A stretch of 64,000 nucleotides of DNA. Source: Bacillota bacterium (GTDB taxonomy: Bacteria > Bacillota > Sulfobacillia > RBS10-35 > Bu92). Positions 1 to 64,000 of the stretch are shown here, piece by piece; the stretch's first letter is position 1, and each line of letters opens with the position of its first letter. The translations under genes were made by a program, and so were the position numbers. The notes under the pieces were generated by a model that was not told where the DNA came from, searched no databases, and saw nothing but the letters and a program-made list of their open reading frames with translations. The DNA lies in NCBI GenBank assembly GCA_014896375.1, contig JADBKN010000009.1, positions 75,088-139,087 on the forward strand, given 5' to 3'.

Positions 1-720
1 GCCTTCCTCTCACTCGTCTCGAAGGGCGCGGCCTTGGCCGCCATCGTGCGCGTCGTGGCGGTGGGCCTGGGCCCGCTGCATGCCGACTGGCAGCTGGCGC
101 TGGCCGTGCTCTCGGCCCTGACGATGACCGTCGGCAACGTGTCCGCGCTCTGGCAGAAGAACGTCAAGCGCCTGCTCGCGTACTCGTCGGTGGCGCACGC
201 CGGCTACGTCCTGGCGGGCATCGCCGTGGGCACGGCGCTGGGCCTGCAGGCGGTGCTGTTCTACATCCTCGCCTACCTCTTCATGAACCTGGGCGCCTTC
301 GGCGTCGTCATGGCCCTCTCGGGCCAGGGTGAGGGGGAGACCCTTGAGGACCTCGCCGGACTGGCGCGCCGCTCGCCCTGGCTGGCGGCGCTCCTCGCGC
401 TCTTCGCGCTCTCGCTCCTCGGCCTCCCCTGGACGGCCGGGTTCATGGGCAAGCTGCTCCTCTTTCAGGCGACCGTCTCTAGCCACATGACGTGGCTCGC
501 GCTCTTTATCGCGGTGAACACGGGCATCTCCGCGTACTATTACTTCCTGCTCATCCGGCAGATGTACCTGCGGCCGGCGAAGAGCGCGGCGCCCGTGCGC
601 GCGGACGCCTGGCTGGCGGCGGGCCTCGCCGTGGCGGCGGCAGGGGTGCTGCTTTTGGGCATCTTCCCCCAGTCGTTCCTTGAGTGGTCGCAGCTCGCAG
701 CCTTCATGCCGCTGCCCTGA
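1..720 (+). CDS. nuoN: NADH-quinone oxidoreductase subunit N, C-terminal part (5' end lies outside the window)
   Basis: The frame is open from base 1. The translation is a polytopic membrane protein with typical NuoN/ND2 C-terminal segments (…LLAYSSVAHAGYVLAGIA…FYILAYLFMNLGAFG…GLPWTAGFMGKLLLF…). Stop codon at 718-720. Confidence 0.8.
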   Translation, partial: AFLSLVSKGAALAAIVRVVAVGLGPLHADWQLALAVLSALTMTVGNVSALWQKNVKRLLAYSSVAHAGYVLAGIAVGTALGLQAVLFYILAYLFMNLGAFGVVMALSGQGEGETLEDLAGLARRSPWLAALLALFALSLLGLPWTAGFMGKLLLFQATVSSHMTWLALFIAVNTGISAYYYFLLIRQMYLRPAKSAAPVRADAWLAAGLAVAAAGVLLLGIFPQSFLEWSQLAAFMPLP

Positions 721-1073
721 CGGCCGGCCAGGCCGGGCTTGCTCTAGCGGCGGCGAGCGGAGGACGCCCGTACATTCTGGCGGCGCGCGCACGCGCGCCG
801 CCGTTTCGTGTCGAAGGCCGGCACGCGGCGCGCGGAGCGGCCATTGCGTTCCGGCGCGCAGCGGGCGGCGCCGCGCGCTCGCCTTGTCGAACGGTTGTCC
901 CGGCCGGCGGCAGGAAATTCGACCCGATTCGTCCAAACTCCGCCTGGACACTCCAGATATAGGTGGCTTATCATGACGGGGCCGGCATATCTGGAGGTCG
1001 AGCGGACCGCCGGGGGTGCGTGTCGGAGCGGCGCTCATGCGGCCGCGGGCCGTCGCCGGTGTGGAGGACGAGC

Positions 1074-1529
1074 ATGCGTTGCCCGTTTTGCGACCACCCC
1101 GACAGCAAGGTGCTCGAGTCCCGTCCCACGGAGGAGGGCGCCGTCATCCGGAGGCGGCGCGAGTGCCCGGCGTGCGGCCAGCGGTTCACCACCTACGAGA
1201 AGGTCCAGTTCGCGCCCCTCATGGTGATCAAGAAGGACGGGCGGCGGGAGGCCTTCGACCCGCAAAAGATCCTCGCCGGCATCGTCACTGCGTGTGAGAA
1301 GCGGCCGGTCCCGTATGAAGCGATCGAGCGCATCGTGGCGGAGATCGAGCGCGAGCTGCGCGGGCGGCTGGACAAGGAGGTCCGCACGCAGGAGATCGGC
1401 GAGATGGTGATGGAGCGCCTGCGGAAGCTGGATGAGGTCGCGTACGTCCGCTTCGCCTCGGTGTACCGGCAGTTCAAGGACATCCAGCGGTTCAAGGAAG
1501 AGCTCGAGCGCTTGATGGAGCAGTCCTGA
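1074..1529 (+). CDS. nrdR: Transcriptional repressor NrdR (Zn-ribbon plus ATP-cone)
   Basis: [17 protein letters not shown]…[14 protein letters not shown]… is the canonical NrdR N-terminus. About 151 aa. Lies directly upstream of the RNR gene. Confidence 0.9.
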
Positions 1530-1541
1530 GCCGCGTATAAT
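1512..1541 (+). promoter_or_regulatory. Candidate sigma-A promoter for nrdJ (TTGATG-N18-TATAAT) in the 3' end of nrdR. A palindrome CGAACAcacGTTCG (1543-1556) follows immediately and is a possible operator.
   Basis: A TATAAT hexamer at 1536-1541 is rare in this GC-rich DNA. A TTGATG hexamer lies 18 nt upstream. The dyad sits just downstream, ahead of the nrdJ RBS. Confidence 0.35.
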
Positions 1542-1593
1542 ACGAACACACGTTCGCGCCTGCGGGCGCGGACGGCGCAGGGGGAGACGGGCC

Positions 1594-4242
1594 TTGTCAG
1601 AACGGCAGGAGGAGCAGTACGGCGGGCTGCCCACGGAGCTGTCCTGGAAGATCTTCATCGACCGCTACACGGTGAAGGACCAGGCGCGCCAGTTCCAGCC
1701 GGGAGAGCTGGCCGTCGTGCAGACGAACGACGACCCGAAATGGCCCCGCAAGGAGCTCGGACGCGTGTTGAGGGTCGATGAGGCCGAGGACCGGATCGAG
1801 CTTGAGCTGCTCACCGGAGCGGACAAGGGACAGCGCATCGTGCGCCGCCGCCGGGAGTGCGATCGCCCGCTGGAGACGTCGCTGCGCCAGGTGGCGGAGC
1901 GCATCGCGCGCGGCCTCGCCGCCGTGGAGACGGACGCGAAGGCGCGCAAGCGCTGGGAGCGCACCTTCGCGGAGGAGATCGCGGCGCTGCGCGTGGTGCC
2001 CGGCGGCCGCGTCTGGGCCGGCGCGGGTACGGGCATCCCGCTCACGCTCTTCAACTGCTACGTCCTGCCGAACCCGAAGGACAGCCGCCAGGGCATCGTG
2101 GAGACGCTCGGGCAGATGATCGAGATCATGTCGCGCGGGGGCGGCGTGGGCATCAACGTCTCCAGCCTGCGGCCGTACCGCGCGGTGGTCCGCGGCGTCA
2201 ACGGCCGCAGTTCGGGCGCCGTCTCGTGGATGGAGCTCTACAGCCTCGCCACGGGCCTCGTGGAGCAGGGCGGCTCGCGCCGCGGGGCGCTGATGCTGCA
2301 GCTCGACATCCGCCATCCGGACTGGAAGCGCTTCATCGACTGCAAGAAGGTGCCCGGCAAGGTCGAGAACGCGAACATCAGCCTGCGCATCACGGACGAT
2401 TTCATGACGGCCGTCAAGGAGGACCGCGACTGGGCCTTCTGGTTCCCGGACACCACGCACCCTCAATACAACGAGATCTGGGACGGCGACTTCGACAAGT
2501 GGGAGGCGCTCGGCCTGCCCAAGATCGAGTACGAGACTGTGCCCGCGCGAAAGGTGTGGCAGGAGATCATCCAGGCCGCATGGGCGAGCGCGGAGCCGGG
2601 CGTCGTATTCTCCACGCGGCATGAGAAGGATTCTAACAGTTGGTACTACAATCCTTTGATTTGCACGAACCCTTGCGCGGAACAACCGCTGCCAGCTTGG
2701 GGCGTCTGCACATTAGGCCATGTGAATCTGGCGCATATGTATGACGCTGCACAGAATGATGTCGATTGGCAGCAACTGCGCCACTCGGTGCGCACGCTCG
2801 TGCGGCTCCTCGACAACGTCGTCGACGCGACGCACTACTTCATCGAGGAGAACCGCCAGAACCAGATGCGGGAGCGGCGCATCGGCGCGGGCACGCTCGG
2901 GCTTGGAGAGCTCCTCATCCGGCTCGGCCTGCGCTACGGTTCGCCCGAGGCGGTCGAGTTCACGGACAAGCTCTACCGCTTCATCGCCGTGGAGGCGTAC
3001 AAGGCCTCCATCGACCTCGCCAAGGAGAAGGGGCCGTTCCCCGCCTTCGACGCGGAGAAGTTCCTCCAGTCCGGCTTCATGCGGCGCATGCCGGAAGAGG
3101 TGCGGGAGCTCGTGCGGCGGCACGGCATCCGCAACGTCACGGTGCTGACGCAGGCGCCGACGGGCACGGTGGGCACGATGCTCGACACATCGACCGGCAT
3201 CGAGCCGTTCTACTCCCTCAAGTTCACGCGCCAGTCGCGCCTCGGCGTCGACACGCAATATGTGCGCGTGGCGCAGGAGTGGCTGGACGCGCACCCCGGC
3301 GAGCCGCTGCCGGACTACTTCGTGGGGGCGCTGGACCTCACGCCGGAGGAGCACATCGCCATGCAGGCGGCGATCCAGCGCTGGACGGACAGCAGCATCT
3401 CCAAGACGGCGAACGCGCCGGCGGACTACACGGTGGAGCAGACGGCCGAGTTGTACATGAAGGCGTACGACATGGGCTGCAAGGGCGTCACCGTCTACCG
3501 GGACAGCTCGCGCTACGAGCAGGTCCTGCGCGACGCGTCCAAGGAAGACGCCGGCGAGGGCGAGGAGGGGGCGCCGCAGGCCGCCGCGGCCCCGGCCGCA
3601 CCGGCGGGCGTGGGCGGGCAGGTCGTCAACGGCACATGGGGGCGCATCCGGCCGATCCCGCGCCCGAAGCGGCTGGTGGGCGTCACGGACGCCAAGGACA
3701 CGCCGCTCGGGAAGCTCTTCCTCACGCTCAACCTCCTCAACGGCCACCCGGTCGAGCTCTTCGCGCAGATCGGCCGGGCGGGCAGCGATGTGGCGGCGTT
3801 CACGGAGGCGGTGGCGCGGCTGGTGTCCCTGGCGCTGCGGTCCGGCGTGGACCCGCAGGAGGTGGCGGACCAGCTCATCGGCATCGGCGGCAGCCGTTCC
3901 GTGGGGTACGGGCCGAACCGCGTGCGCTCCGTGCCGGACGCGATCGGCCAGTTCATCAGCGAGATGCTCGCGGCGGCGTCCGTGGAGGAGCTGATGCGCC
4001 AGACGGCGCCCCTCGCCGGCGCGGGCCGCGGGCCGGCGCGCGAGGAGCAGGCGGCCACGCGCACCGAGACGCGGCCGCAGGTCCATGTGTCTCCAGACGT
4101 GCTGGCATCGGCGGGCGCTCACGCGAACGGAAACGGCAACGGCCTGCGGCACGCGGACATCTGCCCCGTGTGCGGCGTGCAGGCGCTCGTTCACGAGGAA
4201 GGATGCGTGCACTGCTACGCCTGTGGGCACAGTGAATGTTAG
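1594..4242 (+). CDS. nrdJ: Adenosylcobalamin-dependent ribonucleoside-triphosphate/diphosphate reductase (class II RNR, NrdJ)
   Basis: 882-aa ORF with class II RNR signatures (…CTNPCAEQPLPAWGVCTLGHVNL…) and a C-terminal Cys-rich Zn-ribbon (CPVCGVQALVHEEGCVHCYACGHSEC). Follows nrdR. Confidence 0.9.
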   Translation: MSERQEEQYGGLPTELSWKIFIDRYTVKDQARQFQPGELAVVQTNDDPKWPRKELGRVLRVDEAEDRIELELLTGADKGQRIVRRRRECDRPLETSLRQVAERIARGLAAVETDAKARKRWERTFAEEIAALRVVPGGRVWAGAGTGIPLTLFNCYVLPNPKDSRQGIVETLGQMIEIMSRGGGVGINVSSLRPYRAVVRGVNGRSSGAVSWMELYSLATGLVEQGGSRRGALMLQLDIRHPDWKRFIDCKKVPGKVENANISLRITDDFMTAVKEDRDWAFWFPDTTHPQYNEIWDGDFDKWEALGLPKIEYETVPARKVWQEIIQAAWASAEPGVVFSTRHEKDSNSWYYNPLICTNPCAEQPLPAWGVCTLGHVNLAHMYDAAQNDVDWQQLRHSVRTLVRLLDNVVDATHYFIEENRQNQMRERRIGAGTLGLGELLIRLGLRYGSPEAVEFTDKLYRFIAVEAYKASIDLAKEKGPFPAFDAEKFLQSGFMRRMPEEVRELVRRHGIRNVTVLTQAPTGTVGTMLDTSTGIEPFYSLKFTRQSRLGVDTQYVRVAQEWLDAHPGEPLPDYFVGALDLTPEEHIAMQAAIQRWTDSSISKTANAPADYTVEQTAELYMKAYDMGCKGVTVYRDSSRYEQVLRDASKEDAGEGEEGAPQAAAAPAAPAGVGGQVVNGTWGRIRPIPRPKRLVGVTDAKDTPLGKLFLTLNLLNGHPVELFAQIGRAGSDVAAFTEAVARLVSLALRSGVDPQEVADQLIGIGGSRSVGYGPNRVRSVPDAIGQFISEMLAAASVEELMRQTAPLAGAGRGPAREEQAATRTETRPQVHVSPDVLASAGAHANGNGNGLRHADICPVCGVQALVHEEGCVHCYACGHSEC

Positions 4243-4308
4243 AATCGCGCTGGCCGACCCGCATTCCGTCCGATCTCAAAGCGCGGGAGGAAGAGGGGGA
4301 ACGGGGCC

Positions 4309-4530
4309 GTGGCGACGACCGTAGAGGTGCGCGAGGGCCAGTACGTTCTGACGGTGAGGCCGGCCGGCCACTGCGTGGAGTGGGCGATCACCTATGAGCC
4401 GCCCTCGCCCGCGGCGCGCCGCTCAAGGACCATCATCTCCGGCCTGGCGCGCTCGGAGGAGGAGGCCCTGCGGCGCGGACAGCTGCAGCTTCAGGCGCTC
4501 GGCGTGGCGCGCGAGCGCGTACGGGTGTAA
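4309..4530 (+). CDS. Small hypothetical protein (73 aa)
   Basis: GTG start preceded by a purine-rich RBS-like stretch (gggaggaagaggggga). Ends just before a strong intrinsic terminator. No recognisable family. Confidence 0.3.
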   Translation: MATTVEVREGQYVLTVRPAGHCVEWAITYEPPSPAARRSRTIISGLARSEEEALRRGQLQLQALGVARERVRV

Positions 4531-4578
4531 GGCGTCGACCGTCGTGGCGCGGCGGCGGCGCGAAACTTGAGCGGATGC

Positions 4579-4612
4579 GAGTCCCCCATCGGCCGGCGGG
4601 GGACTCGTTTTA
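4579..4612 (+). terminator. Rho-independent terminator closing the nrdR-nrdJ unit
   Basis: Perfect 9-bp GC stem GAGTCCCCC/GGGGGACTC with a 10-nt loop, followed by GTTTTA. Confidence 0.6.
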
Positions 4613-4622
4613 TGAACAAATC

Positions 4623-4665
4623 TTCACGCGCATGTCTCTAGTCGCTTCATCTGCGGGTCTTAGCA
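4623..4665 (+). promoter_or_regulatory. Possible Pho-box-like direct repeats (CTTCA…CTTCA…CTTAG) upstream of pstS
   Basis: Repeated CTTCA pentamers spaced about 2 helical turns apart in the pstS leader. The Pho regulon context comes from the adjacent phoPR. Weak match to the Bacillus TT(A/C)ACA consensus. Confidence 0.2.
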
Positions 4666-4701
4666 TGGGGCACGAAGGCGCCTGACTAGACCCAAGACGA
4701 G

Positions 4702-5811
<1,110 letters not shown>

Positions 5812-6782
5812 CCCGGGCGGGGCCCCTGCGGCCTTGCGCTCACGCGGGGACAGGGCTTTCCGGCTTGCCACGATGCTCGCCGCGGCCGCCGTACTGGCGG
5901 CCGCGGCGGCGATCGCGTTTGTCCTGCTCAGGGCGTCCGCACCGGCCATCTCGCGCTTTGGCCCGGCGTTCCTCGTCCGCGCCGATTGGGATCCGATCCG
6001 CCTCTCCTTCGGCGCGCTGCCTTTTGTGTGGGGAACGCTGTACACGACGGCGATCGCGACGGTGCTGGCCGTGGCCGCGGGCGTGATGACGGCGCTGTAC
6101 CTCACAGAGGTCGCCGGCGGAGGGACCAGAGCCGTGCTGGGATTCACGATCGAGTTCCTCGCCGCCATTCCGAGCGTCATCTTCGGGCTCTGGGGACTGT
6201 ACGTCCTGATCCCGTGGCTGCGCGACCATGTGGCGGTGCCGCTCTCCATGAGGGCGGGGGACTTCCCGCTTTTGGCCGGCCCCGTCTACGGGCCGGGGAT
6301 GCTGGCGGCCGGTCTTGTGCTGGCCGTCATGATCGTGCCGACCGTTGCCGCCGTCAGCCGCGAGGTGTTCGCGTCCGTGCCGGAGACCCTGCGCGACGCG
6401 GCGTACGCCCTGGGCGTGACGCGCTGGGAGATGGTGCGCACGGTGCTCCTCCCCGCGGCGAAGGGAGGCCTCCTTGGCGCCGTGGTGCTGGCCGTGGGCC
6501 GGGCGATGGGGGAGACCATGGCCGTGACCATGGTGATCGGCAACGCGGCGGCCGTCTCCGTCTCCCTCTTTGCACCCGGCAACACGATGTCGAGCGTGAT
6601 CGCCAACCAGTTCGCCGAGGCGACGGAGCGTCTGCATCAGGCCGCGCTGATGGAGATCGGCCTCCTCCTCTTCCTGACGACGCTGCTCGTGAACCTTGGC
6701 GCGCGCTGGCTCGCGGCCCGCACGGCCGCCCGCGCCATGATGGTGCCTCCCTTCGCCGGCGCACCGGAGGAGGGACAGGCCG

Positions 6783-7640
6783 ATGCCGCCTGACGCAGGG
6801 CGCTGGACGGCGTGGCGGCGAGTCCAGGAGAGAGCCGTCACGCTCTGCCTCCTTCTCGCCACGGGCGTGGTCCTCGTGCCCGTGGCCAGCGTGCTGTACG
6901 TCACCGTGCGCAATGGCATCGCGGCCTGGAACTGGGCGTTCTTCACGCAGGTGCCCGCGGCCGTCGGCGCTTCAGGTGGAGGCGTGGGCAACGCGATTGC
7001 GGGCACTGCGTTGCTCGTGATGCTCGCGCTCTTCGTCGCCGCACCGGTCGGTCTCATGGCCGGCGTCTACCTGTCGGAGTTCGGCCGGGAGGGAGGGTTC
7101 CCGCGCGCCGTGCGGGTCGTCAACGACGCTCTCATGGGGGTTCCTACGATCGTTCTCGGCATCTTCGTCTACGCCGCGGTTGTCGTGCCGATGGGCCATT
7201 TCTCCGCGCTCGCCGGATCGGTGGCGCTCGCGCTCATCCTCATCCCCACCGTCGTCCGGGTGACCGAAGACATGCTGCGCATGGTGCCGCCGGAACTGCG
7301 GGACGCCGGCCTCGCGCTCGGCGTGCCCGAGTGGCGGGTGATCACCTCCATTGTGCTGCGCGCCGCCTTTCCGGGGATTCTCACGGGGATCGCCCTCGGC
7401 GTGGCGCGGATTGCGGGCGAGACGGCGCCTCTCCTTTTCACAGCGTTCGGCAACCCGAACTGGGCGCTCAACCCGCTGCAGCCGGTGTCGGCCCTGCCGT
7501 TGCAGGTCTTCCTCGACGCCGTCTCTCCGTATGCGGACCTTCAGCAGAAGGCTTGGGGCGCCGCTCTCTTGCTGATCGTGATCGTCGCGTGCGGCAACGG
7601 TTTCGCACGTGCCTACACCTACGGCCGAAAGGTGGGTTGA
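6783..7640 (+). CDS. pstA: Phosphate ABC transporter permease PstA
   Basis: Second permease of the pst operon (…NAIAGTALLVMLALFVAAPVGLMAGVYLSEFG…). Overlaps the pstC stop. Confidence 0.85.
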   Translation: MPPDAGRWTAWRRVQERAVTLCLLLATGVVLVPVASVLYVTVRNGIAAWNWAFFTQVPAAVGASGGGVGNAIAGTALLVMLALFVAAPVGLMAGVYLSEFGREGGFPRAVRVVNDALMGVPTIVLGIFVYAAVVVPMGHFSALAGSVALALILIPTVVRVTEDMLRMVPPELRDAGLALGVPEWRVITSIVLRAAFPGILTGIALGVARIAGETAPLLFTAFGNPNWALNPLQPVSALPLQVFLDAVSPYADLQQKAWGAALLLIVIVACGNGFARAYTYGRKVG

Positions 7641-7645
7641 CGCAG

Positions 7646-8458
7646 ATGACCCCCGTACTTGAGGCGGAGCACCTGCACCTGATGTACGGCGCCCGCCCGG
7701 CGCTGCACGATGTCACGCTGGACGTGCGCGAGCACGAGGTGCTGGCGATCATCGGCCCGTCCGGCTGCGGCAAGTCGACGCTCCTGCGCACCTTCAACCG
7801 CATGAACGACCGCATCCCCGGCGTGAGGGTGATCGGCTCCGTCCGCTTCCGCGGCCGCTCCGTCTTCGACATCGAGCCGACGTCTCTGCGCCGGCAGGTG
7901 GGCATGGTCTTCCAGCGGCCGACGCCATTCCCGATGAGCATCTTCGACAACGTGGCCTACGGGCCGCGCATGCACGGCGTGCGCGACCGCCGCCGCCTGA
8001 AGGAGATCGTGGAGACGAGCCTGCGGCGCGCCGCCCTCTGGGACGAGGTCAAGGACAAGCTCTCCGCGCCGGCTGCGGCGCTTTCGGGCGGCCAGCAGCA
8101 GCGCCTCTGCATCGCGCGCACGCTGGCTGTGGAACCGCAGGTCATCCTCCTGGATGAGCCGACTTCCGCGCTCGACCCAGGTGCCACGGCCAAGATTGAG
8201 GAATTGATCGAGGAACTGGCGGGCGCGTACACCATCGTGCTGGTGACGCACAACCTGGACCAGGCGGAGCGCGTGTCCGACCGCGTCGCGTTCATGCTCG
8301 CGGGCGAGGTCGTGGAGGTGGGGCCGACGGCCGAGGTGTTTGAGCGGCCGCGCGATCCGCGCACGGAGCGCTACCTGGCGGGGCGGCCGCTCACCGTGGC
8401 GCGGAGAGGGGTTCGCGGCCCGCGCCTGGCGCCGGTCGGGGAATGGGGGGCGCGTTGA
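7646..8458 (+). CDS. pstB: Phosphate import ATP-binding protein PstB
   Basis: Walker A GPSGCGKST, signature [16 protein letters not shown], Walker [12 protein letters not shown]. The long six-frame ORF 6812..8458 is coding only from the ATG at 7646. Confidence 0.9.
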   Translation: MTPVLEAEHLHLMYGARPALHDVTLDVREHEVLAIIGPSGCGKSTLLRTFNRMNDRIPGVRVIGSVRFRGRSVFDIEPTSLRRQVGMVFQRPTPFPMSIFDNVAYGPRMHGVRDRRRLKEIVETSLRRAALWDEVKDKLSAPAAALSGGQQQRLCIARTLAVEPQVILLDEPTSALDPGATAKIEELIEELAGAYTIVLVTHNLDQAERVSDRVAFMLAGEVVEVGPTAEVFERPRDPRTERYLAGRPLTVARRGVRGPRLAPVGEWGAR

Positions 8459-9145
8459 ATGCCGGCGGAGGTCCTCGTGATCGAGGACGATCAGGACATC
8501 CGTGAGCTCGTGACCCACCACCTGGAGCGCGCCGGCTTCCGCGTGCGCGTGGCGGCCACGGCGGCCGAGGGCTGGGAGCGCTTCCGGGAGCGGGCGCCGG
8601 ATGTCGTCGTGCTCGACCTTCTCCTCCCGGACGGGCACGGCTTCGATCTCTGCAGGAGGTTCCGCGAGGAGGACAAGGGCGTGGGCATCGTCATGCTCAC
8701 GGCGCTCTCAGAGGAGGCCGACCAGGTCGCGGGGCTGGAGCTGGGCGCCGACGATTACGTCGTCAAGCCCTTCCGCCCGCGGGAGCTCGTGGCGCGCGTG
8801 CGGGCCGTCCTGCGGCGGGCCTCCGCGGCGCCCGCCGGCGGCGTGGTGCGCGCGGGGCGGCTGTCCATCGACCCGGTGCGCATGGTCGCGACCGTCGACG
8901 GCCGCGCGATTCCCCTCACGGCCATGGAGTTCAAGCTGCTCTACACTCTGGCGGAGCGCCCCGGGGCCGTCTGGACGCGGCGGCAGCTCCTCGACCGCGT
9001 GTGGGGCGACGACTTCGTCGGCGACGAGCGCACGGTGGACGTGCACATCCGCCACATCCGCGCGAAGCTGGAGCCCTTCGGGGCGGCGGGGCTCGTCGAC
9101 ACCGTGCGCGGCGTCGGCTACCGGCTCCGGGACGACGCGTCGTGA
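8459..9145 (+). CDS. phoP: OmpR-family response regulator (PhoP/PhoB-like)
   Basis: Receiver domain (VLVIEDDQDIRELV…VVLDLLLPDGHGFDLC) plus winged-helix OmpR C-terminus (…VDVHIRHIRAKLEP…GVGYRL). Immediately follows pstB. Confidence 0.85.
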   Translation: MPAEVLVIEDDQDIRELVTHHLERAGFRVRVAATAAEGWERFRERAPDVVVLDLLLPDGHGFDLCRRFREEDKGVGIVMLTALSEEADQVAGLELGADDYVVKPFRPRELVARVRAVLRRASAAPAGGVVRAGRLSIDPVRMVATVDGRAIPLTAMEFKLLYTLAERPGAVWTRRQLLDRVWGDDFVGDERTVDVHIRHIRAKLEPFGAAGLVDTVRGVGYRLRDDAS

Positions 9146-10440
9146 ACGGGCCCCTCTGGCTCCTGGCGCCGTTTCTCGCCGTGGGCGCGGCCTGCCTGCT
9201 CTTCTGGGCGGGGCTTCGCGCCGAGCGCGCCCGCTGGTGGCCGCTGCAGCGCGCGGCCCGCGTGGCCGTGGAACGCGCCGGGGACGGGACGCGCGGCACG
9301 GGCGGCGGCGACGACCCTCACGCCCTCGCGCGGCGGCTCTCGGAGGTCGTGTCCGGGCTGCAGGCCTACCGGCGGCATACGGCCGCCGAGGTGGCGAACC
9401 TGCGCGCCGCGCTCGACGGTCTGGAGGAGGGCGTGGTGCTGCTCGACGGCTACGGGAGCGTGATGCTCGCGAACGCCGCCGCACGGAAGATCTGGGGCGC
9501 GCTCGTGCCCACCGTGCGGGGTCCGCAGGAGATCGAGCTCTTTGGGCAGGCGGACGTCGACCGGGCGCTCTCCGACGTGCGCCGCGACGGCCGGCCGCGC
9601 GTGCTGGAGACGGCGCACGGCGATCCGCCCCGCATCTACGAGGTCCGCATCCGCCCCCTGGCGCGCGGCGACGCGGTGGCGCCGGCGCTTCTCGCCGTCA
9701 CGCGCGACATGACGGAGATCCGTGCGGTGGAGCGCATGCGCCGCGAATTCGTCGCCAACGCCTCGCATGAGCTGCGCACGCCGCTCACGGCCATCCAGGG
9801 CTACGCGGATACCCTGCGCGAGGGGCTGCTGGACGAGGACACGCGCCGCCGCTACCTCGAGCGCATCGCGGCCAGCGCCGACGCGATGGCGCGCATCGTC
9901 GACGACATGCTGACCCTCGCGCGCGTGGAGAGCTTCGAGACGCCGCTGCGCCGCACGCGCCTCGACCTGGCCGAGGTGGCGGCGGACGCGGCCGAGACGT
10001 TCCGCCCCCTCTTCGCGGAGCGCGGCTTGCGCTTCAGCGCGAACCTCGCACCGGCCCCGGCCTTCGCCGACGCGGACCAGCTGCAGCATGTGGCGGCCAA
10101 TCTCTTGAGCAACGCCGCCCGCTACACGCCTCCCGGGGGATCCGTCCACCTGCGGACGGAGGTGCGGGAAGCCGATGGGCGGCGATGGGCGGCGCTCATC
10201 GTGGAGGACACCGGCATCGGCATCCCGCCGGAGCACCGCACGCGCATCTTCGAGCGCTTCTACCGGGTCGACCGCGGCCGCAGCCGGGAGGCGGGGGGCA
10301 CAGGGCTGGGCCTGGCGATCGTCAAGCACATCGTGGCGCGCCACGAGGGGCGCGTGTGGGTGGAGGGGCGCGAGGGGCCCGGCAGCCGCTTCGTGGTGCT
10401 CCTGCCGGCCGAGCCGCAGCCCAGCGAGGGGGAGACGTGA
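9142..10440 (+). CDS. phoR: Sensor histidine kinase (PhoR-like)
   Basis: GTG start overlaps the phoP stop (GTGA). N-terminal TM, PAS-like region, H-box FVANASHELRTPLTAIQGY and HATPase_c motifs (…GTGLGLAIVKHIV…). Confidence 0.85.
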   Translation: MNGPLWLLAPFLAVGAACLLFWAGLRAERARWWPLQRAARVAVERAGDGTRGTGGGDDPHALARRLSEVVSGLQAYRRHTAAEVANLRAALDGLEEGVVLLDGYGSVMLANAAARKIWGALVPTVRGPQEIELFGQADVDRALSDVRRDGRPRVLETAHGDPPRIYEVRIRPLARGDAVAPALLAVTRDMTEIRAVERMRREFVANASHELRTPLTAIQGYADTLREGLLDEDTRRRYLERIAASADAMARIVDDMLTLARVESFETPLRRTRLDLAEVAADAAETFRPLFAERGLRFSANLAPAPAFADADQLQHVAANLLSNAARYTPPGGSVHLRTEVREADGRRWAALIVEDTGIGIPPEHRTRIFERFYRVDRGRSREAGGTGLGLAIVKHIVARHEGRVWVEGREGPGSRFVVLLPAEPQPSEGET

Positions 10441-10457
10441 CGGGAATCCATGAAGAA

Positions 10458-10482
10458 GGGGGAGGGGCTCAGCCCCTCCCCC
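10458..10482. terminator. Bidirectional intrinsic terminator between the convergent genes phoR and sleB-like
   Basis: Perfect 12-bp GC stem GGGGGAGGGGCT / AGCCCCTCCCCC with a 1-nt loop. U-rich flank (UUCUUCA) on the minus-strand side. Confidence 0.5.
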
Positions 10483-10491
10483 TTCCGCCGA

Positions 10492-11124
10492 TCAGCGCGC
10501 GAAGAAGTGCGCGCCGATGCGCGCCGTCAGCCGCTGGCTCCAAAGGAACGGGCTCCACGTCTTCGACGGCTCGAAGAAGTAGAGCGCGCCGCGCGACGGG
10601 TCCACGCCCTGGAGCGCCAGTGCGACCGCCTCGCGGTCCTCGGCCGTCGGCGGGTCGCTCGTGAAGTAGTAGTTGCCGACCGACTCGAACTCCCCCGGCG
10701 CGTAGATGACGTCGGCGACCGTGCGCCCGAAGCGGCCGCTCTTCACGCGGTTGAGCACGACGGCCGCCACCGCGATGCGCCCGGAGAGCGGCTGGTTGCC
10801 CGCCTCCGCGTGGACGAGGTGGGCGAGCAGCTCGCGCTCCGCGGGTGTGACCGGCACCACGGGGCGACGCTCCGCCGCTGCGGAGGCCTCGCCACCGGAC
10901 GCCGCGCCGCCTCGGCCGGAGGCCGGCGCGCCCTGCGCACGGCTGCGCTGGGCCGCCGCCTTCGCGGCGGGCGACGGCGCCTCCGGCGCGGCGGCGGCTT
11001 CCGCCGGCGCGCCCGGCGCGCTCACGACGGCGGCCGGCCGCTCCGCGGCGCGGGCCAAGCCGGCGCCGATGCCGATTTCGCTCAGCGCCAGCGCGGCGAT
11101 CAGCGCCATGCTGACAATTTTCAT
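10492..11124 (-). CDS. SleB/CwlJ-family cell-wall hydrolase (spore cortex-lytic enzyme-like)
   Basis: Signal peptide, Ala/Pro-rich linker and a Hydrolase_2 domain (…ELLAHLVHAEAGNQPLSGRIAVAAVVLNRVKSGRFGRTVADVIYAPGEFE…). Strong RBS AAGGAGGG upstream. Confidence 0.75.
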   Translation of the reverse strand: MKIVSMALIAALALSEIGIGAGLARAAERPAAVVSAPGAPAEAAAAPEAPSPAAKAAAQRSRAQGAPASGRGGAASGGEASAAAERRPVVPVTPAERELLAHLVHAEAGNQPLSGRIAVAAVVLNRVKSGRFGRTVADVIYAPGEFESVGNYYFTSDPPTAEDREAVALALQGVDPSRGALYFFEPSKTWSPFLWSQRLTARIGAHFFAR

Positions 11125-11239
11125 AGCAAACCCTCCTTCATCGCCGGCGCATGGGCGCGCCAGTCATTTTTCGCGATGAAGTTACGGTCGAATTATAACC
11201 TCAATGCGCGCGAAATGGGAAATGTAATATGTGGGAATA
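11125..11239 (-). promoter_or_regulatory. AT-rich island upstream of the sleB-like gene. Candidate sporulation-sigma promoter region.
   Basis: Locally AT-rich (…gaattataacctcaat…gggaaatgtaatatgtgggaatactaattctcgtgaatattc…) in a ~72% GC genome. Contains GAATA and CATATTA elements resembling sigG/sigK-type hexamers, but spacing is not canonical. Confidence 0.3.
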
Positions 11240-12196
11240 CTAATTCTCGTGAATATTCGGGATCGGCCACGGCAGGCCGAGTTCGGCGAGCGGCTCGCGC
11301 CAGTCTTTCGGCGGCGGGCAGGAGAAGCGGCCGTAACCCGGCAGTTCGAGCTGCCAGGCGTGCAAAAGATAGCCGCGAAAGCGACGGAAGGGCGGTCCGC
11401 CGTACTTTTCATCGCCCCAGAGGGGCGCGCCGGCGTGGGCCAGATGAGCGCGGATCTGGTGCGTGCGGCCGGTGGCGGGCTCGGCCCGCACCAGCGACGC
11501 GCGCGCGCTCTCCGCCAGCGGCGCCACTCGTGTGACGGCGGCGAGCGCGCGCGGCGCGCGCGCCGGCGAAGCGGGCGGCTCGCGGCGCGGCGGCGCATCC
11601 GCGGCGAGGGTGGCGCGGCGGAGCTCGTCCCGCGCGAGCGGCGCGTCGATCACGCGCGCTCCCGGCCGGCCGCGCACGGCCGCAATGTACACTTTGCGCG
11701 CCGCGCGGTCGCGGAAGGCGGCGGCCAGCGCCTTGGCGGCCGAGGCGCTGCGGGCGAAGACGACGAGGCCCGACGTGCCGCGGTCGAGGCGGTGCACGGG
11801 CGCCGGCCGGAACGTGCCCGGCGGCTCGCCGAGGGCCTCCAGCCAGGCCTGGACGCGGTCCACGAGCGTGTCGCGCTCGCGTCCCCCGGCGCCCGGGTGC
11901 GTGAGAAGCCCGCGCGGCTTGACGACCACGAGGAAATCCGGCGCGCGGTGCAGCACCTCGACCTCCGCCGGCGCGGCGGACGGCGGCCGGCGGTAGCGGA
12001 CGGCCTCGAAGTCGGCGGGGGCCATCGCCAGCGTGAGGCGGTCGCCGGCGTGCAGCACGGCGTTCGGCCGCACGCGGCGGCCGTTGAGCCGCACGCGGCC
12101 CGTGCGCAGCATCTTGTGGAGGCCGGAGAGCGGCACCCCGGGCAGGAGCCGCCGCAAGAAGGCGATCAGCCGGCGACCGTCCTGGTCGGCCGCCAC
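11240..12196 (-). CDS. RluA-family pseudouridine synthase with S4 domain (RluD/RluC-like)
   Basis: Catalytic motif …HRLDRGTSGLVVFARS… plus an N-terminal S4-like segment. The start is probably the GTG at 12196 rather than the ORF-track ATG at 12373, which would collide with citZ. Confidence 0.7.
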   Translation of the reverse strand: MAADQDGRRLIAFLRRLLPGVPLSGLHKMLRTGRVRLNGRRVRPNAVLHAGDRLTLAMAPADFEAVRYRRPPSAAPAEVEVLHRAPDFLVVVKPRGLLTHPGAGGRERDTLVDRVQAWLEALGEPPGTFRPAPVHRLDRGTSGLVVFARSASAAKALAAAFRDRAARKVYIAAVRGRPGARVIDAPLARDELRRATLAADAPPRREPPASPARAPRALAAVTRVAPLAESARASLVRAEPATGRTHQIRAHLAHAGAPLWGDEKYGGPPFRRFRGYLLHAWQLELPGYGRFSCPPPKDWREPLAELGLPWPIPNIHEN

Positions 12197-12371
12197 GACC
12201 CATTCCGGCAAGGCGCACCACCACCGGCAGAGGCTGGACAAAACCTTCGTCCTGCGAAGAATCGTACCACTATAATCAAAGTGGCTCGCTTCGCGCACGT
12301 TCTGATCGACGGCCACGCGCACCGCCGGGCTTCGTGCCGGCGGTGACGGACCAGGGAAGGGATGATCGCGC

Positions 12372-13718
12372 ATGCCGGTCGCGAAAGGCGGCCTGGAGGA
12401 CGTCGTCGCCGGTCAATCGGAGATCTGTTTCATCGACGGGAAAGAGGGACGGCTCCTCTACCGCGGTTACGACATCGTCGACCTCGCGGAGCACGCCACG
12501 TTCGAAGAGGTCGCCTACCTCCTCTGGTACGGCCACCTTCCGAACCGCTCCGAACTCGACCGCATCACCTCCGACCTCGCCCGAAACCGCACGGTGCCGG
12601 CCGAAGTGCTCGAACTCATCCGGCGCGCGCCGCGCACGGCGCACGCGATGGCCGTGCTGCGCACCGCCGTCTCGCAGCTCGGCGTCCTTGACCCCGAGGC
12701 CGATGACGATTCTCGTGAAGCCAACCTGCGCAAGGCCGTCCGGCTCGTGGCGCAGACGGGGACGCTGGTGGCGGCCATCGGCCGCGTGCGCCAGGGCGGG
12801 GAGCCGATCGCGCCGGATCCGAGTCTGGGGCTGGCCGCCGACTTCCTTCGCATGCTCACGGGCCGCGCGCCGAGCCCGCAGGATGCGCGCATCTTTGACG
12901 TGTGCCTCATCCTGCACGCCGATCACGAATTGAACGCCTCCACGTTCGCGGCGCGCGTCACCTGCGCCACGCTGGCCGACATCTATTCCGCCGTCACCTC
13001 CGCCATCGGCGCGCTCAAGGGGCCGCTTCACGGCGGCGCCAACGAGAACGTCATGAAGATGCTTCATGAGATCGGCAGCCTCGACCGCGTGGAGCCGTGG
13101 GTGGAGGAGGCGCTGGCGAAGAAGGTCAAGGTGCCGGGATTCGGCCATCGCGTCTACAAGACCGAGGACCCGCGCGCGACGATCCTCCGCCGCTACTCCA
13201 AGGAGCTCGGCGAGCGGCGCGGCGAGACGAAGTGGTACGCGATGCTCGTCCGGCTGCAGGACCTCATGCGCGAGAAGAAGGGCCTGTACCCGAACGTGGA
13301 CCTCTACTCCGGCTCCGTCTACGACGCGCTCGGCATCCCGATGGAGATCTACACGCCGATCTTCGCCTTCAGCCGCATGTCGGGCTGGACGGCGCATGTG
13401 CTGGAGCAGTACGCCGACAACCGCATCATCCGGCCGCGGGCGGAGTACGTGGGGCCCGTGCACGGCGAGGACGTCCCTGCGCCCGAGGGGCTCGGGCGCG
13501 TAGACGTCGGCGCCGCGCACGAGGAGCGCCCGCACCTTGCTCTCCTGCGCCACGCGCGTCCCCCCCGCGGCAGTATGCCCGCCGCCCGCGCCGCGCTTGC
13601 GCCTGCGGTACAATGGGTGCCGGCGGGCGTTGCCGGTCCGCCCATCCTTTTCCCAGGAGGTCCAGGACGTGGCCGAAGTGTACAACCCTCCCTCGGACGG
13701 GCAGCCCATCCGCTATGA
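12372..13718 (+). CDS. citZ: Citrate synthase. The ORF carries an unusual ~70-aa C-terminal extension and overlaps icd by 50 bp.
   Basis: Canonical CS motifs (…[13 protein letters not shown]…GPLHGGANE…[11 protein letters not shown]…). The conserved C-terminus …RPRAEYVGP is followed by ~70 low-complexity residues before the first stop. Confidence 0.85.
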
Positions 13719-14916
13719 GAACGGGCGCCTTGTGGTGCCCGAGCGGCCGATCATCCCCTTCATCGAGGGCGACGGCACCGGGCCGGACATCTGGCGCGCG
13801 GCCGTGCGCGTCTTCGACGCCGCCGTGGAGAAGGCGTACGGGGGGCGGCGGCGGCTCGCCTGGATGGAGGTGCTGGCGGGCGAGAAGGCTCACCGCCTGA
13901 CGGGCGACTGGCTGCCGGAGGCCACGCTGGAGGCCATCCGCACGTACCGCGTGGCCATCAAGGGCCCCCTGACGACACCCGTGGGCGGGGGCATCCGCAG
14001 TCTCAACGTCACCCTGCGCCAGGAGCTCGACCTCTACGCCTGCATCCGTCCGGTGCGCTGGTTCGAGGGCGTGCCCTCGCCCGTGCGCCACCCGGAGAAG
14101 CTCGACATCGTCATCTTTCGTGAGAACACGGAAGACATCTACGCGGGCATCGAGTGGCCGGCGCGGTCGGCGGAGGCGCGGCGCGTGATCGACTTCCTGG
14201 CCCAGGAGTTCGGCCTCGGTGTGCGGCCGGACAGCGGCATCGGCATCAAGCCGATGAGCGAGTTCGGCTCGAAGCGCCTCATCCGCATGGCCATCCAGTA
14301 CGCGTTGGAGCACGGCCGGCCGAGCGTCACCCTCGTCCACAAGGGCAACATCATGAAGTACACGGAAGGCGCCTTCCGCAACTGGGGCTACGAGCTGGCC
14401 AAGGAGGAGTTCGGCGGCGTCACCGTCTCCTGGGACGAGGTCCAGTCCCAGCACGGCGGCCGCGTGCCCGAGGGGCGCGTGCTCATCAAGGACGAGATCT
14501 GCGACGCCATGTTCCAGAAGCTCCTCCTGCGCCCGGAGGATTACAGCGTGCTGGCGGCGCCCAACCTCAACGGCGACTATCTTTCGGACGCCGCCGCGGC
14601 GCAGGTGGGCGGCATCGGCATCGCGCCCGGCGCGAACGTCGGCGACGGCTACGCCGTCTTCGAGGCCACGCACGGCACGGCGCCGAAGTACGCCGGGCAG
14701 GACAAGGTCAACCCCGGCTCCGTCATCCTCTCGGGCGTGATGATGCTCGAACACCTGGGGTGGCGGGAGGCGGCCGCGGCCATCGTGCGCGCCATGGAAC
14801 GCACGATCTCCCAGGGCGTCGTCACGTACGATTTCGCCCGGCTCATGGAGAACGCGCGCGAGGTCCGCACGAGCGAGTTCGCCGACGCCGTCATCGCCAA
14901 CCTGAGCGTCGCGTGA
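13669..14916 (+). CDS. icd: NADP-dependent isocitrate dehydrogenase
   Basis: GTG start with AGGAGG RBS 8 nt upstream. The product [42 protein letters not shown]… matches bacterial Icd. citZ-icd order as in B. subtilis. Confidence 0.9.
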
Positions 14917-14983
14917 ACCGCAAGGGTTTTCCCCTCCGCGGCGCGAACACGCCGCGCAACACCCGTTCGCGAGGAGGTCTCCG

Positions 14984-15832
14984 GTGCGCGTCGCGGTGCT
15001 CGTCAACGCGGAGAAGCCCCGCGCCATCGAGGTGGCGGAACGGCTCAGCGCCTGGCTGCGGGAGCGCCGGGTGGAGCCGCTGACCACCCCGGAGCTCTCG
15101 GGCCTCGTGCGCGGGGCGGAGGCCCTGCCGCCGTCCCGCTGGGGCGATGCCGCCTTCGCCGTCGTGCTGGGCGGGGACGGCACGCTCCTCCAGGCGGCGC
15201 GCCAGCTCACGCCGTATGGCGTGCCGCTCTTGGGCGTCAACTTCGGCCACCTCGGCTTCCTCACGGAGCTCGAGGCGGCGGAGCTCTTCACTCGCCTGCC
15301 GGAATTCCTTGAGGGCCGCTGTCTCGTGGATGAGCGCAGCCTGCTCGGCGCCCGCGTGCTGGAGGAGGGCTCCGGCCCGCCGCGGCTCGCGTTGAACGAC
15401 GCGGTCGTGAGCCGCGTGCCGTTCTCGCGGCTGCTGCAGCTCGAGGTGTACGCCGACGACGACCCCGTCGCCACCTACCTCGCCGACGGCCTCATCGTGG
15501 CCACACCCACCGGCTCGACGGCCTACTCGCTGGCCGCCGGCGGGCCCGTGCTGGACCCCAGCCTGCGCGCGCTCGTCGTCACGCCGATCTGCGCCTATTC
15601 CTTCGGATCGCGGCCGATCGTCGTGCCGGCCGAGCGGCGCATCCGCGTCCGCCTCGCGGGGCCGGCGCGGGACGTCGTCCTCACGCTGGACGGGCAGGAT
15701 TCGCGGTCCCTGGAGCACGGCCAGACGGTCGAGGTGTCCATCGTGGAGCCGCGCGTGCGGCTCCTGCGCCTGCCCGGCTGGAACTTCTACTCGGTCCTGC
15801 GCCGCAAGTGGGCGGAGGGAACGCGCGCATGA
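14984..15832 (+). CDS. nadK: NAD(+) kinase
   Basis: GGDGT motif (VVLGGDGTLLQAAR) and NAD-kinase fold segments (…GVNFGHLGFLTE…). Confidence 0.9.
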   Translation: MRVAVLVNAEKPRAIEVAERLSAWLRERRVEPLTTPELSGLVRGAEALPPSRWGDAAFAVVLGGDGTLLQAARQLTPYGVPLLGVNFGHLGFLTELEAAELFTRLPEFLEGRCLVDERSLLGARVLEEGSGPPRLALNDAVVSRVPFSRLLQLEVYADDDPVATYLADGLIVATPTGSTAYSLAAGGPVLDPSLRALVVTPICAYSFGSRPIVVPAERRIRVRLAGPARDVVLTLDGQDSRSLEHGQTVEVSIVEPRVRLLRLPGWNFYSVLRRKWAEGTRA

Positions 15833-17556
15833 GCGGCGTCGTCCTGAGGGAGCTGCGCGTGCGCGACTTTGCGATCGTCGACGAGGTCGCGGTGACGTTC
15901 GCCGACGGGTTCAACGTCCTCACTGGGGAGACCGGCGCCGGCAAGTCGATCCTCATCGACGCGTTGAGCGTGGCGCTCGGCGGGCGCGCGGCGGCCGACC
16001 AGATCCGCCAGGGCGCCGAGGAGGCGTCGGTCGAAGCCGTCTTCGAGATCCGCCAGGAGGACCACCCCGCGGTGGCGCAGCTGCGCGCCGAGGGCCTGTA
16101 CGAGCCGGGCGAGGGGCTCGTCGTGCTCGGGCGCACGCTCTCCGCCAGCGGCCGGCACCTCGCGCACGTCAACGGCCGCCTGGCCACGGCACGTCTTCTG
16201 CGGGAGATCGGCAGCCAGTGGGTGGAGATCCACGGCCAGCACGAGCACCAGCACCTCTTCCTGCCGGCGCGCCAGCGCGACCTGCTCGACGGCTTCGCCG
16301 GCGAGGCTGCGCTTGAGGCGCGGCGGCGCGTGCGCGAGGCTTTCCAGAGGTGGCGGGAGATCCTCGCGGAGCGCGCGCAGCTCGCCGGCGACCCACGTGA
16401 GCGCGCGCGGCAGGAGGATCTCCTGCGCTTCCAGCTGAGTGAGATCGACGCCGCGCGCCTGCGGCCCGGCGAGGAGGAGGAGCTGGCCGCGCGGCGGCGG
16501 ATCCTGCAGCACGCGCAGCGGCTCTTTGAGGTGGCGGCCGGCGCCCACCAGCGGCTGGCGGAGGGCGGCCAGCCCGGGGGCGCCCTGGCGGACGCCGCCA
16601 GCGCCGTGGCGGAGGCAGTGCGCCACGCCGCCGCCATCGACCCGCGCCTCGACGGTGTCCGCGCCCTCCTGGAGGACGCCGTCACACTCCTGCGGGAGGC
16701 GGCGCGCGAGTTGCGCGCCTACCGGGACGGCTTGCAGTTCGAGCCGGAGGAGCTCGCACAGATCGAGGAGCGCTGGGACCTCATCAGCCGGCTCAAGCGC
16801 AAGTACGGCGAGACGGTGGAGGAGATCCTCACCTACCGCAACGAGGTGGCCGCCTCCCTAGATGCGTATGCGCGCCAGGAGCAGCGCGCGCGCGCGCTGG
16901 ACGCGGAAGAAGCGGCCGCGCGGGCGGATCTGGCGGCGGCCTGCCGGGAACTCTCGCGCCTGCGCCGGGAGGCCGGCCTGCGCCTGCAGGAGGCGGTCGG
17001 CCGCGAACTCGAGGCGCTCGCCTTCCCGGAGGCCGCGTTCCGCGTGGACGTGCGGCCGCGTTGGAAGGATGGGCCCGACGGGCGGGAGCCCGACGCCGAC
17101 GCCTCCGGCGCGGACGATGTCGAGTTCCGCCTGGCCGCCAACCCCGGCGAGGAGCCGCGCCCGCTGCGCGCCGTCGCCTCCGGCGGCGAGCTCTCCCGCA
17201 TCATGCTGGCCGTCTGCGCCAGCGCCGCCGCGGCGCTGGACGTGCCGGTGCTCGTCTTTGACGAGATCGACGCCGGCGTGGGCGGACGCACCGCGCAGGC
17301 CGTGGCCCAGCGCCTCGCGGCCCTCGGGCGTCACCGGCAGGTGCTGTGCGTGACGCATCTCGCGCAGATCGCCGCGCGCGCCGACCACCACCTCGCCATC
17401 CGCAAGCGGCTGCGGCGCGCGCGCGCGAGCGTCGCCGTGGCCGGCGTGCGCGGCGCCGAGCGCGCGCGCGAAATCGCGCGCATGCTGTCCGGCGGCGATT
17501 CGCCGGCCGCCCTGCGCCATGCCGAGGAGCTCTTGCAAAACCTGGAATCGACCTGA
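15829..17556 (+). CDS. recN: DNA repair protein RecN
   Basis: ATG overlaps the nadK stop (ATGA). N-terminal Walker A FNVLTGETGAGKSILIDAL, long coiled coil and C-terminal SMC-like signature. nadK-recN-spoIVB-spo0A order as in Bacillus. Confidence 0.9.
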   Translation: MSGVVLRELRVRDFAIVDEVAVTFADGFNVLTGETGAGKSILIDALSVALGGRAAADQIRQGAEEASVEAVFEIRQEDHPAVAQLRAEGLYEPGEGLVVLGRTLSASGRHLAHVNGRLATARLLREIGSQWVEIHGQHEHQHLFLPARQRDLLDGFAGEAALEARRRVREAFQRWREILAERAQLAGDPRERARQEDLLRFQLSEIDAARLRPGEEEELAARRRILQHAQRLFEVAAGAHQRLAEGGQPGGALADAASAVAEAVRHAAAIDPRLDGVRALLEDAVTLLREAARELRAYRDGLQFEPEELAQIEERWDLISRLKRKYGETVEEILTYRNEVAASLDAYARQEQRARALDAEEAAARADLAAACRELSRLRREAGLRLQEAVGRELEALAFPEAAFRVDVRPRWKDGPDGREPDADASGADDVEFRLAANPGEEPRPLRAVASGGELSRIMLAVCASAAAALDVPVLVFDEIDAGVGGRTAQAVAQRLAALGRHRQVLCVTHLAQIAARADHHLAIRKRLRRARASVAVAGVRGAERAREIARMLSGGDSPAALRHAEELLQNLEST

Positions 17557-17716
17557 TTGGCAGCCGCGCACGACGTCGCCAGCATATGCGCCCGCCGTTT
17601 CGGGCACGTTACGCCTAGCCGTGGTCCGGCAAGGCGTTTTTTCATGCAAAGACCGCCTTGCGGACCAAAAGGAGGTGAGGCGAGGGGCCGAATCCAGACC
17701 GGGAGCGTGATGACAA

Positions 17717-19036
17717 TTGAATCGACGCGTTCGGCGCTGGGTCGGACTCGTCCTGGCGCTCGCCGTGCTCGGTGTGGGTTTCACGCCCCCGTACCGCACG
17801 CTGGAGCGCCTGCCGGCGGAGCTGCAGCTGGCCTCCGGCGCGGAGGCCGCGCTGGATCTGGCCGGCCGCGGCTTCCTGGCCGTCCGCGGCGACCGCCCGC
17901 AAGGCCTCGTCGTCGACGGTACGCCCCTCGGCACCGAGTGGCGCGCCGTGCGGCACGACGTCCTCCGCCTGACGGCGCGCGGCACCGGCGTCACGCATCT
18001 CCAGGTGGCGCTCTTCGGCTGGCTCCCGCTGCGCACCGTCACCGTGGATGTGCGTCCCACGGTCACCGTGGTGCCCGGCGGGCAGGCGATCGGCGTCGTC
18101 CTCCACAGTGACGGTGTGGTCGTCGTCGACGAAGCCGGGTTGCGCGACCGCGACGGGCGCGTGCGGCACCCCGCCCAGGAGGCGGGAGTGCGCGTCGGCG
18201 ACGTGATCGTCGCCGTCAACGGCGCCGAGGTGGCCGACAAGGAGGACGCCGCGCGCAAGATCGACGCGGCGGCGCGCAGCGGGCGGCCGATCGCCCTCAC
18301 CGTGCGGCGCGACGGCCGCATCCTCACCCTCTCCGTGCAGCCTGTGTGGGACGTGCGCGCCGGGCGCTATCTCGTCGGCGTGTGGATCCGCGACGGCGCC
18401 TCAGGCGTCGGCACGCTCACCTTCTACGACCCGCAATCGCGCCGTTTCGCGGCGCTCGGCCACGTGGTGAGCGACAGCCGGACGGGAGAGCCGTACGAGA
18501 TCCGCGACGGCGAGATCGTGGGCGCGATCGTTAGCGACATCGACCGCGGCAGCGCCGGCTCCCCCGGGGAGAAGCTGGCCGTCTTCGTGGGGCGGCGGCA
18601 GCCGCTGGGGACCCTGGAGAAGAACACGGAGGTCGGCGTGTTCGGGCGGCTCCTGAACATTCCCGACGGCGGCGGCGCGCCTGTACCCATCGCGCTGCCG
18701 CAGGAGGTGCACACGGGTCCCGCCGTGATCCGTACGGTGCTGCACGGGCAGAAGATCGACACGTTCGATGTGGAGATCGAGCGCGTCGCCCTGCAGGACC
18801 GGCCCGCGGGCAAGGGGCTCATCGTCCGCGTCACCGATCCGCGGCTCCTGCGGGAGGCCGGGGGCATCGTCCAGGGGATGTCGGGCAGCCCCATCCTTCA
18901 GGACGGCAAGCTCGTGGGGGCCGTGACCCACGTGTTCGTCAACGATCCCACACGCGGTTACGGCGTGCTGGCCATCTGGATGGCGGAGGAAGCCGGTCTC
19001 CTGACGACGTCGAGGGCGGCCGCCCCGGGGTTCTGA
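17717..19036 (+). CDS. spoIVB: Stage IV sporulation protein B (SpoIVB, S55 serine peptidase with PDZ domain)
   Basis: TTG start. PDZ region (…GVRVGDVIVAVNGAEV…) and S55 peptidase body (…GTLTFYDPQSRRFAALGH…GMSGSPILQDGKLVGAVTHVFVNDPTRGYGV…). Confidence 0.9.
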   Translation: MNRRVRRWVGLVLALAVLGVGFTPPYRTLERLPAELQLASGAEAALDLAGRGFLAVRGDRPQGLVVDGTPLGTEWRAVRHDVLRLTARGTGVTHLQVALFGWLPLRTVTVDVRPTVTVVPGGQAIGVVLHSDGVVVVDEAGLRDRDGRVRHPAQEAGVRVGDVIVAVNGAEVADKEDAARKIDAAARSGRPIALTVRRDGRILTLSVQPVWDVRAGRYLVGVWIRDGASGVGTLTFYDPQSRRFAALGHVVSDSRTGEPYEIRDGEIVGAIVSDIDRGSAGSPGEKLAVFVGRRQPLGTLEKNTEVGVFGRLLNIPDGGGAPVPIALPQEVHTGPAVIRTVLHGQKIDTFDVEIERVALQDRPAGKGLIVRVTDPRLLREAGGIVQGMSGSPILQDGKLVGAVTHVFVNDPTRGYGVLAIWMAEEAGLLTTSRAAAPGF

Positions 19037-19060
19037 CCCCGGGGCCCCGCCCCCTTTTTG
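19022..19060 (+). terminator. Candidate intrinsic terminator overlapping the spoIVB stop
   Basis: A GCCCCGGGG…CCCCGGGGC dyad spans the TGA stop and is followed by CCCGCCCCCTTTTT. A T5 tract is rare in this genome. Confidence 0.4.
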
Positions 19061-19194
19061 ACGAACGCTGGCGTCGAGATTCGTCGCTCGATTCTACGCT
19101 GTGCTCGACAGGTATGAGCCGCCGCCTGTCCAAATTCTGGTCCATAATGGAAATGCGGTTGGCACCCTCTGCCAGCGTCGAAAGGGAGTGACGC

Positions 19195-19971
19195 ATGTCC
19201 GCCGTCGCCATGCCGAAAAGCGAACGGATCCGCATTTTGATCGGGGACGACAACCGCGAGTTCTGCCATATGTTGCGCGCCTACATGGCGGAACAGCCCG
19301 ACTTCGAGGTGATCGGCATCGCGCAGAACGGGCGCGAGGTCCTGGAGCTCGTGGAGCAGCGCCCGGACGTCCTCATCCTCGACATCATCATGCCCCACCT
19401 CGACGGCATCGGCGTGCTGGAGCGCCTTGGGCGCCAGATGGGCGCGCAGCGCCCCAAGGTCATCATGTTGACGGCCTTCGGCCAGGAGCACATCACGCAA
19501 CGCGCCGTGGCCCTCGGCGCGGACTATTACATTCTCAAGCCGTTCGACCTCGCCACACTGGCCAGCCGCATCCGCGAGATCGTGCGCCAGCAACCCTCGG
19601 CGCCGCCGCCGGCACCGGCGCGCAACGTCGACCGGCGCATCACGGAGGTCCTCCACGAGATCGGGATCCCCGCGCACATCAAGGGCTACCGCTACCTCCG
19701 CGAGGCCATCGCGATGGTCACGGAGCGCGTCGACCTGCTCAGCGCGATCACGAAGGAACTCTACCCGACGATCGCCAAGCGCAACGGCACCACCCCGAGC
19801 CGCGTGGAGCGCGCCATCCGCCACGCCATCGAGGTCGCGTGGAGCCGCGGCAACTTCGAGGCCATCCAGCGCCTCTTCGGCCACACGGTCAGCTCCGACC
19901 GCGGCAAGCCCACGAACTCCGAGTTCATCGCCATGCTCGCGGACCGGCTGCGCCTCGAAGAGCGGAGCTGA
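19195..19971 (+). CDS. spo0A: Sporulation master regulator Spo0A
   Basis: Receiver domain ([18 protein letters not shown]…[18 protein letters not shown]) and the Spo0A-specific C-terminal DNA-binding domain (…[15 protein letters not shown]…[13 protein letters not shown]). Confidence 0.95.
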
Positions 19972-19977
19972 GCCCGT

Positions 19978-19994
19978 CCCGCGCCCCGCGCGGG
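19978..19994 (+). terminator. Possible GC hairpin terminator after spo0A (CCCGCGC-ccc-GCGCGGG). No U tract follows.
   Basis: Perfect 7-bp stem immediately after the spo0A stop. No downstream T-run. Confidence 0.25.
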
Positions 19995-20031
19995 AATCGC
20001 GCCGCCGGCCGGCGCTCACACTAGGCCGGGG

Positions 20032-21156
20032 GTGCAGGTTGTGCATGCGACGGGTCCGGCGCGGGTGGGGCGGCGCACCAAGTGGCTTGCCGCCCGCCTG
20101 CGCCGCGGCGACGTGGCGATCATCGACCACCGCGACCTGGACGAGGTGGCGGCGCGCTCGCTCCTCGACCGCGGCGTGCGTGCCGTCGTCAATGCCGACA
20201 CGTTCCTCTCCGGACGGTATCCCGCGGGCGGGGCGCGGCTGCTCGCCGCGGCCGGCGTGGCATTGGTCGAGGAGGTCGGGCGCTCCATCCTCGACCTGCC
20301 GGACGGCGTGCCCGTCGAGATCGAAGACGACCTCGTGCGCGCCGCCGGGCGGGAGTGGCGCGGCCGCGCAGTGGCGGCCCCCGAGCTTGAGGAGCGCTGG
20401 CGGCGCGCGCACAGCCACCTGCGCGCGGAGCTGGCGGCCTTTCTCGCCAACACCATCGACCACGCGCGCAAGGAGCAGGACCTCGTCCTCCAGCCCCTGG
20501 AGCTGCCGCGCCTCGCCACGCGCCTTGAGGGCCGCGCGGCCGTCGTCGTCGTGCGGGGCCACGCCTACACCGAGGATCTCGCGGCTGTGCGCCCCTTCCT
20601 CCTCGACACGCGGCCCGTCCTCATCGGCGTCGACGGCGGCGCCGACGCCATCCTGCAGGCCGGCTTCCGCCCGGACATGGTCGTCGGCGACATGGACAGC
20701 GTCTCCGACCGCGCGCTGCGCCTCGCGCGCGACGTCATCGTGCACGCCTACCCGGACGGGCGCGCGCCCGGCTGGACGCGCGTGAAGGCGCTGGGCCTGC
20801 CCGCCCGGCGCGTGCCGGCCGCCGGCACGAGCGAGGACCTGGCGCTGCTCCTCGCCTACCAGGGTGGGGCGCGGCCGATCGTCGTCGTGGGCGCGCACAC
20901 GAACATCGTCGACTTTCTGGAAAAGGGCCGCCCCGGGATGGCCAGCACGTTCCTCACGAGGCTCCTCATCGGGCACGTGCTGATCGACGCTAAAGGCGTG
21001 AGCCGTCTCTACCGGGGCGGCCGCCGGCCGGTGTACGCAGGCTACCTCCTCGCGGCCGCGGCCCTGCCGCTGGGGGCGATCTTCGCGGCGCTGCCCGTGA
21101 CGCGCATCATCGCGCGGCTCTGGTGGCTCGAGCTGCGTATGGCCCTGGGCTGGTGA
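20032..21156 (+). CDS. steA: SteA-family protein (thiamin-pyrophosphokinase-like catalytic domain plus C-terminal membrane anchor)
   Basis: GTG start. Conserved N-terminus …ARVGRRTKWLAARLRRGDVAIIDHRDLD…. Central …VLIGVDGGADAIL…VVGDMDSVSD… TPK-like motif. Hydrophobic C-terminus. Confidence 0.7.
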   Translation: MQVVHATGPARVGRRTKWLAARLRRGDVAIIDHRDLDEVAARSLLDRGVRAVVNADTFLSGRYPAGGARLLAAAGVALVEEVGRSILDLPDGVPVEIEDDLVRAAGREWRGRAVAAPELEERWRRAHSHLRAELAAFLANTIDHARKEQDLVLQPLELPRLATRLEGRAAVVVVRGHAYTEDLAAVRPFLLDTRPVLIGVDGGADAILQAGFRPDMVVGDMDSVSDRALRLARDVIVHAYPDGRAPGWTRVKALGLPARRVPAAGTSEDLALLLAYQGGARPIVVVGAHTNIVDFLEKGRPGMASTFLTRLLIGHVLIDAKGVSRLYRGGRRPVYAGYLLAAAALPLGAIFAALPVTRIIARLWWLELRMALGW

Positions 21157-21159
21157 GCG

Positions 21160-22059
21160 ATGCTCGACTTCCGCTGGTACCTGGCGACGCTCACGGCCAT
21201 CCTCGCGGCGCTGGCCGTGGGGATCGTCGTGGGCAGCGCCGCCCTCGGCCCCGAGGTGTGGACGGCGCACGAAGGCCGCCTCGTGGCGGACATCGAGGGT
21301 CGCCTGGGGGAGTTGCGGCAGGAGGAGGCGCGTCGCCAGCGGGAGGCGGTCCGCCTGCAGAAGGAGCTTGAGGCGGCGCGCGCCTTCGAGGAGGCGGCGG
21401 CGGCGTGGCTGGTCCGGGGGCGGCTCGAAGGGGTGCGCGTGGCGCTCGTGGCGGCGGGCGACGGGGCCCCGGCGGGGGCCGCCGCCGGGGCGCTGCAGGC
21501 GGCCGAGGCCGTCGTCTCCTGGCGGTTGGAGGTGCCGGCGCGCTGGCCGGCGGACGCGCGCCTGACCGGGGTGCTCGGCGTCCGCCCGACGCCGGAGGCG
21601 GCCGCCACGCGGCTGGGCGAGGCGCTCGCCGCCGGCGACCGCCTCACGCTGGAGGCGCTCGCGGGGGCGGGAGCGGTGCGCCTCGTCGCCGCACCGCCCG
21701 CCGCGCCGCCCGGGACGCTGCAGGGCACGGAGGCCTGCCGCGTGCTGGTGCTGGTCACGGGCGCGGGACCCGTGGACGGCCGGCCGCTCCTGGCGCTGGC
21801 GCGCGCGGCGGCGCGGGAGGGCGCGCGTGTCGTGGTCGCGTCACCGACCGGCGCGGCCTTCGACCCCGCGGCGGCGGTCGGACCCGGCGTGGCGACGGTC
21901 GACGATCTCGACCGTCCGGCCGGGTTGGCGGCCCTCGTGCTCGCCGCGGCCGGGTCCGACGGCCGCTTCGGTGTCCGCCCCGGAGCGCTCCCGCTGCCGG
22001 CGCCGCCTGCTGCGGGTGCCGCCCCGCCGCCCCCGCCCGGTCCGGGCGCCCCGCGCTGA
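21160..22059 (+). CDS. steB: SteB/MctB-family membrane protein (partner of SteA). Ala/Gly/Pro-rich.
   Basis: N-terminal TM (MLDFRWYLATLTAILAALAVGIVVG) and a coiled-coil-like segment. Gene position immediately after steA as in actinobacterial steA-steB pairs. Confidence 0.5.
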   Translation: MLDFRWYLATLTAILAALAVGIVVGSAALGPEVWTAHEGRLVADIEGRLGELRQEEARRQREAVRLQKELEAARAFEEAAAAWLVRGRLEGVRVALVAAGDGAPAGAAAGALQAAEAVVSWRLEVPARWPADARLTGVLGVRPTPEAAATRLGEALAAGDRLTLEALAGAGAVRLVAAPPAAPPGTLQGTEACRVLVLVTGAGPVDGRPLLALARAAAREGARVVVASPTGAAFDPAAAVGPGVATVDDLDRPAGLAALVLAAAGSDGRFGVRPGALPLPAPPAAGAAPPPPPGPGAPR

Positions 22060-22303
22060 AGGAGGCGCCGGTTTCGGCAGCGTATAATGTTGACACGGCA
22101 GCGTGCGCCCGAAAGGGGTTGGCGGATGCCGTCTCCGGCCGCCGGCGGCACCATGGGATGGCATGGCGAGGGGGCGCCGGGCGCCGGTCCGGCCCGGTCG
22201 GAGGCATTCACGCATCTCGGTTGAAGGGTGGCGGAGGCGGAGCCGCCCTCTTTTTGTGCATGGAGACGAGCGAACGGGCGCCCCGTTCGAGGAGGTCGTG
22301 CCG

Positions 22304-23389
22304 GTGACTGTATTTTCCAATGCGGCCCACGACGGGCATGAACAGGTCGTCTTTTGCCGCGACGAGGCGTCGGGCCTGCGCGCGATCATCGCCATCCACA
22401 GCACGGCGCTGGGTCCGGCGCTGGGCGGTTGCCGGATGTGGCCGTACGCGTCGGAGGAGGAGGCGCTCTTCGATGTGCTGCGCCTCTCTCGCGGGATGAC
22501 CTACAAGAACGCGGCCATGGGCCTCAATTTCGGCGGCGGCAAGAGCGTGATCATCGCCGATCCCCGCCGTGACAAGTCGGAAGAGCTCTTCCGCGCCTTC
22601 GGCCGCTTCGTGCAGTCCCTGGGCGGACGCTACTACACGGCGGAAGACGTCGGCATCCACAGCGACGACCTCATCTACGTCCGCCAGGAGACCGACTACG
22701 TGCTGGGCCTGCCCGAGAAGAGCGGCGACCCGTCTCCGGCCACGGCCTACGGGGTCTACTGCGGCATCCGCGCCTGCCTGGAAGAGGTCTACGGCTCGGA
22801 CGATCCCGCCGGCCGCACCGTGGCCATCCAGGGTGCGGGCCAGGTGGGCTACCACCTGGCGAAACTGCTCGCGGAAGCGGGCGCACGCGTCGTCATCGCC
22901 GACATCTTCGAGGACAAGGTGCGGCGCGCCGTCGAGGACCTGGGCGTGGAGAGCGTGCCGGCCGAGTCCGTGTACGATGTCGAGTGCGACGTCTTCGCTC
23001 CCTGCGCGCTGGGAGCGGTGATCAACGACGAGACGCTGCCGCGCCTGAAGTGCCGCATCATCGCCGGCTCGGCCAACAACCAGCTGGCGGAGCCGCGCCA
23101 CGGAGACCGCCTCGAGGAGATGGGCATCCTCTACGCCCCGGACTACGTCATCAACGGCGGCGGTGTGATCAACGTGGCCTCCGAATTCAACCCTGGAGGC
23201 TACCGGCGCGATGATGCGTACAGGAAGATCGCCGGCATCGGCGGCAAGCTGAAGGAGCTGTTCGCCATCGCACGGCGGGAGGGCATCCCGACGTACCGCG
23301 CGGCGGACGTGCTGGCGGAGGAGCGCATCCGGCGCATCCGGGAGCTCGACCGCATCTTCGTGCCGGCGCGCGGCGGCGCAAGGGGGTAG
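22304..23389 (+). CDS. Leucine/valine (branched-chain amino-acid) dehydrogenase, Glu/Leu/Phe/Val dehydrogenase family
   Basis: …EQVVFCRDEASGLRAIIAIHSTALGPALGGCRMWPYASEEEAL…GGGKSVI… and a GAGQVGYHLAKLL Rossmann motif. GTG at 22304 with GAGGAGG RBS 8 nt upstream. Confidence 0.85.
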   Translation: MTVFSNAAHDGHEQVVFCRDEASGLRAIIAIHSTALGPALGGCRMWPYASEEEALFDVLRLSRGMTYKNAAMGLNFGGGKSVIIADPRRDKSEELFRAFGRFVQSLGGRYYTAEDVGIHSDDLIYVRQETDYVLGLPEKSGDPSPATAYGVYCGIRACLEEVYGSDDPAGRTVAIQGAGQVGYHLAKLLAEAGARVVIADIFEDKVRRAVEDLGVESVPAESVYDVECDVFAPCALGAVINDETLPRLKCRIIAGSANNQLAEPRHGDRLEEMGILYAPDYVINGGGVINVASEFNPGGYRRDDAYRKIAGIGGKLKELFAIARREGIPTYRAADVLAEERIRRIRELDRIFVPARGGARG

Positions 23390-23392
23390 AGC

Positions 23393-24298
23393 GTGAAACT
23401 GGAGCCTGAATCGCACGCGGCGAGGCCCAAGCGCAAGGTCTCAGTGCACGTCGTGGAGGACCTCATCCGGGAGCTGCCGGCGGTGCTCGACGCCCGCCTG
23501 GTCGTGAACCCGTGGGGCGGGGTCGAGGAGGTCCACGTGCTGGCGGACCGCACGCGGCCCGCGAAGGGCATCGTGCGGGATGTGGAAAGTGCGCTCATGG
23601 CGCGCTGGGGTCTGCGCATCGACCGGAAAAAGATCTCCGTCGCGCAGGTGCGCGGTCTGCCGCCGGCGGACAAGTTCGTCCGCGTCAAGGTCACGCGCCT
23701 GTCACTGTCCCAGGACACCGTGGCCGGCCGCGTGCGCGTGGAGCTGGAGATCGCCCCGGAGCCGCAGCGGGACCGGCTTGGGCGGATCATCCTGGACCCT
23801 GAGATCCCGGAGGGGCCGTGGCACGGCCGGGCGGAGGGGCCATCCCTCGGAGACGCCGCGCGGCGCGTGGGGGCGGAGGCGCTGCTCGCGGCGCTGAACC
23901 AGGCGCTGCAAGACGGACACTGGCTGGAGTGCTGGGCCGTCGAGACGCATGAGGTGGGGGCGCATCCCGTCGTCACGGCGCTCGTGCTGTATCGCATGCC
24001 GCGCGGCCGCCAGCAGCTGCTCTGCGGCAGCGTCGTTCTCAAGGAGGGAGACGACGCCGTGCAAGCCGGCATTCGCGCGGCGATGGACGCGACCAACCGC
24101 ATCTTTGGCCGGGCGATGCGCCGCGCCCTGCCGCGGGCGGCCGGCGCGGCGCAGGCGGCGGGTGCGGCCGGCGCCGGCTCGTCGTCCGGCGCGCCCGGGA
24201 CCGGGGAGCCCACGCAGGCCGAGCGGGAGGCTGCGGCCGCCGGGGAGGCCGGCGGGGCGGAGGGGTCGACACGTTCACCGTCTCCTGGGCGGAAGTGA
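23393..24298 (+). CDS. Hypothetical protein (301 aa) with an Ala/Gly-rich low-complexity C-terminus
   Basis: GTG start 4 nt after the leuDH stop. The N-terminal 230 aa look globular (…VVEDLIRELPAVLDARLVVNPWGG…WLECWAVETHEVGAHPVVTALVLYRMPRG…). No family recognised. Confidence 0.45.
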   Translation: MKLEPESHAARPKRKVSVHVVEDLIRELPAVLDARLVVNPWGGVEEVHVLADRTRPAKGIVRDVESALMARWGLRIDRKKISVAQVRGLPPADKFVRVKVTRLSLSQDTVAGRVRVELEIAPEPQRDRLGRIILDPEIPEGPWHGRAEGPSLGDAARRVGAEALLAALNQALQDGHWLECWAVETHEVGAHPVVTALVLYRMPRGRQQLLCGSVVLKEGDDAVQAGIRAAMDATNRIFGRAMRRALPRAAGAAQAAGAAGAGSSSGAPGTGEPTQAEREAAAAGEAGGAEGSTRSPSPGRK

Positions 24299-25371
24299 TC
24301 GTAGCCGAACCGCGGCCGCTGGGGCGCGTGGACCTTCGCGTGCGGCTTCCCGGGGGTGAGGAGGCCTCGGCCGTCGCCTATCCGGCGCTCACGGGTCCGG
24401 TGGCACCCGGAGACCGCGTGCTCCTCAACACCACGGCCGTCCGCCTGGGACTCGGCACCGGCGGGCGGCACTTCGTCATGGCCGTGGAGGGCCGCCTCTG
24501 GAGCGAGGAGGCGCCCGGCCACATCATGAAGCTCCGCTATACGCCCTGGCAGCGCTCCCTCCTCCATGTCGAAGAGGAGGGTGGTTCAGGTCATGACCTT
24601 TTGAGAGACGCGGCGTGCGTCTCCGGCCAGCCAGTGGTGGCGCTGGGCCTGCACAGCCAGCTGGAGCCGGTCGTGCGCGCCTGCCGCCTCGCTGCGCCCC
24701 GGGCGCGCGTCGTCTACGTGCACACGGACGGCGCCGCGCTTCCGGTCGCCTTCAGCGACACGGTCGCCGCCCTGCGGGAGGAGGGGCTGCTCGCGGCCGT
24801 CATCGCCACCGGCCAGGCTTTCGGCGGCGACGCGGAGACGGTGGCTCTGCCCAGCGCGCTCCTTGCCGCGGCGCTCGTCTTCGGCGCGGACGTCATCGTC
24901 GCCGGCATGGGACCGGGCATCGCCGGCACCGGCACGCGCCTCGGCCACAGCGGCACCGAGCAGGCGTGGATCGCCGCCGCGGCGCGCGCTCTGGGCGGCC
25001 GGCCCATCGTGGTGCCGCGCCTCAGCGCCGCGGACCCGCGCGCGCGCCACACCGGCCTCTCCCACCACACGCTCGCCGTGCTGGAGTCCCTCCTGGAAGT
25101 GCCGGTGTGGGTCGCCTGGCCGCACGGCCACGCTCTGCCGGCCGGCGCCCTGGCGGCGGCGGATGCGGCCTTCCGGAGCTCCGCCGCCGTGCGGCGCCAC
25201 CTCCGGGTGCATGTCGACCTCGATCCTTACTGGGAGTCGCTCGCCGCCTCGTCGCCCGGCTGGTCGACGATGCGCCGCCCGCTCTCCGCCGATCCGCTTC
25301 CGTTCGCCGCCGCCGCCGCCGCCGGGCTCCTCGCCGCCGGGCTGGCCGCGCCCGCTGCGCCGACCGCCTGA
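24295..25371 (+). CDS. Hypothetical protein (358 aa, possibly DUF3866-like)
   Basis: ATG overlaps the previous stop (ATGA coupling). Gly-rich segment …VAGMGPGIAGTGTRLGHSGTEQ…. No confident family assignment. Confidence 0.45.
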   Translation: MIVAEPRPLGRVDLRVRLPGGEEASAVAYPALTGPVAPGDRVLLNTTAVRLGLGTGGRHFVMAVEGRLWSEEAPGHIMKLRYTPWQRSLLHVEEEGGSGHDLLRDAACVSGQPVVALGLHSQLEPVVRACRLAAPRARVVYVHTDGAALPVAFSDTVAALREEGLLAAVIATGQAFGGDAETVALPSALLAAALVFGADVIVAGMGPGIAGTGTRLGHSGTEQAWIAAAARALGGRPIVVPRLSAADPRARHTGLSHHTLAVLESLLEVPVWVAWPHGHALPAGALAAADAAFRSSAAVRRHLRVHVDLDPYWESLAASSPGWSTMRRPLSADPLPFAAAAAAGLLAAGLAAPAAPTA

Positions 25372-25562
25372 GAGCCGGCCTCCCAGGCGCGCCAGACGGC
25401 CAGCCAGGCGCGGAACTCCCTCACGCTGCCGGCGAAGTAGGCTGCTCTCGGCGTCCGCCATCCGTACATGCCCTTCACCCCGGCCTAGGCTATGCCGGCG
25501 CGGCGGCCGCCAGTCATACCGGCGGCCGGCCCGCCATAAGGAAGGGGTGGGAGGGACGGGCC

Positions 25563-26210
25563 GTGCGCGTGGGCCGGGGTTGGGGATGGGGCAGGCGGAC
25601 ATCGGCGGCCTTCCGGCGGCACGCGCTGGAGTACGTGGCCGCGGCCGCCTGCCTTCTTGCGGGCAGCGCGGCCGGGGCGCTGGCTGTGGGCGGCATCGGG
25701 CCGGCGGCCCGCGCGCGGCTCGTCGACGATCTGCAATCCCTCTTCCACGCGTCCTCATCCGCCCTGCCCGCCGCCGCCACCGTCTTCGGCCGGGCGCTGG
25801 AGGTGCATGCGGCGACCGCCGCCCTCCTCTGGGGCGCCGCCTTCACGGCGCTCGGTCTCGTCCTGGTTCCGGTCGTGCTCTTCGCGCGGGGCTTCTCGCT
25901 GGGCTTCGCCGCGGGTTTCCTCGTCTATGAAGGCGGCTGGCCCGGCTTCCTGCTCGTCGCCGCCTCCCTCTTTCCTTCCCAGGCCGTGCTCATCCCCCTC
26001 TGGATCGGGCTCGCCGGCGCCGCCTGGCGGCTGGCCTTCCGCTACGCGCGGCAGCGCGCCGGCGCCGGGCGGGTCGCGTGGCCCGAGGCGCTCGCCGCCC
26101 AGGTCCCCTGGGCCGCGGCCGCCGGGCTGGGCGTGCTGGCGGCGAGCCTTCTCGACGCCTACCTCGCCCCGGTGGCGCTGCATGCCGTGCTGCGCGCCAT
26201 CGCGCCCTGA
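25563..26210 (+). CDS. spoIIM: Stage II sporulation protein M (SpoIIM/DUF95 membrane protein)
   Basis: ~215-aa polytopic membrane protein. GTG at 25563 with GGGAGGGA RBS. The TM pattern and the …LVYEGGWPGFLLVAASLFPSQAVLIPLWI… block resemble SpoIIM. Lies near xerD, as spoIIM does near ripX in B. subtilis. Confidence 0.55.
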   Translation: MRVGRGWGWGRRTSAAFRRHALEYVAAAACLLAGSAAGALAVGGIGPAARARLVDDLQSLFHASSSALPAAATVFGRALEVHAATAALLWGAAFTALGLVLVPVVLFARGFSLGFAAGFLVYEGGWPGFLLVAASLFPSQAVLIPLWIGLAGAAWRLAFRYARQRAGAGRVAWPEALAAQVPWAAAAGLGVLAASLLDAYLAPVALHAVLRAIAP

Positions 26211-26352
26211 AGCGGCCCCGGCCGGGCGCCGCGCCCCAGGTTTGCATTGAGACCCGAAGTTTCCGGGCGGTATACTGGCGTGGGGTTTGTCCTGGAAGGG
26301 CCGCACGGCCCAATTGGCCGGCCCTTGGGTTCCGGCCGCGGGGGGTTCTAGA

Positions 26353-27468
26353 GTGATCGTCGGCGTTCCGAAGGAGATCAAGGCGTACGAGAACCGCGTG
26401 GCCCTGACGCCCGCGGGTGTCCATGCGCTGCGTGCGCGCGGCCACGAGGTGCTCGTGGAGACGGGGGCGGGGGCCGGCAGCGGCTTCACGGACGAGGAAT
26501 ACCGCGCGGCCGGCGCGCGCCTCGTCGACTCCGCGGAGGCGCTCTTCGCCCAGGCGGAGATGATCGTCAAGGTCAAGGAGCCGCAGCCGGTCGAGGTCGA
26601 ACGGCTGCGGGAGAACCAGATCCTCTTCACCTACCTGCACCTGGCGCCGGATGCGGAGCTCACCCACGGGCTCCTCCGTAAGAAAGTCGTCGCCATCGCG
26701 TATGAGACCGTCCAGCTGCCGGACCGCTCACTGCCGCTCCTCACGCCCATGAGCGAGGTCGCGGGGCGCATGGCGGTGCAGATCGGCGCGCACTTCCTTG
26801 AGAAGCCGCAGGGCGGCTCCGGCGTGCTCCTCGGCGGCGTGCCCGGCGTGGCGCCCGGCCACGTGGTGATCATCGGCGGCGGCGTCGTGGGCACGAACGC
26901 CGCCAAGATGGCGGTGGGCCTCGGCGCGCGCGTGACGATCATCGACATCAACGCGGAGCGGCTGCGCCAGTTGGACGATCTCTTCGGCGCACGCGTGACG
27001 ACGCTCATGTCCAACGCGCACAACATCGCCGCGGCCGTGGCCGACGCGGACCTCGTCGTCGGCGCCGTGCTCATTCCGGGCGCGCGTGCGCCGCACCTCG
27101 TCACGGAAGACATGGTGCGCAGCATGCGGCCGGGCTCGGTGATCGTCGATGTCGCCATCGACCAGGGCGGCGTGGTCGAAACCTCGGACCGCGTGACCAC
27201 GCACGCTGATCCCATCTACGTCCGCCACGGCGTCGTCCACTACGCCGTGGCCAACATGCCGGGCGCCGTGCCGCGCACCTCCACCTTCGCGCTGACCAAC
27301 GTGACCCTGCCGTACGTCCTCGCCATCGCCGACAAGGGCTGGCGCCGGGCCGTGGACGAGGACCCGAGCCTGGCGCGCGGCGTGAACATCGTGGCGGGCC
27401 GCGTCGTCTACCGCGCCGTGGCCGAGGCGCACGGGCTGGAGTACACGCCGTTGGAGCAGGTCCTCTGA
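26353..27468 (+). CDS. ald: Alanine dehydrogenase
   Basis: [23 protein letters not shown]… and …[30 protein letters not shown]…. Close match to Bacillus Ald (MIIGVPKEIKNNENRV…). Confidence 0.9.
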
Positions 27469-27474
27469 CGCCTG

Positions 27475-27508
27475 GGGCGCCGCGTGCGGCCGCGCGGCGC
27501 CCGCTTTC
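27475..27508 (+). terminator. Intrinsic terminator after ald
   Basis: Perfect 10-bp stem GGGCGCCGCG / CGCGGCGCCC with an 8-nt loop, followed by GCTTTCC. Confidence 0.45.
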
Positions 27509-27627
27509 CGAACCTTCCCCCTGATCACGGTTGCAGGACCGTCTGGTTTTATGTTGAATACACCCCCGGCGCTTGAATAAAGTTGCCTGCCGTGGGTCAC
27601 GCTACCACCGGCGAAGGGGGACCACCG

Positions 27628-28512
27628 ATGGATGCGCTGATCGACGAGTACCTGGAATACCTCCGCGTGGAGAAGGGGCTCGCCTACAACACCCTGGACT
27701 CATACCGGCGTGACCTGCGCGACTACGCACGCTTTCTCGCGCGCCGCAACGAGACGCCCACGGCGGCCACGCGTCAGGCGGTCGCCGCCTACCTTGTGGC
27801 GCTGACGCGCCAGGGCCGCGCGGCCTCGACGGTCGCGCGCCGCCTGGCGGCGCTCAAGTCCTTCTACCAGTTCCTCGTGCAGTCGCAGCGGCTGGCCCAG
27901 GATCCCACGGTGGAGCTGGAGTCGCCGAAGCAGAAGAAGCGCCTGCCGCGGGTGCTCACGGTGAAGGAGATCGAGCTTTTGCTTGCGCAGCCCGACCCGT
28001 CCACGCCCGCCGGCCTGCGCGACTCCGCCATGCTGGAGCTTCTCTACGCCTCGGGGATGCGCGTCTCGGAGCTCGTGAGCCTCAACTGCGACGACGTCTC
28101 CCTGGACCTCGGCTATCTGAGATGCGTCGGCAAGGGCGCGAAGGAGCGCATCGTCCCCATCGGCTCGCTGGCCGTAGAGGCCGTCCGCCGGTACCTTGAG
28201 GAGGGGCGCCCGGGTCTTGTGAAGGATCCGCGCCAGACGGCGCTTTTCGTCAACCACCACGGCGGCCGCCTCACGCGCCAGGGCTTCTGGAAGCTCATCA
28301 AGAAGTACGCAAAGGACGCCGGCATCGACAAGCCGATCACGCCGCACATCCTGCGCCACTCTTTCGCGACGCACCTATTGGAGAACGGCGCGGACCTGCG
28401 CGCCGTGCAGGAGATGCTGGGCCACGCCGACATCTCCACCACCCAGATCTACACGCACCTGACGCAGAGCCGCATCAGGGACGTGTATTCCCGCGCGCAC
28501 CCGAGGGCCTAG
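27628..28512 (+). CDS. xerD: Tyrosine recombinase XerD (RipX-like)
   Basis: …LIDEYLEYLRVEKGLAYNTLDSYRRDL… core-binding domain. Catalytic residues R…K…HxxR…Y (…HILRHSFATHLLENGADLRAVQEMLGHADISTTQIYTHL…). Confidence 0.85.
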   Translation: MDALIDEYLEYLRVEKGLAYNTLDSYRRDLRDYARFLARRNETPTAATRQAVAAYLVALTRQGRAASTVARRLAALKSFYQFLVQSQRLAQDPTVELESPKQKKRLPRVLTVKEIELLLAQPDPSTPAGLRDSAMLELLYASGMRVSELVSLNCDDVSLDLGYLRCVGKGAKERIVPIGSLAVEAVRRYLEEGRPGLVKDPRQTALFVNHHGGRLTRQGFWKLIKKYAKDAGIDKPITPHILRHSFATHLLENGADLRAVQEMLGHADISTTQIYTHLTQSRIRDVYSRAHPRA

Positions 28513-28576
28513 GCGTCGGGGGTGCTTCGTTGCCGCTGGCAGCCCCCGGTGCTAGACTCCACTGGGAGGCGGGAGC

Positions 28577-29548
28577 GTGGATATTCCTGGCATCAATCCG
28601 TACATCTTTCACATCGGGCCCTTGGGCGTCCGGTGGTACGGATTCTTCATGGCCATCTCCATGGCGGTGGCCATCTTCTTTTTCGTGCGCGCCGGCCGGC
28701 GGCGCGGGCTCAGCGAGGACTTTCTCTACAATGTGAGCCTTGTGGGCATCATGAGCGGCGTCGTCGGTGCGCGCCTGCTCTACGTGCTGACGAACCCGGG
28801 TTACTTTCAGCAGTTTCCTTCCGAAATCATCCGCATCGACCACGGCGGCCTGTCGATCCACGGCGCCCTCCTGGGCGGTGTGCTTGGCGTGGCCGCCTAC
28901 GCGCGGCGCTATCGCGTGCCGGTGAGCCCGCTGCTCGACTGGGCCGTGCCGGGCGTGGCCGTGGGCATCGCGCTCGTCCGCATCGGGAACATCTTCAACC
29001 GTGAGATCCTCGGCCACCCGGCGGCCATCCTGGGAGGCGCCCGCCACCCGGCCCAGCTGTACGGCTCGGCCATCGGCATCCTGCTTCTCCTCCTCTACTT
29101 CCACCAGTCGCGGCGGGAGACGCCGGACGGGTACCGGTTCTGGACGTTCGTGGCCGTCTACACCGCGCTGCGCGGCGCAGTGGAGGAGACGTTCCGGGAC
29201 AATCCGCTCTACCTAGTGCAGTACGTCAACGAGGAGTGGGGCGTCGGCTTCATGACGCTCACCCAGTGGGTGACGCTGCCGATCCTCGCCTTCGCCGTGT
29301 ACATGCTGGTGCGCGCAAAGAGGCTCAATCTCCACTGGCGCCCGGAGCCGGGCCACCCGGCGGCGGAGGCGCTAGGGGCGCCGGGCGGGTCCGGGACGGA
29401 GGCGGCGCAGGCGTCCCAAGGGGCGGAGGCGGCGGAGGCGGCCGCGGGCGGCGACGCCCCAGCCCAGCCGGAAGACGAGGAAGAGTTGGACGCGCGTGTG
29501 GAGAAGGGTGGCGCGGGAGGCGCCGCCGGGGAGGCGCCGCGCGCGTGA
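28577..29548 (+). CDS. lgt: Prolipoprotein diacylglyceryl transferase, with a ~70-aa Ala/Gly/Glu-rich C-terminal tail
   Basis: GTG start. Lgt signature segments (…YGFFMAISMAVAIFF…, …IDHGGLSIHGALLGGVLG…, …GNIFNREILGHP…). Confidence 0.85.
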   Translation: MDIPGINPYIFHIGPLGVRWYGFFMAISMAVAIFFFVRAGRRRGLSEDFLYNVSLVGIMSGVVGARLLYVLTNPGYFQQFPSEIIRIDHGGLSIHGALLGGVLGVAAYARRYRVPVSPLLDWAVPGVAVGIALVRIGNIFNREILGHPAAILGGARHPAQLYGSAIGILLLLLYFHQSRRETPDGYRFWTFVAVYTALRGAVEETFRDNPLYLVQYVNEEWGVGFMTLTQWVTLPILAFAVYMLVRAKRLNLHWRPEPGHPAAEALGAPGGSGTEAAQASQGAEAAEAAAGGDAPAQPEDEEELDARVEKGGAGGAAGEAPRA

Positions 29549-30972
29549 GCGATCCGGGCCTGAGAGACCTGCCGGCCGTGCACGAGCTGCTCGCGCACCC
29601 GGCGGCGGCGGCCTGGGCGGATCGCGTCGCCGCGCCCGTGCGCACGCGGCTCGCGCAGGAGCTTCTCGCGGAATGGCGGCAGCGGCTGCGCTCCGGGGAG
29701 CCCTCACCCGCGGCGGACGCCGGGGGGCTGCATGAGTATCTCGGCCGGGCGCTCGCCTCGCGGCTGGAGGCGCTCTGGCGGGGCGGCCTGCGGCGCGTGA
29801 TCAATGCCACAGGGGTGGTCCTGCACACGAACCTCGGGCGCGCCCCCCTGCCGGCGGCCGCGCTGGAAAGCGCCGCAGGGCTCTCCGGGTATTGGAGCCT
29901 TGAGTTCGACCTGGTGAGCGGGGAGCGTGGGGACCGCAGCGAACTCGTCGCGGACCTCCTGCGCGCCCTGACGGGCGCGGAGGAGGCCCTTGTCGTCAAC
30001 AACAACGCCGCGGCGGTGCTCCTCCTGCTCTCCGCCCTGGCGGCGGGGAGGGAGGTCGTCGTCTCGCGCGGGGAACTTGTGGAGATCGGGGGTTCCTTCC
30101 GCGTGCCGGAGGTCATGGCGGCGTCGGGCGCCGTGCTGCGCGAGGTGGGGACGACGAACCGCACGTACGCGCAGGACTACGAACGCGCCCTCACCGCGGC
30201 CACGGCCGCGCTGCTCAAGGTGCACCGCAGCAATTTCGCGCTCATGGGCTTCACGCACGAGGCCACGCTTGAGGAACTCGTGGCGCTTGCGCGGCCGCGC
30301 GGGCTGCGCGTGCTCTTCGATCTCGGCAGCGGCGCTTTGGCCCCGGAGTTCGTCCCGGGCCTGCCGGAAGAGCCCACGGTCTCGGAAGCGCTGGGCGCAG
30401 GGGTGGACGCGGTCACGTTCTCCGGCGACAAGCTCCTCGGCGGGCCGCAGTGCGGCATCATCGCGGGGCGGGCGGACGTCGTGCGCGCCTGCGCCCGCCA
30501 CCCGCTCTACCGCGCGCTGCGCGTCGACAAGGTCACGCTGGCCATGCTCGCCGCCACGCTGCGCGCGTGCCTGCACCCGGACCGCGCGCGCGCGGAGATC
30601 CCGGCGCTTTGGATGCTGGCGCGGCCGGCGGAGGAGCTCGCGCGACGGGCGGAGGCGCTGGCCGGACGCCTGCGCGCCGCCCTCGGCCCGGCGGCGGACG
30701 TGGCCACGCAGCCCGGCGCCTCGCTGGCCGGCGGCGGCTCCGCGCCGGCGCGGGAGCTCGCCACCACGCTCGTCCGCGTGCGGCCCGCCGGCCTCGGTGC
30801 CGCGGAGGCGGCCCGCCGGCTGCGGCGGGCGGAGCCGCCGGTGGTGGCGCGCGTCGCCGGGGAGGCGCTGCTCGTCGATCCTCGTACGCTGGATCCGGCG
30901 GAGGAAGAGCCGCTCGTGCGCGCGTTCGCCGCGGCGCTCGGCGGCGATGCAGCGACGCGCGCACCCGGCTAA
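29545..30972 (+). CDS. selA: L-seryl-tRNA(Sec) selenium transferase
   Basis: GTG start overlapping the lgt stop (GTGA). …VINATGVVLHTNLGRAPL…, …FSGDKLLGGPQCGIIAGR… and a PLP-lysine region typical of SelA. Confidence 0.8.
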   Translation: MSDPGLRDLPAVHELLAHPAAAAWADRVAAPVRTRLAQELLAEWRQRLRSGEPSPAADAGGLHEYLGRALASRLEALWRGGLRRVINATGVVLHTNLGRAPLPAAALESAAGLSGYWSLEFDLVSGERGDRSELVADLLRALTGAEEALVVNNNAAAVLLLLSALAAGREVVVSRGELVEIGGSFRVPEVMAASGAVLREVGTTNRTYAQDYERALTAATAALLKVHRSNFALMGFTHEATLEELVALARPRGLRVLFDLGSGALAPEFVPGLPEEPTVSEALGAGVDAVTFSGDKLLGGPQCGIIAGRADVVRACARHPLYRALRVDKVTLAMLAATLRACLHPDRARAEIPALWMLARPAEELARRAEALAGRLRAALGPAADVATQPGASLAGGGSAPARELATTLVRVRPAGLGAAEAARRLRRAEPPVVARVAGEALLVDPRTLDPAEEEPLVRAFAAALGGDAATRAPG

Positions 30973-31037
30973 GAGGCGCGCGCATCCGGCTAACGCGCGC
31001 CCGCGACGGGCATCCTACCCTCCAGACATAGGGAGGG

Positions 31038-32237
31038 ATGAGGGTGCCTCGTCTTGGTCCATGGTGGCGGCGCGGCGGGCCGTGGGCGCTGGCGGTGGCC
31101 GTGGCCTGCGCCGCGTTTCCTCCGGCGGCCCTCGCCGAAAACGGGGTCGTGGCGCAGGCCCCGGGCGCGCCGGAGATCGCCTCGCCGTCGGCCGTGCTGA
31201 TGGACGCCGGCTCCGGAGAGATCCTGTATGCCAAGAACCCCCATGAGAAGCGCAACCCGGCCAGCGTGACGAAGCTCATGACGCTCGCCGTCCTCTATGA
31301 TGCCGTGGCGGCGGGCGAGGTCCACTGGGACGATCCCGTCACGGCCAGCGAGCACGCGGCCAGCATGGGCGGCTCCCAGGTGTTCCTCGCGGCGGGCGAG
31401 ACGTTTCCCCTCAAGGACATGACGGCGGCCGTGGCCGTGGCCTCCGCCAACGACGCCGCGATGGCCCTGGCGGAGCACGTGGCCGGCTCGGAAGAGGCCT
31501 TCGTGAAGCGCATGCAGGCGCTCGCGGAGAAGATCGGCATGAAGGACTCGTCGTTCCGCAACCCGCATGGGCTGGACGCCGACGGGCACGTCATGAGCGC
31601 CTACGACATCGCGCTCCTCTCCCGCTACCTCGTCACCCACCACCCCGAGGTGCTGGAGATGACGAGCACGTGGATGCGGCCCTTCCGCGCGCCGCCGCGC
31701 GAGTTCATCCTCGTGAACACGAACACCTTCCTCAAGCGCTATCCCGGCGTGGACGGCCTCAAGACGGGCTGGACCAGCCAGGCCGGCTGGAGCGTGAGCA
31801 TCACGGCGGTACGGGGGGCCACGCGGCTCATCGCGGTGGTGATCGGCGCCGCGACCTCCGACCAGCGCTGGGCGGACGTGCGCAAGCTCCTCGACTGGGG
31901 CTTCGCCACCTTCGAGACGGTGCCCGTCGCCCAGGCGGGTGAGGTGCTGCGCGAGATCCCGGTCGACAAAGGCGTGGCGCGGCAGGTGGCGGCTGTCACG
32001 CCGGACGCGGTGGCCGTGACGGTACGCAAGGGCCAGAAGCAGCGCGTGACGCAGGAGGTGGACCTGCCGGCCCGCGTGCCCGCACCTGTGGCCGCCGGCC
32101 AGCGCCTCGGCACGATCACGGTGAAGGTCGAGGGCAAGGTGGTGCGCGAAGCGCCCCTTGTGGCGGGGGCCGCCAGTCCGCGCGCGGGCTACGGGCTGCT
32201 CTTCCGGCGCATCCTGGAGGCGGCCTGGCCCTGGTGA
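31038..32237 (+). CDS. dacF: D-alanyl-D-alanine carboxypeptidase (S11/PBP5 family), DacF-like
   Basis: Signal peptide. Active-site SxxK (NPASVTKLMT), SxN and KTG (GLKTGWT) motifs. Directly upstream of spoIIAA-spoIIAB-sigF as in B. subtilis. Confidence 0.85.
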   Translation: MRVPRLGPWWRRGGPWALAVAVACAAFPPAALAENGVVAQAPGAPEIASPSAVLMDAGSGEILYAKNPHEKRNPASVTKLMTLAVLYDAVAAGEVHWDDPVTASEHAASMGGSQVFLAAGETFPLKDMTAAVAVASANDAAMALAEHVAGSEEAFVKRMQALAEKIGMKDSSFRNPHGLDADGHVMSAYDIALLSRYLVTHHPEVLEMTSTWMRPFRAPPREFILVNTNTFLKRYPGVDGLKTGWTSQAGWSVSITAVRGATRLIAVVIGAATSDQRWADVRKLLDWGFATFETVPVAQAGEVLREIPVDKGVARQVAAVTPDAVAVTVRKGQKQRVTQEVDLPARVPAPVAAGQRLGTITVKVEGKVVREAPLVAGAASPRAGYGLLFRRILEAAWPW

Positions 32238-32407
32238 CGGCCTGCACCGCCGGGCACGCACGCGGACACGCCGCCTGAGGCGGGGATTGGCGAAATCGGG
32301 CGAATTTCCGGCCCACATGTCGAGCGCGCGGGCTCCTGCGCGCTCGCGCTTTGGGGAGGATATCGCTGCCGTGCGCCGAAGAGCCCGTCCTCGGGAGGTG
32401 GGCGCAG

Positions 32408-32749
32408 TTGCGGTTGGAGCGCGAACTTGTCGGCGACCGCCTCGTCGTCCGGGTGGAGGGAGACCTGGACGTGCGCAGCGCCGAGGCCTTCCGGCGCAGC
32501 GTGGACGAGTGGCTGGAAGCCACTCGCGCGCGCAGCCTGATCGTCAACCTCGCCGCCGCGGGCTTCGTCGACAGCACCGGCCTCGGGGCGCTTCTCGGGC
32601 GCTACCGCAAGCTGCAGGCCGCGCGCCGGACCATGGTCCTCGTGGCGCCGCCGGCCGGCACCCTGGCTGTGTTGGAGTTGGCCGGCATCCCCGGCCTCAT
32701 GCCGATCGTCGCGAGCGAAGCCGAGGCGCTGGAGGTGGCCGTGGGATGA
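32408..32749 (+). CDS. spoIIAA: Anti-sigma F factor antagonist SpoIIAA (STAS domain)
   Basis: TTG start with GGGAGGTG RBS. STAS domain …LVVRVEGDLDVRSAEAFRRSVDEWL…DSTGLGALLGRYRKL…. Phospho-serine context DSTGLG. Confidence 0.85.
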   Translation: MRLERELVGDRLVVRVEGDLDVRSAEAFRRSVDEWLEATRARSLIVNLAAAGFVDSTGLGALLGRYRKLQAARRTMVLVAPPAGTLAVLELAGIPGLMPIVASEAEALEVAVG

Positions 32750-33213
32750 GCCGGCGCGACAACCATCTGACGATCGAGATGCCGAGCCGCCCGGAGAACG
32801 TGGGTGTGGCCCGCGTGAGCCTGGCAGCCTTCGCGAGCCAGCTGGACTTCACGTTGGCGGAGCTGGAGGAGCTGAAGGTGGCCGTCTCCGAGGCGGTGAC
32901 GAACTGCGTCCTCCACGCCTATCCCGGACGCACGGGCGAGGTGAAGGTGGAGGCCTGGATCTCCGAGGGTGAGCTGGGCGTACGCGTCACGGACTGGGGC
33001 GTCGGCATCGAAGACGTGGAGCAGGCGCGGCAGGCCGCCTACACGTCCTCGCAGGACCCGGACCACCTGGGGCTCGGCTTCACGTTCATGGAGAACTTCA
33101 TGGACCGCGTGGAGGTGTGGTCACAGCCCGGCGCGGGCACGGTGGTGACGATGACGAAACGCCCGCGCGCGGCGGCGTTGCAGGCAGCGAACGGGGAGGA
33201 GCGGCGGGCGTGA
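32746..33213 (+). CDS. spoIIAB: Anti-sigma F factor SpoIIAB (serine kinase, GHKL ATPase)
   Basis: ATG overlaps the spoIIAA stop (ATGA). …EELKVAVSEAVTNCVLHAY… N-box and …GLGFTFMENFMD… G-box. Confidence 0.9.
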   Translation: MSRRDNHLTIEMPSRPENVGVARVSLAAFASQLDFTLAELEELKVAVSEAVTNCVLHAYPGRTGEVKVEAWISEGELGVRVTDWGVGIEDVEQARQAAYTSSQDPDHLGLGFTFMENFMDRVEVWSQPGAGTVVTMTKRPRAAALQAANGEERRA

Positions 33214-33926
33214 CGGGCGCGCCCGACGAGGACCTCTTCGCGCGGCTGGCCGGCGGCGACGCCGCGGCGCGGGAGGAGCTCGTGGCGCGCCACATGGGGC
33301 TTGTACATCACGTGGTGCGGCGCTTTCCGGGCGCCGCGGACCCGGAGGACCTCGTCCAGGCCGGCGTGCTGGGCCTCATCCAGGCGCTCTCGCGCTTTGA
33401 CCCGCACCGCGGCGCGAGCTTCTCAAGCTTCGCCGTGCCCTACATCCTCGGCGAGGTGCGGGCCTGCTTCCACCGGCAGCAGTCGGGCGCCCATGTCGGG
33501 CGCGCGGCCGCACGCCTCGCGCAACGCGCGCGCGCGACGGCCGCGCAGCTGACCCAGACGCTGGGCCGCGAGCCCTCGCTCCGGGAACTGGCGGCGGCGC
33601 TCGATGTGGATGCCACGGACCTCGCGCAGCTGCTCGACGCGCAAAAGCCGGCGGCGTCCGTCGAGGCGTCGCCCGAGGAGGACGAGGACGCCGCCCCGGC
33701 TGCGGCCGCCGCCGAGCCCTCCTTCGAGTCCGAGTGGATCGAGCGCTATACGCTCCGCGAAGTCCTCGCGCGCCTTGAAGAGCGCGACCGCCGCCTCATC
33801 GCGTTGCGCTACCTGGCCGGCCTCTCCCAAGCAGAGGTCGGCCGCCGCCTTGGCGTGTCGCAGGTGCAGGTCTCCCGCCTTGAGCGCCGCATTCTCGCGC
33901 AGCTGCGCGGCGCCGCCGAGCCGTGA
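33210..33926 (+). CDS. sigF: RNA polymerase sporulation sigma factor sigma-F
   Basis: GTG overlaps the spoIIAB stop (GTGA). Region 2 (…GLVHHVVRRF…DLVQAGVLGLIQALSRFD…) and region 4 HTH (…LSQAEVGRRLGVSQVQVSRLERR…). Position after spoIIAB. Confidence 0.9.
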   Translation: MTGAPDEDLFARLAGGDAAAREELVARHMGLVHHVVRRFPGAADPEDLVQAGVLGLIQALSRFDPHRGASFSSFAVPYILGEVRACFHRQQSGAHVGRAAARLAQRARATAAQLTQTLGREPSLRELAAALDVDATDLAQLLDAQKPAASVEASPEEDEDAAPAAAAAEPSFESEWIERYTLREVLARLEERDRRLIALRYLAGLSQAEVGRRLGVSQVQVSRLERRILAQLRGAAEP

Positions 33927-34002
33927 CGGCCGCCGCGGCGGCCGCTCCGTCGCATATCCCCGCGGGCCGGTGGAGACTCTAGCCTCGCGGGAGGTGAGGT
34001 CG

Positions 34003-34212
34003 ATGGAGGTCGTGAAGGTGCTGGAACTCGTCGGGGATTCCCCGGAGGGCTGGCAGCAGGCGGTGGAAAACGCCGTCCAGGAGGCGTCCAAGACCATCGA
34101 CGGCATCACCGGCGTCGAGGTGTACAACCTGACGGCCAACGTGAAGAACGGCCGGCTGGTCGAGTACAAGGCGAACGTGAAGATCGCGTACGCGGTCGAC
34201 CGGGAGCGGTAA
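34003..34212 (+). CDS. Dodecin-family flavin-binding protein (69 aa)
   Basis: ATG with GGGAGGTGAGG RBS. MEVVKVLELVGDSPEGWQQAVENAVQEASKTIDGITGVEVYNLTANVKNGRLVEYKANVKIAYAV matches the dodecin fold pattern. Confidence 0.7.
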   Translation: MEVVKVLELVGDSPEGWQQAVENAVQEASKTIDGITGVEVYNLTANVKNGRLVEYKANVKIAYAVDRER

Positions 34213-34215
34213 CCG

Positions 34216-34677
34216 ATGGCGAAGGCGAGCCAGTCGCAAACGGAGGCGTACCGGCGGCAGCAGAAGAAGGCCAAGCCGCCGGTGCCCTGGGCCCGGAACC
34301 TCTTCTGGGCCTTTCTTGTGGGCGGCCTCATCTGCACCGCCGGTGAAGCGGTGCTGAAGTTCTTCATGGCGCAGGGGCTGCGCGCAGACCAGGCGGCCGT
34401 GCCGACGAGCGCCGTGATGGTCCTGGTGGGCTCGCTGCTCACCGGCCTCGGCGTCTACGACGAGCTCGTGCGCCTGGGCGGTATGGGCGCAGCCCTGCCG
34501 ATCACCGGTTTCGCGAACTCCATCGTGGCGCCGGCGATGGAGTTCAAGCGGGAGGGCTGGGTGATGGGCGTGGGCGCGCGCATGTTCCAGGTGGCGGGGC
34601 CGGTGATCGTGTACGGGCTCGTCGCCTCGTTCGCCGTGGGTCTCGTCTGGTTCCTCGTGCACGGGGGGACGCGCTGA
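34216..34677 (+). CDS. spoVAC: Stage V sporulation protein AC
   Basis: Small 4-TM protein with a conserved SpoVAC block (…LFWAFLVGGLICTAGEAV…AALPITGFANSIVAPAMEFKREGWVMGVGARMFQVAGPVIVYG…). Confidence 0.9.
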   Translation: MAKASQSQTEAYRRQQKKAKPPVPWARNLFWAFLVGGLICTAGEAVLKFFMAQGLRADQAAVPTSAVMVLVGSLLTGLGVYDELVRLGGMGAALPITGFANSIVAPAMEFKREGWVMGVGARMFQVAGPVIVYGLVASFAVGLVWFLVHGGTR

Positions 34678-35723
34678 TGGCCGTCGCCACGAAGGAGGCG
34701 CCGCGACGCCTCGGGGAGCGCACCTTCCGTTTCCCCGCAGAGCCGCGCATCGTCGCCACGGGCAGCATCGCCGGCCGGATGGAGGCCGAGGGACCGCTGG
34801 GTGCCGAGTTCGATGAGACGGTGTCCGACAGCCTCCTCGGCCAGGCTTCCTGGGAGCGCGCGGAGCGGGAGCTCATGCGGCGCGCGGTGGAGCATGCCGT
34901 GCGCAAGGCCGGCTGGACCCTCGGCGACGTCGACTTCATGTTCGGCGGCGACCTGCTCAACCAGATCGTCTCGACGAGCTTCGCCGCGCGCGACCTCGAC
35001 ATCCCGGCCTTCGGGCTCTTCTCCGCCTGCGCCACGCTCACGGCGGCGCTCACCCTGGCGGCGATGGCCGTCGACGGCGGCTACGCGCGGCGCGCGCTCG
35101 CCGCCGTCTCCAGCCATCACGACACTGCTGAACGCCAGTACCGCTTTCCCACCGAGTTCGGCAACCAGCGGCCGCCGACCGCGCAATGGACGGCGACGGC
35201 CGGCGCGGCCTTCCTGCTTGCTGCTGAAGGCGAGGGGCCGCGCATCACCATGGCCACGCCCGGGCGTGTGGTCGACTACGGTCTCAAGGATCCCTTCGAC
35301 ATGGGCTCCGCCATGGCGCCGGCGGCCGCGGACACGATCGCGGCCCACCTGCGCGATACGGGCCGCGACCCGTCCGATTACGACATGGTCCTCACCGGCG
35401 ACCTGGCCGCTGTGGGCACGCCCCTCGTCCGCGAACTCCTCGCGCAGCGCGGCTACGACATCGAGGACGTGCACGAGGACTGCGGCCTTCTGCTCTATGA
35501 CCGCGAGCGCCAGGACGTGCACGCGGGCGGCAGCGGCGCGGCCTGCAGCGGCGCCACGGTGGCGGCGCACATCTGGAAGCGCCTCGCGCAGGGCGACCTC
35601 CGCCGCGTGCTGCTCGTGGCCACAGGCGCGCTGCACAGCCCGACGACCTACCAGCAGGGGGAGACGATCCCGTGCGTGGCGCATGCCGTGGTGCTGGAGG
35701 CCCCGCGCGCGGCGGGCGGCTAG
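34677..35723 (+). CDS. spoVAD: Stage V sporulation protein AD (thiolase-like fold)
   Basis: Start overlaps the spoVAC stop. …RTFRFPAEPRIVATGSIAG…DLLNQIVSTSFAARDLDIPAFGLFSACATL… is characteristic of SpoVAD. Confidence 0.9.
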   Translation: MAVATKEAPRRLGERTFRFPAEPRIVATGSIAGRMEAEGPLGAEFDETVSDSLLGQASWERAERELMRRAVEHAVRKAGWTLGDVDFMFGGDLLNQIVSTSFAARDLDIPAFGLFSACATLTAALTLAAMAVDGGYARRALAAVSSHHDTAERQYRFPTEFGNQRPPTAQWTATAGAAFLLAAEGEGPRITMATPGRVVDYGLKDPFDMGSAMAPAAADTIAAHLRDTGRDPSDYDMVLTGDLAAVGTPLVRELLAQRGYDIEDVHEDCGLLLYDRERQDVHAGGSGAACSGATVAAHIWKRLAQGDLRRVLLVATGALHSPTTYQQGETIPCVAHAVVLEAPRAAGG

Positions 35724-35772
35724 CGGGCGTTGAGCGGGCAAGGGGAGCAGGGCGGACGGAGGTCTTTTCAAC

Positions 35773-36123
35773 GTGGACTACGTGTGGGCGTTTCTCGTCG
35801 GAGGGCTCCTTTGTGTGGCGGCGCAGATTGTGGCGGACGGCACGCCTCTCACGCCGGCCCACACCATGGTGCTGTTCGTGGTCCTCGGCGCCGTGGCGAG
35901 CGGCCTCGGCCTCTACGAGCCCCTGATCCAGTTCGCGGGCGCGGGGGCGAGCGTGCCGCTGCCCGGCTTCGGCCACGCGCTCGTCCAGGGCATCATTCAG
36001 GAGTCCGCCCGCACCGGCTGGGTGGGCCTTTTCACAGGCGGCCTGGCGGCGACGGCGATGGGCGTCACGGCCGCCGTGCTGTTCGGGTTCCTGGCCGCGG
36101 TGCTGTTCAACCCGCGCGGCTGA
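35773..36123 (+). CDS. spoVAEB: Stage V sporulation protein AEB
   Basis: GTG start. 116-aa membrane protein paralogous to SpoVAC (…WAFLVGGLLCVAAQIV…SVPLPGFGHALVQGI…). Confidence 0.85.
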   Translation: MDYVWAFLVGGLLCVAAQIVADGTPLTPAHTMVLFVVLGAVASGLGLYEPLIQFAGAGASVPLPGFGHALVQGIIQESARTGWVGLFTGGLAATAMGVTAAVLFGFLAAVLFNPRG

Positions 36124-36160
36124 GCCACCGGGCCCGCGGCGGACGCCGCCGGGCGCGCAG

Positions 36161-37726
36161 ATGGCGAGCGGGTTTGAAGAAGGGAAGCGGTGCAGAGGGA
36201 GGTCATGTGCCACGGGTTCCGTCGCGCCGACGCCGGTGGACCGCCGCCTCGACGTGAACCGTGAGTGGCTGCGCGACCGGCTGGGATTGGATCAGAGTTT
36301 CGACCTACTCTGGCGCGAGGTCGAGGTGGGCGGCAGCCGCGCCGGGCTCCTCGCCGTGCGCGGCCTCGTGCGGGAGGACGTCCTGGAGCGGGTGCTGGCG
36401 CTCCTGCAGCACCTGCCGGAGCATCGGCCGCCAGGGACGCCCGGCGCGCCTTGGGCAAGCCACGCGGGCGACGGCGGCGGTGCGGCGGTGCACCACGAGG
36501 GCGGCCGCGCACCCGGGGGCGGCGCGGCGGAGGCGTGGGCGCGGCGGTACCTGTCGCCGCCGGACATCGAGACCCTCGACACGTTGGAGGCCGTCGCCGA
36601 GCGCGTGCTGCGCGGCTCGGCGGCGCTGTTTTTGGAAGGGGCCGAGACGGCTGTGACCCTCGGCGTTGCGGCTCCGGCATCCGTTCCCTTAGGCGCCGCA
36701 TCCGGCTTCGGGGGCCCGGGAGGCCCCTCGTTCGCCGGGCATTTGCGCGCGGACGCCGCGCTCCTGCGGCGCTTCCTACCGCTGCAGGGTCTGCGCGTGG
36801 AGTGCATTCCGGGCAGCGGCCGCGGTGCGGATATGGCGATCGCATATGTGCGGGGCCTCGCCGACGCGGAACTGGTCGCGCGCGTCCGCGAGGCACTGAG
36901 GGTGGCGGCCGGGGACGGACCCCGCGAGGCCGCCCGCGCCCTGGCCTTCGTGCGCGACGGACGACGGGGCGGCGCGCGACGCTTTCCGGCCGTACACCGC
37001 GTGGCGGACGCCCGGAGCGCCGCCGGAGCGTTGCGCGCGGGCCGTGTGGCCGTTCTCCAGGAGGGCGTGCCGGAAGCATGGCTGGTGCCTGCGTCGCTGC
37101 GGGACCCATGGATCTCGGCCGACGGATGGGCCGCCCCCCGATCGGCAGCCCAGGCGGCGAGCTCCTTGGCCGCCGGCTGGGTGCTGCTCCCCGCCGCGCT
37201 GCTCCTCCCGGCGGCGACGGTGCAGACGCGCTCTCTCTGGCTTCCGCTGATCGGGGCGGAGGCCGTGCTGGCCTTGACGCGAGCGGCGCTGGCACCGTTG
37301 GGACGCGCTGCCCCGGCGTGGGAACTCGTGGCGGCCGCGCTGCTCGCGCCGGTGGCGGTGGCGGCCGGGCTGATCAGCGCTCGAGGCGCGCTGCTCGCCA
37401 TCGTGAGCGCGGCCGCAGCCGCCGCCGTGCCTGGGGCGGAGCTGCGCACGGCCATATGCGGTTGGCGTGCGGCCGCCACGGCTGCGGCCGGGCTCGTGGG
37501 CGTGTGGGGGGTGCTGGCGGCTACCGCGCTGGCGGTCGTGGCGCTGCTGCGCGGAAGCGGACCGCGCGGCCCGAAGAGGGCACGGCCTGCGGCGGTGGGC
37601 GAGCGCGCCGGGGAGGCGGTAGGGGACGGGCCGAAGGCACGGGGTATGGCGGCGCCGGACGGCGGGGCGAAGGCAGACGCCGATGAGGCGAGCGGCCGGG
37701 CGAGGGCTCGGACCCTTTGCTGGTGA
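36161..37726 (+). CDS. spoVAF: Stage V sporulation protein AF (GerA-family spore germination protein homologue). The start codon is uncertain.
   Basis: GerAA-like N-terminal soluble domain (…SFDLLWREVEVGG…DIETLDTLEAVAERVLRGSAALFLEGAETAVTLGV…) followed by TM helices. Position after spoVAEB and before lysA, as in the B. subtilis spoVA operon. Confidence 0.7.
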   Translation: MASGFEEGKRCRGRSCATGSVAPTPVDRRLDVNREWLRDRLGLDQSFDLLWREVEVGGSRAGLLAVRGLVREDVLERVLALLQHLPEHRPPGTPGAPWASHAGDGGGAAVHHEGGRAPGGGAAEAWARRYLSPPDIETLDTLEAVAERVLRGSAALFLEGAETAVTLGVAAPASVPLGAASGFGGPGGPSFAGHLRADAALLRRFLPLQGLRVECIPGSGRGADMAIAYVRGLADAELVARVREALRVAAGDGPREAARALAFVRDGRRGGARRFPAVHRVADARSAAGALRAGRVAVLQEGVPEAWLVPASLRDPWISADGWAAPRSAAQAASSLAAGWVLLPAALLLPAATVQTRSLWLPLIGAEAVLALTRAALAPLGRAAPAWELVAAALLAPVAVAAGLISARGALLAIVSAAAAAAVPGAELRTAICGWRAAATAAAGLVGVWGVLAATALAVVALLRGSGPRGPKRARPAAVGERAGEAVGDGPKARGMAAPDGGAKADADEASGRARARTLCW

Positions 37727-37876
37727 TCCCCAGCACAGCCCAACAACCGTCTCCCCGCACGCGGTTTGTCAATAGTCCCAAAAGGCGCCTTAGCCGATGG
37801 GGCAGGGAGCATGGCCGAGCATGGGCGACGCCCCACGCCAGCGCAGATCGCTCCCCGCCCTGCAGCGGCCGCGCCT

Positions 37877-37969
37877 CCCGCCGCCCTGCGACCGTGCGCA
37901 GCCCGGCGTCTCGCCACCGCCCCGCAACGCCCGCGCCTCCCGCCGCCCTGCGACCGTGCGCGTCCCCGC
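37877..37969. repeat. Tandem direct repeat: two copies of CCGCGCCTCCCGCCGCCCTGCGACCGTGCGC (31 nt; about 40 nt with imperfect flanks) with a 62-bp period, in the spoVAF-lysA intergenic region
   Basis: Exact 31-mer at 37877-37907 and 37939-37969. Flanks are also similar (gcagcggCCGC… vs gcaacgcCCGC…). Confidence 0.8.
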
Positions 37970-38289
37970 GATGGCCCAGCCAGCCGAGCTGCGCGCTGTG
38001 AGCCCGCCCGACCACCGCGCCGAGTGGCTCCCGGTCGCGTGTCGCCGCCACCGGGGCCGCCTTCGCCCCCCTCCCGCGCGCGGCTCGGGGCCGCCACCCC
38101 TCCCGGCCCCCGTCCAGCGCCGCGCGGCCTGCCCGCCATCCCCTTCCGCCTGGGTGCACCTGCCACTACGGCGGCCAGAACCGCGCGGACGCGCCTCCCT
38201 TCGGCCGCGTCGCGAGGGCACTCCAAACCCCGGCTGGCGGGGCCGTCCATGTGTTGACGGAACGCGCTTTCGCCGTTACCATCCATCCC

Positions 38290-39633
38290 ATGCAGAGGGA
38301 ATCTGCCCCGGTTCGACAAGCCGCTCCCGCCGGCGTCTCCGACTTCCCCGAAGGGGTCTCGCGCGGCCCGGACGGTGTCCTGTGCTTCTCCGGCGTCCGG
38401 CTGACGGAACTCGCCGAGCGCTACGGCACGCCGCTGCTCGTACTCTCGGAAGACGTGGCGCGCGCGGCCGCGCTCCGCTTCATCGACGCGTTCCGGCGCG
38501 CCTTCGGGCCGCGGGCGTCGGTCTCCTACGCCGCCAAGGCGCTGGCCTTGCCGGCCTTCTTCCGGGCGCTGGCTGACCTCGACCTCTCGTTCGACGTCGT
38601 CTCCGCGGGCGAGGCCGCCGCGGCGCGCTTCGCGGGCATCGCCCCGGAGCGCCTGCGCCTGCACGGCAACAACAAGCCGGATGCGGAGTTGCGCATGGCG
38701 GCCGCGGGCGGAGTGGGGCAGGTCGTCATCGATAACCCCGAGGAGCTGGAGCGGTGGATCGCGATGCCGCGGCCGGCGGAGCCTCCGGTACTCTTGCGCG
38801 TCGCGCCCGGCCTCAGCCCCGACACGCATGAATACATCTCCACCGGCGGCCGCGGCGGCAAGTTCGGCTTCGACGGGCCGAGCGGCGAGGCGCTGCGCGG
38901 CCTCCTACGCGCCTACGCCGCGGGGGTGCGCGTCGCCGGTCTCCACGCGCACCTCGGGTCGCAGATCGAGGACGTCTCCATCTACGCGGCCAGCCTGAGC
39001 TATCTGTACGACCTCCGCCGGCACTTCCACGAGCGCACTGGGGTATGGCTGGAGGAACTGAACATCGGCGGCGGGCCGGCCTACCGGTACACGGAAGAGC
39101 GCGCGCTGGACGCCGAGGCCTGGGCCGCGGAGGTGGCGCGCGCGGAGCGCGAGGCGGCAGCCGGGCAGCCGCCGGCGCGCATCGGCATCGAGCCGGGCCG
39201 CGCCATCGCGGCGCCCGCGGGCCTGACGGTCTACACCGTGGGCGACGCTCACCGCGTGCCGGGCTTCACGCCCGTCGTGGCCGTGGACGGCGGCATGGGC
39301 GACAACATCCGCCCGGCGCTCTACCACGCGCGCTACGGTGCGGCGCGCGTGGAGGGGGAGGGTCCGGTCGAGGTGTGCCACATCGTGGGCCGCTATTGCG
39401 AGTCGGGCGACGTCCTCATCACGAACGCGCGCCTGCCGCGGCTGCGCCGCGGCGACCGCCTGGCCGTCTTCGGCACGGGCGCCTACACCTTCCCCATGTC
39501 CATGCGCTACAACGGCGTGCCGCGCCCCGCCGTCGTGCTGGTGCGCGGTGGCGAGCACGCCTGCGTCTGCGAGAGAGAGACGGAGGAAGACCTGCTTCGC
39601 GGCCAGCGCCTGGCCCCATGGCAGGTACCTTGA
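38290..39633 (+). CDS. lysA: Diaminopimelate decarboxylase. Alternative GTG start at 38251.
   Basis: Fold-III PLP decarboxylase motifs (…VSYAAKALALPAFFRAL…, …HGNNK…, …LHAHLGSQI…, …EPGRAIAAPAG…, …CESGD…). Follows the spoVA operon as in B. subtilis. Confidence 0.85.
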   Translation: MQRESAPVRQAAPAGVSDFPEGVSRGPDGVLCFSGVRLTELAERYGTPLLVLSEDVARAAALRFIDAFRRAFGPRASVSYAAKALALPAFFRALADLDLSFDVVSAGEAAAARFAGIAPERLRLHGNNKPDAELRMAAAGGVGQVVIDNPEELERWIAMPRPAEPPVLLRVAPGLSPDTHEYISTGGRGGKFGFDGPSGEALRGLLRAYAAGVRVAGLHAHLGSQIEDVSIYAASLSYLYDLRRHFHERTGVWLEELNIGGGPAYRYTEERALDAEAWAAEVARAEREAAAGQPPARIGIEPGRAIAAPAGLTVYTVGDAHRVPGFTPVVAVDGGMGDNIRPALYHARYGAARVEGEGPVEVCHIVGRYCESGDVLITNARLPRLRRGDRLAVFGTGAYTFPMSMRYNGVPRPAVVLVRGGEHACVCERETEEDLLRGQRLAPWQVP

Positions 39634-39657
39634 CCGGACGCGCGTGCCCGGCCTACG

Positions 39658-40293
39658 ATGGCGACGATGATGACCGATCTGACCGTCCTCATCTACGGCG
39701 TGCCGGGCCTGCTCTTCGCCCTGTCCTTTCACGAATACGCGCACGCCTGGATGGCGACGCGTCTCGGTGATCCGACCCCCCGTGCCGCCGGGCGGCTGAC
39801 GCTCAACCCCTTCGCGCACGTCGACTGGTTGGGGCTCATCATGCTGTGGGTGGCGCGCTTCGGCTGGGCGCGGCCTGTGCCGGTGGACCCGCGCTACTTC
39901 GCGCGGCCGCGATCGGGGATGCTGTGGACGGCGCTCGCCGGCCCGGCGGCGAACGCCATTGCCGCGGTGGCGAGCGCGTGGCTGCTCGTGCGCGCGGACC
40001 GGCTGCTCGGAGACGCCGCGGGAGCCGCCGACGCCGTGCGCATCATCCTCTACCTCTCTCTCGTGTACAACGTCTCCCTGGCCATCTTCAACCTCATCCC
40101 GGTGCCGCCGCTCGACGGGTCCCGCATCCTTGGCAGCCTCCTGCCGCCGCGGGCGGCGTGGCGGTACCAGCAGATCGAGCCGTACGGCTGGCTCGTGCTC
40201 CTTCTGCTCGTGGCCTCGGGCTACGTGGGCAACATCATCGCCCCGCTGATCAACGCCATCACGCGCGCGCTTCTGGGGTGGTTCTCGACGTGA
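39658..40293 (+). CDS. Site-2 protease family (M50) zinc metallopeptidase
   Basis: HExxH in a TM helix (FHEYAHAWMA), a second zinc-ligand region (…NLIPVPPLDGSRIL…) and a multi-TM topology. Confidence 0.8.
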   Translation: MATMMTDLTVLIYGVPGLLFALSFHEYAHAWMATRLGDPTPRAAGRLTLNPFAHVDWLGLIMLWVARFGWARPVPVDPRYFARPRSGMLWTALAGPAANAIAAVASAWLLVRADRLLGDAAGAADAVRIILYLSLVYNVSLAIFNLIPVPPLDGSRILGSLLPPRAAWRYQQIEPYGWLVLLLLVASGYVGNIIAPLINAITRALLGWFST

Positions 40294-41021
40294 CAACGCC
40301 GTCGCCGGCTGACGAGGATCTCTTGGAGGCCCTCCGCTGGACGGAGGAGCGGCTGGCGGCCGGGGAGGCCGTGCCGCTGGGTCCCCTCGCGGAGCGATTG
40401 CGCCGTCGCTGGGCGCGGGTGGAGGCGCGAGAGCTGGAACCGGCCAGCCAGGCTCTCCTGCAGATGGCGCGGCTTCTGGAGAAGCGCGCGCGCCTCTTCT
40501 TCCCGCCGGAGCCGGCGCCTGAAGAGGCCGCCCCCGAGGAGGAGGCGGGCGGCGGGCCGTTTCTGCCCGGAGAGGAGCTCCTTGAACGCCTCGCGGCGCT
40601 CGAGGCCTTCCAGGATGTGGCGAAGGCGCTCGACGCCTACCAACGCCAGGCGCGGCGCAGGTTCCCGCGCGGCGCCGCCGGTCGCCCGCGGGCGGAGACA
40701 GCGGCGGGCACCGCCTCGCCGGACGCGCTGCTCGCGGCCTTCCGCGCCGTGTGGGAGCGCGCCCGGGAGCGGACGCGGCAGGTGGAGCGGGAGACGCTCA
40801 CCGTGCGCGACCGGATGTGGGAGATCGCGCGGCGCGCCAAGGACGGGCCGGTCGCCTTCGACGCTCTCTTCGACGCCGATGCCGGGCGGCGGGACGTGAT
40901 CGTGACCTTCCTCGCGCTTTTGGAACTCATCCGCCTGGGTGAGGTCGTCGCGCGCCAGGAGGGCCCGCGGGCGCCCATCGTCATCTTCCCGGCGGCGGTG
41001 CAGGGGGGCGGCGGGCGGTGA
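40290..41021 (+). CDS. scpA: Segregation and condensation protein A
   Basis: GTG overlaps the previous stop (GTGA). ScpA C-terminal winged helix …RRDVIVTFLALLELIRLGEVVARQE…. Confidence 0.8.
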   Translation: MTTPSPADEDLLEALRWTEERLAAGEAVPLGPLAERLRRRWARVEARELEPASQALLQMARLLEKRARLFFPPEPAPEEAAPEEEAGGGPFLPGEELLERLAALEAFQDVAKALDAYQRQARRRFPRGAAGRPRAETAAGTASPDALLAAFRAVWERARERTRQVERETLTVRDRMWEIARRAKDGPVAFDALFDADAGRRDVIVTFLALLELIRLGEVVARQEGPRAPIVIFPAAVQGGGGR

Positions 41022-41662
41022 ACCCGCTCCTGCCGCGCATCGAGGCGCTGCTCTTCGCCGCCGAGGAGCCCCTCAGTACGGCGCGCCTGGCGGAGCTCTG
41101 CGGCGCGGAGCGCGGCGCTGTGGAGGCCGCGCTGCGGGAACTGGACGCGGCGTTGGGCGACGAGGCGCGGGGGATCCAGCTGGAGGCCGTGGCCGGCGGC
41201 TGGCGCCTCGTCACGAAGCCCGAGCACGCGGACGCGGTGGCGCGCCTGCGCGGCCCGGCCGGTGCGCCGCTGTCGGCGGCGGCGCTGGAGACGCTCGCCA
41301 TCGTCCTCTACCAGCAACCCGTGACGCGCGCGGAGATCGACGCCCTGCGCGGCGTCCACTCGGAGAGCGCCCTGCACACGCTGATCGAGCGCGGGTTCGT
41401 CCGCGAGGTGGGCCGCAAGGACGCACCCGGGCGGCCGGCGCTCTACGGCACGACGCGCCGCGTGCTCACCTACTTCGGCATCCGCGACATCCGCGACCTG
41501 CCCGACCCACGCGCCCTGCTGCCGGAGGGCGGGCCGCGCCAGCTGTACCTGCGCGTGCCCCCAAAGGCGTCGGGCGGTACGTCCGGCGACACCACGGGAG
41601 GCCCGGACGCAGCGGCGCCGCCGGCACGGCCGGCCGAAGCCTCTTCACCGGCGCGCGACTAG
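41018..41662 (+). CDS. scpB: Segregation and condensation protein B
   Basis: GTG overlaps the scpA stop. Tandem winged helices (…IEALLFAAEEPLSTARLAEL…, …LETLAIVLYQQPVTRAEIDALRGV…) and a conserved GRPALYGTT motif. Confidence 0.9.
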   Translation: MNPLLPRIEALLFAAEEPLSTARLAELCGAERGAVEAALRELDAALGDEARGIQLEAVAGGWRLVTKPEHADAVARLRGPAGAPLSAAALETLAIVLYQQPVTRAEIDALRGVHSESALHTLIERGFVREVGRKDAPGRPALYGTTRRVLTYFGIRDIRDLPDPRALLPEGGPRQLYLRVPPKASGGTSGDTTGGPDAAAPPARPAEASSPARD

Positions 41663-41692
41663 ACTCCCGCCGCACGGAGCATTCTTCTTACG

Positions 41693-42316
41693 GTGAACCC
41701 CGTGAGCTGGCCGGCCGCCATCCTCGCCATGGCCGCCCTCGCCGCCGCCGCGCTGCTTCTGCCGCTGCGGCTGGGACTGCGCCTGCGCTGGGAGGAGCGT
41801 CCGGCGCGGCGCGAGGGTGCCGTCGAGTGGCAGCTCGGGCCGATCGCGGGGTCGCAACCTCTGCCGCTGCCGGCTCCCTTGCCGCTCAGCTGGGATCGGC
41901 TGGACGACCTCGCGCGAGAGGCGCTGCGCTGGGTTCGCGAGGTGCGGGAGCACGTGCCGGAGATCGTGGCCGGTGGCGTGACGATCGGCGGCGCACGGCT
42001 GGAACGGCTGGAGGTGCGCGTCCAGGTCGGGGCGGGCGACGCCGCGGCGACGGCCGTCGCCTGCGGCCTCGTGCACGCCGCGCTCTGGCCGGCGCTCGCG
42101 CTCGCCGCGCGCGCGTGGCGCTTCCGCGGCCGGCCGCTAGTCGTCGTCCAGCCTGACTTTTCACCGCTGCCCGCGTGGATCGTGGAAGGCCACTGCATAT
42201 GGTCCTGGCGGCTCGGGCACCTTATAGCCGCTCTCGGGCGGATGGCGCTGGCACGCCTTGCGCGTGCCGCCGCCCGCTGGGTCCAACGCCTGCTCGTGGA
42301 GGTGCGCCCGTCTTGA
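41693..42316 (+). CDS. Sporulation-associated membrane protein, YtfI/DUF2953-like
   Basis: GTG start. N-terminal TM and ~200 aa. Directly precedes and is coupled to ytfJ, as in the Bacillus ytfI-ytfJ pair. Family call by context and size only. Confidence 0.45.
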   Translation: MNPVSWPAAILAMAALAAAALLLPLRLGLRLRWEERPARREGAVEWQLGPIAGSQPLPLPAPLPLSWDRLDDLAREALRWVREVREHVPEIVAGGVTIGGARLERLEVRVQVGAGDAAATAVACGLVHAALWPALALAARAWRFRGRPLVVVQPDFSPLPAWIVEGHCIWSWRLGHLIAALGRMALARLARAAARWVQRLLVEVRPS

Positions 42317-42810
42317 GTGAGCACGCCATTCAAGGGCTGATGCAGACCGCGATGGAGTCCCTCAAGGGCATGATCGACGTGAACACGGTCGTCGGCGACG
42401 CCGTGGAGACGAAGGACGGCACAGTGATTGTGCCGGTGTCGCGCGTGGCCTTCGGTTTCGCGGCCGGCGGCAGCGACTGGCCGCATGCGCGCGGAGAGTC
42501 GCACCCCTTCGGGGGCGGCAGCGGCGCCGGCGTGTCGGTGCAGCCGGTCGCCTTCCTCGTCGTGAGCGGCAGCGCCATCCGACTTCTGCCGGTCGGCGAC
42601 CGCGGCACCGTGGAACGCCTCCTGGACATGACGCCGGAGGTGCTCGACCGGCTCCAGGGCGTGCTGCACAAGAACGGCGGCGCGCGGCGCGGCCACCCGC
42701 GCGGCGGCTCGCCGGCGCCGGCGGGCGCGCCTGCGGCCGCGGCGGAGTTCGACGGCTCGACGTCGACCGGCGGGACGAACTCCCTGGAGCGGCCGTACCC
42801 GACCGTCTGA
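42313..42810 (+). CDS. ytfJ: Sporulation protein YtfJ (GerW family)
   Basis: TTG start overlapping the previous stop (TTGA). N-terminus LSEHAIQGLMQTAMESLKGMIDVNTVVGD… matches the highly conserved YtfJ start MSEHPIQGLMKTAMENLKEMIDVNTIVGD. Confidence 0.8.
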   Translation: MSEHAIQGLMQTAMESLKGMIDVNTVVGDAVETKDGTVIVPVSRVAFGFAAGGSDWPHARGESHPFGGGSGAGVSVQPVAFLVVSGSAIRLLPVGDRGTVERLLDMTPEVLDRLQGVLHKNGGARRGHPRGGSPAPAGAPAAAAEFDGSTSTGGTNSLERPYPTV

Positions 42811-42838
42811 TCCTTAAGCCACGGACCCACGCACGCCC

Positions 42839-42870
42839 GGCGCCCCCGCGAGGGGGCGCCGCCCTTTCTT
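42839..42870 (+). terminator. Intrinsic terminator after ytfJ
   Basis: Perfect 9-bp stem GGCGCCCCC / GGGGGCGCC with a GCGA tetraloop, followed by GCCCTTTCTT. Confidence 0.55.
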
Positions 42871-42939
42871 CCACCATTTGTGTCACATGGCCCGATGCCG
42901 GCCCAGGCACGTTATGGCCAGGACGGAGGGTCGTGCGCC

Positions 42940-43740
42940 ATGCGCAGCATCTGGAACGGCGCCCTGAGCTTCGGGCTCGTGCACATCCCCGTGCGGCTCT
43001 TCTCCGCCACGGAGGATCGCGACGTGCACTTCCGGCAGCTGCACCGCGCCGACCACACGCCCATCCAGTACCGGCGCCACTGCCCGGCCTGCGGGCAGGA
43101 CGTGGGGCCCGAGGACATCGTGCGCGGCTACGAGTACCTCCCGGGCCAGTTCGTCGTGCTGGAGGACGAAGACTTGGAACAGTTGCCGCTCCCCACCCAG
43201 AAGACGATGGAGATCCTCGACTTCGTCCGCGTGGAGGAGGTCGATCCGATCTACTTCGAGCGCTCGTATTTCATCGCCCCGGCCGAGGGCGGCGCGCGCC
43301 CGTTCGCGCTCCTGCGGGCGGCGATGGAGCGCACGGGGCGCGCGGGCCTCTGCCGCGTGGCGCTGCGCGCCAAGGAGCGCCTCGGGTTGGTGCGCCTCTA
43401 CCAGGGAAGGGCCCTGGTGCTCGAGACGCTGCACTACCCGGACGAGATCCGGCAGCCGGAGGGGCTGGAGGAGCTGGAGCGGCTGCCGGCGCCGTCGGAG
43501 AGGGAGCTCGTGATCGCCGAGCAGCTCGTGCAGAGCCTCGCTGTGCCGTTCCAGCCGGAGCGCTACCGCGACCGTTACCGCGAGGCCCTTCAGGAGCTGA
43601 TCGAACGCAAGGTGGCGGGGCAGGAGCTCGTGGCGCCGGCGCGCGCGGAGGAGACGGTGCCCATGGACCTGCTGGCGGCCCTCGAGGAGAGCGTGCGCCG
43701 GGTCGAGGCGCAGCGCGCCCTGGCTGGGCGCACGGGCTAG
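42940..43740 (+). CDS. ku: Non-homologous end joining protein Ku
   Basis: ATG with GGAGGG RBS. MRSIWNGALSFGLVHIPVRLFSATEDRDVHFRQLH… is the canonical bacterial Ku core. ~266 aa. Confidence 0.9.
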   Translation: MRSIWNGALSFGLVHIPVRLFSATEDRDVHFRQLHRADHTPIQYRRHCPACGQDVGPEDIVRGYEYLPGQFVVLEDEDLEQLPLPTQKTMEILDFVRVEEVDPIYFERSYFIAPAEGGARPFALLRAAMERTGRAGLCRVALRAKERLGLVRLYQGRALVLETLHYPDEIRQPEGLEELERLPAPSERELVIAEQLVQSLAVPFQPERYRDRYREALQELIERKVAGQELVAPARAEETVPMDLLAALEESVRRVEAQRALAGRTG

Positions 43741-44790
43741 ATGCGGACCGCGGACGGGGGCGCGCCGGCCTGGCCCGTGCCGCCGCAGGCGATGGAGCCG
43801 GTGCTCTGGCCGGAGGCGTTCGACGACCCGCGCTTCGCCTTCGAGATCAAGTGGGACGGCATCCGCCTGCTCACCTGGGCCGGGCGCGGCGGGCTGCGCG
43901 CCGTCACGCGCCGCGGCCGCCGGCGCGAGCACGCCTATCCGGAGCTGGCCGCTCTGGCGGGAGGCCCGGAGGCCGTCTTCGACGGCGAGATGGTCGTCTT
44001 CGTGCGCGGGCGCCCCTCATTTCCGGCCGTCCTGCGCCGCGACCGCGCCTCCGAGCCGCGCGCGGTGGAGCGGCTCGCCCGCGCCTGGCCCGCCGTGTAT
44101 CAGGTCTTCGACCTCCTTTGGGAGGGCGGCCGCGACTGGCGCGCGGCACCCTGGGAGGAGCGGCGCGCGCGGCTGGAGCGGATCCTTGAGGGGCGCGGCG
44201 GGAGCGTGGCGCTTGTGCAGGCGTGGCCCGGGGAGCGCGGGCGCGCGCTCTTTGAGGCGGCGGCCGGGCTCGGTCTTGAGGGCGTCGTGGCCAAGGAACG
44301 GGCGAGCCCCTACCTGCCCGGCCGCCGCAGCGGGGCGTGGCGGAAGATCAAGGCCTGGAGGGAGCGCGACGCGGTGGTGGGCGGCTACCTCGAAGGTGTG
44401 GAGGGCCTCGCCTCGCTGCTGGTCGGCGCGTATGAGGGCCCTGCGCTGCGCTATATCGGGCGCGCCGGGTCGGGGCTGAACGCGCGGGAGCGCCAGGCGC
44501 TGCGCGCCCTCTTGGACCGCGACCGCCGGGCCTCGTGCCCGTTCGAGCCGGAGCCCGCGAGACTGCCGTCGCCGCCTGTATGGGTGGAGCCGCGGCTCGT
44601 GGCGCGGGTGCGGTATCTCGAGTGGACGCCGGAACTTCTGCTCCGGGCGCCGGTGGTGATCGCCGTGCGGGAGGGCGACCCCCACGCCTGCCGACTGGAG
44701 GACGGGGATCTGGAGGTGAAGGGCGATGGCGAGGGGCGCGGAGACGACGGTCTGGGTGGACGGCCGTCGCCTCGCCCTGCGCAACCTTGA
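43741..44790 (+). CDS. ligD: ATP-dependent DNA ligase (LigD ligase domain)
   Basis: Starts 1 nt after the ku stop. Adenylation-domain motifs (…FEIKWDGIRLL… motif I Lys, …FDGEMVV…, …EGVVAKERASPY…, …WRKIK…) and an OB domain. Confidence 0.85.
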   Translation: MRTADGGAPAWPVPPQAMEPVLWPEAFDDPRFAFEIKWDGIRLLTWAGRGGLRAVTRRGRRREHAYPELAALAGGPEAVFDGEMVVFVRGRPSFPAVLRRDRASEPRAVERLARAWPAVYQVFDLLWEGGRDWRAAPWEERRARLERILEGRGGSVALVQAWPGERGRALFEAAAGLGLEGVVAKERASPYLPGRRSGAWRKIKAWRERDAVVGGYLEGVEGLASLLVGAYEGPALRYIGRAGSGLNARERQALRALLDRDRRASCPFEPEPARLPSPPVWVEPRLVARVRYLEWTPELLLRAPVVIAVREGDPHACRLEDGDLEVKGDGEGRGDDGLGGRPSPRPAQP

Positions 44791-45643
44791 CAAGCCCTTC
44801 TGGCCGGAGGACGGCCTCACGAAGGGCCACATGATCCAGTACTACGAGGCGGTGGCGCCGGCCATCCTGCCGCACCTGGAGGGCCGGCCGCTCGTCGTCA
44901 CGCGCTATCCGGACGGCATCCGCGGCGAGTCCTTCTACCAGAAGAACCGGCCGCCGGGCACACCGGAGTGGGTGCCGATCTGGCCGTACTATTCGCGCGA
45001 GAGCGACCGCTGGCTCGGCTTCATCGTCTGCCGCGACCGCGCCACGCTGGTCTGGCTCGCGAACCAGGCGGCCGTCGAGCTGCACCCGTGGTACTCGCCC
45101 TGCACGCATCCGGAAGAGCCGGACTTCTGCGTCATCGACCTCGACCCCATGGCACCGGCCACCTTCGACGACGCGCGGGAGGTCGCGCTGGTCCTGCGCG
45201 AGTACCTGGAGCGGCGCGGGGTACGCGCGTTCCTCAAGACCTCCGGGGCCACGGGGCTGCACGTCTACATGCCGCTCGAACGCGGCTACACGTACCCGCA
45301 GACGGCGGCCGCCGTGCGCCGCCTGGCGCTGGCCTTCGTGCGCATGTGGCCGGAGCGCTGCACCGTGGAGCGCAGCGTGGAGAAGCGCGGCGGCAAGGTC
45401 TACATCGACTACCTCCAAAACCACATGGGGAAAACGCTCTGTGCGCCCTACAGCCTGCGGCCGTTGCCCGGCGCGCCCGTCTCCTGCCCGCTCGATTGGT
45501 CGGAGCTCGCCGGCGTGGACCCGCGCCGCTGGAACCTCCGCACCGTGCCCGAGCGCTTGCGGCGGCAGGGCGACCCATGGCGCGGCATCCTGGAGGAACG
45601 CCAGCCGCTGGAACTGCTCAGCGGCGACCCGGTGCGGGTGTGA
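44726..45643 (+). CDS. ligD: LigD polymerase/primase domain (PolDom) protein. It overlaps the ligase ORF by 65 bp in a different frame.
   Basis: …RLALRNLDKPFWPEDGLTKGHMIQYYEAVAP…, …ELHPW…, …FCVIDLDP…, …KTSGATGLHVYMPL… are AEP primase-polymerase motifs of the LigD Pol domain. Confidence 0.8.
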   Translation: MARGAETTVWVDGRRLALRNLDKPFWPEDGLTKGHMIQYYEAVAPAILPHLEGRPLVVTRYPDGIRGESFYQKNRPPGTPEWVPIWPYYSRESDRWLGFIVCRDRATLVWLANQAAVELHPWYSPCTHPEEPDFCVIDLDPMAPATFDDAREVALVLREYLERRGVRAFLKTSGATGLHVYMPLERGYTYPQTAAAVRRLALAFVRMWPERCTVERSVEKRGGKVYIDYLQNHMGKTLCAPYSLRPLPGAPVSCPLDWSELAGVDPRRWNLRTVPERLRRQGDPWRGILEERQPLELLSGDPVRV

Positions 45644-45657
45644 AGGAGGGGCGGGGG

Positions 45658-47220
45658 ATGGCGCTCGTTTGCCTCGACGAGGTCGCCGAGCGCTTCCGGC
45701 GTCGCGGCGCGTCGCTCTTCCCCTACCAGGTGGAGGCGGCGCGGCGCGTCGTCGAGGACATGGGCGGCAGCGGCATCCTCGCCGACGAGGTCGGGCTGGG
45801 GAAGACGGTGGAAGCCGGGCTCGTGATCCTGGAGCTCGCGCGGCGCGAGCGGGTGCGGGATGTGCTCGTGCTGGTGCCGGCCTCGCTCACGTACCAATGG
45901 CGGCGCGAGCTGGCCGAGAAGTTCGGCCTGGCCGCGCGCGCGCGCCTGGAGGCCGGCGGCCTCGTCGTGGCCTCGCTGGACACAGCGAAGCGCGGCGCCG
46001 CGGCAGAGGCCTGTCTCGGGCGCGCGTGGGACCTTCTGCTCGTCGACGAGGCCCACCGCCTGAAGAACCCGCGCACGCAGGTGCACCGCTTCACGGCCGC
46101 CCTGCGCCGCCGGCACACGGTGCTGATCTCCGCCACGCCGCTTCAGAACGACCTGACGGAGCTGCACGCGCTGGTGTCGCTCGTGCGTCCGGAGCTCTTC
46201 GGTGGCTTTGAGGAGTTCCAGCGGCGCTTCCTTCTCGACCGGCGCACGCCGCGCGATCCCGCCGCTTTGCGGGCACTTCTAGAGCGCGTGATGGTCCGCC
46301 ACAGGAGGGGCGACTTCCTGCCGGCCTTTCCCCGCCGCCATGTGCGGATGGTGCCCGTGGACCCCACACCGGAGGAGCGCGAGCTGTATGAGGCCGTGAC
46401 GGAGGCGGTGCGGGCCGAGTACTGGCGCCGCGTGGTGGACGGCGGCTCGGTGCTGCCGCTCATCGCGCTGCAGCGGGAGGCGTGCTCCAGCCCCGCCGCC
46501 CTGCGGGCGACGCTCGAACGCATGGGTGACGGCGATTGGCGGCGGCGCCACGGGCACCTCTGGACCCTCGCGGCGGCCGCGCGGAACCCCGCCAAGGCTT
46601 TGGCCTTGACACAACTCGTCCGCCGGATCGAGGGCAAAGTCCTCGTCTACACCGAGTTCCGCGCCACCCAGGAGGACATCGTGGCGCGCCTGCGCGCGGA
46701 CGGCGTGCCGGTGGCCGCCTTCCACGGCGGGCTCACGGCGGCGGCCAAGGACGAGGCGTTGCACGCCTTCGCCCAGAGGGCGCGCGTGCTCGTGAGCACG
46801 GAATGCGGCGGGGAGGGGCTCAACCTGCAGTTCTGCCGCCATCTTGTGAACTATGACCTGCCCTGGAACCCGATGCGCGTGGAGCAGCGCATCGGCCGCG
46901 TGCACCGGCTGGGCCAGGCGGAGGATGTGTGGGTGTACAATCTCTACGTCCGCGATACGATCGAGGAGGCCCTCCTCGATCTGCTCCACGAGAAGATCGA
47001 CCTCTTCAGACAGGTCGTGGGCGAGCTCGACGTGATCCTGCGCCAGCTGGAGCGGAAGCGCTCGTTTGAACGCACCATCCTGCACATCGCGCTGAGCGCG
47101 CGCGACCGGCGGGAGCTGGAGGCGCGCTTTGCGCAGCTCGGCGAGCAGATGGTGGAGGCGGGGCGCCGCGCAGGTGCGGGCGTCCCGGAGCCGGCGGGAC
47201 TCGGAGGTGGGCGGTCGTGA
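45658..47220 (+). CDS. SNF2-family DEAD/DEAH-box helicase (helicase core only, 520 aa)
   Basis: ATG with GAAGGAGGGG RBS. Motif I ILADEVGLGKTVEAG, motif II LLVDEAHRLKN, SNF2_N segment (…LISATPLQNDLTELHALV…), Helicase_C (…KVLVYTEFRATQ…, …LVSTECGGEGLNLQFCRHLVNYDLPWNPMRVEQRIGRVHRLGQ…). Confidence 0.85.
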   Translation: MALVCLDEVAERFRRRGASLFPYQVEAARRVVEDMGGSGILADEVGLGKTVEAGLVILELARRERVRDVLVLVPASLTYQWRRELAEKFGLAARARLEAGGLVVASLDTAKRGAAAEACLGRAWDLLLVDEAHRLKNPRTQVHRFTAALRRRHTVLISATPLQNDLTELHALVSLVRPELFGGFEEFQRRFLLDRRTPRDPAALRALLERVMVRHRRGDFLPAFPRRHVRMVPVDPTPEERELYEAVTEAVRAEYWRRVVDGGSVLPLIALQREACSSPAALRATLERMGDGDWRRRHGHLWTLAAAARNPAKALALTQLVRRIEGKVLVYTEFRATQEDIVARLRADGVPVAAFHGGLTAAAKDEALHAFAQRARVLVSTECGGEGLNLQFCRHLVNYDLPWNPMRVEQRIGRVHRLGQAEDVWVYNLYVRDTIEEALLDLLHEKIDLFRQVVGELDVILRQLERKRSFERTILHIALSARDRRELEARFAQLGEQMVEAGRRAGAGVPEPAGLGGGRS

Positions 47221-47921
47221 CGCGCGGCGCCTTTCAACTGGAGACGTATATCGAGCACACGTACCTGAAGCCCGAGGGCGCGGAGGCGGAAGTGCGCCGG
47301 CTGTGCGCCGAGGCGCTCCAGGGAGGGCTCTTCGGTGTGTGCGTGCAGCCCGCCTACGTGCGGGCGGCGCGCGCGGAGCTGGGGGAGAGCGGCGTGCGGC
47401 TGGTGGCGGTCGTCGGCTTCCCGCACGGCGCCAACCTCAGCGAGGTGAAGGCGTTTGAGGCGGAGCGGGCCGTCGCCGACGGCGCCGACGAGCTCGACAT
47501 GGTGGCCAACCTCGGTTGGGCCGCCGCCGGCGAGTGGCGCCGCGTGGAGCGCGACGTGGCCGCCGTGGTGGCGGCGGCGCGCGGGCGCCCGGTGAAGGTC
47601 ATCCTGGAGACGGGGCTGCTCGCCGATGAAGCGCGTGTGCGTGCGGCGGCGCGGGCGGCCCTGGCGGGCGGGGCGGCGTTCCTCAAGACGAGCACCGGCT
47701 TCGGGCCCGGAGGCGCCACTGTGGAGCACGTGCGCTGGCTGAGGGAGGAGGCCGGTTCCCGCGCGGGCGTCAAGGCGGCGGGAGGCATCCGCACCGCGGC
47801 CCAGGCGCTGGCGCTCATCGCGGCGGGAGCCGACCGCCTCGGCACGAGCCGCGGCCTCGACCTCGTCCGCGAATGGCGCGCGGCCGGCTCGCCGGCGCCT
47901 TCTGCACCCGGCTCCGGCTGA
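47217..47921 (+). CDS. deoC: Deoxyribose-phosphate aldolase
   Basis: GTG overlaps the helicase stop (GTGA). …GAAFLKTSTGFGPGGAT… Schiff-base lysine region and a class I aldolase TIM barrel. Confidence 0.85.
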   Translation: MTRGAFQLETYIEHTYLKPEGAEAEVRRLCAEALQGGLFGVCVQPAYVRAARAELGESGVRLVAVVGFPHGANLSEVKAFEAERAVADGADELDMVANLGWAAAGEWRRVERDVAAVVAAARGRPVKVILETGLLADEARVRAAARAALAGGAAFLKTSTGFGPGGATVEHVRWLREEAGSRAGVKAAGGIRTAAQALALIAAGADRLGTSRGLDLVREWRAAGSPAPSAPGSG

Positions 47922-48003
47922 CGTTGCCAAACCGGCTCTTGCAGGACTCGCCGCCATTCCACAGAATCTTCGCCAGGACAACCTAGGAAGGCAGGCGAAG
48001 ACG

Positions 48004-48849
48004 GTGAAGACGCTGCGCTATCGGAAACGCGCCGCGCTGGCCCTTTTGCTGGGCTTCGTGCTGGTCGCTGCGCTCGGCTGCGGCAGCCAGAAAGCACCCG
48101 CCTCGGAATCCGGCCAAGGCACGGCCACGGGCTCCGAGACGGCCTCGGAGGCGACGGACGACCTGGCCAAGATCAAGGCGGCCGGTAAGATCACCTTCGC
48201 CACGGACGGCGCCTACCCGCCGGACGAGTTCCTCGACTCGAACGGCCAGCTCGTCGGCTTCGACGTCGACCTCGGCAAGGCGATCGCGAAGGAGCTCGGC
48301 GTCCAGTATGACGTCAAGATCGTCGAATGGGACGGCATCATCCCGGGCCTCGTGACCGGCAAGTATGACGCCATCCTCAGCACGATGAACGACACCGAGG
48401 AGCGCCGGCAGCAGGTCGACTTCATCGACTACATCAGCATGGGCCAGGTCATCGTGGTCAAGGCCGGCAACCCGAAGCACATCCAGAGCCTCGATGACCT
48501 GAAGGGCAAGACGATCGCCGTGCAGACCGGCACGACGAACGCCGATGAGGCGAAGGGCATCGCGAACGCGAACGTCAAGCTCTTCGACACGTTCACGGAC
48601 GCGCTCCTCGCCGTGAGCAACGGCCAGGCGGACGCGACGATCCTCGACGAACCTGTGGCGCGCTATTACGGCAAGACGGCGCCGGACAAGTACGCCGTTG
48701 TGGGCCAGCCGTTCAACGAGGCGCCGGTGGGCATCGCCATCCGCAAGAACCAGCCCAATCTCAAGAAGGCCATCGAGGACGCGCTCCAGAAGATCCACGA
48801 CGACGGCACCTGGGACAAGATCTACGCCGCCTGGTTCGGCGGCCAGTAA
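48004..48849 (+). CDS. Amino-acid ABC transporter substrate-binding lipoprotein (PBP type 3)
   Basis: GTG start. Signal peptide plus lipobox (LVAALGCGS). Polar amino-acid binding fold (…KITFATDGAYPPDEFLDSNGQLVGFDVDLGKAIAKELG…). Confidence 0.85.
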   Translation: MKTLRYRKRAALALLLGFVLVAALGCGSQKAPASESGQGTATGSETASEATDDLAKIKAAGKITFATDGAYPPDEFLDSNGQLVGFDVDLGKAIAKELGVQYDVKIVEWDGIIPGLVTGKYDAILSTMNDTEERRQQVDFIDYISMGQVIVVKAGNPKHIQSLDDLKGKTIAVQTGTTNADEAKGIANANVKLFDTFTDALLAVSNGQADATILDEPVARYYGKTAPDKYAVVGQPFNEAPVGIAIRKNQPNLKKAIEDALQKIHDDGTWDKIYAAWFGGQ

Positions 48850-48933
48850 GCCAGCATTTGCGCCGCTGCGCGCGCGGGGGCGGCCGGGCGGCCGCCCCCG
48901 CCGCGTGCGCGGCGGCGTCGGAGGAGGATTCCC

Positions 48934-49617
48934 TTGCCCACGCCCCCGCTCGTCGGGCTCGATTTTTGGGGTGTACTCGTCAAGACGCTGCCATGGTTCG
49001 TGCGCGGCGCGGAGTACACGCTCTTTCTCACAGTGATCGGCAGCTTCTTCGGCGTGATCCTGGGGCTCCTGGCGGCACTCGCGCGCATCTCGAGCTTCGG
49101 ACCCACGCGCGCCCTGGGCACGTTCTACACGTGGGTTTTCCGCGGCACGCCGCTTCTTGTGCAGATTTGGCTCGTCTATTTCGGCTTGCCCTCACTGGGC
49201 TTCACGATCTTCAACAACGCCCTCTTCTCAGGTTCGGTGGCGCTCAGCCTGAACACGGGAGCGTACCTCGCCGAGGTCTTCCGCGCGGCCATCGAGTCGA
49301 TCCCGCGCGGGCAGATGGAGGCGGCGCGCTCGCTCGGCATGAGCTATGCTCAGGCGATGCGCCGCGTGATCCTGCCCCAGGGGATCCGCCGCATGATCCC
49401 GCCGTCGATCAACCAGTTCGTCGCTCTTCTGAAGGACTCTTCGCTCGTGGCCACGATCAGCGTGTGGGAGATCACCTTCGTCGCGAAGACGATCACCGCC
49501 GCCACGTTCCGCTCCTTCGACCTCTTCACGCTGGCGGCGCTCTACTACCTCGTCCTGACGACGCTCTTCACCACGCTCGGCGCGTGGGTCGAAAAGAGGT
49601 TGCTCGCGTATGAGTGA
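48934..49617 (+). CDS. Amino-acid ABC transporter permease (His/Glu/Gln/Arg/opine family)
   Basis: TTG start. EAA-like loop …[41 protein letters not shown]…. Confidence 0.85.
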
Positions 49618-50416
49618 ACGGAGGCCGATGATCCAGTTCGAGCATGTCGACAAGCGCTTCGGCAAGCTGCACGTGCTGAAGGACATCCACACGACGATCT
49701 ACGAGGGCGAGGTCGTCGTCGTGGCCGGCCCGAGCGGCTCCGGCAAGAGCACGCTCCTGCGCACGATCAACTACCTGGAGCCGATCGACTCCGGCCGCAT
49801 CATCGTCGACGGCCAGCCCGTGGGACCGCGCGTCGTCAACGGGCGCGTGGTGCCGCCCTCGCCGCGGGACATCGACCGGCTGCGCGCGCACGTAGGCATC
49901 GTCTTCCAGGCGTTCAATCTCTTCCCGCACATGACGGCCCTCGAGAACGTCATGGAGGGGCTCGTCACCGTGCGCCGCGTCGACCGGGACACGGCGCGCC
50001 GCACAGCCATGGAGATGCTGGAGAGGGTCGGCCTCGCCGACCGCGCCGACCACCGTCCCGCCAAGCTCTCCGGCGGCCAGCAGCAGCGCGTGGCCATCGC
50101 GCGCGCCCTGGCCATGCGGCCGCGCGTCATGCTCTTCGACGAACCCACCTCCGCCCTGGACCCGGAGCTCATCGGTGAGGTGCTCAACGTCATGCTCGAG
50201 ATCGCCAAGGAAGGCATGACGATGGTCGTCGTCACGCATGAGATGGGTTTCGCGCGCGAGGTGGCGGACCGCGTGCTCTTCATGGACGAGGGGCGCATCC
50301 TCGAAGACGCGCCGCCGGACGAGTTCTTCTTGCGGCCGCGCCATCCGCGGGCGCAGCAGTTCCTCTCGCGCCTGCTCTGGCACCGGGGGGCCGAGGACGC
50401 CGGGGCGCACGCGTAG
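49610..50416 (+). CDS. Amino-acid ABC transporter ATP-binding protein
   Basis: Overlaps the permease stop. Walker [10 protein letters not shown], signature [15 protein letters not shown], Walker [12 protein letters not shown]. Confidence 0.9.
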
Positions 50417-50497
50417 GGCGCCGGGCGGCGAGCCGCGGGCGCGACGCCGGCGGGGTGCCCGCGCCCACTCCACTCTTCACTTGGGGGAACAGCGAAC

Positions 50498-51658
50498 ATG
50501 GCCAACTTCGATGTGATCATCGTCGGCGGCGGCGCCGTCGGCGTCAGCGTGGCACGCACACTGGTGGGGGAGGGCGTGAGGGGCGTGGCGCTCTTGGAGC
50601 GCGCGCACCTCGCGGCCGGCTTCACCTCCCGTGCGGCGGGCATCGTCTCCGCGCTGACGTGGGATCCTACGGACGCCCGGCTTGTCACGCGCTCGGCGGA
50701 GATCTACCGGCAGGTGGCCGCCGACCATCCCGGCCGCTTCCGCTTCCTCGAAGGCGGCATGCTGACGCTCGTGGGCGACCGGGCGGCGGCCGCTGCGATG
50801 GACCGGCGCGCGGCCATGCTGCGCGAAGTGGGGGTACGCGTGGAGCGGCTCCATCCGGAAGAGGCGGCCGCGCGCTGGCCCGACCTGCGCCTGGACGGCG
50901 TGGTCGCCGCCTGGTTCACGCCGGACGACGGCCACGTCTACGCGTACGACTACACGACGGTGGTGGGAGAGGAGATCGCAGCGCGCGGCGTGCGCATCGT
51001 CCGGGACACGGCGGCGGCGCGCGTGGCCATCGAGGGCGGGCGCGCGGCCGGCGTGGAGACGGCCGGCGGCGAGCGCCTCGCGGCAGACGTCGTCGTGGCG
51101 GCGAACGGCGTCTGGAGCCGCAAGCTCCTGCGCGCCTCCGGGCTCGACCTGCCACTTAAGCCCTACCGCACCCAGGTGGCGGTCCTCGAGGCGCCGGAGG
51201 CGCCGCGTGTGCCGATCCTGCACGACACAAGCCTCGAGTTCTACTGGATCCCCGACGGGCGCAAGATCATCTTCGGCGACGGGACGGAAGAGAGGGAGTC
51301 GGACCCGGACGCCTTCTTTGACGCGAACGACGAGGACTTCCTGCTCTCCGTGGCCGAGCGCCTGCCGCGGCGCTGCGCCGGCGGGGCGTCGGCGCGGCTG
51401 ACGGGCGGCTGGGCCGGCCTCTGCGACGCCACGCCGGACCGGCGACCGCTCCTCGGGCCGTACGGCGGCGTGGAGGGGCTGCACCTGGCCGTCGGCTTCA
51501 ACGGCTTCGGCGTGATGCGCGCGCCGGCTGTGGGCGAGGCCGTCGCGCGCCTCGTCCTCGGCCGGCCGGCGGGGCTCGACCTCGCCACGCACCTCGCGCG
51601 GCGGTTCTCGGGCTTCGTCGACTTCCCCATCACGCAAGGGTTCAGCACGGTGGAGTGA
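50498..51658 (+). CDS. FAD-dependent oxidoreductase (DAO family; sarcosine/D-amino-acid/opine oxidase-like)
   Basis: N-terminal dinucleotide-binding motif DVIIVGGGAVGVSVA and a DAO-family C-terminus (…GLHLAVGFNGFGVMRAPAVGEAVA…). Confidence 0.8.
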   Translation: MANFDVIIVGGGAVGVSVARTLVGEGVRGVALLERAHLAAGFTSRAAGIVSALTWDPTDARLVTRSAEIYRQVAADHPGRFRFLEGGMLTLVGDRAAAAAMDRRAAMLREVGVRVERLHPEEAAARWPDLRLDGVVAAWFTPDDGHVYAYDYTTVVGEEIAARGVRIVRDTAAARVAIEGGRAAGVETAGGERLAADVVVAANGVWSRKLLRASGLDLPLKPYRTQVAVLEAPEAPRVPILHDTSLEFYWIPDGRKIIFGDGTEERESDPDAFFDANDEDFLLSVAERLPRRCAGGASARLTGGWAGLCDATPDRRPLLGPYGGVEGLHLAVGFNGFGVMRAPAVGEAVARLVLGRPAGLDLATHLARRFSGFVDFPITQGFSTVE

Positions 51659-52586
51659 GGCGCGCGGCGGCGCCCAGCCGCAAGACGGCCAGCTCCCTGC
51701 GGCACGCGTCCTCAAGGAGACGGGCGGCCTCCCGCAGCGCTTCCGCCTCCTCAAGCGGGCCGGGGCAGATGGAGGTCACGGCCACCTCTCCGGGGACGAT
51801 GCAGTCCAGCGCCCCCGGGCCGAGGGCGCCGGCGAGGATGAGGACGGGCCGGCCCAGACGACGCGCCCGCTCCGCCACAGCCCAGGGCAGCTTTCCCATG
51901 CGTGTCTGCGCGTCCACGCGCCCCTCGCCGGTGAGGACCACGTCCGCCCAGGCGGCGAGGCGATCGAAGCCGGCGAGGTCGAGGAGCGCCGGCGCGCCCG
52001 GCCGCAGGCGCGCGCCCAGCGCCGCCAGCATGAAGCCGAGCCCGCCGGCCGCGCCGGCGCCCGGCAGGTCGCGCAGGCGCTGACCGGCCGCAGCTTCCGC
52101 GTGGTCGGCGAGGAGGCGCAGGCGCTCGTCGAACTCGGGCACGTCCTCGGCGCGCAGGCCCTTCTGCGGTCCAAACACGGCCGCTGCTCCGCACGGGCCG
52201 CAGAGCGGGGCGTCGACGTCGGCGAGGGCCACGATCTCCACGCCGCCGAGCGCCTCCCGACCCGGCCAGCGCAGGCCGCGGACACGCGGCAGCGCGAGGC
52301 GCCCGGGCTCCGGGGGCGGGTCGGCCGCGCCGCCGAGCGCCATGAGGCAGCCGAGGCCGCCGTCGACCGTCGCGCTGCCGCCGAGACCCACGTACACGCG
52401 GCGCGCGCCGGCAGCCAGGACGGCTCGCAGGAGGGCCCCGACGCCGTAGCTGGAGGCGCGCGTGGGATCGCGCCGCTCCGGCGGCAGGCCCGCCAGCCCG
52501 ATCACCTCCGCCGTGTCGAAGGCGGCCTCGCCGCCGGGGAGCTCCGCCCACCGAACGGCCTTGGGCCGGCCCCAGGCGTCCGGCAC
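51642..52586 (-). pseudogene. glxK: Glycerate kinase (GlxK/GckA family), N-terminally truncated. About 55 aa are missing, including the ADGGEGT motif.
   Basis: The ORF aligns with GlxK from about residue 60 onward (…GRPKAVRWAELPGG… ~ GEPVTARYGWLPDG; …GLGGSATVDGGLG…; C-terminal …MGKLPW…). The only available start is a GTG. An in-frame stop lies 18 codons upstream, and no frame encodes the conserved N-terminus. Confidence 0.6.
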
Positions 52587-52599
52587 CGTCTCCCGGCGC

Positions 52600-53282
52600 C
52601 AGCGGCTGGTGCGATCGCCTCGACGCCTCGCTCGTCAGCTTGGCGATGATGCCGAAGGGGAGAACACCACCGTGATCGCGAGGATGCCGTGGTCAGCCCG
52701 AGGCCGACAAGGGCGACGAACAGGGCGGCAAGAGCAGTTTGATCGTCGGAGAACGTTCATCACGCCCCGGGCAAGGCCGTAGACAGGCCGGTTCGGCGTG
52801 ACGTTCCGGGCGATGGCGAAGATGATCAGGACGCTCATCAGGGCGCCGAGCGTCATGCCGGGCAGCCATCACGGATCGTCTCGAGACGGCCCGGGAGGAC
52901 CTTCAGCATGTACGGCCGGATTCGGCGACAAAAGCGCCGGAAGCGCATCATGGGGCGCTCCAGAGCGAGCCGGCCAACGTCGAGACCGAGGTGCCACCCG
53001 GAAGCGACGAGGGCCGCGGCGAAGAAACAGGGCGGACGCCCACCGCTGTAGGCCCAGGGCGGCGCCGGAAGGGAGCCGCTTCCGGCGGCCGACGTTCACT
53101 TTTTCACGGGAGCACCGTCCTTTTGCCGGAGCGCTCATAAGGGGCATCGCCGGCCGGAACCTCGTCGGGAAGGCGGAACGCCCCTCGGCCTTTGTTCCGC
53201 CTCCGGGCGTCCATCCGGCGGCGGCAAGTTCGGCAAGCCAGATCTCGGCAAAACGTCGTCCGTCGCCGCCTCGACCGAGGGC
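52600..53282 (-). pseudogene. Decayed remnant of a membrane-transporter-like gene. Hydrophobic ORF pieces are split over three frames.
   Basis: The minus strand encodes fragments such as SGSLPAPPWAYSGGRPPCFFAAALVASGWHLGLDVG, MTLGALMSVLIIFAIARNVTPNRPVYGLARGVMNVL and ALAALFVALVGLGLTT in different frames, separated by stops. No intact ORF exists. Confidence 0.35.
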
Positions 53283-53831
<549 letters not shown>

Positions 53832-54002
53832 GTAAGATCCAAAGAGCCTGTCCGGCTCCTCTGACTTCTCTCTCACCCGCTGCCGCCCCAGCCTTCGCCG
53901 GTCCGGCAACGGTTCAAGGGCCGCCTCGCTCTCTCACGCTGTTCAGTTTTCAAGGATCGGGTCGTCTTCCGCCGGAGCCGTCCGGCGTCCGGCGGTTTTA
54001 AA

Positions 54003-54031
54003 TCTTATCATCGGCCGCGGCGCGGGTCAAT
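54003..54031 (-). promoter_or_regulatory. rRNA operon sigma-A promoter (TTGACC-N17-TAAGAT), ~170 nt upstream of the 16S 5' end
   Basis: On the minus strand: TTGACC (54031..54026), a 17-nt spacer, TAAGAT (54008..54003). Lies between lysS and the 16S start, matching the B. subtilis lysS-rrn arrangement. Confidence 0.55.
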
Positions 54032-54215
54032 CGCACCTTCTGCCATCGGTGCGCGTTTCGCGCCGCGCACCCGCGGCTGCGGCTCTCGCCGCCGTCCGCG
54101 TCAGGCCAATATAGCACCGCGACGTCGGCGCCCGCAAGCGCACAATTTCCGGCTGCGCTGCCAGCCGCCAGCAGGCCGCCGCGCGCGCGTGCCGGCGCGC
54201 ACTGCACGCCGCGGC

Positions 54216-55793
54216 TCAGCCTTCGCCGTCGCCCGCCGCCCCGTCGCCGTCCACCGTCGCGCCGTCACCGTCGCCCGTCGCGCCATCGCCGTCCGTTTCC
54301 GCGGCGCCGTCCTCTTCCGCATCCGCCGCGGCTGAACCGCCCGGCGCGCGCGGGCGCATAAGCGGGAAGAGGATGACATCGCGGATGGAGGGCGAGTTCG
54401 TGAGCAGCATCACGAGGCGGTCGACGCCGATGCCGAGCCCGCCGGTGGGCGGCATGCCGTACTCCAGCGCCTTCAGGAAGTCCTCGTCAAGCTCCGGCGA
54501 TTCCAAGTCGCCGCGCCGCCGATCCTCCATCTGGCGCTCGAAGCGCTCGCGCTGGTCGTCGGGGTCGTTCAGCTCGGTGAAGGCGTTCGCGATCTCCATG
54601 CCGTGCACGATCGCCTCGAAGCGATATGTGAGGTCCGGATTGTCGCGCTTGCGCATGGCGAGCGGCGAGATCTCCGTGGGATGGTCGAGAAGGAACGTCG
54701 GCTGGACGAGCTCCGGCTGGACGAGCTCGCTGACGAGCTCGTCGATGACCTTGCCCCGCGTGGCCGTCTCCTCGACATGCACACCCAGCGAGCGGGCCAG
54801 GCGGCGCGCGGAGGCGTCGTCCGGCATGTCCTCCAGGCGCACGCCCTTGCCGGCGAGGGCCTCGATCATCGAGAGGCGGCGCCACGGCGGGGCGAAGTCG
54901 ATTTCCACGTCCCCGTAGCGCACGCGCGTGGACCCGGTGACGCGCTCGGCCACGCGCGCCACCATGTGCTCCGTGAGCTCCATGATGTCCTCGTAGTCGG
55001 CGTAGGCCTGGTAGCACTCCATCATCGTGAACTCGGGGTTGTGGCGCGTCGACACGCCCTCGTTGCGGAAGACGCGGCCGATCTCGTAGACGCGCTCGAG
55101 CCCGCCGACGATCAGGCGCTTGAGGTACAGCTCGAGCGCGATGCGCAGGTAGAGCGTCATGTCGAGGGCGTTGTGGTGCGTGACGAACGGGCGCGCGTGC
55201 GCGCCGCCGGCGAGCGGCGTGAGGACCGGCGTCTCCACCTCGATGAAGCCGCGTTCATCCAGGAAGGCGCGCATCTCTCGCAGCACGCCCGCCCGCGCGA
55301 TGAACGTCTGACGCACGCCGGGGTTGACGATGAGGTCGAGGTAGCGCTCACGATAGCGGCGGTCGACGTCCTTCAGGCCGTGCCACTTCTCCGGAAGAGG
55401 TCGCAGCGACTTGGTGAGGAGCGTGAGCTCCCGCACCTCCACGCTGTCCTCGCCGCGGCGAGTGCGCATGACGGTGCCGCGCGCGCCCACGATGTCGCCG
55501 AGGTCGAGCAGCGGCAGGAGCGTCTCGAAGCCGCCGGTGGCGTCGGCGCGCATGTAGAGCTGGACGCGGCCCGTGCGGTCCTGCAGGTCGGCGAAGGCCG
55601 CCCGGCCGTGCACGCGCAGCGCCATGAGGCGCCCGGCGACGCTGACCTCGCAGCCTTCGAGCTCCGCAAAGCGCTCGTGGACGTCCTCGGCGTGGGCCGA
55701 CGTCTCATAGCGCGACCCGAACGGGTCGACGCCCAGCGCGCGCAACGCCGCGAGCTTCTCGCGGCGCGCGCGCGTCACATCGCTCTCCGCCAC
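54216..55793 (-). CDS. lysS: Lysine--tRNA ligase (class II), with an acidic Gly/Asp-rich C-terminal tail
   Basis: N-terminal anticodon-binding OB (…GRLMALRVHGRAAFADLQDRTGRVQLY…) and class II motifs (…FRNEGVSTRHNPEFTMMECYQAY…, …GGLGIGVDRLVMLL…). Confidence 0.9.
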   Translation of the reverse strand: MAESDVTRARREKLAALRALGVDPFGSRYETSAHAEDVHERFAELEGCEVSVAGRLMALRVHGRAAFADLQDRTGRVQLYMRADATGGFETLLPLLDLGDIVGARGTVMRTRRGEDSVEVRELTLLTKSLRPLPEKWHGLKDVDRRYRERYLDLIVNPGVRQTFIARAGVLREMRAFLDERGFIEVETPVLTPLAGGAHARPFVTHHNALDMTLYLRIALELYLKRLIVGGLERVYEIGRVFRNEGVSTRHNPEFTMMECYQAYADYEDIMELTEHMVARVAERVTGSTRVRYGDVEIDFAPPWRRLSMIEALAGKGVRLEDMPDDASARRLARSLGVHVEETATRGKVIDELVSELVQPELVQPTFLLDHPTEISPLAMRKRDNPDLTYRFEAIVHGMEIANAFTELNDPDDQRERFERQMEDRRRGDLESPELDEDFLKALEYGMPPTGGLGIGVDRLVMLLTNSPSIRDVILFPLMRPRAPGGSAAADAEEDGAAETDGDGATGDGDGATVDGDGAAGDGEG

Positions 55794-55796
55794 GCC

Positions 55797-56279
55797 TCAC
55801 CGCTCCACCTTGAGGATTTCGTAGCGCGCGAGGCCTCCGGGCAGGCGCACCTCGACGACGTCGCCGGCCCGATGGCCGAACACCGCCTGGCCGACGGGCG
55901 ACTGGTAGGAGATGCGCAGCTGGGCGGGGTCGGCCTCGTTCGAGCCGACGATCGTGTACTCCATCTCCTCGCCCGTCTCCAGGTCCTTGAGGCGCACGCG
56001 GGAGCCGAGGTTGACCTCAAGAGGGTTGACCTCGTCCTCCGCCACGATGCGCGCGTTGCGCAAGAGCTTCTCCAGCGTCATGATGCGGCCTTCCACGAAG
56101 GCCTGCTCGTTCTTCGCCTCTTCGTACTCCGAGTTCTCCGAAAGATCGCCGAAGTCGCGCGCCACCTTGATCCGCTCCGCGACCTCGCGGCGGCGCACGG
56201 ACTTCAGGTGCTCAAGCTCCTCTTCGAGCTTCTTCAGTCCTTCGGCGGTGAGCAGAAGCTCCTGTTCCTGTTCCGACAT
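55797..56279 (-). CDS. greA: Transcription elongation factor GreA
   Basis: 160-aa product [56 protein letters not shown]… is the canonical GreA coiled-coil and FKBP-like domain. The ORF-track start at 56663 is an upstream read-through of the open frame. Confidence 0.9.
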
Positions 56280-56457
56280 CGCCTCTAGCTCCCATCCAGC
56301 GGCACCCGTCCGGGCGAGGGTTGCGCGGGCAACAAAAGAAAAAGCCCGACGGGGGCCGCCAATACAGGATTGATCCCGCCTGCCTAAGCTATGCGATGGA
56401 TGGCGAAGCGCCGCCCCCCAAAAATCGGAACGATTATGGACCGGACCGCCTGTGGTG

Positions 56458-57561
56458 TCAAGAGCCGGCCGCGGCGGCCAGGGCTGCCTTCCTGCGCATG
56501 GCGTTCGCGCGGATGCGGGCGACCTCCTCCTCCGAAAGCGCGCGCTCGAAGCTGCGCAAGCCGGCGACGCGAAAGCCGTGCTTGCGCGCGAGGGCGATCG
56601 TCTCCTCCACCTTCTCCAGCGAGTAGTCGCGGCCGAGCGTGTAGTCCTCGTACCGCTCCTCAAGCGCCAGCATCATCGTCTCCGCCATGCAGGCGAGGCA
56701 CATGCGCTCCGGCAGGCCGAAGTTGAAGTGGAAGTCGACGTCGCCGGGGACTTCGACGATGCCGCCCTCGATGACGAGGACGTCGTCCCGCTTCTCGGCG
56801 ACGAGCCGGGACACGTCCCGCGGCCGGGCGATGTCGCAGACGACGGCGCCGGGCTTGAGGTCTTCGGGGTGGACGATGGCGTCGATGGCGCTGGAGACGG
56901 TGATGGCGACGTCCGCGCGCACGAGGGAGGCGTGCAGGTCCGTGGAGATGCGCGCCGCCACGCCGGTCTCCCGCAGAAGTTCCTCCGCGAGGGCCTCGAG
57001 CTTTTGCGGGTCGCGGCCGACGAGCGTGAGGTTGCGCACGCGGCGCGCCAGGAGCATGGCCGAGACGCGGCCCACGGAACCGGTGGCGCCGACGACGGCC
57101 GCCTCCGCCTCTTCCAGGCGGATGCCCATGGCGTCCGCGGCCAGGCCGAGCGCCTCCACACCCGTGGCGGCCGTGTAGCTGTTCCCCGTGGTGACGGCGA
57201 TGTCCAGCGCGTCCGCCAGGTCGCGGCCGGCGTTGCCCACGACGGCCGTGAAGGCGCCGAGGCCCAGGATGCGCGCGCCCAGCCGCTCCGCCATGCGGCC
57301 GGCGGCGATGAGCTTGCGCAGCACGACCTTCTCCGGCAGGCCGAGCATGAGCCGCGGCGTGAGCGGCACGGAGATGAAGTGGCCTTCCGCGGTGTTGTGC
57401 GGCGAGCGGATGCCGGTGATGTGGGAGGTGTAGATCGGCGGCGCGTACGGCATGACGGCCTCAAGCCAGTGGCCCGGCACATGGCGTTCCAGGAAGGGGA
57501 ACTTCCGCGCCACATCCGACACGTCCAGCGGGTGGAGAAGGAACGCGAAATGGCCGGACAA
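56458..57561 (-). CDS. NAD(P)-binding oxidoreductase (shikimate/quinate-dehydrogenase-like Rossmann domain), function unknown
   Basis: GxGxxG motif [17 protein letters not shown] in the middle of a 367-aa protein. RBS GGGGTGGG 7 nt upstream of the ATG. Confidence 0.5.
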
Positions 57562-57590
57562 CGTCAGCCCACCCCGTTTCCGGCGCGCCG

Positions 57591-57998
57591 TCAGTCCTCT
57601 TCCGGGACGACCGCCGACGCGGCCAATACTTCTTCGGTGACGACGATCGGCACACCTGCTCGCACGGCGACGGCGATGGCGTCGCTGGGGCGGCAGTCGA
57701 TCTCCATGATGCCGCGCTCCGTCTTCACTTCCAGCTGGCAGATGTAGGTTTCATCGCGCACATCGTGGATGACGACGCGCTGCAGCTCCCCGCCGAGCCG
57801 GCCGATGACGTGCAGGAGCAGGTCGTGCGTGAGCGGGCGCGGCGCCGCGGCGCGCTCCACGCCCAGGGCGATGGCGGCCGCCTCGTACGGACCGATCACG
57901 ATGGGCAGGATGCGCGGGCCGTTCGTTTCCTTAAGCAAAAGAATGTGATCCTGTCCTTCTTCCAATTGACCGATGCTGAGAATCTGCACGGTTTGCAT
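57591..57998 (-). CDS. Bifunctional nuclease family protein (DUF151/BFN domain)
   Basis: ATG with GGAGGAG RBS. MQTVQILSIGQLEEGQDHILLLKETNGPRILPIVIGPYEAAAIA… matches the DUF151 N-terminal pattern. The ORF-track start 45 nt upstream lacks an RBS. Confidence 0.7.
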   Translation of the reverse strand: MQTVQILSIGQLEEGQDHILLLKETNGPRILPIVIGPYEAAAIALGVERAAAPRPLTHDLLLHVIGRLGGELQRVVIHDVRDETYICQLEVKTERGIMEIDCRPSDAIAVAVRAGVPIVVTEEVLAASAVVPEED

Positions 57999-58150
57999 CG
58001 ATGCTCCTCCGCCCATGGGCTGTGCGTCGGCATTGTACAGCAAACGGCTGCCCGCGGGAACGGGCGGCGCGCCGCGCGCCTTGTGGGTGCGGTTGCCATT
58101 GGTCTACGATGCAGCTAGATTCGCGCGCGACCGCCCGAGGGGGCATCCGC

Positions 58151-59116
58151 GTGTCCGAGACGGCATCCCTGCGCGTCGGCCTCGCCGGCGCCGGACGGGT
58201 GGCGCACGCCCTGGCGCCGCACCTCGCCGCGGCGGGCCATCGGATCGTGGCCGTCGTCAGCCGCCACGAGGAGCGCGCGGCGGAGCTGGCGCGGCGGCTG
58301 CCTGGGGAGGCGCTGGCGGCCGGCCTGCCGGCGGACCCGCCCGTCGCTCCGGTCGATCTTCCGCTGGTGGACTGGTGGTTTCTCGCCGTGCGCGACGAGG
58401 CCATCGCGGCCGTCGACGCACGCCTGGACGCAGCCGGGGCCTACGCAGGCGCGCGCCTTGTGACGCACACGAGCGGCGCGTGGAGCGCCGGCGTTCTGCG
58501 CCGCGCGCGGGCGCGCGGCCTCGCGGTGGCCTCGGTGCACCCGCTCTTCAGCATCGCGGGTCCGGCCCCGTCGTCCCTGCGAGGCCTGCGCTTCACGGTG
58601 GAGGGCGACGAGGCCGCCGCCGCCGTCATCGAGCGTTGGCTCGCCGCCGCGGGCGCCCTTGCGCGGCGCATCCGCTCCGAGGACAAGTCGCTCTACCACG
58701 CCGCGGCGTGCATCGCCGCGAACTACGTGGTGGCGCTCCTGGACGCGGCCGAGCGGCTCTTTGTGCGCGCGGGGCTGCCGGCGGAGGAGGCGCGCGCGGC
58801 CGCGGCCGGGCTCGCCCGCTCGGCCCTCGAGAACACGGAGTCTCTGGGGCCGGTACGGGCGCTCACGGGGCCCATCGCGCGCGGCGACGCGGCGACGGTC
58901 GGGGCCCACCTGGCGGCGCTCGCCGGCGCGGCGCCGGACCTGCGGGAGATCTACGCGGCGCTCGCCCGCTACACGCTGGACCTGGCCCGGCGCCAGGCGG
59001 CCTCCGGCGGCGGCGCCGACCCTGCGGACCTTGAGGCCCTGGCGGCGCTCCTCCAGCCTGCGCCGCCGCGCGGCGCGGCCGGCGCCGATCCTGCTTGGGA
59101 AGGCGGTCCATCATGA
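58151..59116 (+). CDS. Rossmann-fold DUF2520-like protein. Putative ketopantoate reductase (PanG-like) of the pan operon.
   Basis: GTG with GAGGGGG RBS. N-terminal dinucleotide-binding motif LRVGLAGAGRVAHALA. The stop overlaps the panB start (ATGA). The PanG assignment is inferred from context and family resemblance only. Confidence 0.5.
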   Translation: MSETASLRVGLAGAGRVAHALAPHLAAAGHRIVAVVSRHEERAAELARRLPGEALAAGLPADPPVAPVDLPLVDWWFLAVRDEAIAAVDARLDAAGAYAGARLVTHTSGAWSAGVLRRARARGLAVASVHPLFSIAGPAPSSLRGLRFTVEGDEAAAAVIERWLAAAGALARRIRSEDKSLYHAAACIAANYVVALLDAAERLFVRAGLPAEEARAAAAGLARSALENTESLGPVRALTGPIARGDAATVGAHLAALAGAAPDLREIYAALARYTLDLARRQAASGGGADPADLEALAALLQPAPPRGAAGADPAWEGGPS

Positions 59117-59973
59117 GCGGCAAGACGGTTCACGACCTGCAAGAGATGAAAGCGCGCGGCGAGCGCATCGTCATGGTGACGGCCTACGACTATCCCTCCG
59201 CCCGCTGCGCTCAGGAGGCGGGCGTCGACGTCATCCTCGTGGGCGACTCCCTGGGGAACGTCGTGCTGGGCTACGAGACGACGATCCCCGTCCGCCTTGA
59301 GGACATGCTGCGCCACGTGAGCGCGGTGACGCGCGCCGAAGGCCCGGCGCACGTCGTCTGCGACATGCCGTTCATGACGTACCAGGTCTCCGCGGAGGAG
59401 GCCCTGCGCAACGCCGCGCGGCTCGTGCAGGAGGGCGGGGCGCAGTCCGTGAAGCTCGAGGGCGGCGAGGCCTTCGCCCCCACCGTACGGCGGATCGTGG
59501 AGGCCGGCATCCCCGTGATGGCGCACATCGGGCTCACGCCGCAGTCCGTGCACCGCCTGGGCGGCTACCGCGTGCAGGGGCGGTCGGCCGAGGCGGCCCG
59601 CCGTCTCTTGGAGGACGCCCTGGCGCTGCAGGACGCCGGCGCGTACAGCCTCGTGCTGGAGGCGGTGCCGTGGCAGCTGGCGGCGGAGATCACGCGCCGC
59701 CTGCGCATCCCCACCATCGGCATCGGCGCGGGCGCGGGCTGCGACGGCCAGGTGCTGGTCTTCCACGACCTCGTCGGCTACTCTTTCGGCACGCCGGCCA
59801 AGTTCGTGCGGCGGTACGCCGACGTGCGCCAGGTGGTGACGGAGGCGCTGCGCCGCTTCGGCGAGGACGTGCGCCGCGGCGCCTACCCCGGGGACGCGGA
59901 GCGGTACTCCATGAAAGACGAGGAGTGGCGCCGGCTGCAGGCGGAGATCGGCGGGGAGGGCGACGGCGCGTGA
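59113..59973 (+). CDS. panB: 3-methyl-2-oxobutanoate hydroxymethyltransferase
   Basis: …IVMVTAYDYPSARCAQEAGVDVILVGDSLGNVVLGY…GLTPQSVH… are canonical PanB motifs. Confidence 0.9.
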   Translation: MSGKTVHDLQEMKARGERIVMVTAYDYPSARCAQEAGVDVILVGDSLGNVVLGYETTIPVRLEDMLRHVSAVTRAEGPAHVVCDMPFMTYQVSAEEALRNAARLVQEGGAQSVKLEGGEAFAPTVRRIVEAGIPVMAHIGLTPQSVHRLGGYRVQGRSAEAARRLLEDALALQDAGAYSLVLEAVPWQLAAEITRRLRIPTIGIGAGAGCDGQVLVFHDLVGYSFGTPAKFVRRYADVRQVVTEALRRFGEDVRRGAYPGDAERYSMKDEEWRRLQAEIGGEGDGA

Positions 59974-60824
59974 GGGTGGCGAGGACGGTGGCGGAAGTGC
60001 GTGCGGCCGTGGCGGAGGCGCGCGCGCGGGGCGCGACGATCGGCTTCGTGCCGACCATGGGCTACTTCCACGAGGGGCATCTCTCCCTCATGCGGCAGTC
60101 CGTGGCGGAGAACGGCTTCACGGTGGTGAGCCTCTACGTGAATCCCCTGCAGTTCGCGCCCACGGAGGACCTGGCGCAGTACCCGCGGGATTTCGAGCGC
60201 GACCGGCGCCTCGCTGCGGAGGCGGGCGTGGACGTGCTCTTCGCGCCGGACGACGCCGAGATGTATCCGGACGGGCCGCAGGCGCAGCGCACGGTGGTGT
60301 CCGTGCGCGGGCTGAACGCCGTGCTCTGCGGCCGCTCGCGCCCCACGCACTTCGACGGCGTGACGACCGTCGTGACGAAGCTCTTCCACATCGTGGCGCC
60401 CGACCGCGCCTATTTCGGGCAGAAGGACTACCAGCAGGCGCTCATCATCCGGCGCATGGTGCGCGACCTCAACTTCCCTGTGGAGATCCGCGTGGCGCCG
60501 ATCGTGCGTGAGCCGGACGGGCTCGCGATGAGCTCGCGCAACGCCTACCTCACGCCGGAGCAGCGCGCGGCGGCGCCGGTGCTCCACCGGGCCCTCAGCG
60601 AGGCGGCCGCGCGCATCCGCGCCGGGGAGCGCGACGCCGGCCGCGTCCGCGCCTTCCTGCGTGAGACGATCTCCGCGGCGCCGCATGCGCGGCTCGACTA
60701 TGCGGAAGTCGTCGATCCGGACACGCTGGAGGACGTCGACACCATCCAGGGCCCCGTACTGCTCGCCGTGGCCGCGTATTTCGGCCGCGCGCGCCTCATC
60801 GACAACATGCTCGTCAGCCCGTGA
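59970..60824 (+). CDS. panC: Pantoate--beta-alanine ligase
   Basis: GTG overlaps the panB stop (GTGA). …IGFVPTMGYFHEGHLSLM… HIGH-like motif and …FGQKDYQQ…. C-terminal …AMSSRN…. Confidence 0.9.
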   Translation: MRVARTVAEVRAAVAEARARGATIGFVPTMGYFHEGHLSLMRQSVAENGFTVVSLYVNPLQFAPTEDLAQYPRDFERDRRLAAEAGVDVLFAPDDAEMYPDGPQAQRTVVSVRGLNAVLCGRSRPTHFDGVTTVVTKLFHIVAPDRAYFGQKDYQQALIIRRMVRDLNFPVEIRVAPIVREPDGLAMSSRNAYLTPEQRAAAPVLHRALSEAAARIRAGERDAGRVRAFLRETISAAPHARLDYAEVVDPDTLEDVDTIQGPVLLAVAAYFGRARLIDNMLVSP

Positions 60825-62166
60825 TCTCGCCCGCCAGGAGGCGCCGCCCGCCGGCGCCTGTGTCCACGATGAGCGCGCCCGCGGCGTCGATGTCGACCGC
60901 CCGGCCGCGCACCGTCTCCGCGCCGTGGACGATCTCCACCTCGCGACCGAGGGTCACCGAGAGCGCGCGCCAGGCGCCGGCCACCGCCTCCGGGCGGCGG
61001 TCGAGGTCGTCGAGCAGCGCGTCGAGCTCCGCTAGGAGGCTGCGCGCGAAGGCGGGCCGCGCCACCGGTCCGCCGCTCTCATGCAAGAGCGAGGTGGCGC
61101 GCGCACGCACGTCCGGCGGGAAACGGTGGCGCGGCAGGTTGAGGTTCACGCCGATGCCGACGATCACACCGGCCGCGGCCGGATCGGGGCCGAGCACCTC
61201 GACGAGGACCCCGGCCAGCTTGCGCCCCTGCACCAGCACGTCGTTCGGCCACTTCAAGCCGCAGCGCACGGCCGCGGCGCGCGCGGCCGCCCGGGCCACG
61301 GCCACGCCCGCCGCCAGCGGCAGGAGCGTGAGCCGCTCCGGCGGCCAGGCCGGCCGCAACACCACGGAGAGCGCCAGCGCCGCGCCGGGCGGCGTATGCC
61401 AGCCGCGGCCGCGCCGGCCGCGGCCGCGCGTCTGCTCCTCCGCCACGACCACGGCGCCGGCGGGCGCGCCGGCCGCCGCCCACTCCCGGGCCACGTCGTT
61501 CGTCGAAGCCGTTGTCTCCAGGCAGCGCACGGCGGTGCCCACATGGCGCAAGCGTTGCGGGGGCAGGAGGCTTTCGGGGGTGTAGACGTCCGGCTCCCAT
61601 TGCGGGAAGGGACCCCAGGGTCGCACGCCCTGCTCGGCAGCCAGCTGCGCGGCGCGCGCCGCCGCGCCCGCGCCGAGCCAGGCGGCCGCCGTTTCCGCGG
61701 GGAGCAGGTCCAGAAGCGGCTGCAGCGCGAAGGCGCGCGCGCCCAGGCGCGGGTGGGGGAGCGTGAGGGCAGGTTCCTCGCGCCGCAGGAGCTGTCCACC
61801 GGCAGCGCCGTCGCCGGGCACGGCACAGAGGAGCAGGTCGATGTCCAGCGTGCGCGGCGCCGGCTCCGGCCGCGCCGCCCCATCCGCTCCGGCCGGGCGC
61901 ACGCGCCCGTAGAGTTCCTCGACCGCCAGCGCCCGCTGCAAGAGTTCTTCCGGCGCGCCCGGCCACTCCACCTCCAGCACGGCATTGAGGAAATCCGGCT
62001 GGGGCGCGGGCACATCCTGCGGGCGCGTCTCGTACACGGGAGAGGCGCGGAGCACGCGCGCGCCGGCGGCCGCGAGGCGCGCGGCGGCCGCGGCCAGGTA
62101 GGCCTCGCGCCGGCCGAGGTTCGAGCCGAGGCCGAGGTAGGCGAGGAGCGCCGGCTCAGCCGCCAC
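60814..62166 (-). CDS. folK-birA: Single 450-aa ORF fusing HPPK (FolK, N-terminal ~170 aa) to a group-I biotin--protein ligase (BirA catalytic plus C-terminal domains, ~275 aa)
   Basis: N-terminus: LGLGSNLG…PVYETRP…PDFLNAVLEV…PRTLDIDLL…LPHPRL (HPPK). C-terminus: …RCLETTASTNDVAREWAAAG…VVVAEEQTRGRGRRGRGWHTPPG…GLKWPNDVLVQGRKLAGVLVE… (BPL). There is no stop codon and no RBS-backed start between the two halves. Confidence 0.6.
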   Translation of the reverse strand: MAAEPALLAYLGLGSNLGRREAYLAAAAARLAAAGARVLRASPVYETRPQDVPAPQPDFLNAVLEVEWPGAPEELLQRALAVEELYGRVRPAGADGAARPEPAPRTLDIDLLLCAVPGDGAAGGQLLRREEPALTLPHPRLGARAFALQPLLDLLPAETAAAWLGAGAAARAAQLAAEQGVRPWGPFPQWEPDVYTPESLLPPQRLRHVGTAVRCLETTASTNDVAREWAAAGAPAGAVVVAEEQTRGRGRRGRGWHTPPGAALALSVVLRPAWPPERLTLLPLAAGVAVARAAARAAAVRCGLKWPNDVLVQGRKLAGVLVEVLGPDPAAAGVIVGIGVNLNLPRHRFPPDVRARATSLLHESGGPVARPAFARSLLAELDALLDDLDRRPEAVAGAWRALSVTLGREVEIVHGAETVRGRAVDIDAAGALIVDTGAGGRRLLAGEITG

Positions 62167-63301
62167 GGGTGCGCACCACCTCGACGGCGACGTCGTTGAC
62201 GGGCCCGCCGAGGGGCGCGCGCGGCTTGTGCACGCGCACCCAGGCGGCCGTCACGGGGAAGCGGGCGAGGAGGCGCTCGGCCACGGCCTCCGCCAGGGCC
62301 TCGAGGAGGTGGCGGCGCGGCCCCTCCAGGACGGCCGCCACCTCGCGGTGGACGGCGGCGTAGTCGACGGCCTGGGAGAGGTCGTCGCTGCGCGCGGCCG
62401 CGCGCCAGTCGCCGTAAAGGCGCACGTCCACGACGAACGGCTGCGGGACGCCGCGCTCCTGCGGATAGGCGCCGTGGTCGGCCTGGAAGCGCATACCCTC
62501 AAGGAGGATGGCGTCCGCAAGGGGCGCTGGAAAGCCGCGGCAGACGGCGTCCACCATGCGCACGGCGCGCGCCGTGAGACGCACGTTGTGCACGCGCACG
62601 ACGTCCGCGCACTGCGCGGCGGCGAGGGCCGCGAGGCCGGCCGTGGCCTCGTCCCGCTCCTCCGGCGGGAGGCCGGTGACCAGCCCCAGCGTGCGCTTGC
62701 GCGAGGGGCCGTAGACGAGCGGCCGGCCGAGCGCCTTCAACTGGCCCAGGCCGCGGGAGAGGGCGAGGTTGACGGCCGCTCCCTTGCCGAAGCCGAAGCC
62801 CGGATCCACCCAGATTTTCTCCCGTGCGATGCCGGCGCGCTGCGCGCGCTCCACAAGGGCCTCGAGCTCCCGGCGCAGGGCCGCGGCCACGTCCGCACCG
62901 GGCGCGCCGCCGCCCGGCTCCCCGTGGTGCACGAGGATGATGTGCGCGCCCGTCTCCGCCACCGCCGCCGCCATGTCCGGGTCGCCGCCCAGCGCGCGCA
63001 CGTCGTTCACGATGGAGGCGCCCGCCGCCACGGCGCGCCGCGCGACCTCGGCCTTGTACGTGTCGACGGAGATCGGCACGGGCAGTTCGGCCGCCAGCGC
63101 CTCGATCACCGGCAGCACGCGCCGCAGCTCCTCTTCCAGAGGCACCGGCGCCGCGCCCGGGGCCGTGGACTCGCCGCCGACGTCGATGATGTCGGCGCCG
63201 TCGGCCACCATGCGGCGCGCGTGCTCCAGGGCGGCGGCCGGGTCCAGGTAGCGGCCGCCGTCGGAGAAGGAATCCGGCGTCACGTTGAGGATCCCCATCA
63301 C
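62156..63301 (-). CDS. folP-folB: Single 381-aa ORF fusing dihydropteroate synthase (FolP, N-terminal) to dihydroneopterin aldolase (FolB, C-terminal)
   Basis: N-terminus: GILNVTPDSFSDGG…DIIDVGGESTAPG…VDTYK…SIVNDV… (DHPS). C-terminal ~120 aa: …ILLEGMRFQADHGAYPQERGVPQPFVVDVRLYGD…VDYAAVHREV… (DHNA). No stop between the halves. Overlaps the folK-birA start by 11 bp. Confidence 0.65.
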   Translation of the reverse strand: MMGILNVTPDSFSDGGRYLDPAAALEHARRMVADGADIIDVGGESTAPGAAPVPLEEELRRVLPVIEALAAELPVPISVDTYKAEVARRAVAAGASIVNDVRALGGDPDMAAAVAETGAHIILVHHGEPGGGAPGADVAAALRRELEALVERAQRAGIAREKIWVDPGFGFGKGAAVNLALSRGLGQLKALGRPLVYGPSRKRTLGLVTGLPPEERDEATAGLAALAAAQCADVVRVHNVRLTARAVRMVDAVCRGFPAPLADAILLEGMRFQADHGAYPQERGVPQPFVVDVRLYGDWRAAARSDDLSQAVDYAAVHREVAAVLEGPRRHLLEALAEAVAERLLARFPVTAAWVRVHKPRAPLGGPVNDVAVEVVRTRGG

Positions 63302-63388
63302 ATAGGTGCGCCGGCCCCACTGGAAGTCCGGCGCGCAGAGAGGCTTGTCCAGCTGTACGTCCCTCGCTTTCCTCGCTCGGCCGCGGCG

Positions 63389-64000
63389 CTAACGGAGGCG
63401 CAACGTCCAACGCGCGTGCCGCACCCACTTCTGCACTTCGAGCCCCTCGGCCCCGGGGTTGAGGACGTAGAGGTTGCCGTCGCGGTCCACCCGCGCGTAG
63501 GCCCCCAGCGCGGGCTGGTCGGGCGCCGCCGGCGCCGGCGCCGACCAGACGGCGCGGCCGCGGCCGTCGATCTTGACGATGCGGCCGTCGGGCGAGCCCA
63601 GGTTGAGCCCCACGTAGAGCCCGCCCCAGCGGTCGAGGCCGAGGATCTGGCTCTGGCGCAGCTCGGCTTCCGTCTGCACGCGCAAGGCGCGCAGCGGGCG
63701 GCCGTCGGCGCCGAAGACGTGGATCAGGCGCGTGAAGGCGCTGCCCTCGGGTGAGAGCGCGTACAGCCGGCCGTCGTTCCCCAGCCCCAGCGACTCGACC
63801 GAGTCCGGCAGGACCGCCCGGCCGCCGTCCACTCGCGCGCCGCGCTCGTCCACGATCTGTTTCGCCAGCACCGTCCCTGCGGCGTCCTGCTCCAGGCGGC
63901 GGATCTCGCGCTCGTAGCTCGACGGCGTGAGGCGAACGGCGTCGACGACCGGCCGGCCCTCCGCGTCGACGGCCAGACCCTGCACCGCCCAGCCGCGCAC
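63389..64000 (-). CDS. Hypothetical protein, C-terminal part (gene continues beyond the window end). Possible beta-propeller repeat protein.
   Basis: Open frame to the window edge. Repeated …DGRLYAL…/…DGNLYVL… segments suggest a repeat or propeller fold. Confidence 0.4.
   Translation of the reverse strand: MRGWAVQGLAVDAEGRPVVDAVRLTPSSYEREIRRLEQDAAGTVLAKQIVDERGARVDGGRAVLPDSVESLGLGNDGRLYALSPEGSAFTRLIHVFGADGRPLRALRVQTEAELRQSQILGLDRWGGLYVGLNLGSPDGRIVKIDGRGRAVWSAPAPAAPDQPALGAYARVDRDGNLYVLNPGAEGLEVQKWVRHARWTLRLR

Follow-up and report, generated by a model that had tools for sequence, protein, structure and literature searches.

Genes and features of the locus

In the window (the whole stretch of 64,000 nucleotides that was analysed, with a GC content of 72%), two genes, here called ORF1 and ORF2, lie between a Leu-type dehydrogenase gene, leuDH, and spoIIM. 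The features of the region are the following.

20032–21156, + strand: steA (Pfam TPK_catalytic and SteA-like_C)
21160–22059, + strand: steB (Pfam MctB)
22230–22256, + strand: terminator-like hairpin with a T-run in the steB–leuDH spacer (terminator scan, sequence)
22298–23389, + strand: leuDH, Leu-type ELFV amino-acid dehydrogenase (Pfam ELFV_dehydrog_N and ELFV_dehydrog)
23393–24298, + strand: ORF1, 301 aa, GTG start; from a large family without a name, within the clade located at the end of LeuDH/2-oxoacid catabolic operons
23444–23647, + strand: N-terminal domain of ORF1 (aa 18–85), alpha-beta-beta-alpha-beta, ferredoxin-like; the family signature
23684–24118, + strand: C-terminal domain of ORF1 (aa 98–242), two beta-beta-beta-alpha units; probably homologous, at a distance, to the LeuA/CimA regulatory domain
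24119–24295, + strand: Ala/Gly-rich disordered tail of ORF1 (aa 243–301; pLDDT 44–67 and composition), lineage-specific
24295–24298, + strand: overlap GTGA, in which ORF2 starts (GTG) and ORF1 ends (TGA) (sequence)
24295–25371, + strand: ORF2, 358 aa, GTG start; full-length DUF3866 (PF12982)
24904–24954, + strand: Gly-rich loop GMGPGIAGTGTRLGHSG of ORF2 (aa 204–220), a DUF3866 signature following a beta strand
25563–26210, + strand: spoIIM (Pfam SpoIIM and TIGR02831)

Both ORFs are genuine genes at the positions originally predicted for them. Their GC contents by codon position (about 0.80/0.54/0.89 at positions 1/2/3, with 0.89 at the third position of ORF1) match those of the bona fide genes of the window. 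Both also have homologs in the hundreds to thousands, so that chance ORFs can be ruled out. They had been described as uncharacterised, which holds: no Pfam or NCBIfam model covers ORF1, and ORF2 is a DUF. The overlap between them had been read as ATGA; the sequence is GTGA. The stop codon of leuDH ends at 23389, leaving a 3-nt spacer before ORF1, which is preceded by a Shine–Dalgarno-like AAGGGGG. With such tight spacing, the proposed co-transcription of leuDH, ORF1, and ORF2 is plausible, and the scan of the + strand from the leuDH start to the end of ORF2, which found no terminator-like site, fits with it. The first gene of this transcription unit is probably leuDH, with a likely GTG start at 22298 or 22304 behind a Shine–Dalgarno-like GAGGAGG (its homologs have about 359 aa). 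The steAB unit may end at the hairpin at 22230–22256, or this hairpin may be a leader attenuator. The steB–leuDH spacer matched no Rfam family, and no sigma54 promoter match was found near leuDH. Downstream, the likely start of spoIIM is a GTG at 25563 or 25569, 190 nt past ORF2.

The neighbours had been named correctly. By Pfam and NCBIfam, they comprise SpoIVB, Spo0A, SteA, SteB (MctB family), the ELFV (Leu-type) dehydrogenase, SpoIIM, Ald, XerD, Lgt, and SelA. The synteny from spo0A to xerD also includes housekeeping genes (ald, NUDIX, lgt). Genes for BCKDH, oxidoreductase, HD-GYP, GT2, GT4, and NUDIX are absent from the 64-kb window, as is any second ORF1 paralog. Neither ORF1 nor ORF2 matched PADLOC or PHROGs models, which rules out an anti-phage defence or phage reading of the two genes.

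Family and domains of ORF1

The ORF1 protein is soluble and has two domains. A sequence search returned 173 homologs, and the family reaches 4,333 representatives (50%-identity clusters, E≤1e-3); ORF1 itself matches no model in Pfam or NCBIfam. The family is thus large, unnamed, and absent from curated libraries. It occurs also in Gemmatimonadota, Actinobacteria, and Armatimonadota MAGs. The AlphaFold2 model has pLDDT >90 for about aa 11–242, followed by a disordered tail, in agreement with the globular N-terminal part and Ala/Gly-rich tail originally described. The tail (18 Ala and 12 Gly in 59 residues) is missing in typical relatives, and close relatives have tails that vary.

In the N-terminal domain, residues E22, E46, H48, R62, S66, D77, and S82 are invariant. 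The most conserved residues of the whole protein, E46, H48, D77, and H78, all belong to this domain, and they could equally well be a catalytic or a metal site. A search with the N-terminal domain alone for fusions returned nearly always short or partial proteins and no informative fusions. An identity with the C-terminal domain of CDF transporters (ZT_dimer) was considered and rejected: there is neither a cation-efflux membrane domain nor the Pfam match. Searches of the PDB by sequence, with the single ORF1 and ORF2 proteins and with the family profiles, gave nothing useful.

The C-terminal domain is probably a remote homolog of the regulatory domain of LeuA and CimA that binds Leu or Ile. 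In the model, its two beta-beta-beta-alpha units superpose on the solved LeuA/CimA regulatory domains. Aligned with hhalign, the ORF1 family and 11 LeuA/CimA regulatory domains give a probability of 83.8% (E 7.9e-6) over 98 co-linear columns with 19% identity; the same family against the single E. coli LeuA sequence is not significant. With the Pfam LeuA_dimer model (PF08502), 8 of 60 ORF1 relatives match at E≤1 (best E 3.2e-5, spanning nearly the whole model), and those examined individually score below the gathering cut-off of 24.9 bits. The ORF1 of the window does not match at E≤0.1. In the hhalign alignment, ORF1 has an 8-residue insertion in place of the GNGP loop of LeuA. A TIM-barrel catalytic domain of the HMGL-like type found no match in ORF1, where only the ferredoxin-like N-terminal domain of 70 aa is present.

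ORF2 is a DUF3866 protein

The suggestion that the second gene may be DUF3866-like is borne out over the full length: ORF2 matches PF12982 with 353.8 bits (cut-off 25; E 1.1e-105) from model position 2 to 318 of 318. The protein consists of an N-terminal beta domain (about aa 1–104) and a SIMIBI-like alpha/beta domain. All the family-invariant motifs are present, GHIMKLRYTPWQ, LHS, TDGAALP, AFGGD, MGPGIxGTGT, and RxSxxDxRxRHxGxSHH (at aa 75–86, 119–121, 144–150, 175–179, 205–214, and 242–258). The Gly-rich loop noted in the original prediction is part of this signature. In the loop, G206, G208, G211, and G217 are invariant, P207, T212, G213, and T214 are at least 90% conserved, and a strict regular expression finds the motif in 45 of 60 DUF3866 sequences.

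The best structural matches of the alpha/beta domain are SIMIBI-class P-loop NTPases and Mur-ligase central domains, and no solved structural relative of DUF3866 was found. The Walker A motif GxxxxGK[ST] occurs in none of the 60 DUF3866 sequences (0/60). A P-loop NTPase activity is therefore ruled out as such, the Walker A being absent. DUF3866 is an enzyme-like cytoplasmic protein. It is present in at least 595 species, some of them Actinomycetota and Armatimonadota that do not sporulate; among the hosts are Thermobifida, Actinomadura, Coriobacteriia, Varibaculum, Armatimonadota, and Peptostreptococcus. In the literature on PF12982, DUF5317, and the C. difficile 630 locus tags, nothing was found beyond PMC12157513.

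Genomic contexts of ORF1

Thirteen loci with LeuDH, an oxidoreductase gamma subunit, or BCKDH-LipA directly upstream of the ORF1 relative form a single clade in an NJ tree. What lies upstream does not change within this clade (LeuDH, 2-oxoacid:ferredoxin oxidoreductase, or BCKDH), and what lies downstream does (DUF3866, SpoIIM, or XerD). DUF3866 follows directly in 6 of the 13 (the window, L006, L008, L086, L093, and L094). In the rest of the family, a MASE9-HD-GYP gene comes immediately after the ORF1 relative in 31 of the 41 loci with sufficient downstream sequence, and GGDEF sensors and sigma54 activators are common upstream.

These contexts bear on the nature of ORF1, which we infer to be a sensor of branched-chain metabolites. 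ORF1 might instead be an enzyme or a metal-binding protein, with the invariant Glu, His, and Asp of its N-terminal domain forming a catalytic or metal site for the last catabolic step, and with the LeuA-like domain used for dimerisation only. ORF1 shows no similarity to known catalytic families, the contexts of its family are mostly those of signalling (HD-GYP, GGDEF, response regulators, sigma54 activators), and a 70-residue alpha-beta-beta-alpha-beta module is typical of regulatory or dimerisation units. We consider the enzyme alternative quite improbable.

Genomic contexts of DUF3866

Contexts were counted at 80 genomic loci, 49 of them in Bacillota. There, the usual order is spo0A-steA-steB-GT2-GT4-DUF3866-NUDIX-spoIIM-xerD. 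SteA is upstream at 37 of the 49 Bacillota loci, XerD is nearby at 42, SpoIIM at 34, and spo0A at 30; a NUDIX gene is next to DUF3866 in 46/57 (Bacillota, 80-locus set). Romboutsia, a Natronincolaceae MAG (L042), and Thermoanaerobacterium have SteA-SteB-GT2-GT4-DUF3866-NUDIX in a tightly packed run. In Actinomadura and Actinoallomurus, DUF3866 adjoins pafBC-tatAC. The window has steA, steB, spoIIM, and xerD and is without GT2, GT4, and NUDIX; leuDH and ORF1 stand between steAB and DUF3866.

The counterpart of this cluster in C. difficile, cdr20291_1053-1057, which includes the DUF3866 gene, is essential for vegetative growth, and CRISPRi knock-down of cdr20291_1053-1056 (1057 was not targeted) leads to short, swollen, chaining cells (PMC12157513). 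SteAB regulates cell separation (PMC12977500). The gene neighbourhood, together with the polar CRISPRi phenotype and Tn-seq in one species, suggests a role of DUF3866 in the cell envelope or in division.

A probable junction of two unrelated genes

An ORF1-family gene lies within 10 kb of DUF3866 at 1 of the 80 DUF3866 loci from genomes (1 of the 49 in Bacillota), and DUF3866 is present at 2 of 80 ORF1-family loci from metagenomes. Because of this scant co-occurrence, the adjacency is to be read as lineage-specific synteny and not as a conserved pair or a sporulation module.

The original prediction had seen a coupled pair tied to sporulation. That the two genes form a co-evolving, sporulation-specific pair would explain their place among spoIVB, spo0A, spoIIM, and xerD: the coding regions overlap by 4 nt, sporulation genes stand on both flanks, DUF3866 in Bacillota is near spo0A and spoIIM at the frequencies given above, and Carloni et al. 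raise a possible sporulation role for clostridial steAB from its position after spo0A. Against this stand the rarity of the pair in both sets of loci and the distribution of the two families. Neither is restricted to endospore formers, with DUF3866 in non-endospore-forming Actinomycetota, Armatimonadota, and Peptostreptococcus and the ORF1 family in Gemmatimonadota and other phyla. Further, the DUF3866 cluster of C. difficile is essential in vegetative growth, and the housekeeping genes ald, NUDIX, and lgt share the same synteny. The prediction had itself named a lack of conserved adjacency, or clear homology to housekeeping enzymes, as evidence against the link; the adjacency is indeed not conserved, and the C-terminal half of ORF1 is probably homologous, remotely, to the housekeeping LeuA/CimA domain, so that most of what it named was found. 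A sporulation-specific pair is very hard to reconcile with these data.

A link restricted to this Limnochordia-like lineage, in which ORF1 would have been taken over to regulate DUF3866 in response to a metabolite and would couple branched-chain amino-acid status to the envelope or division, is unlikely. DUF3866 does come directly after ORF1 at six loci of the clade, the coding regions overlap in the window, where the genes are probably co-expressed, and other family members seem to act with an adjacent enzyme (e.g., HD-GYP). But clade members without DUF3866 downstream (L095, L097, L105, L106, and L122) keep the upstream LeuDH or oxidoreductase, the gap to DUF3866 in L006 is 200–300 nt, and 79 of the 80 DUF3866 loci have no ORF1 relative nearby.

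The locus is thus, in our judgement and with somewhat better than even confidence, a junction specific to this lineage between two unrelated conserved genes, ORF1 belonging to a branched-chain amino-acid catabolic unit and ORF2 to an envelope/division cluster. ORF1 would be the last gene of the catabolic unit, which would consist of leuDH alone in the window and of leuDH with a 2-oxoacid:ferredoxin oxidoreductase or BCKDH in relatives. The protein would dimerise through its LeuA-type domain, which may bind a branched-chain amino acid or a metabolite derived from it, and the conserved N-terminal domain would relay the signal to a partner. The catabolic enzymes, or a regulator of theirs, would be this partner in the clade of the window, and the adjacent MASE9-HD-GYP phosphodiesterase would take the role in most other clades. 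The lineage of the window lacks the two glycosyltransferases and NUDIX at this locus, with the branched-chain unit in their position.

A broader proposal can be offered only tentatively, and we doubt that it holds in full. The ORF1 family might constitute an undescribed and widespread group of stand-alone metabolite sensors (at least 4,300 clusters in Bacillota, Gemmatimonadota, Actinomycetota, and Armatimonadota), in which a LeuA-type domain would drive a ferredoxin-like output and control MASE9-HD-GYP c-di-GMP phosphodiesterases in most lineages and the LeuDH/2-oxoacid module in the clade of the window; DUF3866, in turn, might be an essential, Walker-A-less, SIMIBI-like enzyme of the SteAB envelope/division pathway. 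If the sensor reading is true, branched-chain amino-acid status is directly linked to second-messenger turnover. The genomic links of the family, which are with branched-chain breakdown in one clade and with HD-GYP and GGDEF enzymes in the others, suggest a new path by which the amino-acid pool could act on c-di-GMP signalling and catabolic control. Since DUF3866 is essential in C. difficile, has no solved relative, and is consistently found together with genes for SteAB, two glycosyltransferases of the lipid-linked-sugar type, and a NUDIX hydrolase, it is a candidate for a missing envelope/division enzyme and a possible drug target. Neither lead is a major surprise alone, and what the window shows is the known locus in an eroded form and no new system; still, the tempting and wrong annotation of a sporulation gene pair is replaced by two testable leads.

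Comparison with known systems

In IPMS and CMS, Leu and Ile sites are located in the regulatory domains (PMC9860122). In LeuA and CimA, this domain is fused to an HMGL-type barrel, whereas in ORF1 it stands alone behind a novel N-terminal domain, with a longer loop replacing GNGP and a score below the Pfam cut-off. The LeuA/CimA domain serves biosynthetic feedback; ORF1 is tied to catabolism and signalling.

In B. subtilis, the bkd operon (bkdR; ptb-bcd-buk-lpdV-bkdAA-bkdAB-bkdB) is located near spo0A. Similarly, the relatives L106, L122, and L008 carry a sigma54-type activator, LeuDH, and a 2-oxoacid-oxidising complex beside spo0A. This accounts for a branched-chain unit within what looks like a sporulation neighbourhood. 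There are differences: the relatives often have a ferredoxin oxidoreductase where the B. subtilis operon has BCKDH, and the latter operon is not known to contain an ORF1-like gene. Unlike B. subtilis bkd, the window retains leuDH and ORF1 alone, with neither an activator nor a sigma54 promoter match.

The alpha/beta domain of DUF3866 has a three-layer topology in common with MeaB, SRP/FtsY, ParA/MinD, dethiobiotin synthetase, MurD, and FolC, the fold similarity being weak. The SteA/SteB system is known from Corynebacterineae and, downstream from spo0A, from Clostridia; steA and steB are just upstream in the window too. As described in actinobacteria, the system is without DUF3866, whereas in Bacillota DUF3866 is a frequent partner in the steAB operon. 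CDR20291_1057 of C. difficile is a DUF3866 protein, and ORF2 resembles most Bacillota members in having steAB upstream and spoIIM and xerD downstream. In contrast to a typical DUF3866 locus, the coding region of ORF2 overlaps the end of ORF1, and, where GT2, GT4 (MraY-like), and NUDIX usually flank DUF3866, leuDH and ORF1 hold their place.

Gene layout at the locus

The two genes behind leuDH, and a hairpin upstream of it, are as follows.

22230-22256, between steB and leuDH: terminator-like hairpin, rich in G+C and with a run of Ts, lying 40 nt upstream of where leuDH starts
23393-24298, + strand: ORF1, 301 aa, GTG start
24295-25371, + strand: ORF2 (a full-length DUF3866 protein), 358 aa, GTG start

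Both are real genes, as originally predicted, with coding-type GC at the codon positions (about 0.80/0.54/0.89, the same as in spo0A, steA, ald, and xerD) and many homologs each. With 72% G+C in the window, spurious long ORFs are abundant. Overlapping long antisense or out-of-frame ORFs occur (e.g., 455 aa at 23200-24567 on the minus strand, across ORF1); none in the window has homology or a coding GC3 pattern, and they are by-products of the base composition. Pfam and NCBIfam support the neighbors named earlier, Spo0A, SteA, SteB (of the MctB family), SpoIIM, XerD, and leuDH (a Leu-type ELFV dehydrogenase); they also place SpoIVB, Ald, Lgt, and SelA among the flanking genes.

Three bases separate ORF1 from the leuDH stop codon, whose last base is 23389, and a Shine–Dalgarno-like AAGGGGG precedes ORF1. 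The overlap between ORF1 and ORF2, first described as ATGA, reads GTGA. From leuDH through to the last base of ORF2, the scan finds no terminator-like site, so the proposed co-transcription of the three genes is plausible. The upstream hairpin could be a steAB terminator or a leader attenuator. The steB-leuDH spacer (22060-22297) has no match in Rfam; in it, TATAAT (22083) directly precedes TTGACA (22090), an order opposite to that of a sigma-70 promoter. Elsewhere in the window, 53273-53828 (minus strand) matches positions 9-546 of 1533 in Rfam RF00177, only the first third of bacterial 16S rRNA from its 5′ end. The remainder is absent from the 51-56 kb interval; a truncated rRNA gene or a join made in MAG assembly could account for this.

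The ORF1 family

ORF1 has no match in Pfam or NCBIfam. An indexed search yields 173 homologs and an exhaustive profile search (E≤1e-3) 4,333 representatives at 50% identity, mostly of 205-250 aa. In the alignment, the N-terminal block is strongly conserved (E..I..L.GV...RV....G.v.EVHVLa...R.PKQvVRDVESAL....G...DH[RK]KISVAQ), and the C-terminal half, a probable remote homolog of the LeuA/CimA regulatory domain, is more variable and closes with A.LDA.NR. Only the window's lineage has the Ala/Gly-rich tail. The AlphaFold2 model, confident over residues 11-242, predicts an alpha-beta-beta-alpha-beta N-domain followed by two beta-beta-beta-alpha units. Proteins of 96-122 aa with the N-domain only (P0461, P0471, P0484, P0491, P0492, and P0494) come from long contigs (32-109 kb), so this domain may also exist as a stand-alone protein.

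Gene contexts were read in a metagenome scan (80 loci of at least 563). Where more than 1.8 kb lies downstream, a MASE9-HD-GYP gene directly follows in 31/41 loci, 13 of the loci with that gene also having DUF5317. Upstream occur Fe-hydrogenase-like GGDEF genes (16/80) and sigma54 activators (15/80). The HD-GYP linkage is seen, among L098-L172 from the metagenome, L001-L005, and L009-L010, in loci outside the branched-chain amino acid (BCAA) clade described below. The MASE9-HD-GYP architecture is already described, without a known partner; together with the ORF1-family gene (and often DUF5317, a GGDEF protein, or a sigma54 activator), it forms an undescribed conserved signaling module.

In a neighbor-joining tree, the 13 ORF1 proteins of BCAA context (the window, L006, L008, L086, L093-L096, L099, L105, L106, L122, and L165) form one clade, apart from the HD-GYP and GGDEF clades. 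In every clade locus with readable upstream sequence, ORF1 follows at 3-60 nt a gene for LeuDH, the gamma subunit of 2-oxoacid:ferredoxin oxidoreductase, or BCKDH-LipA. The downstream gene varies (DUF3866, SpoIIM, or XerD). In L106 and L122, the order is Spo0A-sigma54 activator-LeuDH-oxidoreductase-ORF1-XerD. Another locus of BCAA context, L097, was left out of the tree, its homolog (3423-4211) being split across adjacent frames (3423-3704 and 3708-4211) by a frameshift, pseudogenization, or sequencing error.

In the enzymes, the LeuA-type domain carries the Leu or Ile site (PMC9860122). ORF1 would be a putative metabolite sensor, with a branched-chain amino acid or derivative as the proposed ligand of this domain and the invariant N-domain passing the signal to a putative partner. 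The variable sensor half, the conserved output half, and the signaling-rich contexts favor sensing over catalysis. Invariant E, H, and D residues within a CDF-CTD-like fold could instead indicate a metal-binding protein or an enzyme, which we consider quite unlikely.

DUF3866 and its neighborhood

One genome per species was scanned for DUF3866, giving at least 595 loci, and the neighbors were annotated for 80 of them. The family occurs in Clostridia, some Bacilli, Thermobifida, Actinomadura, Actinoallomurus, Coriobacteriia, Varibaculum, Geothermincolia, and Armatimonadota. Among the annotated Bacillota loci, SteA (37/49) and Spo0A (30/49) lie upstream, a NUDIX gene comes next (46/57), and XerD (42/49) and SpoIIM (34/49) are nearby. 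A tightly packed SteA-SteB-GT2-GT4 (MraY-like)-DUF3866-NUDIX run is seen in Romboutsia, a Natronincolaceae MAG (L042), and Thermoanaerobacterium. The same type of run is cdr20291_1053-1057 of C. difficile, where Tn-seq marks every gene as essential and cells turn short and swollen and form chains when 1053-1056 are knocked down (1057 was not a target; PMC12157513). The SteAB system of Actinobacteria serves to switch on a septal peptidoglycan hydrolase; a nucleotide pocket is present in SteA, and a position of steAB after spo0A is known from clostridia (PMC12977500).

In Actinomadura and Actinoallomurus, DUF3866 adjoins pafBC-tatAC-helY, not SteAB. At these loci (L076, 9842-11029; L087, 9950-11017), it is divergent beside pafB/pafC-type WYL regulators, tatA, tatC, and a HelY-type helicase, with DUF3291 adjacent, a context unrelated to SteAB.

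From this spread, these neighborhoods, and the essentiality in C. difficile, DUF3866 is a vegetatively important gene of broad distribution, and its place among spo genes is an old conserved synteny that shows no sporulation role. Gene neighborhood, the genetics of one species, and conserved Arg/His/Gly motifs lead us to assign it only as an enzyme-like cytoplasmic protein that would work alongside SteAB and the two glycosyltransferases in an envelope/division pathway and whose substrate would be anionic or of nucleotide type.

A probable junction between two units

Phyletic and neighborhood data speak against reading the two genes as a coupled pair specific to sporulation, which is very improbable: an ORF1 relative occurs in only 1/80 annotated DUF3866 loci (of at least 595), and DUF3866 in only 2/80 ORF1-family loci (of at least 563, metagenome). 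A functional link restricted to this lineage, suggested by the overlapping coding regions in the window and by an adjacency common to six clade members, is unlikely, if less so.

The locus is, more probably, a junction between two units. ORF1 would be the last gene of a BCAA-catabolic unit, here cut down to leuDH and ORF1; neither an oxidoreductase or BCKDH gene nor an activator or a sigma54 promoter was found within the window. A position of this unit near spo0A is understandable, since the bkd operon of B. subtilis likewise lies near spo0A. ORF2 would be what remains of the steAB-GT-DUF3866-NUDIX cluster. Whereas most Bacillota DUF3866 loci carry flanking GT2, GT4 (MraY-like), and NUDIX genes, tblastn (E≤0.01) finds no homolog of the three in the entire window (1-64000). 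The cluster is eroded in this lineage.

That the locus joins a widespread amino-acid-to-c-di-GMP sensor family and an essential enzyme of new fold is, for both together, a tentative reading that we regard as doubtful. DUF3866 is an already catalogued family, whereas that of ORF1 is uncatalogued and would place a known allosteric domain in a new architecture and in new contexts; what the window adds is a known locus in eroded form.

Follow-up and report, generated by a model that had tools for sequence, protein, structure and literature searches.

The locus described here raises the question of what occupies the unannotated interval between spoVAF and lysA in a genome whose gene junctions are otherwise tight, and of where expression of lysA begins. 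On balance, we favour an explanation that pairs a conserved leaderless lysA promoter with a non-functional, lineage-specific spacer carrying one slippage duplication.

The DNA analysed (the window; 64,000 nucleotides, 72.4% GC) belongs to a metagenome-assembled Bacillota genome (MAG). Its genes run in the order dacF-like PBP5, spoIIAA, spoIIAB, sigF, spoVAC, spoVAD, spoVAEB, spoVAF, gap, lysA and, past lysA, M50 peptidase, scpA, scpB, ytfJ, ku and ligD, which is the classical Bacillus order; scpB was assigned via synteny with two related loci (L081 and L082). The tight gene junctions that the original prediction described around the spoVAF-lysA gap are present, and 48 open reading frames (ORFs) in the window have GGAGG-type sites 4–10 nt upstream of the start. 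The 16S gene on the same contig ends abruptly past the conserved 515–540 region, and because of this truncation the assembly quality of the contig is questionable.

For comparison, relatives with retrievable contigs were taken from a protein search (L081, L082, L083 and L084); a fifth, partial match on a 1.6-kb contig was left out. L081 is the sole close relative, and its contig begins inside spoVAF. A scan of a genome collection with LysA was filled by distant LysA proteins (best 45%), with no close relatives among the matches listed. The features at the centre of the analysis are:

36161 to 37726, plus strand: spoVAF-like gene for a GerA-family spore germination protein (Pfam GerA, E = 3.2e-27).
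37727 to 38243, no strand assigned: lineage-specific spacer without detectable function; L081 lacks it, and DNA homology restarts at 38243.
38254 to 38259, plus strand: TTGACG, -35 box of the lysA promoter; it encloses the spoVAF stop in L081 and a TGA in the lysA frame in L082-L084.
38277 to 38282, plus strand: -10 box TACCAT, separated from the -35 box by 17 nt and from the ATG by 7 nt.
38290 to 39633, plus strand: lysA, diaminopimelate decarboxylase (TIGR01048 equivalog, 347.9 bits vs a cut-off of 297.9).

The gene upstream of the gap is spoVAF by position, since it is a GerA-family ORF located after spoVAC, spoVAD and spoVAEB; the Pfam match covers the N-terminal half of its product only. 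In the public record the product begins at 36254, has 490 amino acids, is named a spore germination protein and has the identical stop codon, TGA at 37724–37726. Protein P0121 is 100% identical to it and ends ...RARTLCW. A protein search with SpoVAF returned its self-match only, low-complexity words having probably filled the candidate list. Identity of SpoVAF to its L081 counterpart is only 42% over 92 amino acids, vs 88% for LysA.

The sequence TTGACG-N17-TACCAT-N7-ATG, without a ribosome-binding site (RBS), had been proposed to stand immediately before lysA, and it does. It is the only promoter-like site in 37300–38500, where shuffled sequences give 0.0, and it matches the sigma-70/sigma-A hexamers at 9 of 12 positions with a 17-nt spacer; across the 64-kb window, 0.00 occurrences of the pattern TTGAC-N17-19-TANNAT-N6-9-ATG are expected. 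No Shine-Dalgarno sequence precedes ATG 38290, the 14 nt upstream being devoid of G, and none was found before the lysA ATG in any of the five genomes. A scan of metagenomes with the promoter motif gave 0 matches. The junction in the five genomes, with LysA identity to the window, is arranged as follows:

Window: LysA 100%; spoVAF, then a 527-bp spacer before the lysA promoter.
L081: LysA 88%; spoVAF stop TGA inside the TTGACG -35 box, without the spacer.
L083: LysA 67%; no spoVAF; about 900 bp with a decayed minus-strand YitT/DUF2179 gene.
L082: LysA 65%; no spoVAF; spoVAEB, then 36 bp.
L084: LysA 60%; no spoVAF; 364 bp of non-coding DNA.

Between genomes this different in layout, the lysA ATG is preceded in 5/5 cases by TTGACG, 17–18 nt, TA[C/G][C/G]AT and 7–8 nt. 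In alignment A2 the TTGACG and TA..AT positions never vary, unlike the unconserved flanks, so that retention of the -35/-10/ATG geometry in four relatives supports the leaderless reading of lysA; among distant LysA loci only 1 of 80 matches the promoter-ATG pattern. DNA identity between the window and L081 is 78–81% over 7.4 kb downstream, and homology starts abruptly at 38243. Within the 36 nt from 38254 to 38289 these two genomes differ by 5 changes, four in the promoter spacer and one downstream of the -10 box, ahead of the ATG, and all 5 would alter an amino acid if the segment were read as coding; such a distribution looks as expected of a promoter and not of a coding sequence. Judged from these alignments, the spoVA-lysA junction appears to be a hot spot for gaining and losing sequence; on the right it is bounded by the lysA promoter, which stays fixed, and that promoter appears to be the only conserved feature of the spoVAF-lysA interval.

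The choice of start codon follows the same comparison. The lysA frame of the window is open from 38002, with candidate starts at GTG 38251, TTG 38254 and ATG 38290, and the public record (LysA, MBE3589691.1) uses the second of these, TTG 38254, which falls within the -35 box. The -35 box of L082-L084 contains a TGA in the lysA frame, 36 nt ahead of the lysA ATG, which makes a longer lysA ORF impossible there. In L084 the ATG is the sole possible lysA start; L082 and L083 have a second ATG 9 nt upstream of it, inside the -10 box. A start with a conventional leader at GTG 38251 or TTG 38254, the outcome that would have counted against a leaderless transcript, finds no support in the relatives, although the public annotation adopts the TTG. 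In the window and L081 the lysA frame includes a TTG or GTG in or beside the -35 box, and a weak G-rich stretch lies 10–16 nt upstream of the TTG inside the box; in these two genomes a leadered TTG start from read-through transcripts would, strictly speaking, still be conceivable. We consider it quite probable, given the conserved geometry, that lysA is transcribed from the abutting promoter as a leaderless mRNA starting with ATG 38290, and the public start at TTG 38254, located in the -35 box of lysA itself, is probably 12 codons too early.

From this arrangement we infer the following mechanism. Transcription from a sigma-A-type core promoter (TTGACG-17 nt-TACCAT) would start on the A of the ATG or immediately beside it, giving a lysA mRNA that lacks a 5′ leader and a Shine-Dalgarno sequence and on which ribosomes would initiate at the 5′-terminal AUG. 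A read-through transcript from spoVA would carry the same ATG internally, without an RBS, and would yield LysA inefficiently; the expectation of a poor yield is based on established knowledge of leaderless initiation. Output of lysA would then come mainly from its own promoter, and the DNA upstream would be near neutral for lysA. If lysA is translated only from a 5′-terminal AUG, DNA upstream of the -35 box should be free to drift, expand or vanish, which is the pattern apparent across the five genomes. In the window, about 0.5 kb of lineage-specific DNA without present function would thus sit at a site of recurrent sequence gain and loss in the clade, and a single 62-bp tandem duplication would have arisen within it by replication slippage, its flanks having since diverged.

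A TANNNT signature about 12 nt upstream of the start codon marks leaderless genes (PMC3160421, Zheng et al., 2011); such TA-led genes are found in a minority of Firmicutes genomes and make up a mean of 4.2% of genes where detected (PMC3160421). Like them, lysA has the first T of a TANNNT 13 nt before the AUG start, no Shine-Dalgarno sequence and a matching -35 box at 17–18 nt. It differs in that its host is a high-GC, spore-forming Bacillota MAG in which most genes use GGAGG sites, and in that the upstream gene's stop codon is built into the -35 box here.

The window shares its gene order with the spoVA-lysA locus of B. subtilis, which runs dacF-spoIIAA-AB-sigF-spoVA...spoVAF-lysA, with lysA beside spoVAF and under its own promoter. 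Unlike that locus, the window has a lysA apparently without leader or RBS and an extra 0.5 kb between spoVAF and lysA, and the presence of spoVAF varies across its clade.

The gap itself is present as predicted, extending 527 bp from spoVAF to the -35 box and 563 bp to ATG 38290. Its core (about 37800–38200) has a GC content of 0.80–0.84 (about 0.82), with 50% C and 31% G on the plus strand, vs 0.50–0.65 GC in short intergenic regions here; its edges approach ordinary intergenic DNA (200-bp windows over the edges about 0.71–0.74 GC, flanks lower). The GC skew of -0.29 is the most negative, i.e., the strongest excess of C over G, in the 64-kb window, and immediately before the spacer the spoVAF tail is among the window's most positive GC-skew stretches. 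A core of about 0.82 GC with so extreme a skew is left unexplained by calling the spacer plain junk or ordinary intergenic DNA; the two properties suggest DNA that once was coding or was duplicated, or else C-rich sequence for Rho loading.

Searches of the spacer gave no coding, RNA-structure or homology signal. The earlier description of Pro/Ala/Arg-rich junk in every frame is borne out by the six translations, which are rich in Arg, Gly, Ala and Pro, and codon-position GC (0.72/0.88/0.85, vs about 0.75/0.52/0.93 in real genes) is coding-like in no frame. Pfam found no domain in four gap ORFs (four of six frames), an exact look-up of the gap ORFs in public gene calls found none, and the public record annotates nothing there. 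The spoVAF frame is open past TGA 37724, from 37727 up to TGA 38255–38257 within the -35 box, the same codon that terminates spoVAF in L081; GC in this read-through frame is lowest at third positions, and the frame, the only one searched in this way, has 0 homologues among 1.84 billion representative proteins. The spacer has no match in plasmid or phage collections, and nothing in the L081-L084 loci is similar to it, the spacers of L083 and L084 included. Two apparent likenesses were rejected: that of the right end of the gap to the L081 spoVAF 3′ end scores 11.0 vs a shuffle mean of 11.3, the shared 'ASRG' being chance, and that to an inverted copy of the G-rich tail of spoVAF comes down to composition, with about 60% identity at many offsets. 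An ncRNA had also been proposed, with an Rfam scan as the check; over 37400–38600 at E up to 10 nothing relevant lies within the gap, and the whole window gave no relevant match and no cis-regulatory RNA at gathering score. Folding of the gap on both strands and of the spoVAF tail plus gap gave z = -1.1, -1.7 and +0.5, all within shuffles. No promoter or intrinsic terminator lies inside the spacer (0 terminators in 37300–38500), and a hairpin at about 37743–37769 is weak (z = +0.27).

The repeat within the spacer consists of two units:

37855 to 37916, plus strand: tandem unit 1, 62 nt, with the exact 31-nt core at 37869–37899.
37917 to 37978, plus strand: tandem unit 2, 62 nt, 51/62 identical to unit 1, with the core at 37931–37961.

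The core, CCGCGCCTCCCGCCGCCCTGCGACCGTGCGC, occurs exactly twice in the gap, 62 bp apart, in agreement with the original prediction, and shuffles of the window contain 0 matches to it even when 3 mismatches are allowed. Similarity between the units extends to 54 nt at 89% and scores 69.9 bits, vs a shuffle maximum of 31.5; no other internal self-similarity rises above shuffles. The sequences flanking the 31-nt cores are related as well, at 20/31 positions vs 36% expected. No third unit lies in register (14–25/62 matches, the compositional expectation), and Tandem Repeats Finder did not report the 62-nt duplication. Further copies of the 31-mer are absent from the 64-kb window and from the relatives' loci (best 22–23/31), and a 31-mer scan of JGI metagenomes gave 0 matches. 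Repeat units folded singly do no better than shuffles. The 11 mismatches between the units all fall outside the core, an outcome with P about 0.002 if divergence were uniform; it could be a mild hint of constraint, or could simply reflect a more recent 45-nt event (93% identity).

A CRISPR array was rejected, as there are only two copies and the inter-repeat sequence is itself related (20/31), so the order is not repeat-spacer-repeat; moreover, the neighbours are sporulation genes, lysA, scpAB, ku and ligD, with no cas gene, and no CRISPR repeat model matches in the gap. The inter-repeat 31 nt, taken as a protospacer, gave 0 viral matches. A dispersed REP or MITE-like repeat was likewise rejected, the sequence being confined to a single locus across the 64 kb, the relatives' loci and the JGI metagenomes.

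The repeat had been put forward as a regulatory binding array, an ncRNA or a duplication scar. When conservation was checked, both gap and repeat proved absent from the nearest relative, L081, which is one of the two findings that, taken together, had been named as refuting a function; of the three options, only the scar fits. A slippage scar is the economical reading, given one genome with two copies and a nearest relative that lacks the repeat. The repeat resembles slippage duplications in GC-rich DNA in its two head-to-tail units, its lack of other copies and its biased composition, and also in that a small in-frame duplication adjoins it: a weak 36-nt in-frame duplication lies in the spoVAF tail next to the spacer, consistent with slippage-prone DNA. 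It departs from the simple ageing of such a duplication in that the mismatches lie entirely outside the 31-nt core and are thus less uniform. Most likely, then, the repeat-bearing gap is real but without function, and the spacer itself apparently has no biological importance.

Among accounts of where the spacer came from, a former coding sequence (a decayed minus-strand gene, or a C-terminal extension of spoVAF cut off by TGA 37724) is unlikely, though it would explain a GC of 0.82 that is coding-like rather than intergenic-like and a negative skew typical of minus-strand genes here. L083 holds a decayed minus-strand gene at this very position, and the spoVAF frame runs open from 37727 to TGA 38255–38257, the codon that ends spoVAF in L081; at 80% GC, however, open frames are expected, and this one is without a homologue. 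Neither the codon-position GC nor the Arg/Gly/Ala/Pro-rich translations look like coding sequence in any frame, and the spacer resembles neither the L083 and L084 spacers nor, above shuffles, the L081 spoVAF 3′ end. Such an origin is compatible with the favoured explanation, and a currently functional gene in the spacer is very unlikely. Quite improbable, too, is that the spacer or the duplication is an artefact of MAG assembly: an exact core of 31 nt is close to common k-mer sizes, the 16S gene of the contig stops abruptly and homology to L081 ends sharply at 38243, but an assembler would need the unit 1-unit 2 junction in reads, the unit flanks are also related (20/31 vs 36% expected) as in a real, aged duplication, and the conserved dacF-spoIIA-spoVA-lysA-scpAB order continues on both sides. 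A long unannotated stretch upstream of an amino-acid biosynthesis gene invites the idea of a structured ncRNA, or of a leader with a cis-regulatory role, for instance a lysine riboswitch. This is scarcely credible here, as the gap is unconserved, has no Rfam match at E up to 10, gives fold z-scores in the range of shuffles on either strand and contains neither promoter nor terminator, and it lies outside the lysA transcript given that the lysA promoter is downstream of it.

Current function at the level of transcription or DNA binding was weighed against the same evidence. C-rich, G-poor RNA past the spoVAF stop might be a Rho-loading (rut) region that ends spoVA transcription and shields the lysA promoter, a role we regard as improbable. 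As in rut regions, a long C-rich, G-poor untranslated stretch directly follows a stop codon with no intrinsic terminator detected: about 350 nt have 50% C and 31% G on the transcribed strand, with the window's strongest C-over-G skew, and the C-rich, G-poor character expected over at least 80 nt of transcript extends across 37800–38200. Unlike rut regions, the spacer still has 31% G and strong predicted structure (-260 kcal/mol), which would disfavour Rho loading, and it is unconserved, L081 lacking the spacer and the other relatives having unrelated sequence. More doubtful still is that a DNA-binding protein (for example a spoVA/lysA regulator or a nucleoid protein) occupies the two 31-nt cores as a pair of sites about six helical turns apart. 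The cores are perfect while their flanks have diverged (P about 0.002), and a 62-bp spacing would place both on one face of the helix, but the sites lie about 290–385 bp upstream of the only promoter, that of lysA, the core has no dyad symmetry and no more copies in the 64 kb or the relatives, and the pair is absent from L081. The spacer and its two 31-nt sites might, with quite low probability, together form a recently evolved insulator, in which Rho loading or a protein roadblock would keep forespore-specific spoVA transcription off the lysA promoter. The setting imagined for it, in terms just as speculative, is a lineage that packs promoters into junctions of about 36 nt, with a -35 box doubling as the upstream stop codon.

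The lysA promoter has a counterpart of the same build at the other end of the gene:

39630 to 39669, plus strand: promoter of the M50 peptidase gene, TTGACC-N18-TACGAT-N7-ATG, with the lysA stop TGA (39631–39633) inside its -35 box.

This second promoter is kept in L081, where the lysA stop also sits in the -35 box, and is not conserved in L082-L084; xerD is preceded by a looser version of the promoter-ATG build. With the favoured explanation of the locus, a Shine-Dalgarno-using, high-GC, spore-forming Bacillota lineage would keep a few leaderless genes, namely lysA, the M50 peptidase gene and possibly xerD, and would offer a case for studying leaderless translation outside Actinobacteria and Deinococcus. 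An upstream stop codon built into the next promoter is also a useful case for gene-start prediction. In the public annotation of L081, lysA is called 24 codons too late.

The public lysA call in the window starts at TTG 38254, inside the −35 box of lysA itself, and the call in L081, a relative's lysA locus, starts at GTG 570, 24 codons downstream of a conserved ATG at 498. Judged from the sequence, both public starts look wrong. Two further sites in the window resemble the promoter of lysA, with −35 and −10 boxes close to the start codon:

Window 39630-39669, + strand: second leaderless-type promoter, M50 peptidase gene, TTGACC-N18-TACGAT-N7-ATG
Window 27554-27592, + strand: candidate promoter before xerD, TTGAAT-N18-TAAAGT-N8-GTG, directly adjoining xerD

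The −35 box of the M50 peptidase promoter contains the lysA stop codon, TGA, and this promoter is kept in L081 (1823-1862) and not in the relatives' loci L082, L083 and L084. The gene xerD was identified by TIGR02225 (399.6 bits) and is, on its sequence, the third candidate for a leaderless gene in the window.

Upstream of the gap that precedes lysA, spoVAF (window 36161-37726, + strand) looks fast-evolving or decaying. SpoVAF is 42% identical to its L081 counterpart, compared with 88% for LysA, and spoVAF is absent from L082, L083 and L084. The Pfam GerA match covers the N-terminal half of the protein only (profile positions 7-261 of 466), and codon GC is lower at the third position and higher at the first and second positions than in neighboring genes. 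The low-complexity C-terminal tail contains a duplication, and the opposite strand carries a long open frame:

Window 37612-37639 and 37648-37675, + strand: 36-nt tandem duplication, in frame, 71% identity
Window 36292-38829, − strand: 845-codon open frame covering the gap together with spoVAF and the beginning of lysA

The 845-codon frame is no gene but a by-product of the ~80% GC content; it could nevertheless mislead ORF-based annotation.

In L083, whose LysA is 67% identical, the interval between spoVAEB and lysA is occupied as follows:

L083 2069-2785, − strand: YitT/DUF2179 membrane-protein gene fragments, between spoVAEB and the lysA promoter

These fragments lie on the strand opposite to spoVAEB and lysA and are apparently a pseudogene.

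Elsewhere in the window, the match to an rRNA gene breaks off:

Window 53273-53828, − strand: partial 16S rRNA gene, break near 53284
Window 51642-52634, − strand: glycerate kinase ORF, Pfam match without the first 57 profile positions

The 16S rRNA match covers model positions 9-546 of 1533 only, ends directly past the universally conserved GTGCCAGCAGCCGCGGTAATACGTAGG, and has rRNA-type promoters upstream. Beyond the break lies unrelated sequence, followed by the glycerate kinase ORF. Either the rRNA gene itself is truncated, or the assembly contains a chimeric join at this point.

Follow-up and report, generated by a model that had tools for sequence, protein, structure and literature searches.

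The ykoU and ykoV genes of B. subtilis, which encode LigD and Ku, are sigma-G/SpoVT forespore genes (PMC3656841), and one passage of that paper cites mycobacterial UvrD1 as a Ku-dependent helicase. The yqhH gene of B. subtilis is transcribed by sigma-F and was among the Tn-seq hits picked for delayed-sporulation tests (PMC4703394). In B. thuringiensis, knocking out yqhH causes sensitivity to UV, and YqhH hydrolyses ATP (PMC10054049). Two further sporulation genes of B. subtilis have counterparts in the DNA described here: ytfJ, which belongs to the sigma-F regulon, and spoIVB, which is a sigma-F/G gene (PMC3416734). In the window, which is the whole stretch of 64,000 nucleotides of Bacillota DNA that was analysed, the genes of an end-joining system are directly followed by a gene of the SNF2 family. 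This ku-ligase-polymerase-SNF2 arrangement is confirmed, and it goes beyond chance in that the same order recurs in seven other lineages.

Layout of the ku-ligase-polymerase-SNF2 cluster

The features of the cluster and its upstream region are as follows.

42195..42224, + strand: forespore sigma-F/G-type motif 5' of ytfJ, GCATA-N18-CACCTTA (motif scan)
42352..42810, + strand: ytfJ (gerW), sporulation gene; PF09579 E 3.5e-30; start codon approximate
42838..42871, + strand: intrinsic-terminator-like hairpin between ytfJ and ku; 10 GC pairs, loop GCGA, T-rich tail
42885..42914, + strand: forespore sigma-G-type motif 5' of ku, ACATG-N18-CACGTTA (motif scan); 26 nt from the ku ATG
42940..43740, + strand: ku, 266 aa; RBS GGAGG at 42926-42930; PF02735 E 2.6e-53; TIGR02772 303.6 bits against a cutoff of 150
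43741..44790, + strand: stand-alone LigD-type ATP-dependent ligase, 349 aa; adenylation and OB domains, KWDG motif
44726..45643, + strand: stand-alone LigD-type primase-polymerase, 305 aa; PF21686 E 1.6e-90; TIGR02778 249.2 bits against 214.7
45644..45649, + strand: RBS of the SNF2 gene, AGGAGG, 8 nt 5' of its ATG (sequence read)
45658..47220, + strand: SNF2-family ATPase, 520 aa; PF00176 E 5.5e-37, PF00271 E 2.2e-26
47217..47921, + strand: deoC, deoxyribose-phosphate aldolase, 234 aa; TIGR00126 236.5 bits, above the equivalog cutoff of 117.3

The five ORFs from ku to deoC are consecutive on the + strand of the window, at the coordinates given by the initial annotation, and the profile matches uphold its family assignments. 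The ku stop codon TAG (43738-43740) and the ligase ATG (43741) are contiguous, with a 0-nt spacer. The ligase gene, with its TGA at 44788-44790, shares its last 65 nt with the polymerase ORF, whose ATG at 44726 is preceded by GGAGG at 44711-44715. The polymerase TGA (45641-45643) is followed by AGGAGG and then by the SNF2 ATG at 45658, leaving a gap of 14 nt, and the SNF2 TGA (47218-47220) overlaps the deoC GTG at 47217 as GTGA. Of the tight junctions claimed initially, the GTGA overlap and the 14-nt gap with its RBS therefore stand, and the 1 nt assigned to the ku/ligase junction is corrected to 0 nt.

The terminator reported upstream of ku is a real hairpin, with a 10-bp stem made only of GC pairs (42838-42861) and a T-rich tail, and an equivalent hairpin with a T tract occurs at the ytfJ/ku boundary of the closest relative (L081). 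It is also the only terminator-like site on the + strand from there to deoC, as had been claimed. A scan of the + strand from ku through deoC found no internal terminator-like or sigma-70-like promoter site; within the window, nothing of this kind separates the helicase from ligD, a separation that the initial annotation had named as speaking against the association.

The Ku protein belongs to the family of beta-barrel DNA-end-binding proteins by both PF02735 and TIGR02772. The ligase matched PF01068 (E 1e-22) and PF04679 (E 3.5e-20) in the profile search and scored 222.3 bits against the NHEJ-specific model TIGR02779, marginally under its cutoff of 227.75. In the polymerase, the columns of the catalytic DxD motif (DLD) and of KTSG..G.H are invariant among eight aligned orthologues. 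No LigD phosphoesterase (3'-end-cleaning) module was detected by profile search in any ORF of the cluster. This module is optional, and the LigD of B. subtilis does not have it.

Gene order and forespore-type motifs in relatives

Gene-neighbourhood comparison found the ku-(lig)-pol-SNF2 order in a metagenome-assembled genome that is 79% identical, in Thermaerobacter composti, Sulfobacillus thermosulfidooxidans and Hydrogenisulfobacillus filiaventi, and in three further metagenomic lineages. In these loci (L081/L082, L083/L084, L085, L086, L088, L171 and L174), the order begins with ytfJ. The search for helicase relatives beside ku/ligD in other genomes, proposed with the initial annotation, thus gave seven lineages, in four of which the pol and SNF2 stop and start codons overlap, as ATGA, GTGA or TAATG or by 10 nt (L086, L088, L171 and L085). 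In L085 and L174 the cluster has no ligase gene, yet the pol-SNF2 pair is still kept. Ku of the window and of Sulfobacillus are only about 35% identical, which indicates that the gene order has survived long divergence.

deoC had been counted as a member of the module, and this part of the claim fell. Its position 3' of SNF2 is confined to the window and the 79% relative (L081/L082), and other genes follow SNF2 in L083, L085, L086, L088, L171 and L174; across the loci, the downstream genes are deoC, Gate, rhodanese, thioredoxin or DUF7088. deoC is a lineage-specific downstream gene outside the conserved module.

The module is enclosed by a larger conserved block (spoVA, lysA, scpA, scpB, ytfI and ytfJ on one side, spmAB-like genes and rluB on the other), so it could have been retained as part of a general synteny that goes back to a single ancestral event, and not by selection for an NHEJ-SNF2 link. 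Among the related lineages of the window-type clade that were examined, ytfJ adjoins either ku or the SNF2 gene directly in all ten. The SNF2 gene is intact right after ytfJ, without NHEJ genes, in L172 and L175; in L089/L090 it is intact beside ytfJ, with ku decayed to a remnant of 54 codons. Going by these three relatives, the motor does not depend on NHEJ. Of 160 loci from more distant members of the YqhH family, 107 of which include upstream sequence longer than 3 kb, none has ku, lig or pol nearby. An NHEJ-specific helicase is not upheld by this record, since the protein belongs to a widespread family and persists where the NHEJ genes are missing. The action at Ku-bound ends that was proposed initially may occur, but it is given a low probability.

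A forespore (sigG-type) promoter upstream of ku had also been suggested for checking, and a motif of this type was found there. The motif scan gave four matches in the 64 kb of the window against 0.32 +/- 0.56 expected. These include the sites upstream of ytfJ and ku and one between recN and spoIVB (17582), which has the same -10 element as the ku motif. The ytfJ motif sits inside the 3' end of a ytfI-like DUF2953 gene, and a similar motif lies 5' of ytfJ in L081, L085, L174 and L089. The ku motif has a non-consensus -35 element (ACATG). L081, the closest relative, keeps the -35 and -10 elements around a diverged spacer; among the lineages examined, only the window and L081 carry the motif upstream of ku.

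The SNF2 protein and its possible roles

The Walker A motif GLGKT, the DEAH motif and motif VI (QRIGRVHRLGQ) are invariant across 28 aligned sequences. The predicted structure (AF2 pLDDT 85.4, pTM 0.81) had 1z63 as its top Foldseek match (E 1.4e-26), and CHD4, RapA, CSB and Mot1 followed at E ~1e-25. The model confidently predicts a Snf2 fold, with its helical insertions, in a protein that consists of a bare two-lobe core and a C-terminal helical brace. With its catalytic motifs intact, the protein is predicted to act as a minimal dsDNA translocase.

The protein is 47% identical to an Alicyclobacillus protein (P0116) encoded between gcvT and yqhG and 39-46% identical to Bacillales orthologues with yqhG downstream. 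These alignments place it, at the sequence level, in the YqhH family of B. subtilis, as a member with only the bare core. Three types of partner gene lie downstream of YqhH-family genes in 59, 9 and 33 other loci, and most of the 160 more distant loci carry yqhG-like genes. Neither yqhG (PF11079) nor an analogous partner gene was found downstream of SNF2 in the window or in the window-type loci. The window protein has 41 residues before Walker A and its clade has a median of 42 (n=79), against a median of 127 (range 82-158, n=15) in the yqhG-linked clade. The window-type clade has thus lost both the partner gene and the N-terminal extension.

This loss is compatible with a change of partner, and it enters into the proposal that the SNF2 protein is a dedicated NHEJ accessory factor working directly with Ku and LigD. 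Such a factor might strip SASPs or other proteins off broken ends for Ku threading, or it might push trapped Ku rings off after ligation. Translational coupling of the pol/SNF2 junction in several lineages, the survival of the pol-SNF2 pair where the cluster has no ligase gene and the Ku-dependent helicase UvrD1, cited in the passage of PMC3656841 mentioned above, all speak for it. However, the SNF2 gene stays intact after loss or decay of ku and pol in three lineages, its most constant neighbour is ytfJ and not ku, the NHEJ association is nil among the 160 loci elsewhere in the family, and every linked case may stem from a single ancestral arrangement. A dedicated accessory factor is therefore considered unlikely. 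In its fullest form, the bare-core SNF2 protein would be a third dedicated end-joining component of a spore-former clade, made in the forespore with Ku, ligase and polymerase, that clears spore chromatin proteins from ends or drives trapped Ku off repaired DNA. This form is likewise improbable; if true, bacteria would have a parallel to the repair of double-strand breaks that remodellers assist in eukaryotes.

It is also doubtful, although somewhat conceivable, that the genes are neighbours without a shared function. Here, the SNF2 protein would resemble RapA/HepA and act on RNA polymerase or on general nucleoid dynamics, and the NHEJ cassette would have been inserted between ytfJ and SNF2 in an ancestor. 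The closest solved sequences are indeed RapA ATPase cores (E ~1e-38), B. subtilis YqhH has been termed HepA/RapA-like (PMC7385302), ytfJ-SNF2 pairs occur without NHEJ genes in varied upstream contexts, and synteny is deeply conserved across the entire region. In contrast, the score against the RapA model NF003426 is 185.9 bits (cutoff 576) with the ATPase core alone aligned, the short segment before Walker A leaves no room for a RapA-type N-terminal RNA-polymerase-binding region, and a 2025 review assigns the B. subtilis rapA role to ywqA and not to yqhH (PMC12448304). The stop/start overlap with pol in four lineages argues for co-expression at least. By this score the protein does not reach equivalog-level similarity to RapA/HepA, and the N-terminal domains are absent. 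Membership in an anti-phage defence system, of the DISARM DrmD, BREX BrxH, Zorya ZorD or Dpd DpdE type, is scarcely credible. The PADLOC and NCBIfam models for DrmD, BrxH, DpdE and ZorD do match the ATPase core, but the scores are far under the curated cutoffs (DrmD 260 against 610, DpdE 210 against 500 and ZorD 94 against 1500 bits), the matches are confined to the generic helicase lobes, and the defence proteins are twice as long. No partner defence genes lie nearby, and this neighbourhood of core sporulation and housekeeping synteny effectively refutes a defence identity.

The preferred reading, which is given about an even chance, is a forespore DNA-maintenance operon in which an SNF2 translocase is co-expressed with NHEJ. 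The ku, ligase, polymerase and SNF2 genes would form one transcription unit, read in the forespore from the sigma-F/G-like promoter at 42885-42914 just 3' of ytfJ and the terminator, with deoC carried along in the window lineage only. The unit would be an inherited trait of a deep-branching group of spore formers in the Firmicutes, with Sulfobacillus, Hydrogenisulfobacillus and Thermaerobacter among its members alongside related uncultured lineages. The most likely job of the SNF2 protein would be to slide on duplex DNA using ATP in the developing or germinating spore, where it may push aside DNA-bound proteins such as SASPs, Ku rings and stalled polymerases. Such clearing could help end joining and other repair, and its role would not be restricted to NHEJ. 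The operon reading draws on the tight junctions without internal terminator-like or sigma-70-like promoter sites, on the conserved ytfJ-ku-(lig)-pol-SNF2 order with overlapping pol/SNF2 junctions despite differing downstream genes, and on the motif enrichment, the B. subtilis parallels (ykoU/ykoV and yqhH), the intact catalytic motifs and the predicted Snf2 fold. It is weakened by the retention of SNF2 without NHEJ genes, by the 160 distant loci that have no ku, lig or pol, and by the non-consensus -35 element of a ku motif that is confined to the window and L081.

Comparison with known systems

Like the ykoV-ykoU pair of B. subtilis, the cluster combines Ku, a LigD-type ligase and a primase-polymerase, with no phosphoesterase domain found, and, like that forespore regulon, it has a predicted forespore-type promoter. 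Where B. subtilis has one fused LigD, the cluster has two overlapping genes for ligase and polymerase, and the unit packs in a fourth gene (SNF2) and sits directly after ytfJ/gerW. The SNF2 protein belongs to the same family as B. subtilis YqhH, with an ATPase core and C-terminal brace of equal size, and shares with it a forespore link that, for the window, consists solely of the promoter-like motif upstream of ku. Unlike YqhH, it does not have the N-terminal extension of about 50-120 residues, and its gene has no yqhG-like gene downstream and lies behind ku-ligD and not beside gcvT.

The mycobacterial Ku-UvrD1 partnership likewise pairs a motor protein with Ku/LigD end joining in bacteria. 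There, the motor is the SF1 helicase UvrD1, with a physical and genetic link to Ku and no operon, whereas the window motor is of the SF2 Snf2 type and is linked by gene order only. Among solved sequences, the one that scores best against the ATPase lobes (E ~1e-38) is E. coli RapA (HepA), an RNA-polymerase-recycling Swi2/Snf2 ATPase of 968 aa, but the window protein is without its N-terminal RNA-polymerase-binding domains. The SWI2/SNF2 core of Sulfolobus solfataricus (1z63) is likewise a minimal, dsDNA-binding Snf2 core of about 500 aa, and it aligns with residues 18-466, nearly the whole window protein. 1z63 is archaeal and only 22% identical, and it is a core fragment that was crystallised, not a naturally stand-alone member of this family.

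Organization of the ku-lig-pol-SNF2 locus

The window, with a G+C content of about 73%, comes from a Firmicutes MAG and contains core genes for sporulation and housekeeping functions. The NHEJ genes in it are of ordinary types, with ligase and polymerase encoded separately instead of in one fused gene, and a search of their cluster turned up no phosphoesterase domain. They lie in the following order of genes and signals.

Upstream of the ytfI-like gene, + strand: scpA and scpB
41693-42316, + strand: ytfI-like DUF2953 gene
Ending at 42810, + strand: ytfJ (gerW)
42838-42871, + strand: terminator-like hairpin between ytfJ and ku
42940-43740, + strand: ku
43741-44790, + strand: LigD-type ligase gene (lig)
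44726-45643, + strand: LigD-type primase-polymerase gene (pol)
45658-47220, + strand: SNF2 ATPase gene (520 aa)
47217-47921, + strand: deoC
After deoC, + strand: amino-acid ABC transporter

Read from the sequence, lig follows the ku stop codon directly (0-nt spacer), the last 65 nt of lig are shared with pol, whose ATG is preceded by GGAGG, a 14-nt gap containing AGGAGG lies between pol and the SNF2 gene, and a GTGA is common to the end of the SNF2 gene and the start of deoC. The initial annotation had described a tightly coupled module running from ku to deoC behind a terminator; its gene order, strand and upstream terminator hold, and the spacer lengths were trivially off, as at the ku/lig junction. 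The hairpin between ytfJ and ku is the only + strand terminator-like site in the module region. The sigma-70 promoter scan of 41.5-48.5 kb and the Rfam search of 41-49 kb returned no matches. Within the SNF2 coding region, at 46959-46981, two perfectly matched 11-nt arms form an inverted repeat around a single nucleotide (GATCGAGGAGG C CCTCCTCGATC); its 1-nt loop and the absence of a T tract rule it out as a terminator. Just after deoC, the genes of the amino-acid ABC transporter (48001-50000) have a G+C fraction of 0.66, clearly below the 0.72-0.76 of the surrounding sequence.

The SNF2 protein and its gene neighbours

The SNF2 protein matches MBE3589700.1 ('Firmicutes/Bacillota bacterium') at 100% identity. 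It consists of an SNF2-related N lobe and a Helicase_C lobe, with the GLGKT, DEAH and QRIGRVHRLGQ motifs intact, and it has no accessory domain, because only 41 residues precede Walker A. Its AlphaFold2 model, for which 28 homologues were the input, is confident (pLDDT 85.4, pTM 0.81) and resembles generic Snf2 cores such as Sulfolobus 1z63, CHD4, RapA, CSB and Mot1, all near E 1e-25. Homologues are abundant, with 7869 of the 8000 candidates scored reaching E <= 1e-10. One of them is annotated YqhH, and another, from Alicyclobacillus macrosporangiidus (47% identity), is located between gcvT and yqhG, as in the B. subtilis yqhH-yqhG arrangement. On these matches, the protein belongs to the known YqhH family and is a trimmed member of it. 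Identity as a defence-system helicase (DrmD, BrxH, ZorD or DpdE) was rejected, since PADLOC and NCBIfam models matched the ATPase core only, far below cutoffs, and partner genes are absent. RapA orthology was also rejected, with a score below cutoff, a match to the ATPase lobes only and no N-terminal domains; a RapA-like function stays as a rival.

Distant members of the family were collected in two large scans, one of genome contigs and one of metagenome contigs (80 loci each), which gave 160 loci at 32-47% identity from Paenibacillus, Bacillus sensu lato, Chloroflexota, cyanobacteria and others. The close clade (49-79% identity) lies outside both scans and was sampled locus by locus in 12 look-ups. 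The initial annotation proposed checking whether this SNF2 clade lies near ku and ligD in other genomes, which is true of most of the close lineages sampled but not of the distant loci, where Ku, ligase, polymerase, DeoC and YtfJ occur in 0 of 160 within the retrieved flanks (more than 3 kb upstream of the SNF2 gene in 107). A yqhG homologue lies immediately downstream on the same strand in 59 of the 160; in about 40 others that position is taken by one of two different unannotated genes. In Bacillales, the YqhH-family gene is followed by yqhG (PF11079), usually within 150 nt, whereas in Chloroflexota, cyanobacteria and other phyla the same-strand downstream genes come from two other unannotated families of about 304 and 405 aa. 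A YqhH-family gene with a downstream partner looks like a widespread two-gene module. On L173, a Limnochordales-type contig, two divergent SNF2 genes (609 and 573 aa; 222-6546) adjoin spoIIP, and each has a separate unannotated partner gene behind it, a duplication of the SNF2-plus-partner module.

Among close relatives, the order ytfJ-ku-lig-pol-SNF2 is found in the closest one (79% identity), Thermaerobacter composti, Sulfobacillus thermosulfidooxidans, Hydrogenisulfobacillus filiaventi and the metagenomic lineage L171. Two further lineages have ytfJ-ku-pol-SNF2 with the ligase gene absent from the cluster (L085, 8245-11653; L174, 4990-8632). The pol and SNF2 genes overlap in four lineages, through ATGA, GTGA or TAATG or by 10 nt, and the genes downstream of SNF2 vary by lineage. 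Ku of the window and of Sulfobacillus are only about 35% identical; therefore, the gene order has outlasted long divergence. The linked cases may all come from a single ancestral arrangement within a larger conserved block. deoC, which the initial annotation had counted in the module, follows SNF2 only in the window and in the 79% relative, the latter with a 20-nt gap in place of the overlap. It was rejected as a conserved part and is a lineage-specific passenger. The Sulfobacillus-type ligases are short, at 257-277 aa (S. thermosulfidooxidans L086, 8312-9145; H. filiaventi L088, 8389-9162; L171, 5326-6117) against 349 aa in the window, and match the PF01068 adenylation domain only, with no OB-fold domain recorded, unlike the window ligase.

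Three lineages have no NHEJ genes at the SNF2 site. L172 and L175 have SNF2 directly after ytfJ (4-nt overlap and 18-nt gap, respectively), and their upstream contexts are altered. In the third (L089, 9405-10000, and L090), ytfJ and SNF2 are separated by a gap of 600 nt that still encodes a 54-residue Ku N-terminal remnant that is 46% identical to L174 Ku (E 2e-10), so NHEJ was lost there by decay while the SNF2 gene and its neighbours stayed intact. This gap may also hold a frame-shifted C-terminal Ku trace.

Forespore-type promoter motifs

Few matches were obtained with strict consensus patterns for B. subtilis sigma-F and sigma-G, and a relaxed sigma-G-type pattern (NHATR-N17/18-CAYNNTA) was used instead. 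It matched four times in the 64-kb window, always on the + strand, against 0.32 +/- 0.56 times in simulated sequence.

17582-17611, + strand: forespore-type motif GCATA-N18-CACGTTA, between recN (15808-17556) and spoIVB (17717-19036), which are 160 nt apart
27575-27604, + strand: forespore-type motif GAATA-N18-CACGCTA, immediately ahead of a gene for a xerD/ripX-like tyrosine recombinase (about 27629-28512)
42195, + strand: forespore-type motif upstream of ytfJ
42885-42914, + strand: forespore-type motif 26 nt before ku, with the same -10 (CACGTTA) as the spoIVB motif

The first of these lies where the spoIVB forespore promoter is expected and was used as an internal positive control. In B. 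subtilis, spoIVB is a sigma-F/G gene and ytfJ belongs to the sigma-F regulon (PMC3416734). A motif similar to that at 42195 precedes ytfJ in four relatives. For the sigG-type promoter that the initial annotation proposed looking for upstream of ku, there is a candidate at 42885-42914, whose -35 and -10 elements are kept in L081, the closest relative, with a diverged spacer. In Sulfobacillus and Hydrogenisulfobacillus, ytfJ and ku abut or overlap, and ku would be transcribed from the motif that lies ahead of the ytfI-like gene. The motif at 27575 suggests that a chromosome-dimer resolvase is expressed in the forespore. Ahead of the -35 element of the candidate ku promoter, a block (TCTTCCACNATTTGTGTNACATG) is conserved in the window (42868-42889) and L081 (5016-5043); with the near-palindrome TGTGTCACA in the window, it could be a regulator site.

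The B. subtilis genes ykoU and ykoV are sigma-G/SpoVT forespore genes (PMC3656841). B. subtilis yqhH is transcribed by sigma-F and was among the Tn-seq hits chosen for delayed-sporulation tests (PMC4703394), and a yqhH knockout of B. thuringiensis is UV sensitive (PMC10054049).

Proposed role of the SNF2 translocase

The best-supported reading is that ku-lig-pol-SNF2 is a forespore DNA-maintenance operon, with promoters predicted from motifs. On this reading, Ku, ligase, polymerase and a minimal Snf2 translocase would be produced as a set to serve a spore chromosome that is dormant, present in one copy and coated with protein. Judging by the general behaviour of Snf2 cores, the translocase probably removes proteins from DNA.

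A direct part for the translocase in NHEJ, such as the action at Ku-bound ends proposed in the initial annotation, is unlikely. A switch of partner is conceivable, given that SNF2 is tightly coupled to pol and that this clade has lost both yqhG and the N-terminal extension. However, the SNF2 gene outlives the loss of NHEJ, ytfJ is the gene most consistently beside it, and across the family the association is with yqhG-like genes; these observations argue that SNF2 is not strictly an NHEJ component. That the genes are neighbours and share no function, with SNF2 having for example an RNA-polymerase-directed role, is rather doubtful. If the linkage reflects forespore co-timing only, the SNF2 gene would still be one more spore DNA-maintenance gene, and the locus would still show the placement of an NHEJ cassette within a sporulation operon.

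No description of an SNF2-Ku/LigD link, or of SNF2 placement in a Ku/LigD unit, was found in the searchable literature, and the conserved tight placement of the gene in this unit behind predicted forespore-type promoters appears to be new. For B. subtilis, the linkage also offers a clue to what the YqhH family does. Bacterial NHEJ is usually presented as a two-protein system of Ku and LigD, for which very few helpers are known. The SNF2 translocase, kept in the same packed forespore-type unit across the cultivable Sulfobacillus and Thermaerobacter, is a concrete and testable candidate for giving Ku access to protein-coated spore DNA and for letting the Ku ring exit after ligation.

Follow-up and report, generated by a model that had tools for sequence, protein, structure and literature searches.

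The 64,000-nucleotide stretch of contig analysed here (the window) most likely contains an assembly artefact rather than a decaying locus, with a raw-quality piece of phnC and phnE from Hydrogenibacillus schlegelii lying between two native pieces of the contig. The features on which this reading is built are listed below, where L004 is the H. schlegelii MAG Bu28 (GCA_014896515.1) and L001 is a sequence from a relative of the window organism.

50498 to 51658, plus strand: intact, native FAD-dependent oxidoreductase of the DAO family (PF01266, E 1e-58).
51642 to 52604, minus strand: native glxK, codons ~57-379 only (annotated ORF 51642-52586, GenBank MBE3589706.1, 314 aa).
52599 to 52604, no strand assigned: junction A (phnE'/glxK'), CGCTGG on the minus strand, covered by both the L004 alignment (which ends at 52599) and the L001 alignment (which starts at 52604).
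52599 to 53107, minus strand: patch part 2, the first 173 of the 266 codons of phnE (the phosphonate ABC permease gene of H. schlegelii), with ~27 indels (alignment to L004 1912-2428).
53104 to 53283, minus strand: patch part 1, ~59 codons from the 3' end of phnC (the phosphonate ABC ATPase gene of H. schlegelii), interrupted by 6 indels (L004 1737-1915 aligned to window 53277-53104).
53284 to 53828, minus strand: native 16S rRNA, 5' part only, model positions 9 to ~533 (Rfam RF00177, 445 bits).
54216 to 55793, minus strand: lysS, native right-flank context (91% identical to P0130).

Membership of the truncated ORF in the glycerate kinase family was supported by scores above the cut-offs of both Pfam Gly_kinase PF02595 (275 bits, cut-off 23.3, E 1e-81) and NCBIfam TIGR00045 (226 bits, cut-off 168.45). 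The ORF covered profile positions 65-366 of 372 and 80-371 of 375, respectively, and lacked both the full length of the family (~370-380 aa) and its ADGG(E/P)GT N-terminus. Alignment to a full-length GlxK orthologue (P0002, 379 aa, 75% identity) starts at residue 57, corresponding to window position 52604, and residues 57-369 of the L001 GlxK mapped by tblastn to window 52604-51666 in a single frame without gaps. Residues 1-56 of the orthologue, including LADGGPGT, are absent from the window glxK, and no DGGxG or ADGG motif was present in the six frames of 52560-53900. An earlier note, made from the letters alone, had described an ORF starting well inside the family with the ADGGEGT N-terminus absent in every frame, and both observations were borne out, with ~56 N-terminal codons missing. 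The in-frame stop that it reported upstream of the gene is also present, at 17 rather than 18 codons from the GTG start.

Upstream of glxK, the 679 bases from 52605 to 53283 (the patch) correspond to the 3' end of H. schlegelii phnC followed by the first 173 codons of phnE. L004 1737-2428 aligned with window 53277-52599, that is, from junction to junction over ~690 bp, and this alignment is far beyond chance. Of 23 sites that differ between two H. schlegelii strains, 20 have the Bu28 allele in the window. The GC contents of the patch and of L004 are 68.0% and 66.3%, and those of the left and right flanks 72.4% and 73.0%. Hydrophobic, permease-like peptides were found distributed over three minus-strand frames of 52600-53110, with GC3 phase switches at ~52865, 52750 and 52690, in agreement with the earlier description of ~700 bp of such peptides split over three frames. 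With ~27 indels in 509 bp and at least three frame switches, phnE does not form a single ORF. The stitched permease peptide matched P0121, whose 90% cluster is H. schlegelii PhnE, at 68% identity (E 8e-38). Against the PhnE profile TIGR01097 it scored 50 bits, under the cut-off of 216.7, and spanned only positions 14-149 of 252, while the donor protein (P0126) scored 292 bits against the same profile and L004 1052-1915 scored 354 bits against TIGR02315 ABC_phnC. The family emerged from a large protein search; Pfam scans of the small single ORFs and of the stitched peptide gave no match.

The transporter families first proposed for this region, GntP, DcuC and TRAP, gave no Pfam match for the translated frames at E up to 10. 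The significant relatives were PhnE proteins only, and the patch is instead a PhnE-type ABC permease (BPD_transp_1) with a PhnC tail. Its DNA is homologous to H. schlegelii phnC-phnE, whose proteins exceed the NCBIfam cut-offs. However, relative to a PhnCDE transporter the window holds only PhnC residues ~229-287 and PhnE residues 1-173, interrupted by ~33 indels, and the patch has neither phnD nor a second phnE; it cannot encode a transporter. No repeat or paralogue of the patch was found within the window by self-comparison. An IS element or MITE and a 16S intervening sequence were also considered as the nature of the patch and rejected, because it is collinear with phnC-phnE and terminal repeats are absent.

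The differences between the patch and Bu28 do not resemble evolutionary divergence. Over ~690 bp we counted 27-32 mismatches and 30-33 indel events, an error level of ~9-11% that consists mostly of indels, with many one-base length changes in short runs. The 33 indels comprise 22 deletions and 11 insertions, while the mismatches within phnE are divided 8/9/5 among the three codon positions, without codon-position bias, and 18 of the 27 mismatches are transitions. In blastn, the ratio of gap openings to mismatches was 30:32 (0.94) for the patch. Comparisons of the window with its true relatives gave 42:1299 and 51:1576, and the non-coding lysS-16S spacer gave 4:35. Genuine divergence in the flanks therefore gives ratios of 0.03-0.11, and the patch exceeds the coding divergence of the same lineage ~30-fold and its non-coding divergence ~8-fold. 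Proteins of relatives, 19 in number, map onto the flanks in one frame each, with no frameshift in ~14 kb. The indel-rich errors are thus limited to the patch and the flanks are clean, as would be expected of an unpolished long-read patch, and the patch departs from the mutation spectrum of neutral divergence, in which substitutions far outnumber indels.

These results bear directly on true gene decay, by which glxK would have lost its 5' end and an adjoining native transporter gene would have become a frameshifted pseudogene. In the deposited sequence, glxK is indeed truncated at its 5' end and the permease fragment contains several frameshifts, and the locus shares multiple frameshifts, truncated genes and the lack of codon-position bias with neutral-decay pseudogenes, for example those of Mycobacterium leprae or Rickettsia. 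However, indels here are as frequent as substitutions (0.94, versus 0.03-0.11 in the lineage). The permease fragment is not native either: it follows the allele of the co-resident H. schlegelii at those 20 of 23 sites, its composition is unlike that of the flanks, and the position upstream of glxK is occupied in L001 by Peptidase_S11. Furthermore, only 173 of 266 phnE codons and a phnC tail are present, between sharply cut junctions, and all neighboring genes checked are intact, leaving a patch from another species of the same sample between untouched flanks. Decay is accordingly scarcely credible. Where the earlier note left a choice between decay and local sequence-quality problems, the former is contradicted, and the latter is favored by the foreign DNA, the ratio of 0.94 and the absence of codon-position bias. 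The outcome that it named as refuting decay, a corrected consensus with one intact permease and a full-length glxK, would not arise as framed, as correction of the patch yields only ~60% of a foreign phnE with a phnC tail and the contig does not hold the glxK 5' end. If the patch is an artefactual copy of another species' genes, the locus is an ordinary one and not a case of gene decay.

Both flanks are native and come from one organism. On the left, the DAO gene converges on glxK with a 17-bp overlap, its protein is 83% identical to the L001 orthologue over 386 of 386 aa in a single frame, and L001 7135-13932 aligned by blastn with window 52604-45783 at 79.8%. On the right, a second relative (L006) is collinear with window 63997-54352, its contig stopping ~25 nt before the position where the window 16S starts; the window LysS matches Thermaerobacter LysS at 65%, and lysS followed by the rrn operon is a conserved arrangement in the lineage. 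Each flank aligns with a relative (L001 or L006) at ~80-82% nucleotide identity. The tetranucleotide correlation of the right flank with segments of the left is 0.81-0.88, a range also seen among the left segments themselves, versus 0.59-0.69 with H. schlegelii. In L001, full-length glxK is preceded by Peptidase_S11, UPF0182 and AsnS and not by lysS and 16S, and we infer that the two flanks lie apart in the genome itself.

A larger binning or cross-species chimera, in which the whole right flank (16S, lysS, greA onward) or the whole left flank would stem from a different organism, could account for the break in synteny with relatives exactly at the patch. We consider it very unlikely, given that tetranucleotide composition and GC do not distinguish the two flanks, that each flank has relatives at the identities given above, and that neither LysS nor the 16S V3 region is that of H. 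schlegelii. An H. schlegelii origin of the right flank in particular was ruled out by composition, by the relatives of LysS and by the V3 region.

The 16S fragment ends as abruptly as glxK. The locus does lie between an intact FAD oxidoreductase and a truncated 16S gene, as had been noted (PF01266; RF00177). Rfam RF00177 places the fragment at 53273-53828 and model positions 9-546, short of a complete gene of ~1530 nt, but real homology stops at 53284: the alignment is clean to ACGUAGG and spurious beyond, the tail to position 546 having low posterior probability and non-standard pairs. The boundary between patch and 16S (junction B) is therefore 53283/53284. This break falls inside the universal 515-533 stretch, and the last 48 nt of the fragment (53331-53284) are identical to Otu1, the dominant H. 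schlegelii 16S (3663x coverage). The donor 16S is not adjacent to the donor phnC in L004. At the other end of the patch, the shared bases at junction A represent a possible microhomology of 6-8 nt. Comparison of the window 16S V3 region with the OTUs in the portion of Table S1 consulted (PMC10215811) gave no identical OTU.

The window most likely belongs to a high-GC Bacillota MAG recovered from sample Bu22-1. This assignment is based on the exact DAO protein, which is encoded by a Logan contig from the Illumina run of that sample (SRR24392716), and on accession numbering, the window GlxK (MBE3589706.1) being close in the MBE35 series to the Bu28 PhnE (MBE3564054.1). Neither the truncated GlxK nor LysS had an exact match in the contig index, and a scan of genome contigs with GlxK returned only an unrelated Verrucomicrobiales locus. 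Two MAGs of the study agree with the window in GC, Bu05 (assembled with Flye) and Bu92 (hybrid metaSPAdes with Npscarf); GC and the LysS match to Thermaerobacter favor Bu92, while the spacing of protein accessions and the rRNA genes listed in Table S2 favor Bu05. The published study lists Bu28 as GCA_014896515.1 and SRR24392716 as the Illumina run (Table S3), and reports that H. schlegelii makes up 32.7% of the coal-fire gas-vent metagenome of sample Bu22-1 (PMC10215811). The window organism is a minor community member at 0.2-2%. The source of the patch was thus present in the same sequenced sample, as indicated by Bu28, the DAO protein in SRR24392716 and the 32.7% share. In the same study (Kadnikov et al. 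2023), MinION R9.4 and Illumina reads were combined in hybrid metaSPAdes, followed by Npscarf scaffolding and gap filling, and four MAGs were assembled instead by Flye with two Pilon rounds (PMC10215811); the pipeline therefore did add long-read sequence. The MinION data comprised 8,444,927 reads and 4.88 Gbp, with a mean of ~578 bp (PMC10215811). With fragments this short, concatemer reads should arise more readily, and the length of the patch is roughly that of a single fragment.

On this basis, one native piece would consist of DeoC and the genes before it, an ABC amino-acid transporter, the DAO gene and glxK codons 57-379, and the other of greA, lysS and 16S positions 1-533, with the bridge between them being a 679-bp unpolished, Nanopore-quality copy of H. 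schlegelii phnC'-phnE'. The bridging molecule was probably a chimeric read, and the most likely origin would be a chimeric (concatemer) MinION read that served as bridge or gap filler in long-read or hybrid assembly and scaffolding. The patch may have been left unpolished because reads from the organism it came from align preferentially to the genuine H. schlegelii contig. The truncated glxK and the truncated 16S would then be junction artefacts, and the frameshifts in the transporter would be sequencing errors over a foreign gene fragment.

The patch resembles chimeric joins and unpolished long-read gap fills, as can arise with hybrid metaSPAdes, npScarf or Flye with Pilon, in being a short raw stretch of R9.4-like quality with more deletions than insertions and ~10% of bases differing. 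The clean flanks, the origin of the patch from the most abundant community member and the position of one break in a universal 16S region are further points of likeness, and exactly these tools appear in the methods of the study (PMC10215811). However, a usual cross-species 16S chimera continues into the 16S of another organism, whereas here an unrelated protein-coding fragment follows the break. In addition, a single minor genome supplied both flanks, so that a read concatenated from several fragments, or else a real insertion, would be required. Since that organism accounts for only 0.2-2%, a random concatemer of three fragments (window organism, H. schlegelii, window organism) is a priori uncommon; by a rough estimate, a few such reads would be expected for an organism at 2% and far fewer than one for an organism at 0.2%.

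It is this feature, two flanks from one rare genome, that a random chimera does not readily give and that favors a real insertion, in which a 680-bp H. schlegelii phnC-phnE fragment would have entered recently between the truncated 16S and glxK by illegitimate, microhomology-mediated recombination, the frameshifts still being Nanopore errors. In such a case the Illumina graph path would have collapsed into the 3663x H. schlegelii edge and the gap would have been closed with a few raw long reads. A low-coverage path cut from that edge in a hybrid de Bruijn assembly and then gap-filled could leave the same raw-quality patch, and the contig breaks do coincide exactly with the limits of the foreign DNA, as disconnection by relative coverage in a metagenome graph would give. 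The possible 6-8 nt of microhomology at junction A would be seen more often after recombination or template switching than after blunt ligation, and as the dominant neighbor in the sample, the donor would be a likely source of environmental DNA. Uptake of foreign DNA by illegitimate or homology-facilitated illegitimate recombination has been described in naturally transformable bacteria, and the patch shares with such events a short foreign segment, sharp junctions, possible microhomology at one junction and a donor abundant in the habitat. However, no homologous anchor is evident here, the donor 16S and phnC lie apart in L004, and the junction is known from one assembly.

Taken as a whole, this explanation is unlikely. 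A real insertion would need a deletion destroying the rrn operon and a metabolic gene at once. Junction B lies in the most conserved 16S stretch and in an exact match to the donor 16S, as would follow from assembly or alignment more readily than from recombination at a random site. The ~9-11% error also resembles a single read, while the consensus of all reads over a fixed genomic feature should be cleaner, particularly for Bu05, with an estimated MinION depth of ~35x. Finally, the junction appears in no independent assembly, the truncated GlxK (P0001) forming a one-member cluster from one contig. That a Limnochordia/Thermaerobacteria-like vent bacterium very recently captured the 680-bp phnC-phnE fragment, with deletion of the distal rrn operon and the glxK 5' end, is accordingly quite improbable, and we favor the assembly artefact.

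The importance of this finding lies mainly in data quality, as an inter-species patch appears to be present in a public 178.6-kb MAG contig, which probably also contains a false join. The 314-aa "glycerate kinase" MBE3589706.1 in GenBank/nr likely owes its truncation to an artefact, and pseudogene counts, synteny analyses and screens for horizontal gene transfer on this MAG would be misled. Such patches can be recognized by a simple diagnostic, namely a short stretch between clean flanks that alone shows a gap to mismatch ratio of ~1 when compared with a co-assembled genome. A real insertion, if true, would be of modest interest as an example of DNA acquired very recently from a dominant neighbor; were the junctions real, inter-class DNA capture in a natural thermophilic community would have been observed close to the moment of the event.

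The locus lies in a window with an overall GC content of 72.4%, and three features frame it.

51642-52586, minus strand: glycerate kinase gene (glxK) without its N-terminus, 314 aa (Pfam PF02595, NCBIfam TIGR00045)
53273-53828, minus strand: 16S rRNA fragment (Rfam)
54216-55793: LysS, 91% identical to P0130, the LysS of a relative (contig L006, GCA_019683875.1)

The earlier note had described glxK as truncated at its N-terminus, and profile searches bore this out. The ORF covered positions 65-366 of 372 in PF02595 and 80-371 of 375 in TIGR00045; the ADGG-type N-terminus was indeed missing, with no DGGxG motif in any frame of 52560-53900, and the reported in-frame stop lay 17 codons 5' of the GTG start. 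The proposed comparison with the orthologous locus was run and identified a full-length orthologue (P0002, 379 aa, 75% identity) on Logan contig L001. There, DeoC, SBP, permease, ABC ATPase and FAD-dependent oxidoreductase (DAO) are followed by an oppositely oriented glxK, whose preceding neighbors are Peptidase_S11, UPF0182, AsnS and RodZ. Window 52604-45783 matched L001 7135-13932 at the blastn level (79.8% identity), and the GlxK protein aligned from residue 57 onward in a single frame with no gaps, the first homologous bases being CGCTGGCGCCGGGAG, coding for RWRRE. Judged from these alignments, the breakpoint is sharp, at codon 57, and the left flank is native DNA cut off abruptly within glxK.

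The same 314-aa protein is in GenBank as MBE3589706.1 ("MAG: glycerate kinase [Firmicutes bacterium]"), carried on a 178,599-bp contig; the plain name 'glycerate kinase' does not signal the ~56 missing N-terminal residues, which include the ADGG motif. The convergent glxK and DAO genes share 17 bp at the 3' end in the window (51642-51658) and 25 bp in L001 (8082-8106), a conserved overlap. A Peptidase_S11 (D-Ala-D-Ala carboxypeptidase) paralogue at window 31116-32219 showed just 36% identity to the glxK neighbor in L001, which places the true orthologous neighbor outside the window. GC content within 51750-52600 rises to 78-82%, and an Illumina-only Logan contig from the same sample (L002, 1495 bp) stops 49 nt inside the glxK 3' end, which fits poor coverage or assembly from short reads where GC content is this extreme.

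On the minus strand 5' of the glxK ORF, the hydrophobic peptides are split across frames as previously described, with GC3 phase switches at ~52865, ~52750 and ~52690. The frame-stitched peptide had one strong relative in 5.8 billion proteins, a 266-aa BPD_transp_1 protein (P0121; 68% identity, E 8e-38) whose 90% cluster is PhnE of Hydrogenibacillus schlegelii and Hydrogenibacillus sp. N12; the suggested transporter families GntP, DcuC and TRAP found no support. That cluster includes MBE3564054.1, an H. schlegelii MAG protein from contig L004 (GCA_014896515.1, JADBKG010000059.1; gene order phnD-phnC-phnE-phnE). Window 53277-52599, which covers nearly everything from the 16S junction to the glxK junction, aligned with L004 1737-2428, and the patch thus corresponds to the last ~59 phnC codons and phnE codons 1-173 of 266. 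The donor genes scored 354 bits (PhnC, TIGR02315) and 292 bits (PhnE, TIGR01097), and the stitched peptide only 50 bits against TIGR01097 (profile positions 14-149). By sequence comparison, the stretch between the flanks is foreign DNA. A second H. schlegelii-like strain (L003, Logan SRR17381996) carries ~160-167 extra bases in the phnC 3' end (positions 46-212, against L004 around 1837); they code for a Pro/Ala/Gly-rich low-complexity C-terminal extension that neither the Bu28 strain nor the window patch has.

Relative to L004, the patch showed 27 mismatches (18 transitions) and 33 indel events (22 deletions, 11 insertions) over 49 gap columns, and the phnE mismatches fell 8/9/5 by codon position. 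At sites that differ between L003 and L004, the window carried the L004 allele in 20 of 23, indicating a Bu28-type template. The blastn ratio of gap-openings to mismatches was 30:32 in the patch, against internal controls of 42:1299 and 51:1576 for the window versus real relatives and 4:35 for the non-coding lysS-16S spacer. The differences amount to ~4% substitutions, ~5% deleted bases and ~2% inserted bases, a pattern that we take to be typical of one raw R9.4 MinION read; they look like read errors rather than evolution. Of the two causes offered earlier, local sequence quality is favored, and true gene decay is extremely improbable because the patch is foreign, follows a co-resident strain and is dominated by indels.

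Beyond the patch, the reported truncated 16S was recovered as the single RNA in the entire window by Rfam, covering model positions 9-546 only; no tRNA was found in the window. Its alignment was clean to ...GCGGUAAUACGUAGG (window 53284) and spurious past that point, breaking off mid-way through the universal 515-533 stretch. Universal 16S stretches are where cross-species assembly graphs and read alignments merge. The V3 region was clearly unlike that of the Hydrogenibacillus OTU from the same sample, and the final 48 nt (53331-53284) were identical to it. Window 63997-54352 was collinear with L006 at 82% identity, and L006 (11501-11856 against window 54062-53862) stops ~25 nt short of the 16S start, indicating that lysS followed by rrn is the normal order in this lineage and that rRNA operons break its assemblies. 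The C-terminus of the 525-aa LysS is an acidic tail rich in Gly, Asp and Ala, ...GDGDGATVDGDGAAGDGEG (window 54216-54350), to which the 91%-identical relative does not align (499 aa; tblastn alignment ends at residue 481). This tail represents either a low-complexity extension specific to the lineage or a variable sequence.

Tetranucleotide correlations of the right flank with 10-kb left-flank segments (0.81-0.88) equaled the range among left segments (0.80-0.89), and either flank reached only 0.59-0.69 against H. schlegelii DNA. Nineteen proteins from the two relatives were placed on the flanks in one frame each, and ~14 kb of coding DNA held no frameshifts. The right flank, too, is native, and a larger-scale chimera joining flanks of different organisms is very improbable since composition and relatives agree.

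The probable source is the coal-fire gas-vent metagenome Bu22-1 of Kadnikov et al. 2023 (PMC10215811), in which MAG Bu28 (H. schlegelii, GCA_014896515.1; Table S3) made up 32.7% at 3663x coverage. Illumina (SRR24392716) and MinION R9.4 (SRR24392715) reads were assembled with hybrid metaSPAdes 3.13, binned with MetaBAT, then scaffolded and gap-filled by Npscarf with MinION reads mapped per MAG; four MAGs (Bu05, Bu31, Bu66, Bu77) instead used Flye 2.7 and two Pilon rounds (PMC10215811). The 8,444,927 MinION reads total 4.88 Gbp with a mean of ~578 bp (PMC10215811). Fragments this short should favor concatemer (chimeric) reads, and the length of the patch is close to that of one fragment. A Logan contig of SRR24392716 encodes the exact window DAO protein, so the window MAG and the donor genome most likely share one metagenome. 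Among the deposited MAGs, two are compatible with the window in GC content: Bu92 (Thermaerobacteria, 71.8%) and Bu05 (Limnochordaceae, 70.1%, a Flye assembly).

Most probably, two loci of the MAG were bridged by a piece of Nanopore sequence from the dominant H. schlegelii that was never polished and most likely belonged to a chimeric read. The glxK and 16S truncations would be junctions and the frameshifted transporter would reflect read error over a foreign gene fragment, left unpolished because genuine H. schlegelii reads would map better to their true contig. However, a single minor organism supplied both flanks, so random concatemers with H. schlegelii between them should be uncommon: by rough estimate, a few reads if that organism makes up 2% and far below one if it makes up 0.2%. 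Moreover, 6-8 nt at the phnE/glxK join could come from either partner. These points favor the main rival, a true insertion of the H. schlegelii fragment, with real junctions and false frameshifts; in a hybrid assembly, a low-coverage path sharing sequence with a 3663x genome would disconnect and be gap-filled from few long reads, so that an insertion could also appear at raw quality. We consider this reading unlikely.

The patch behaves like the unpolished filler known from misassembled long-read or hybrid metagenomes and does not belong with naturally decayed pseudogenes, from which it differs in both mutation spectrum and origin. As present in the window, the glxK and patch sequences do not make a functional glycerate kinase or PhnE family member, and the locus does not represent a new biological feature. 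It is useful for correcting a public MAG and an nr protein entry, and it supplies a simple diagnostic for unpolished foreign patches.
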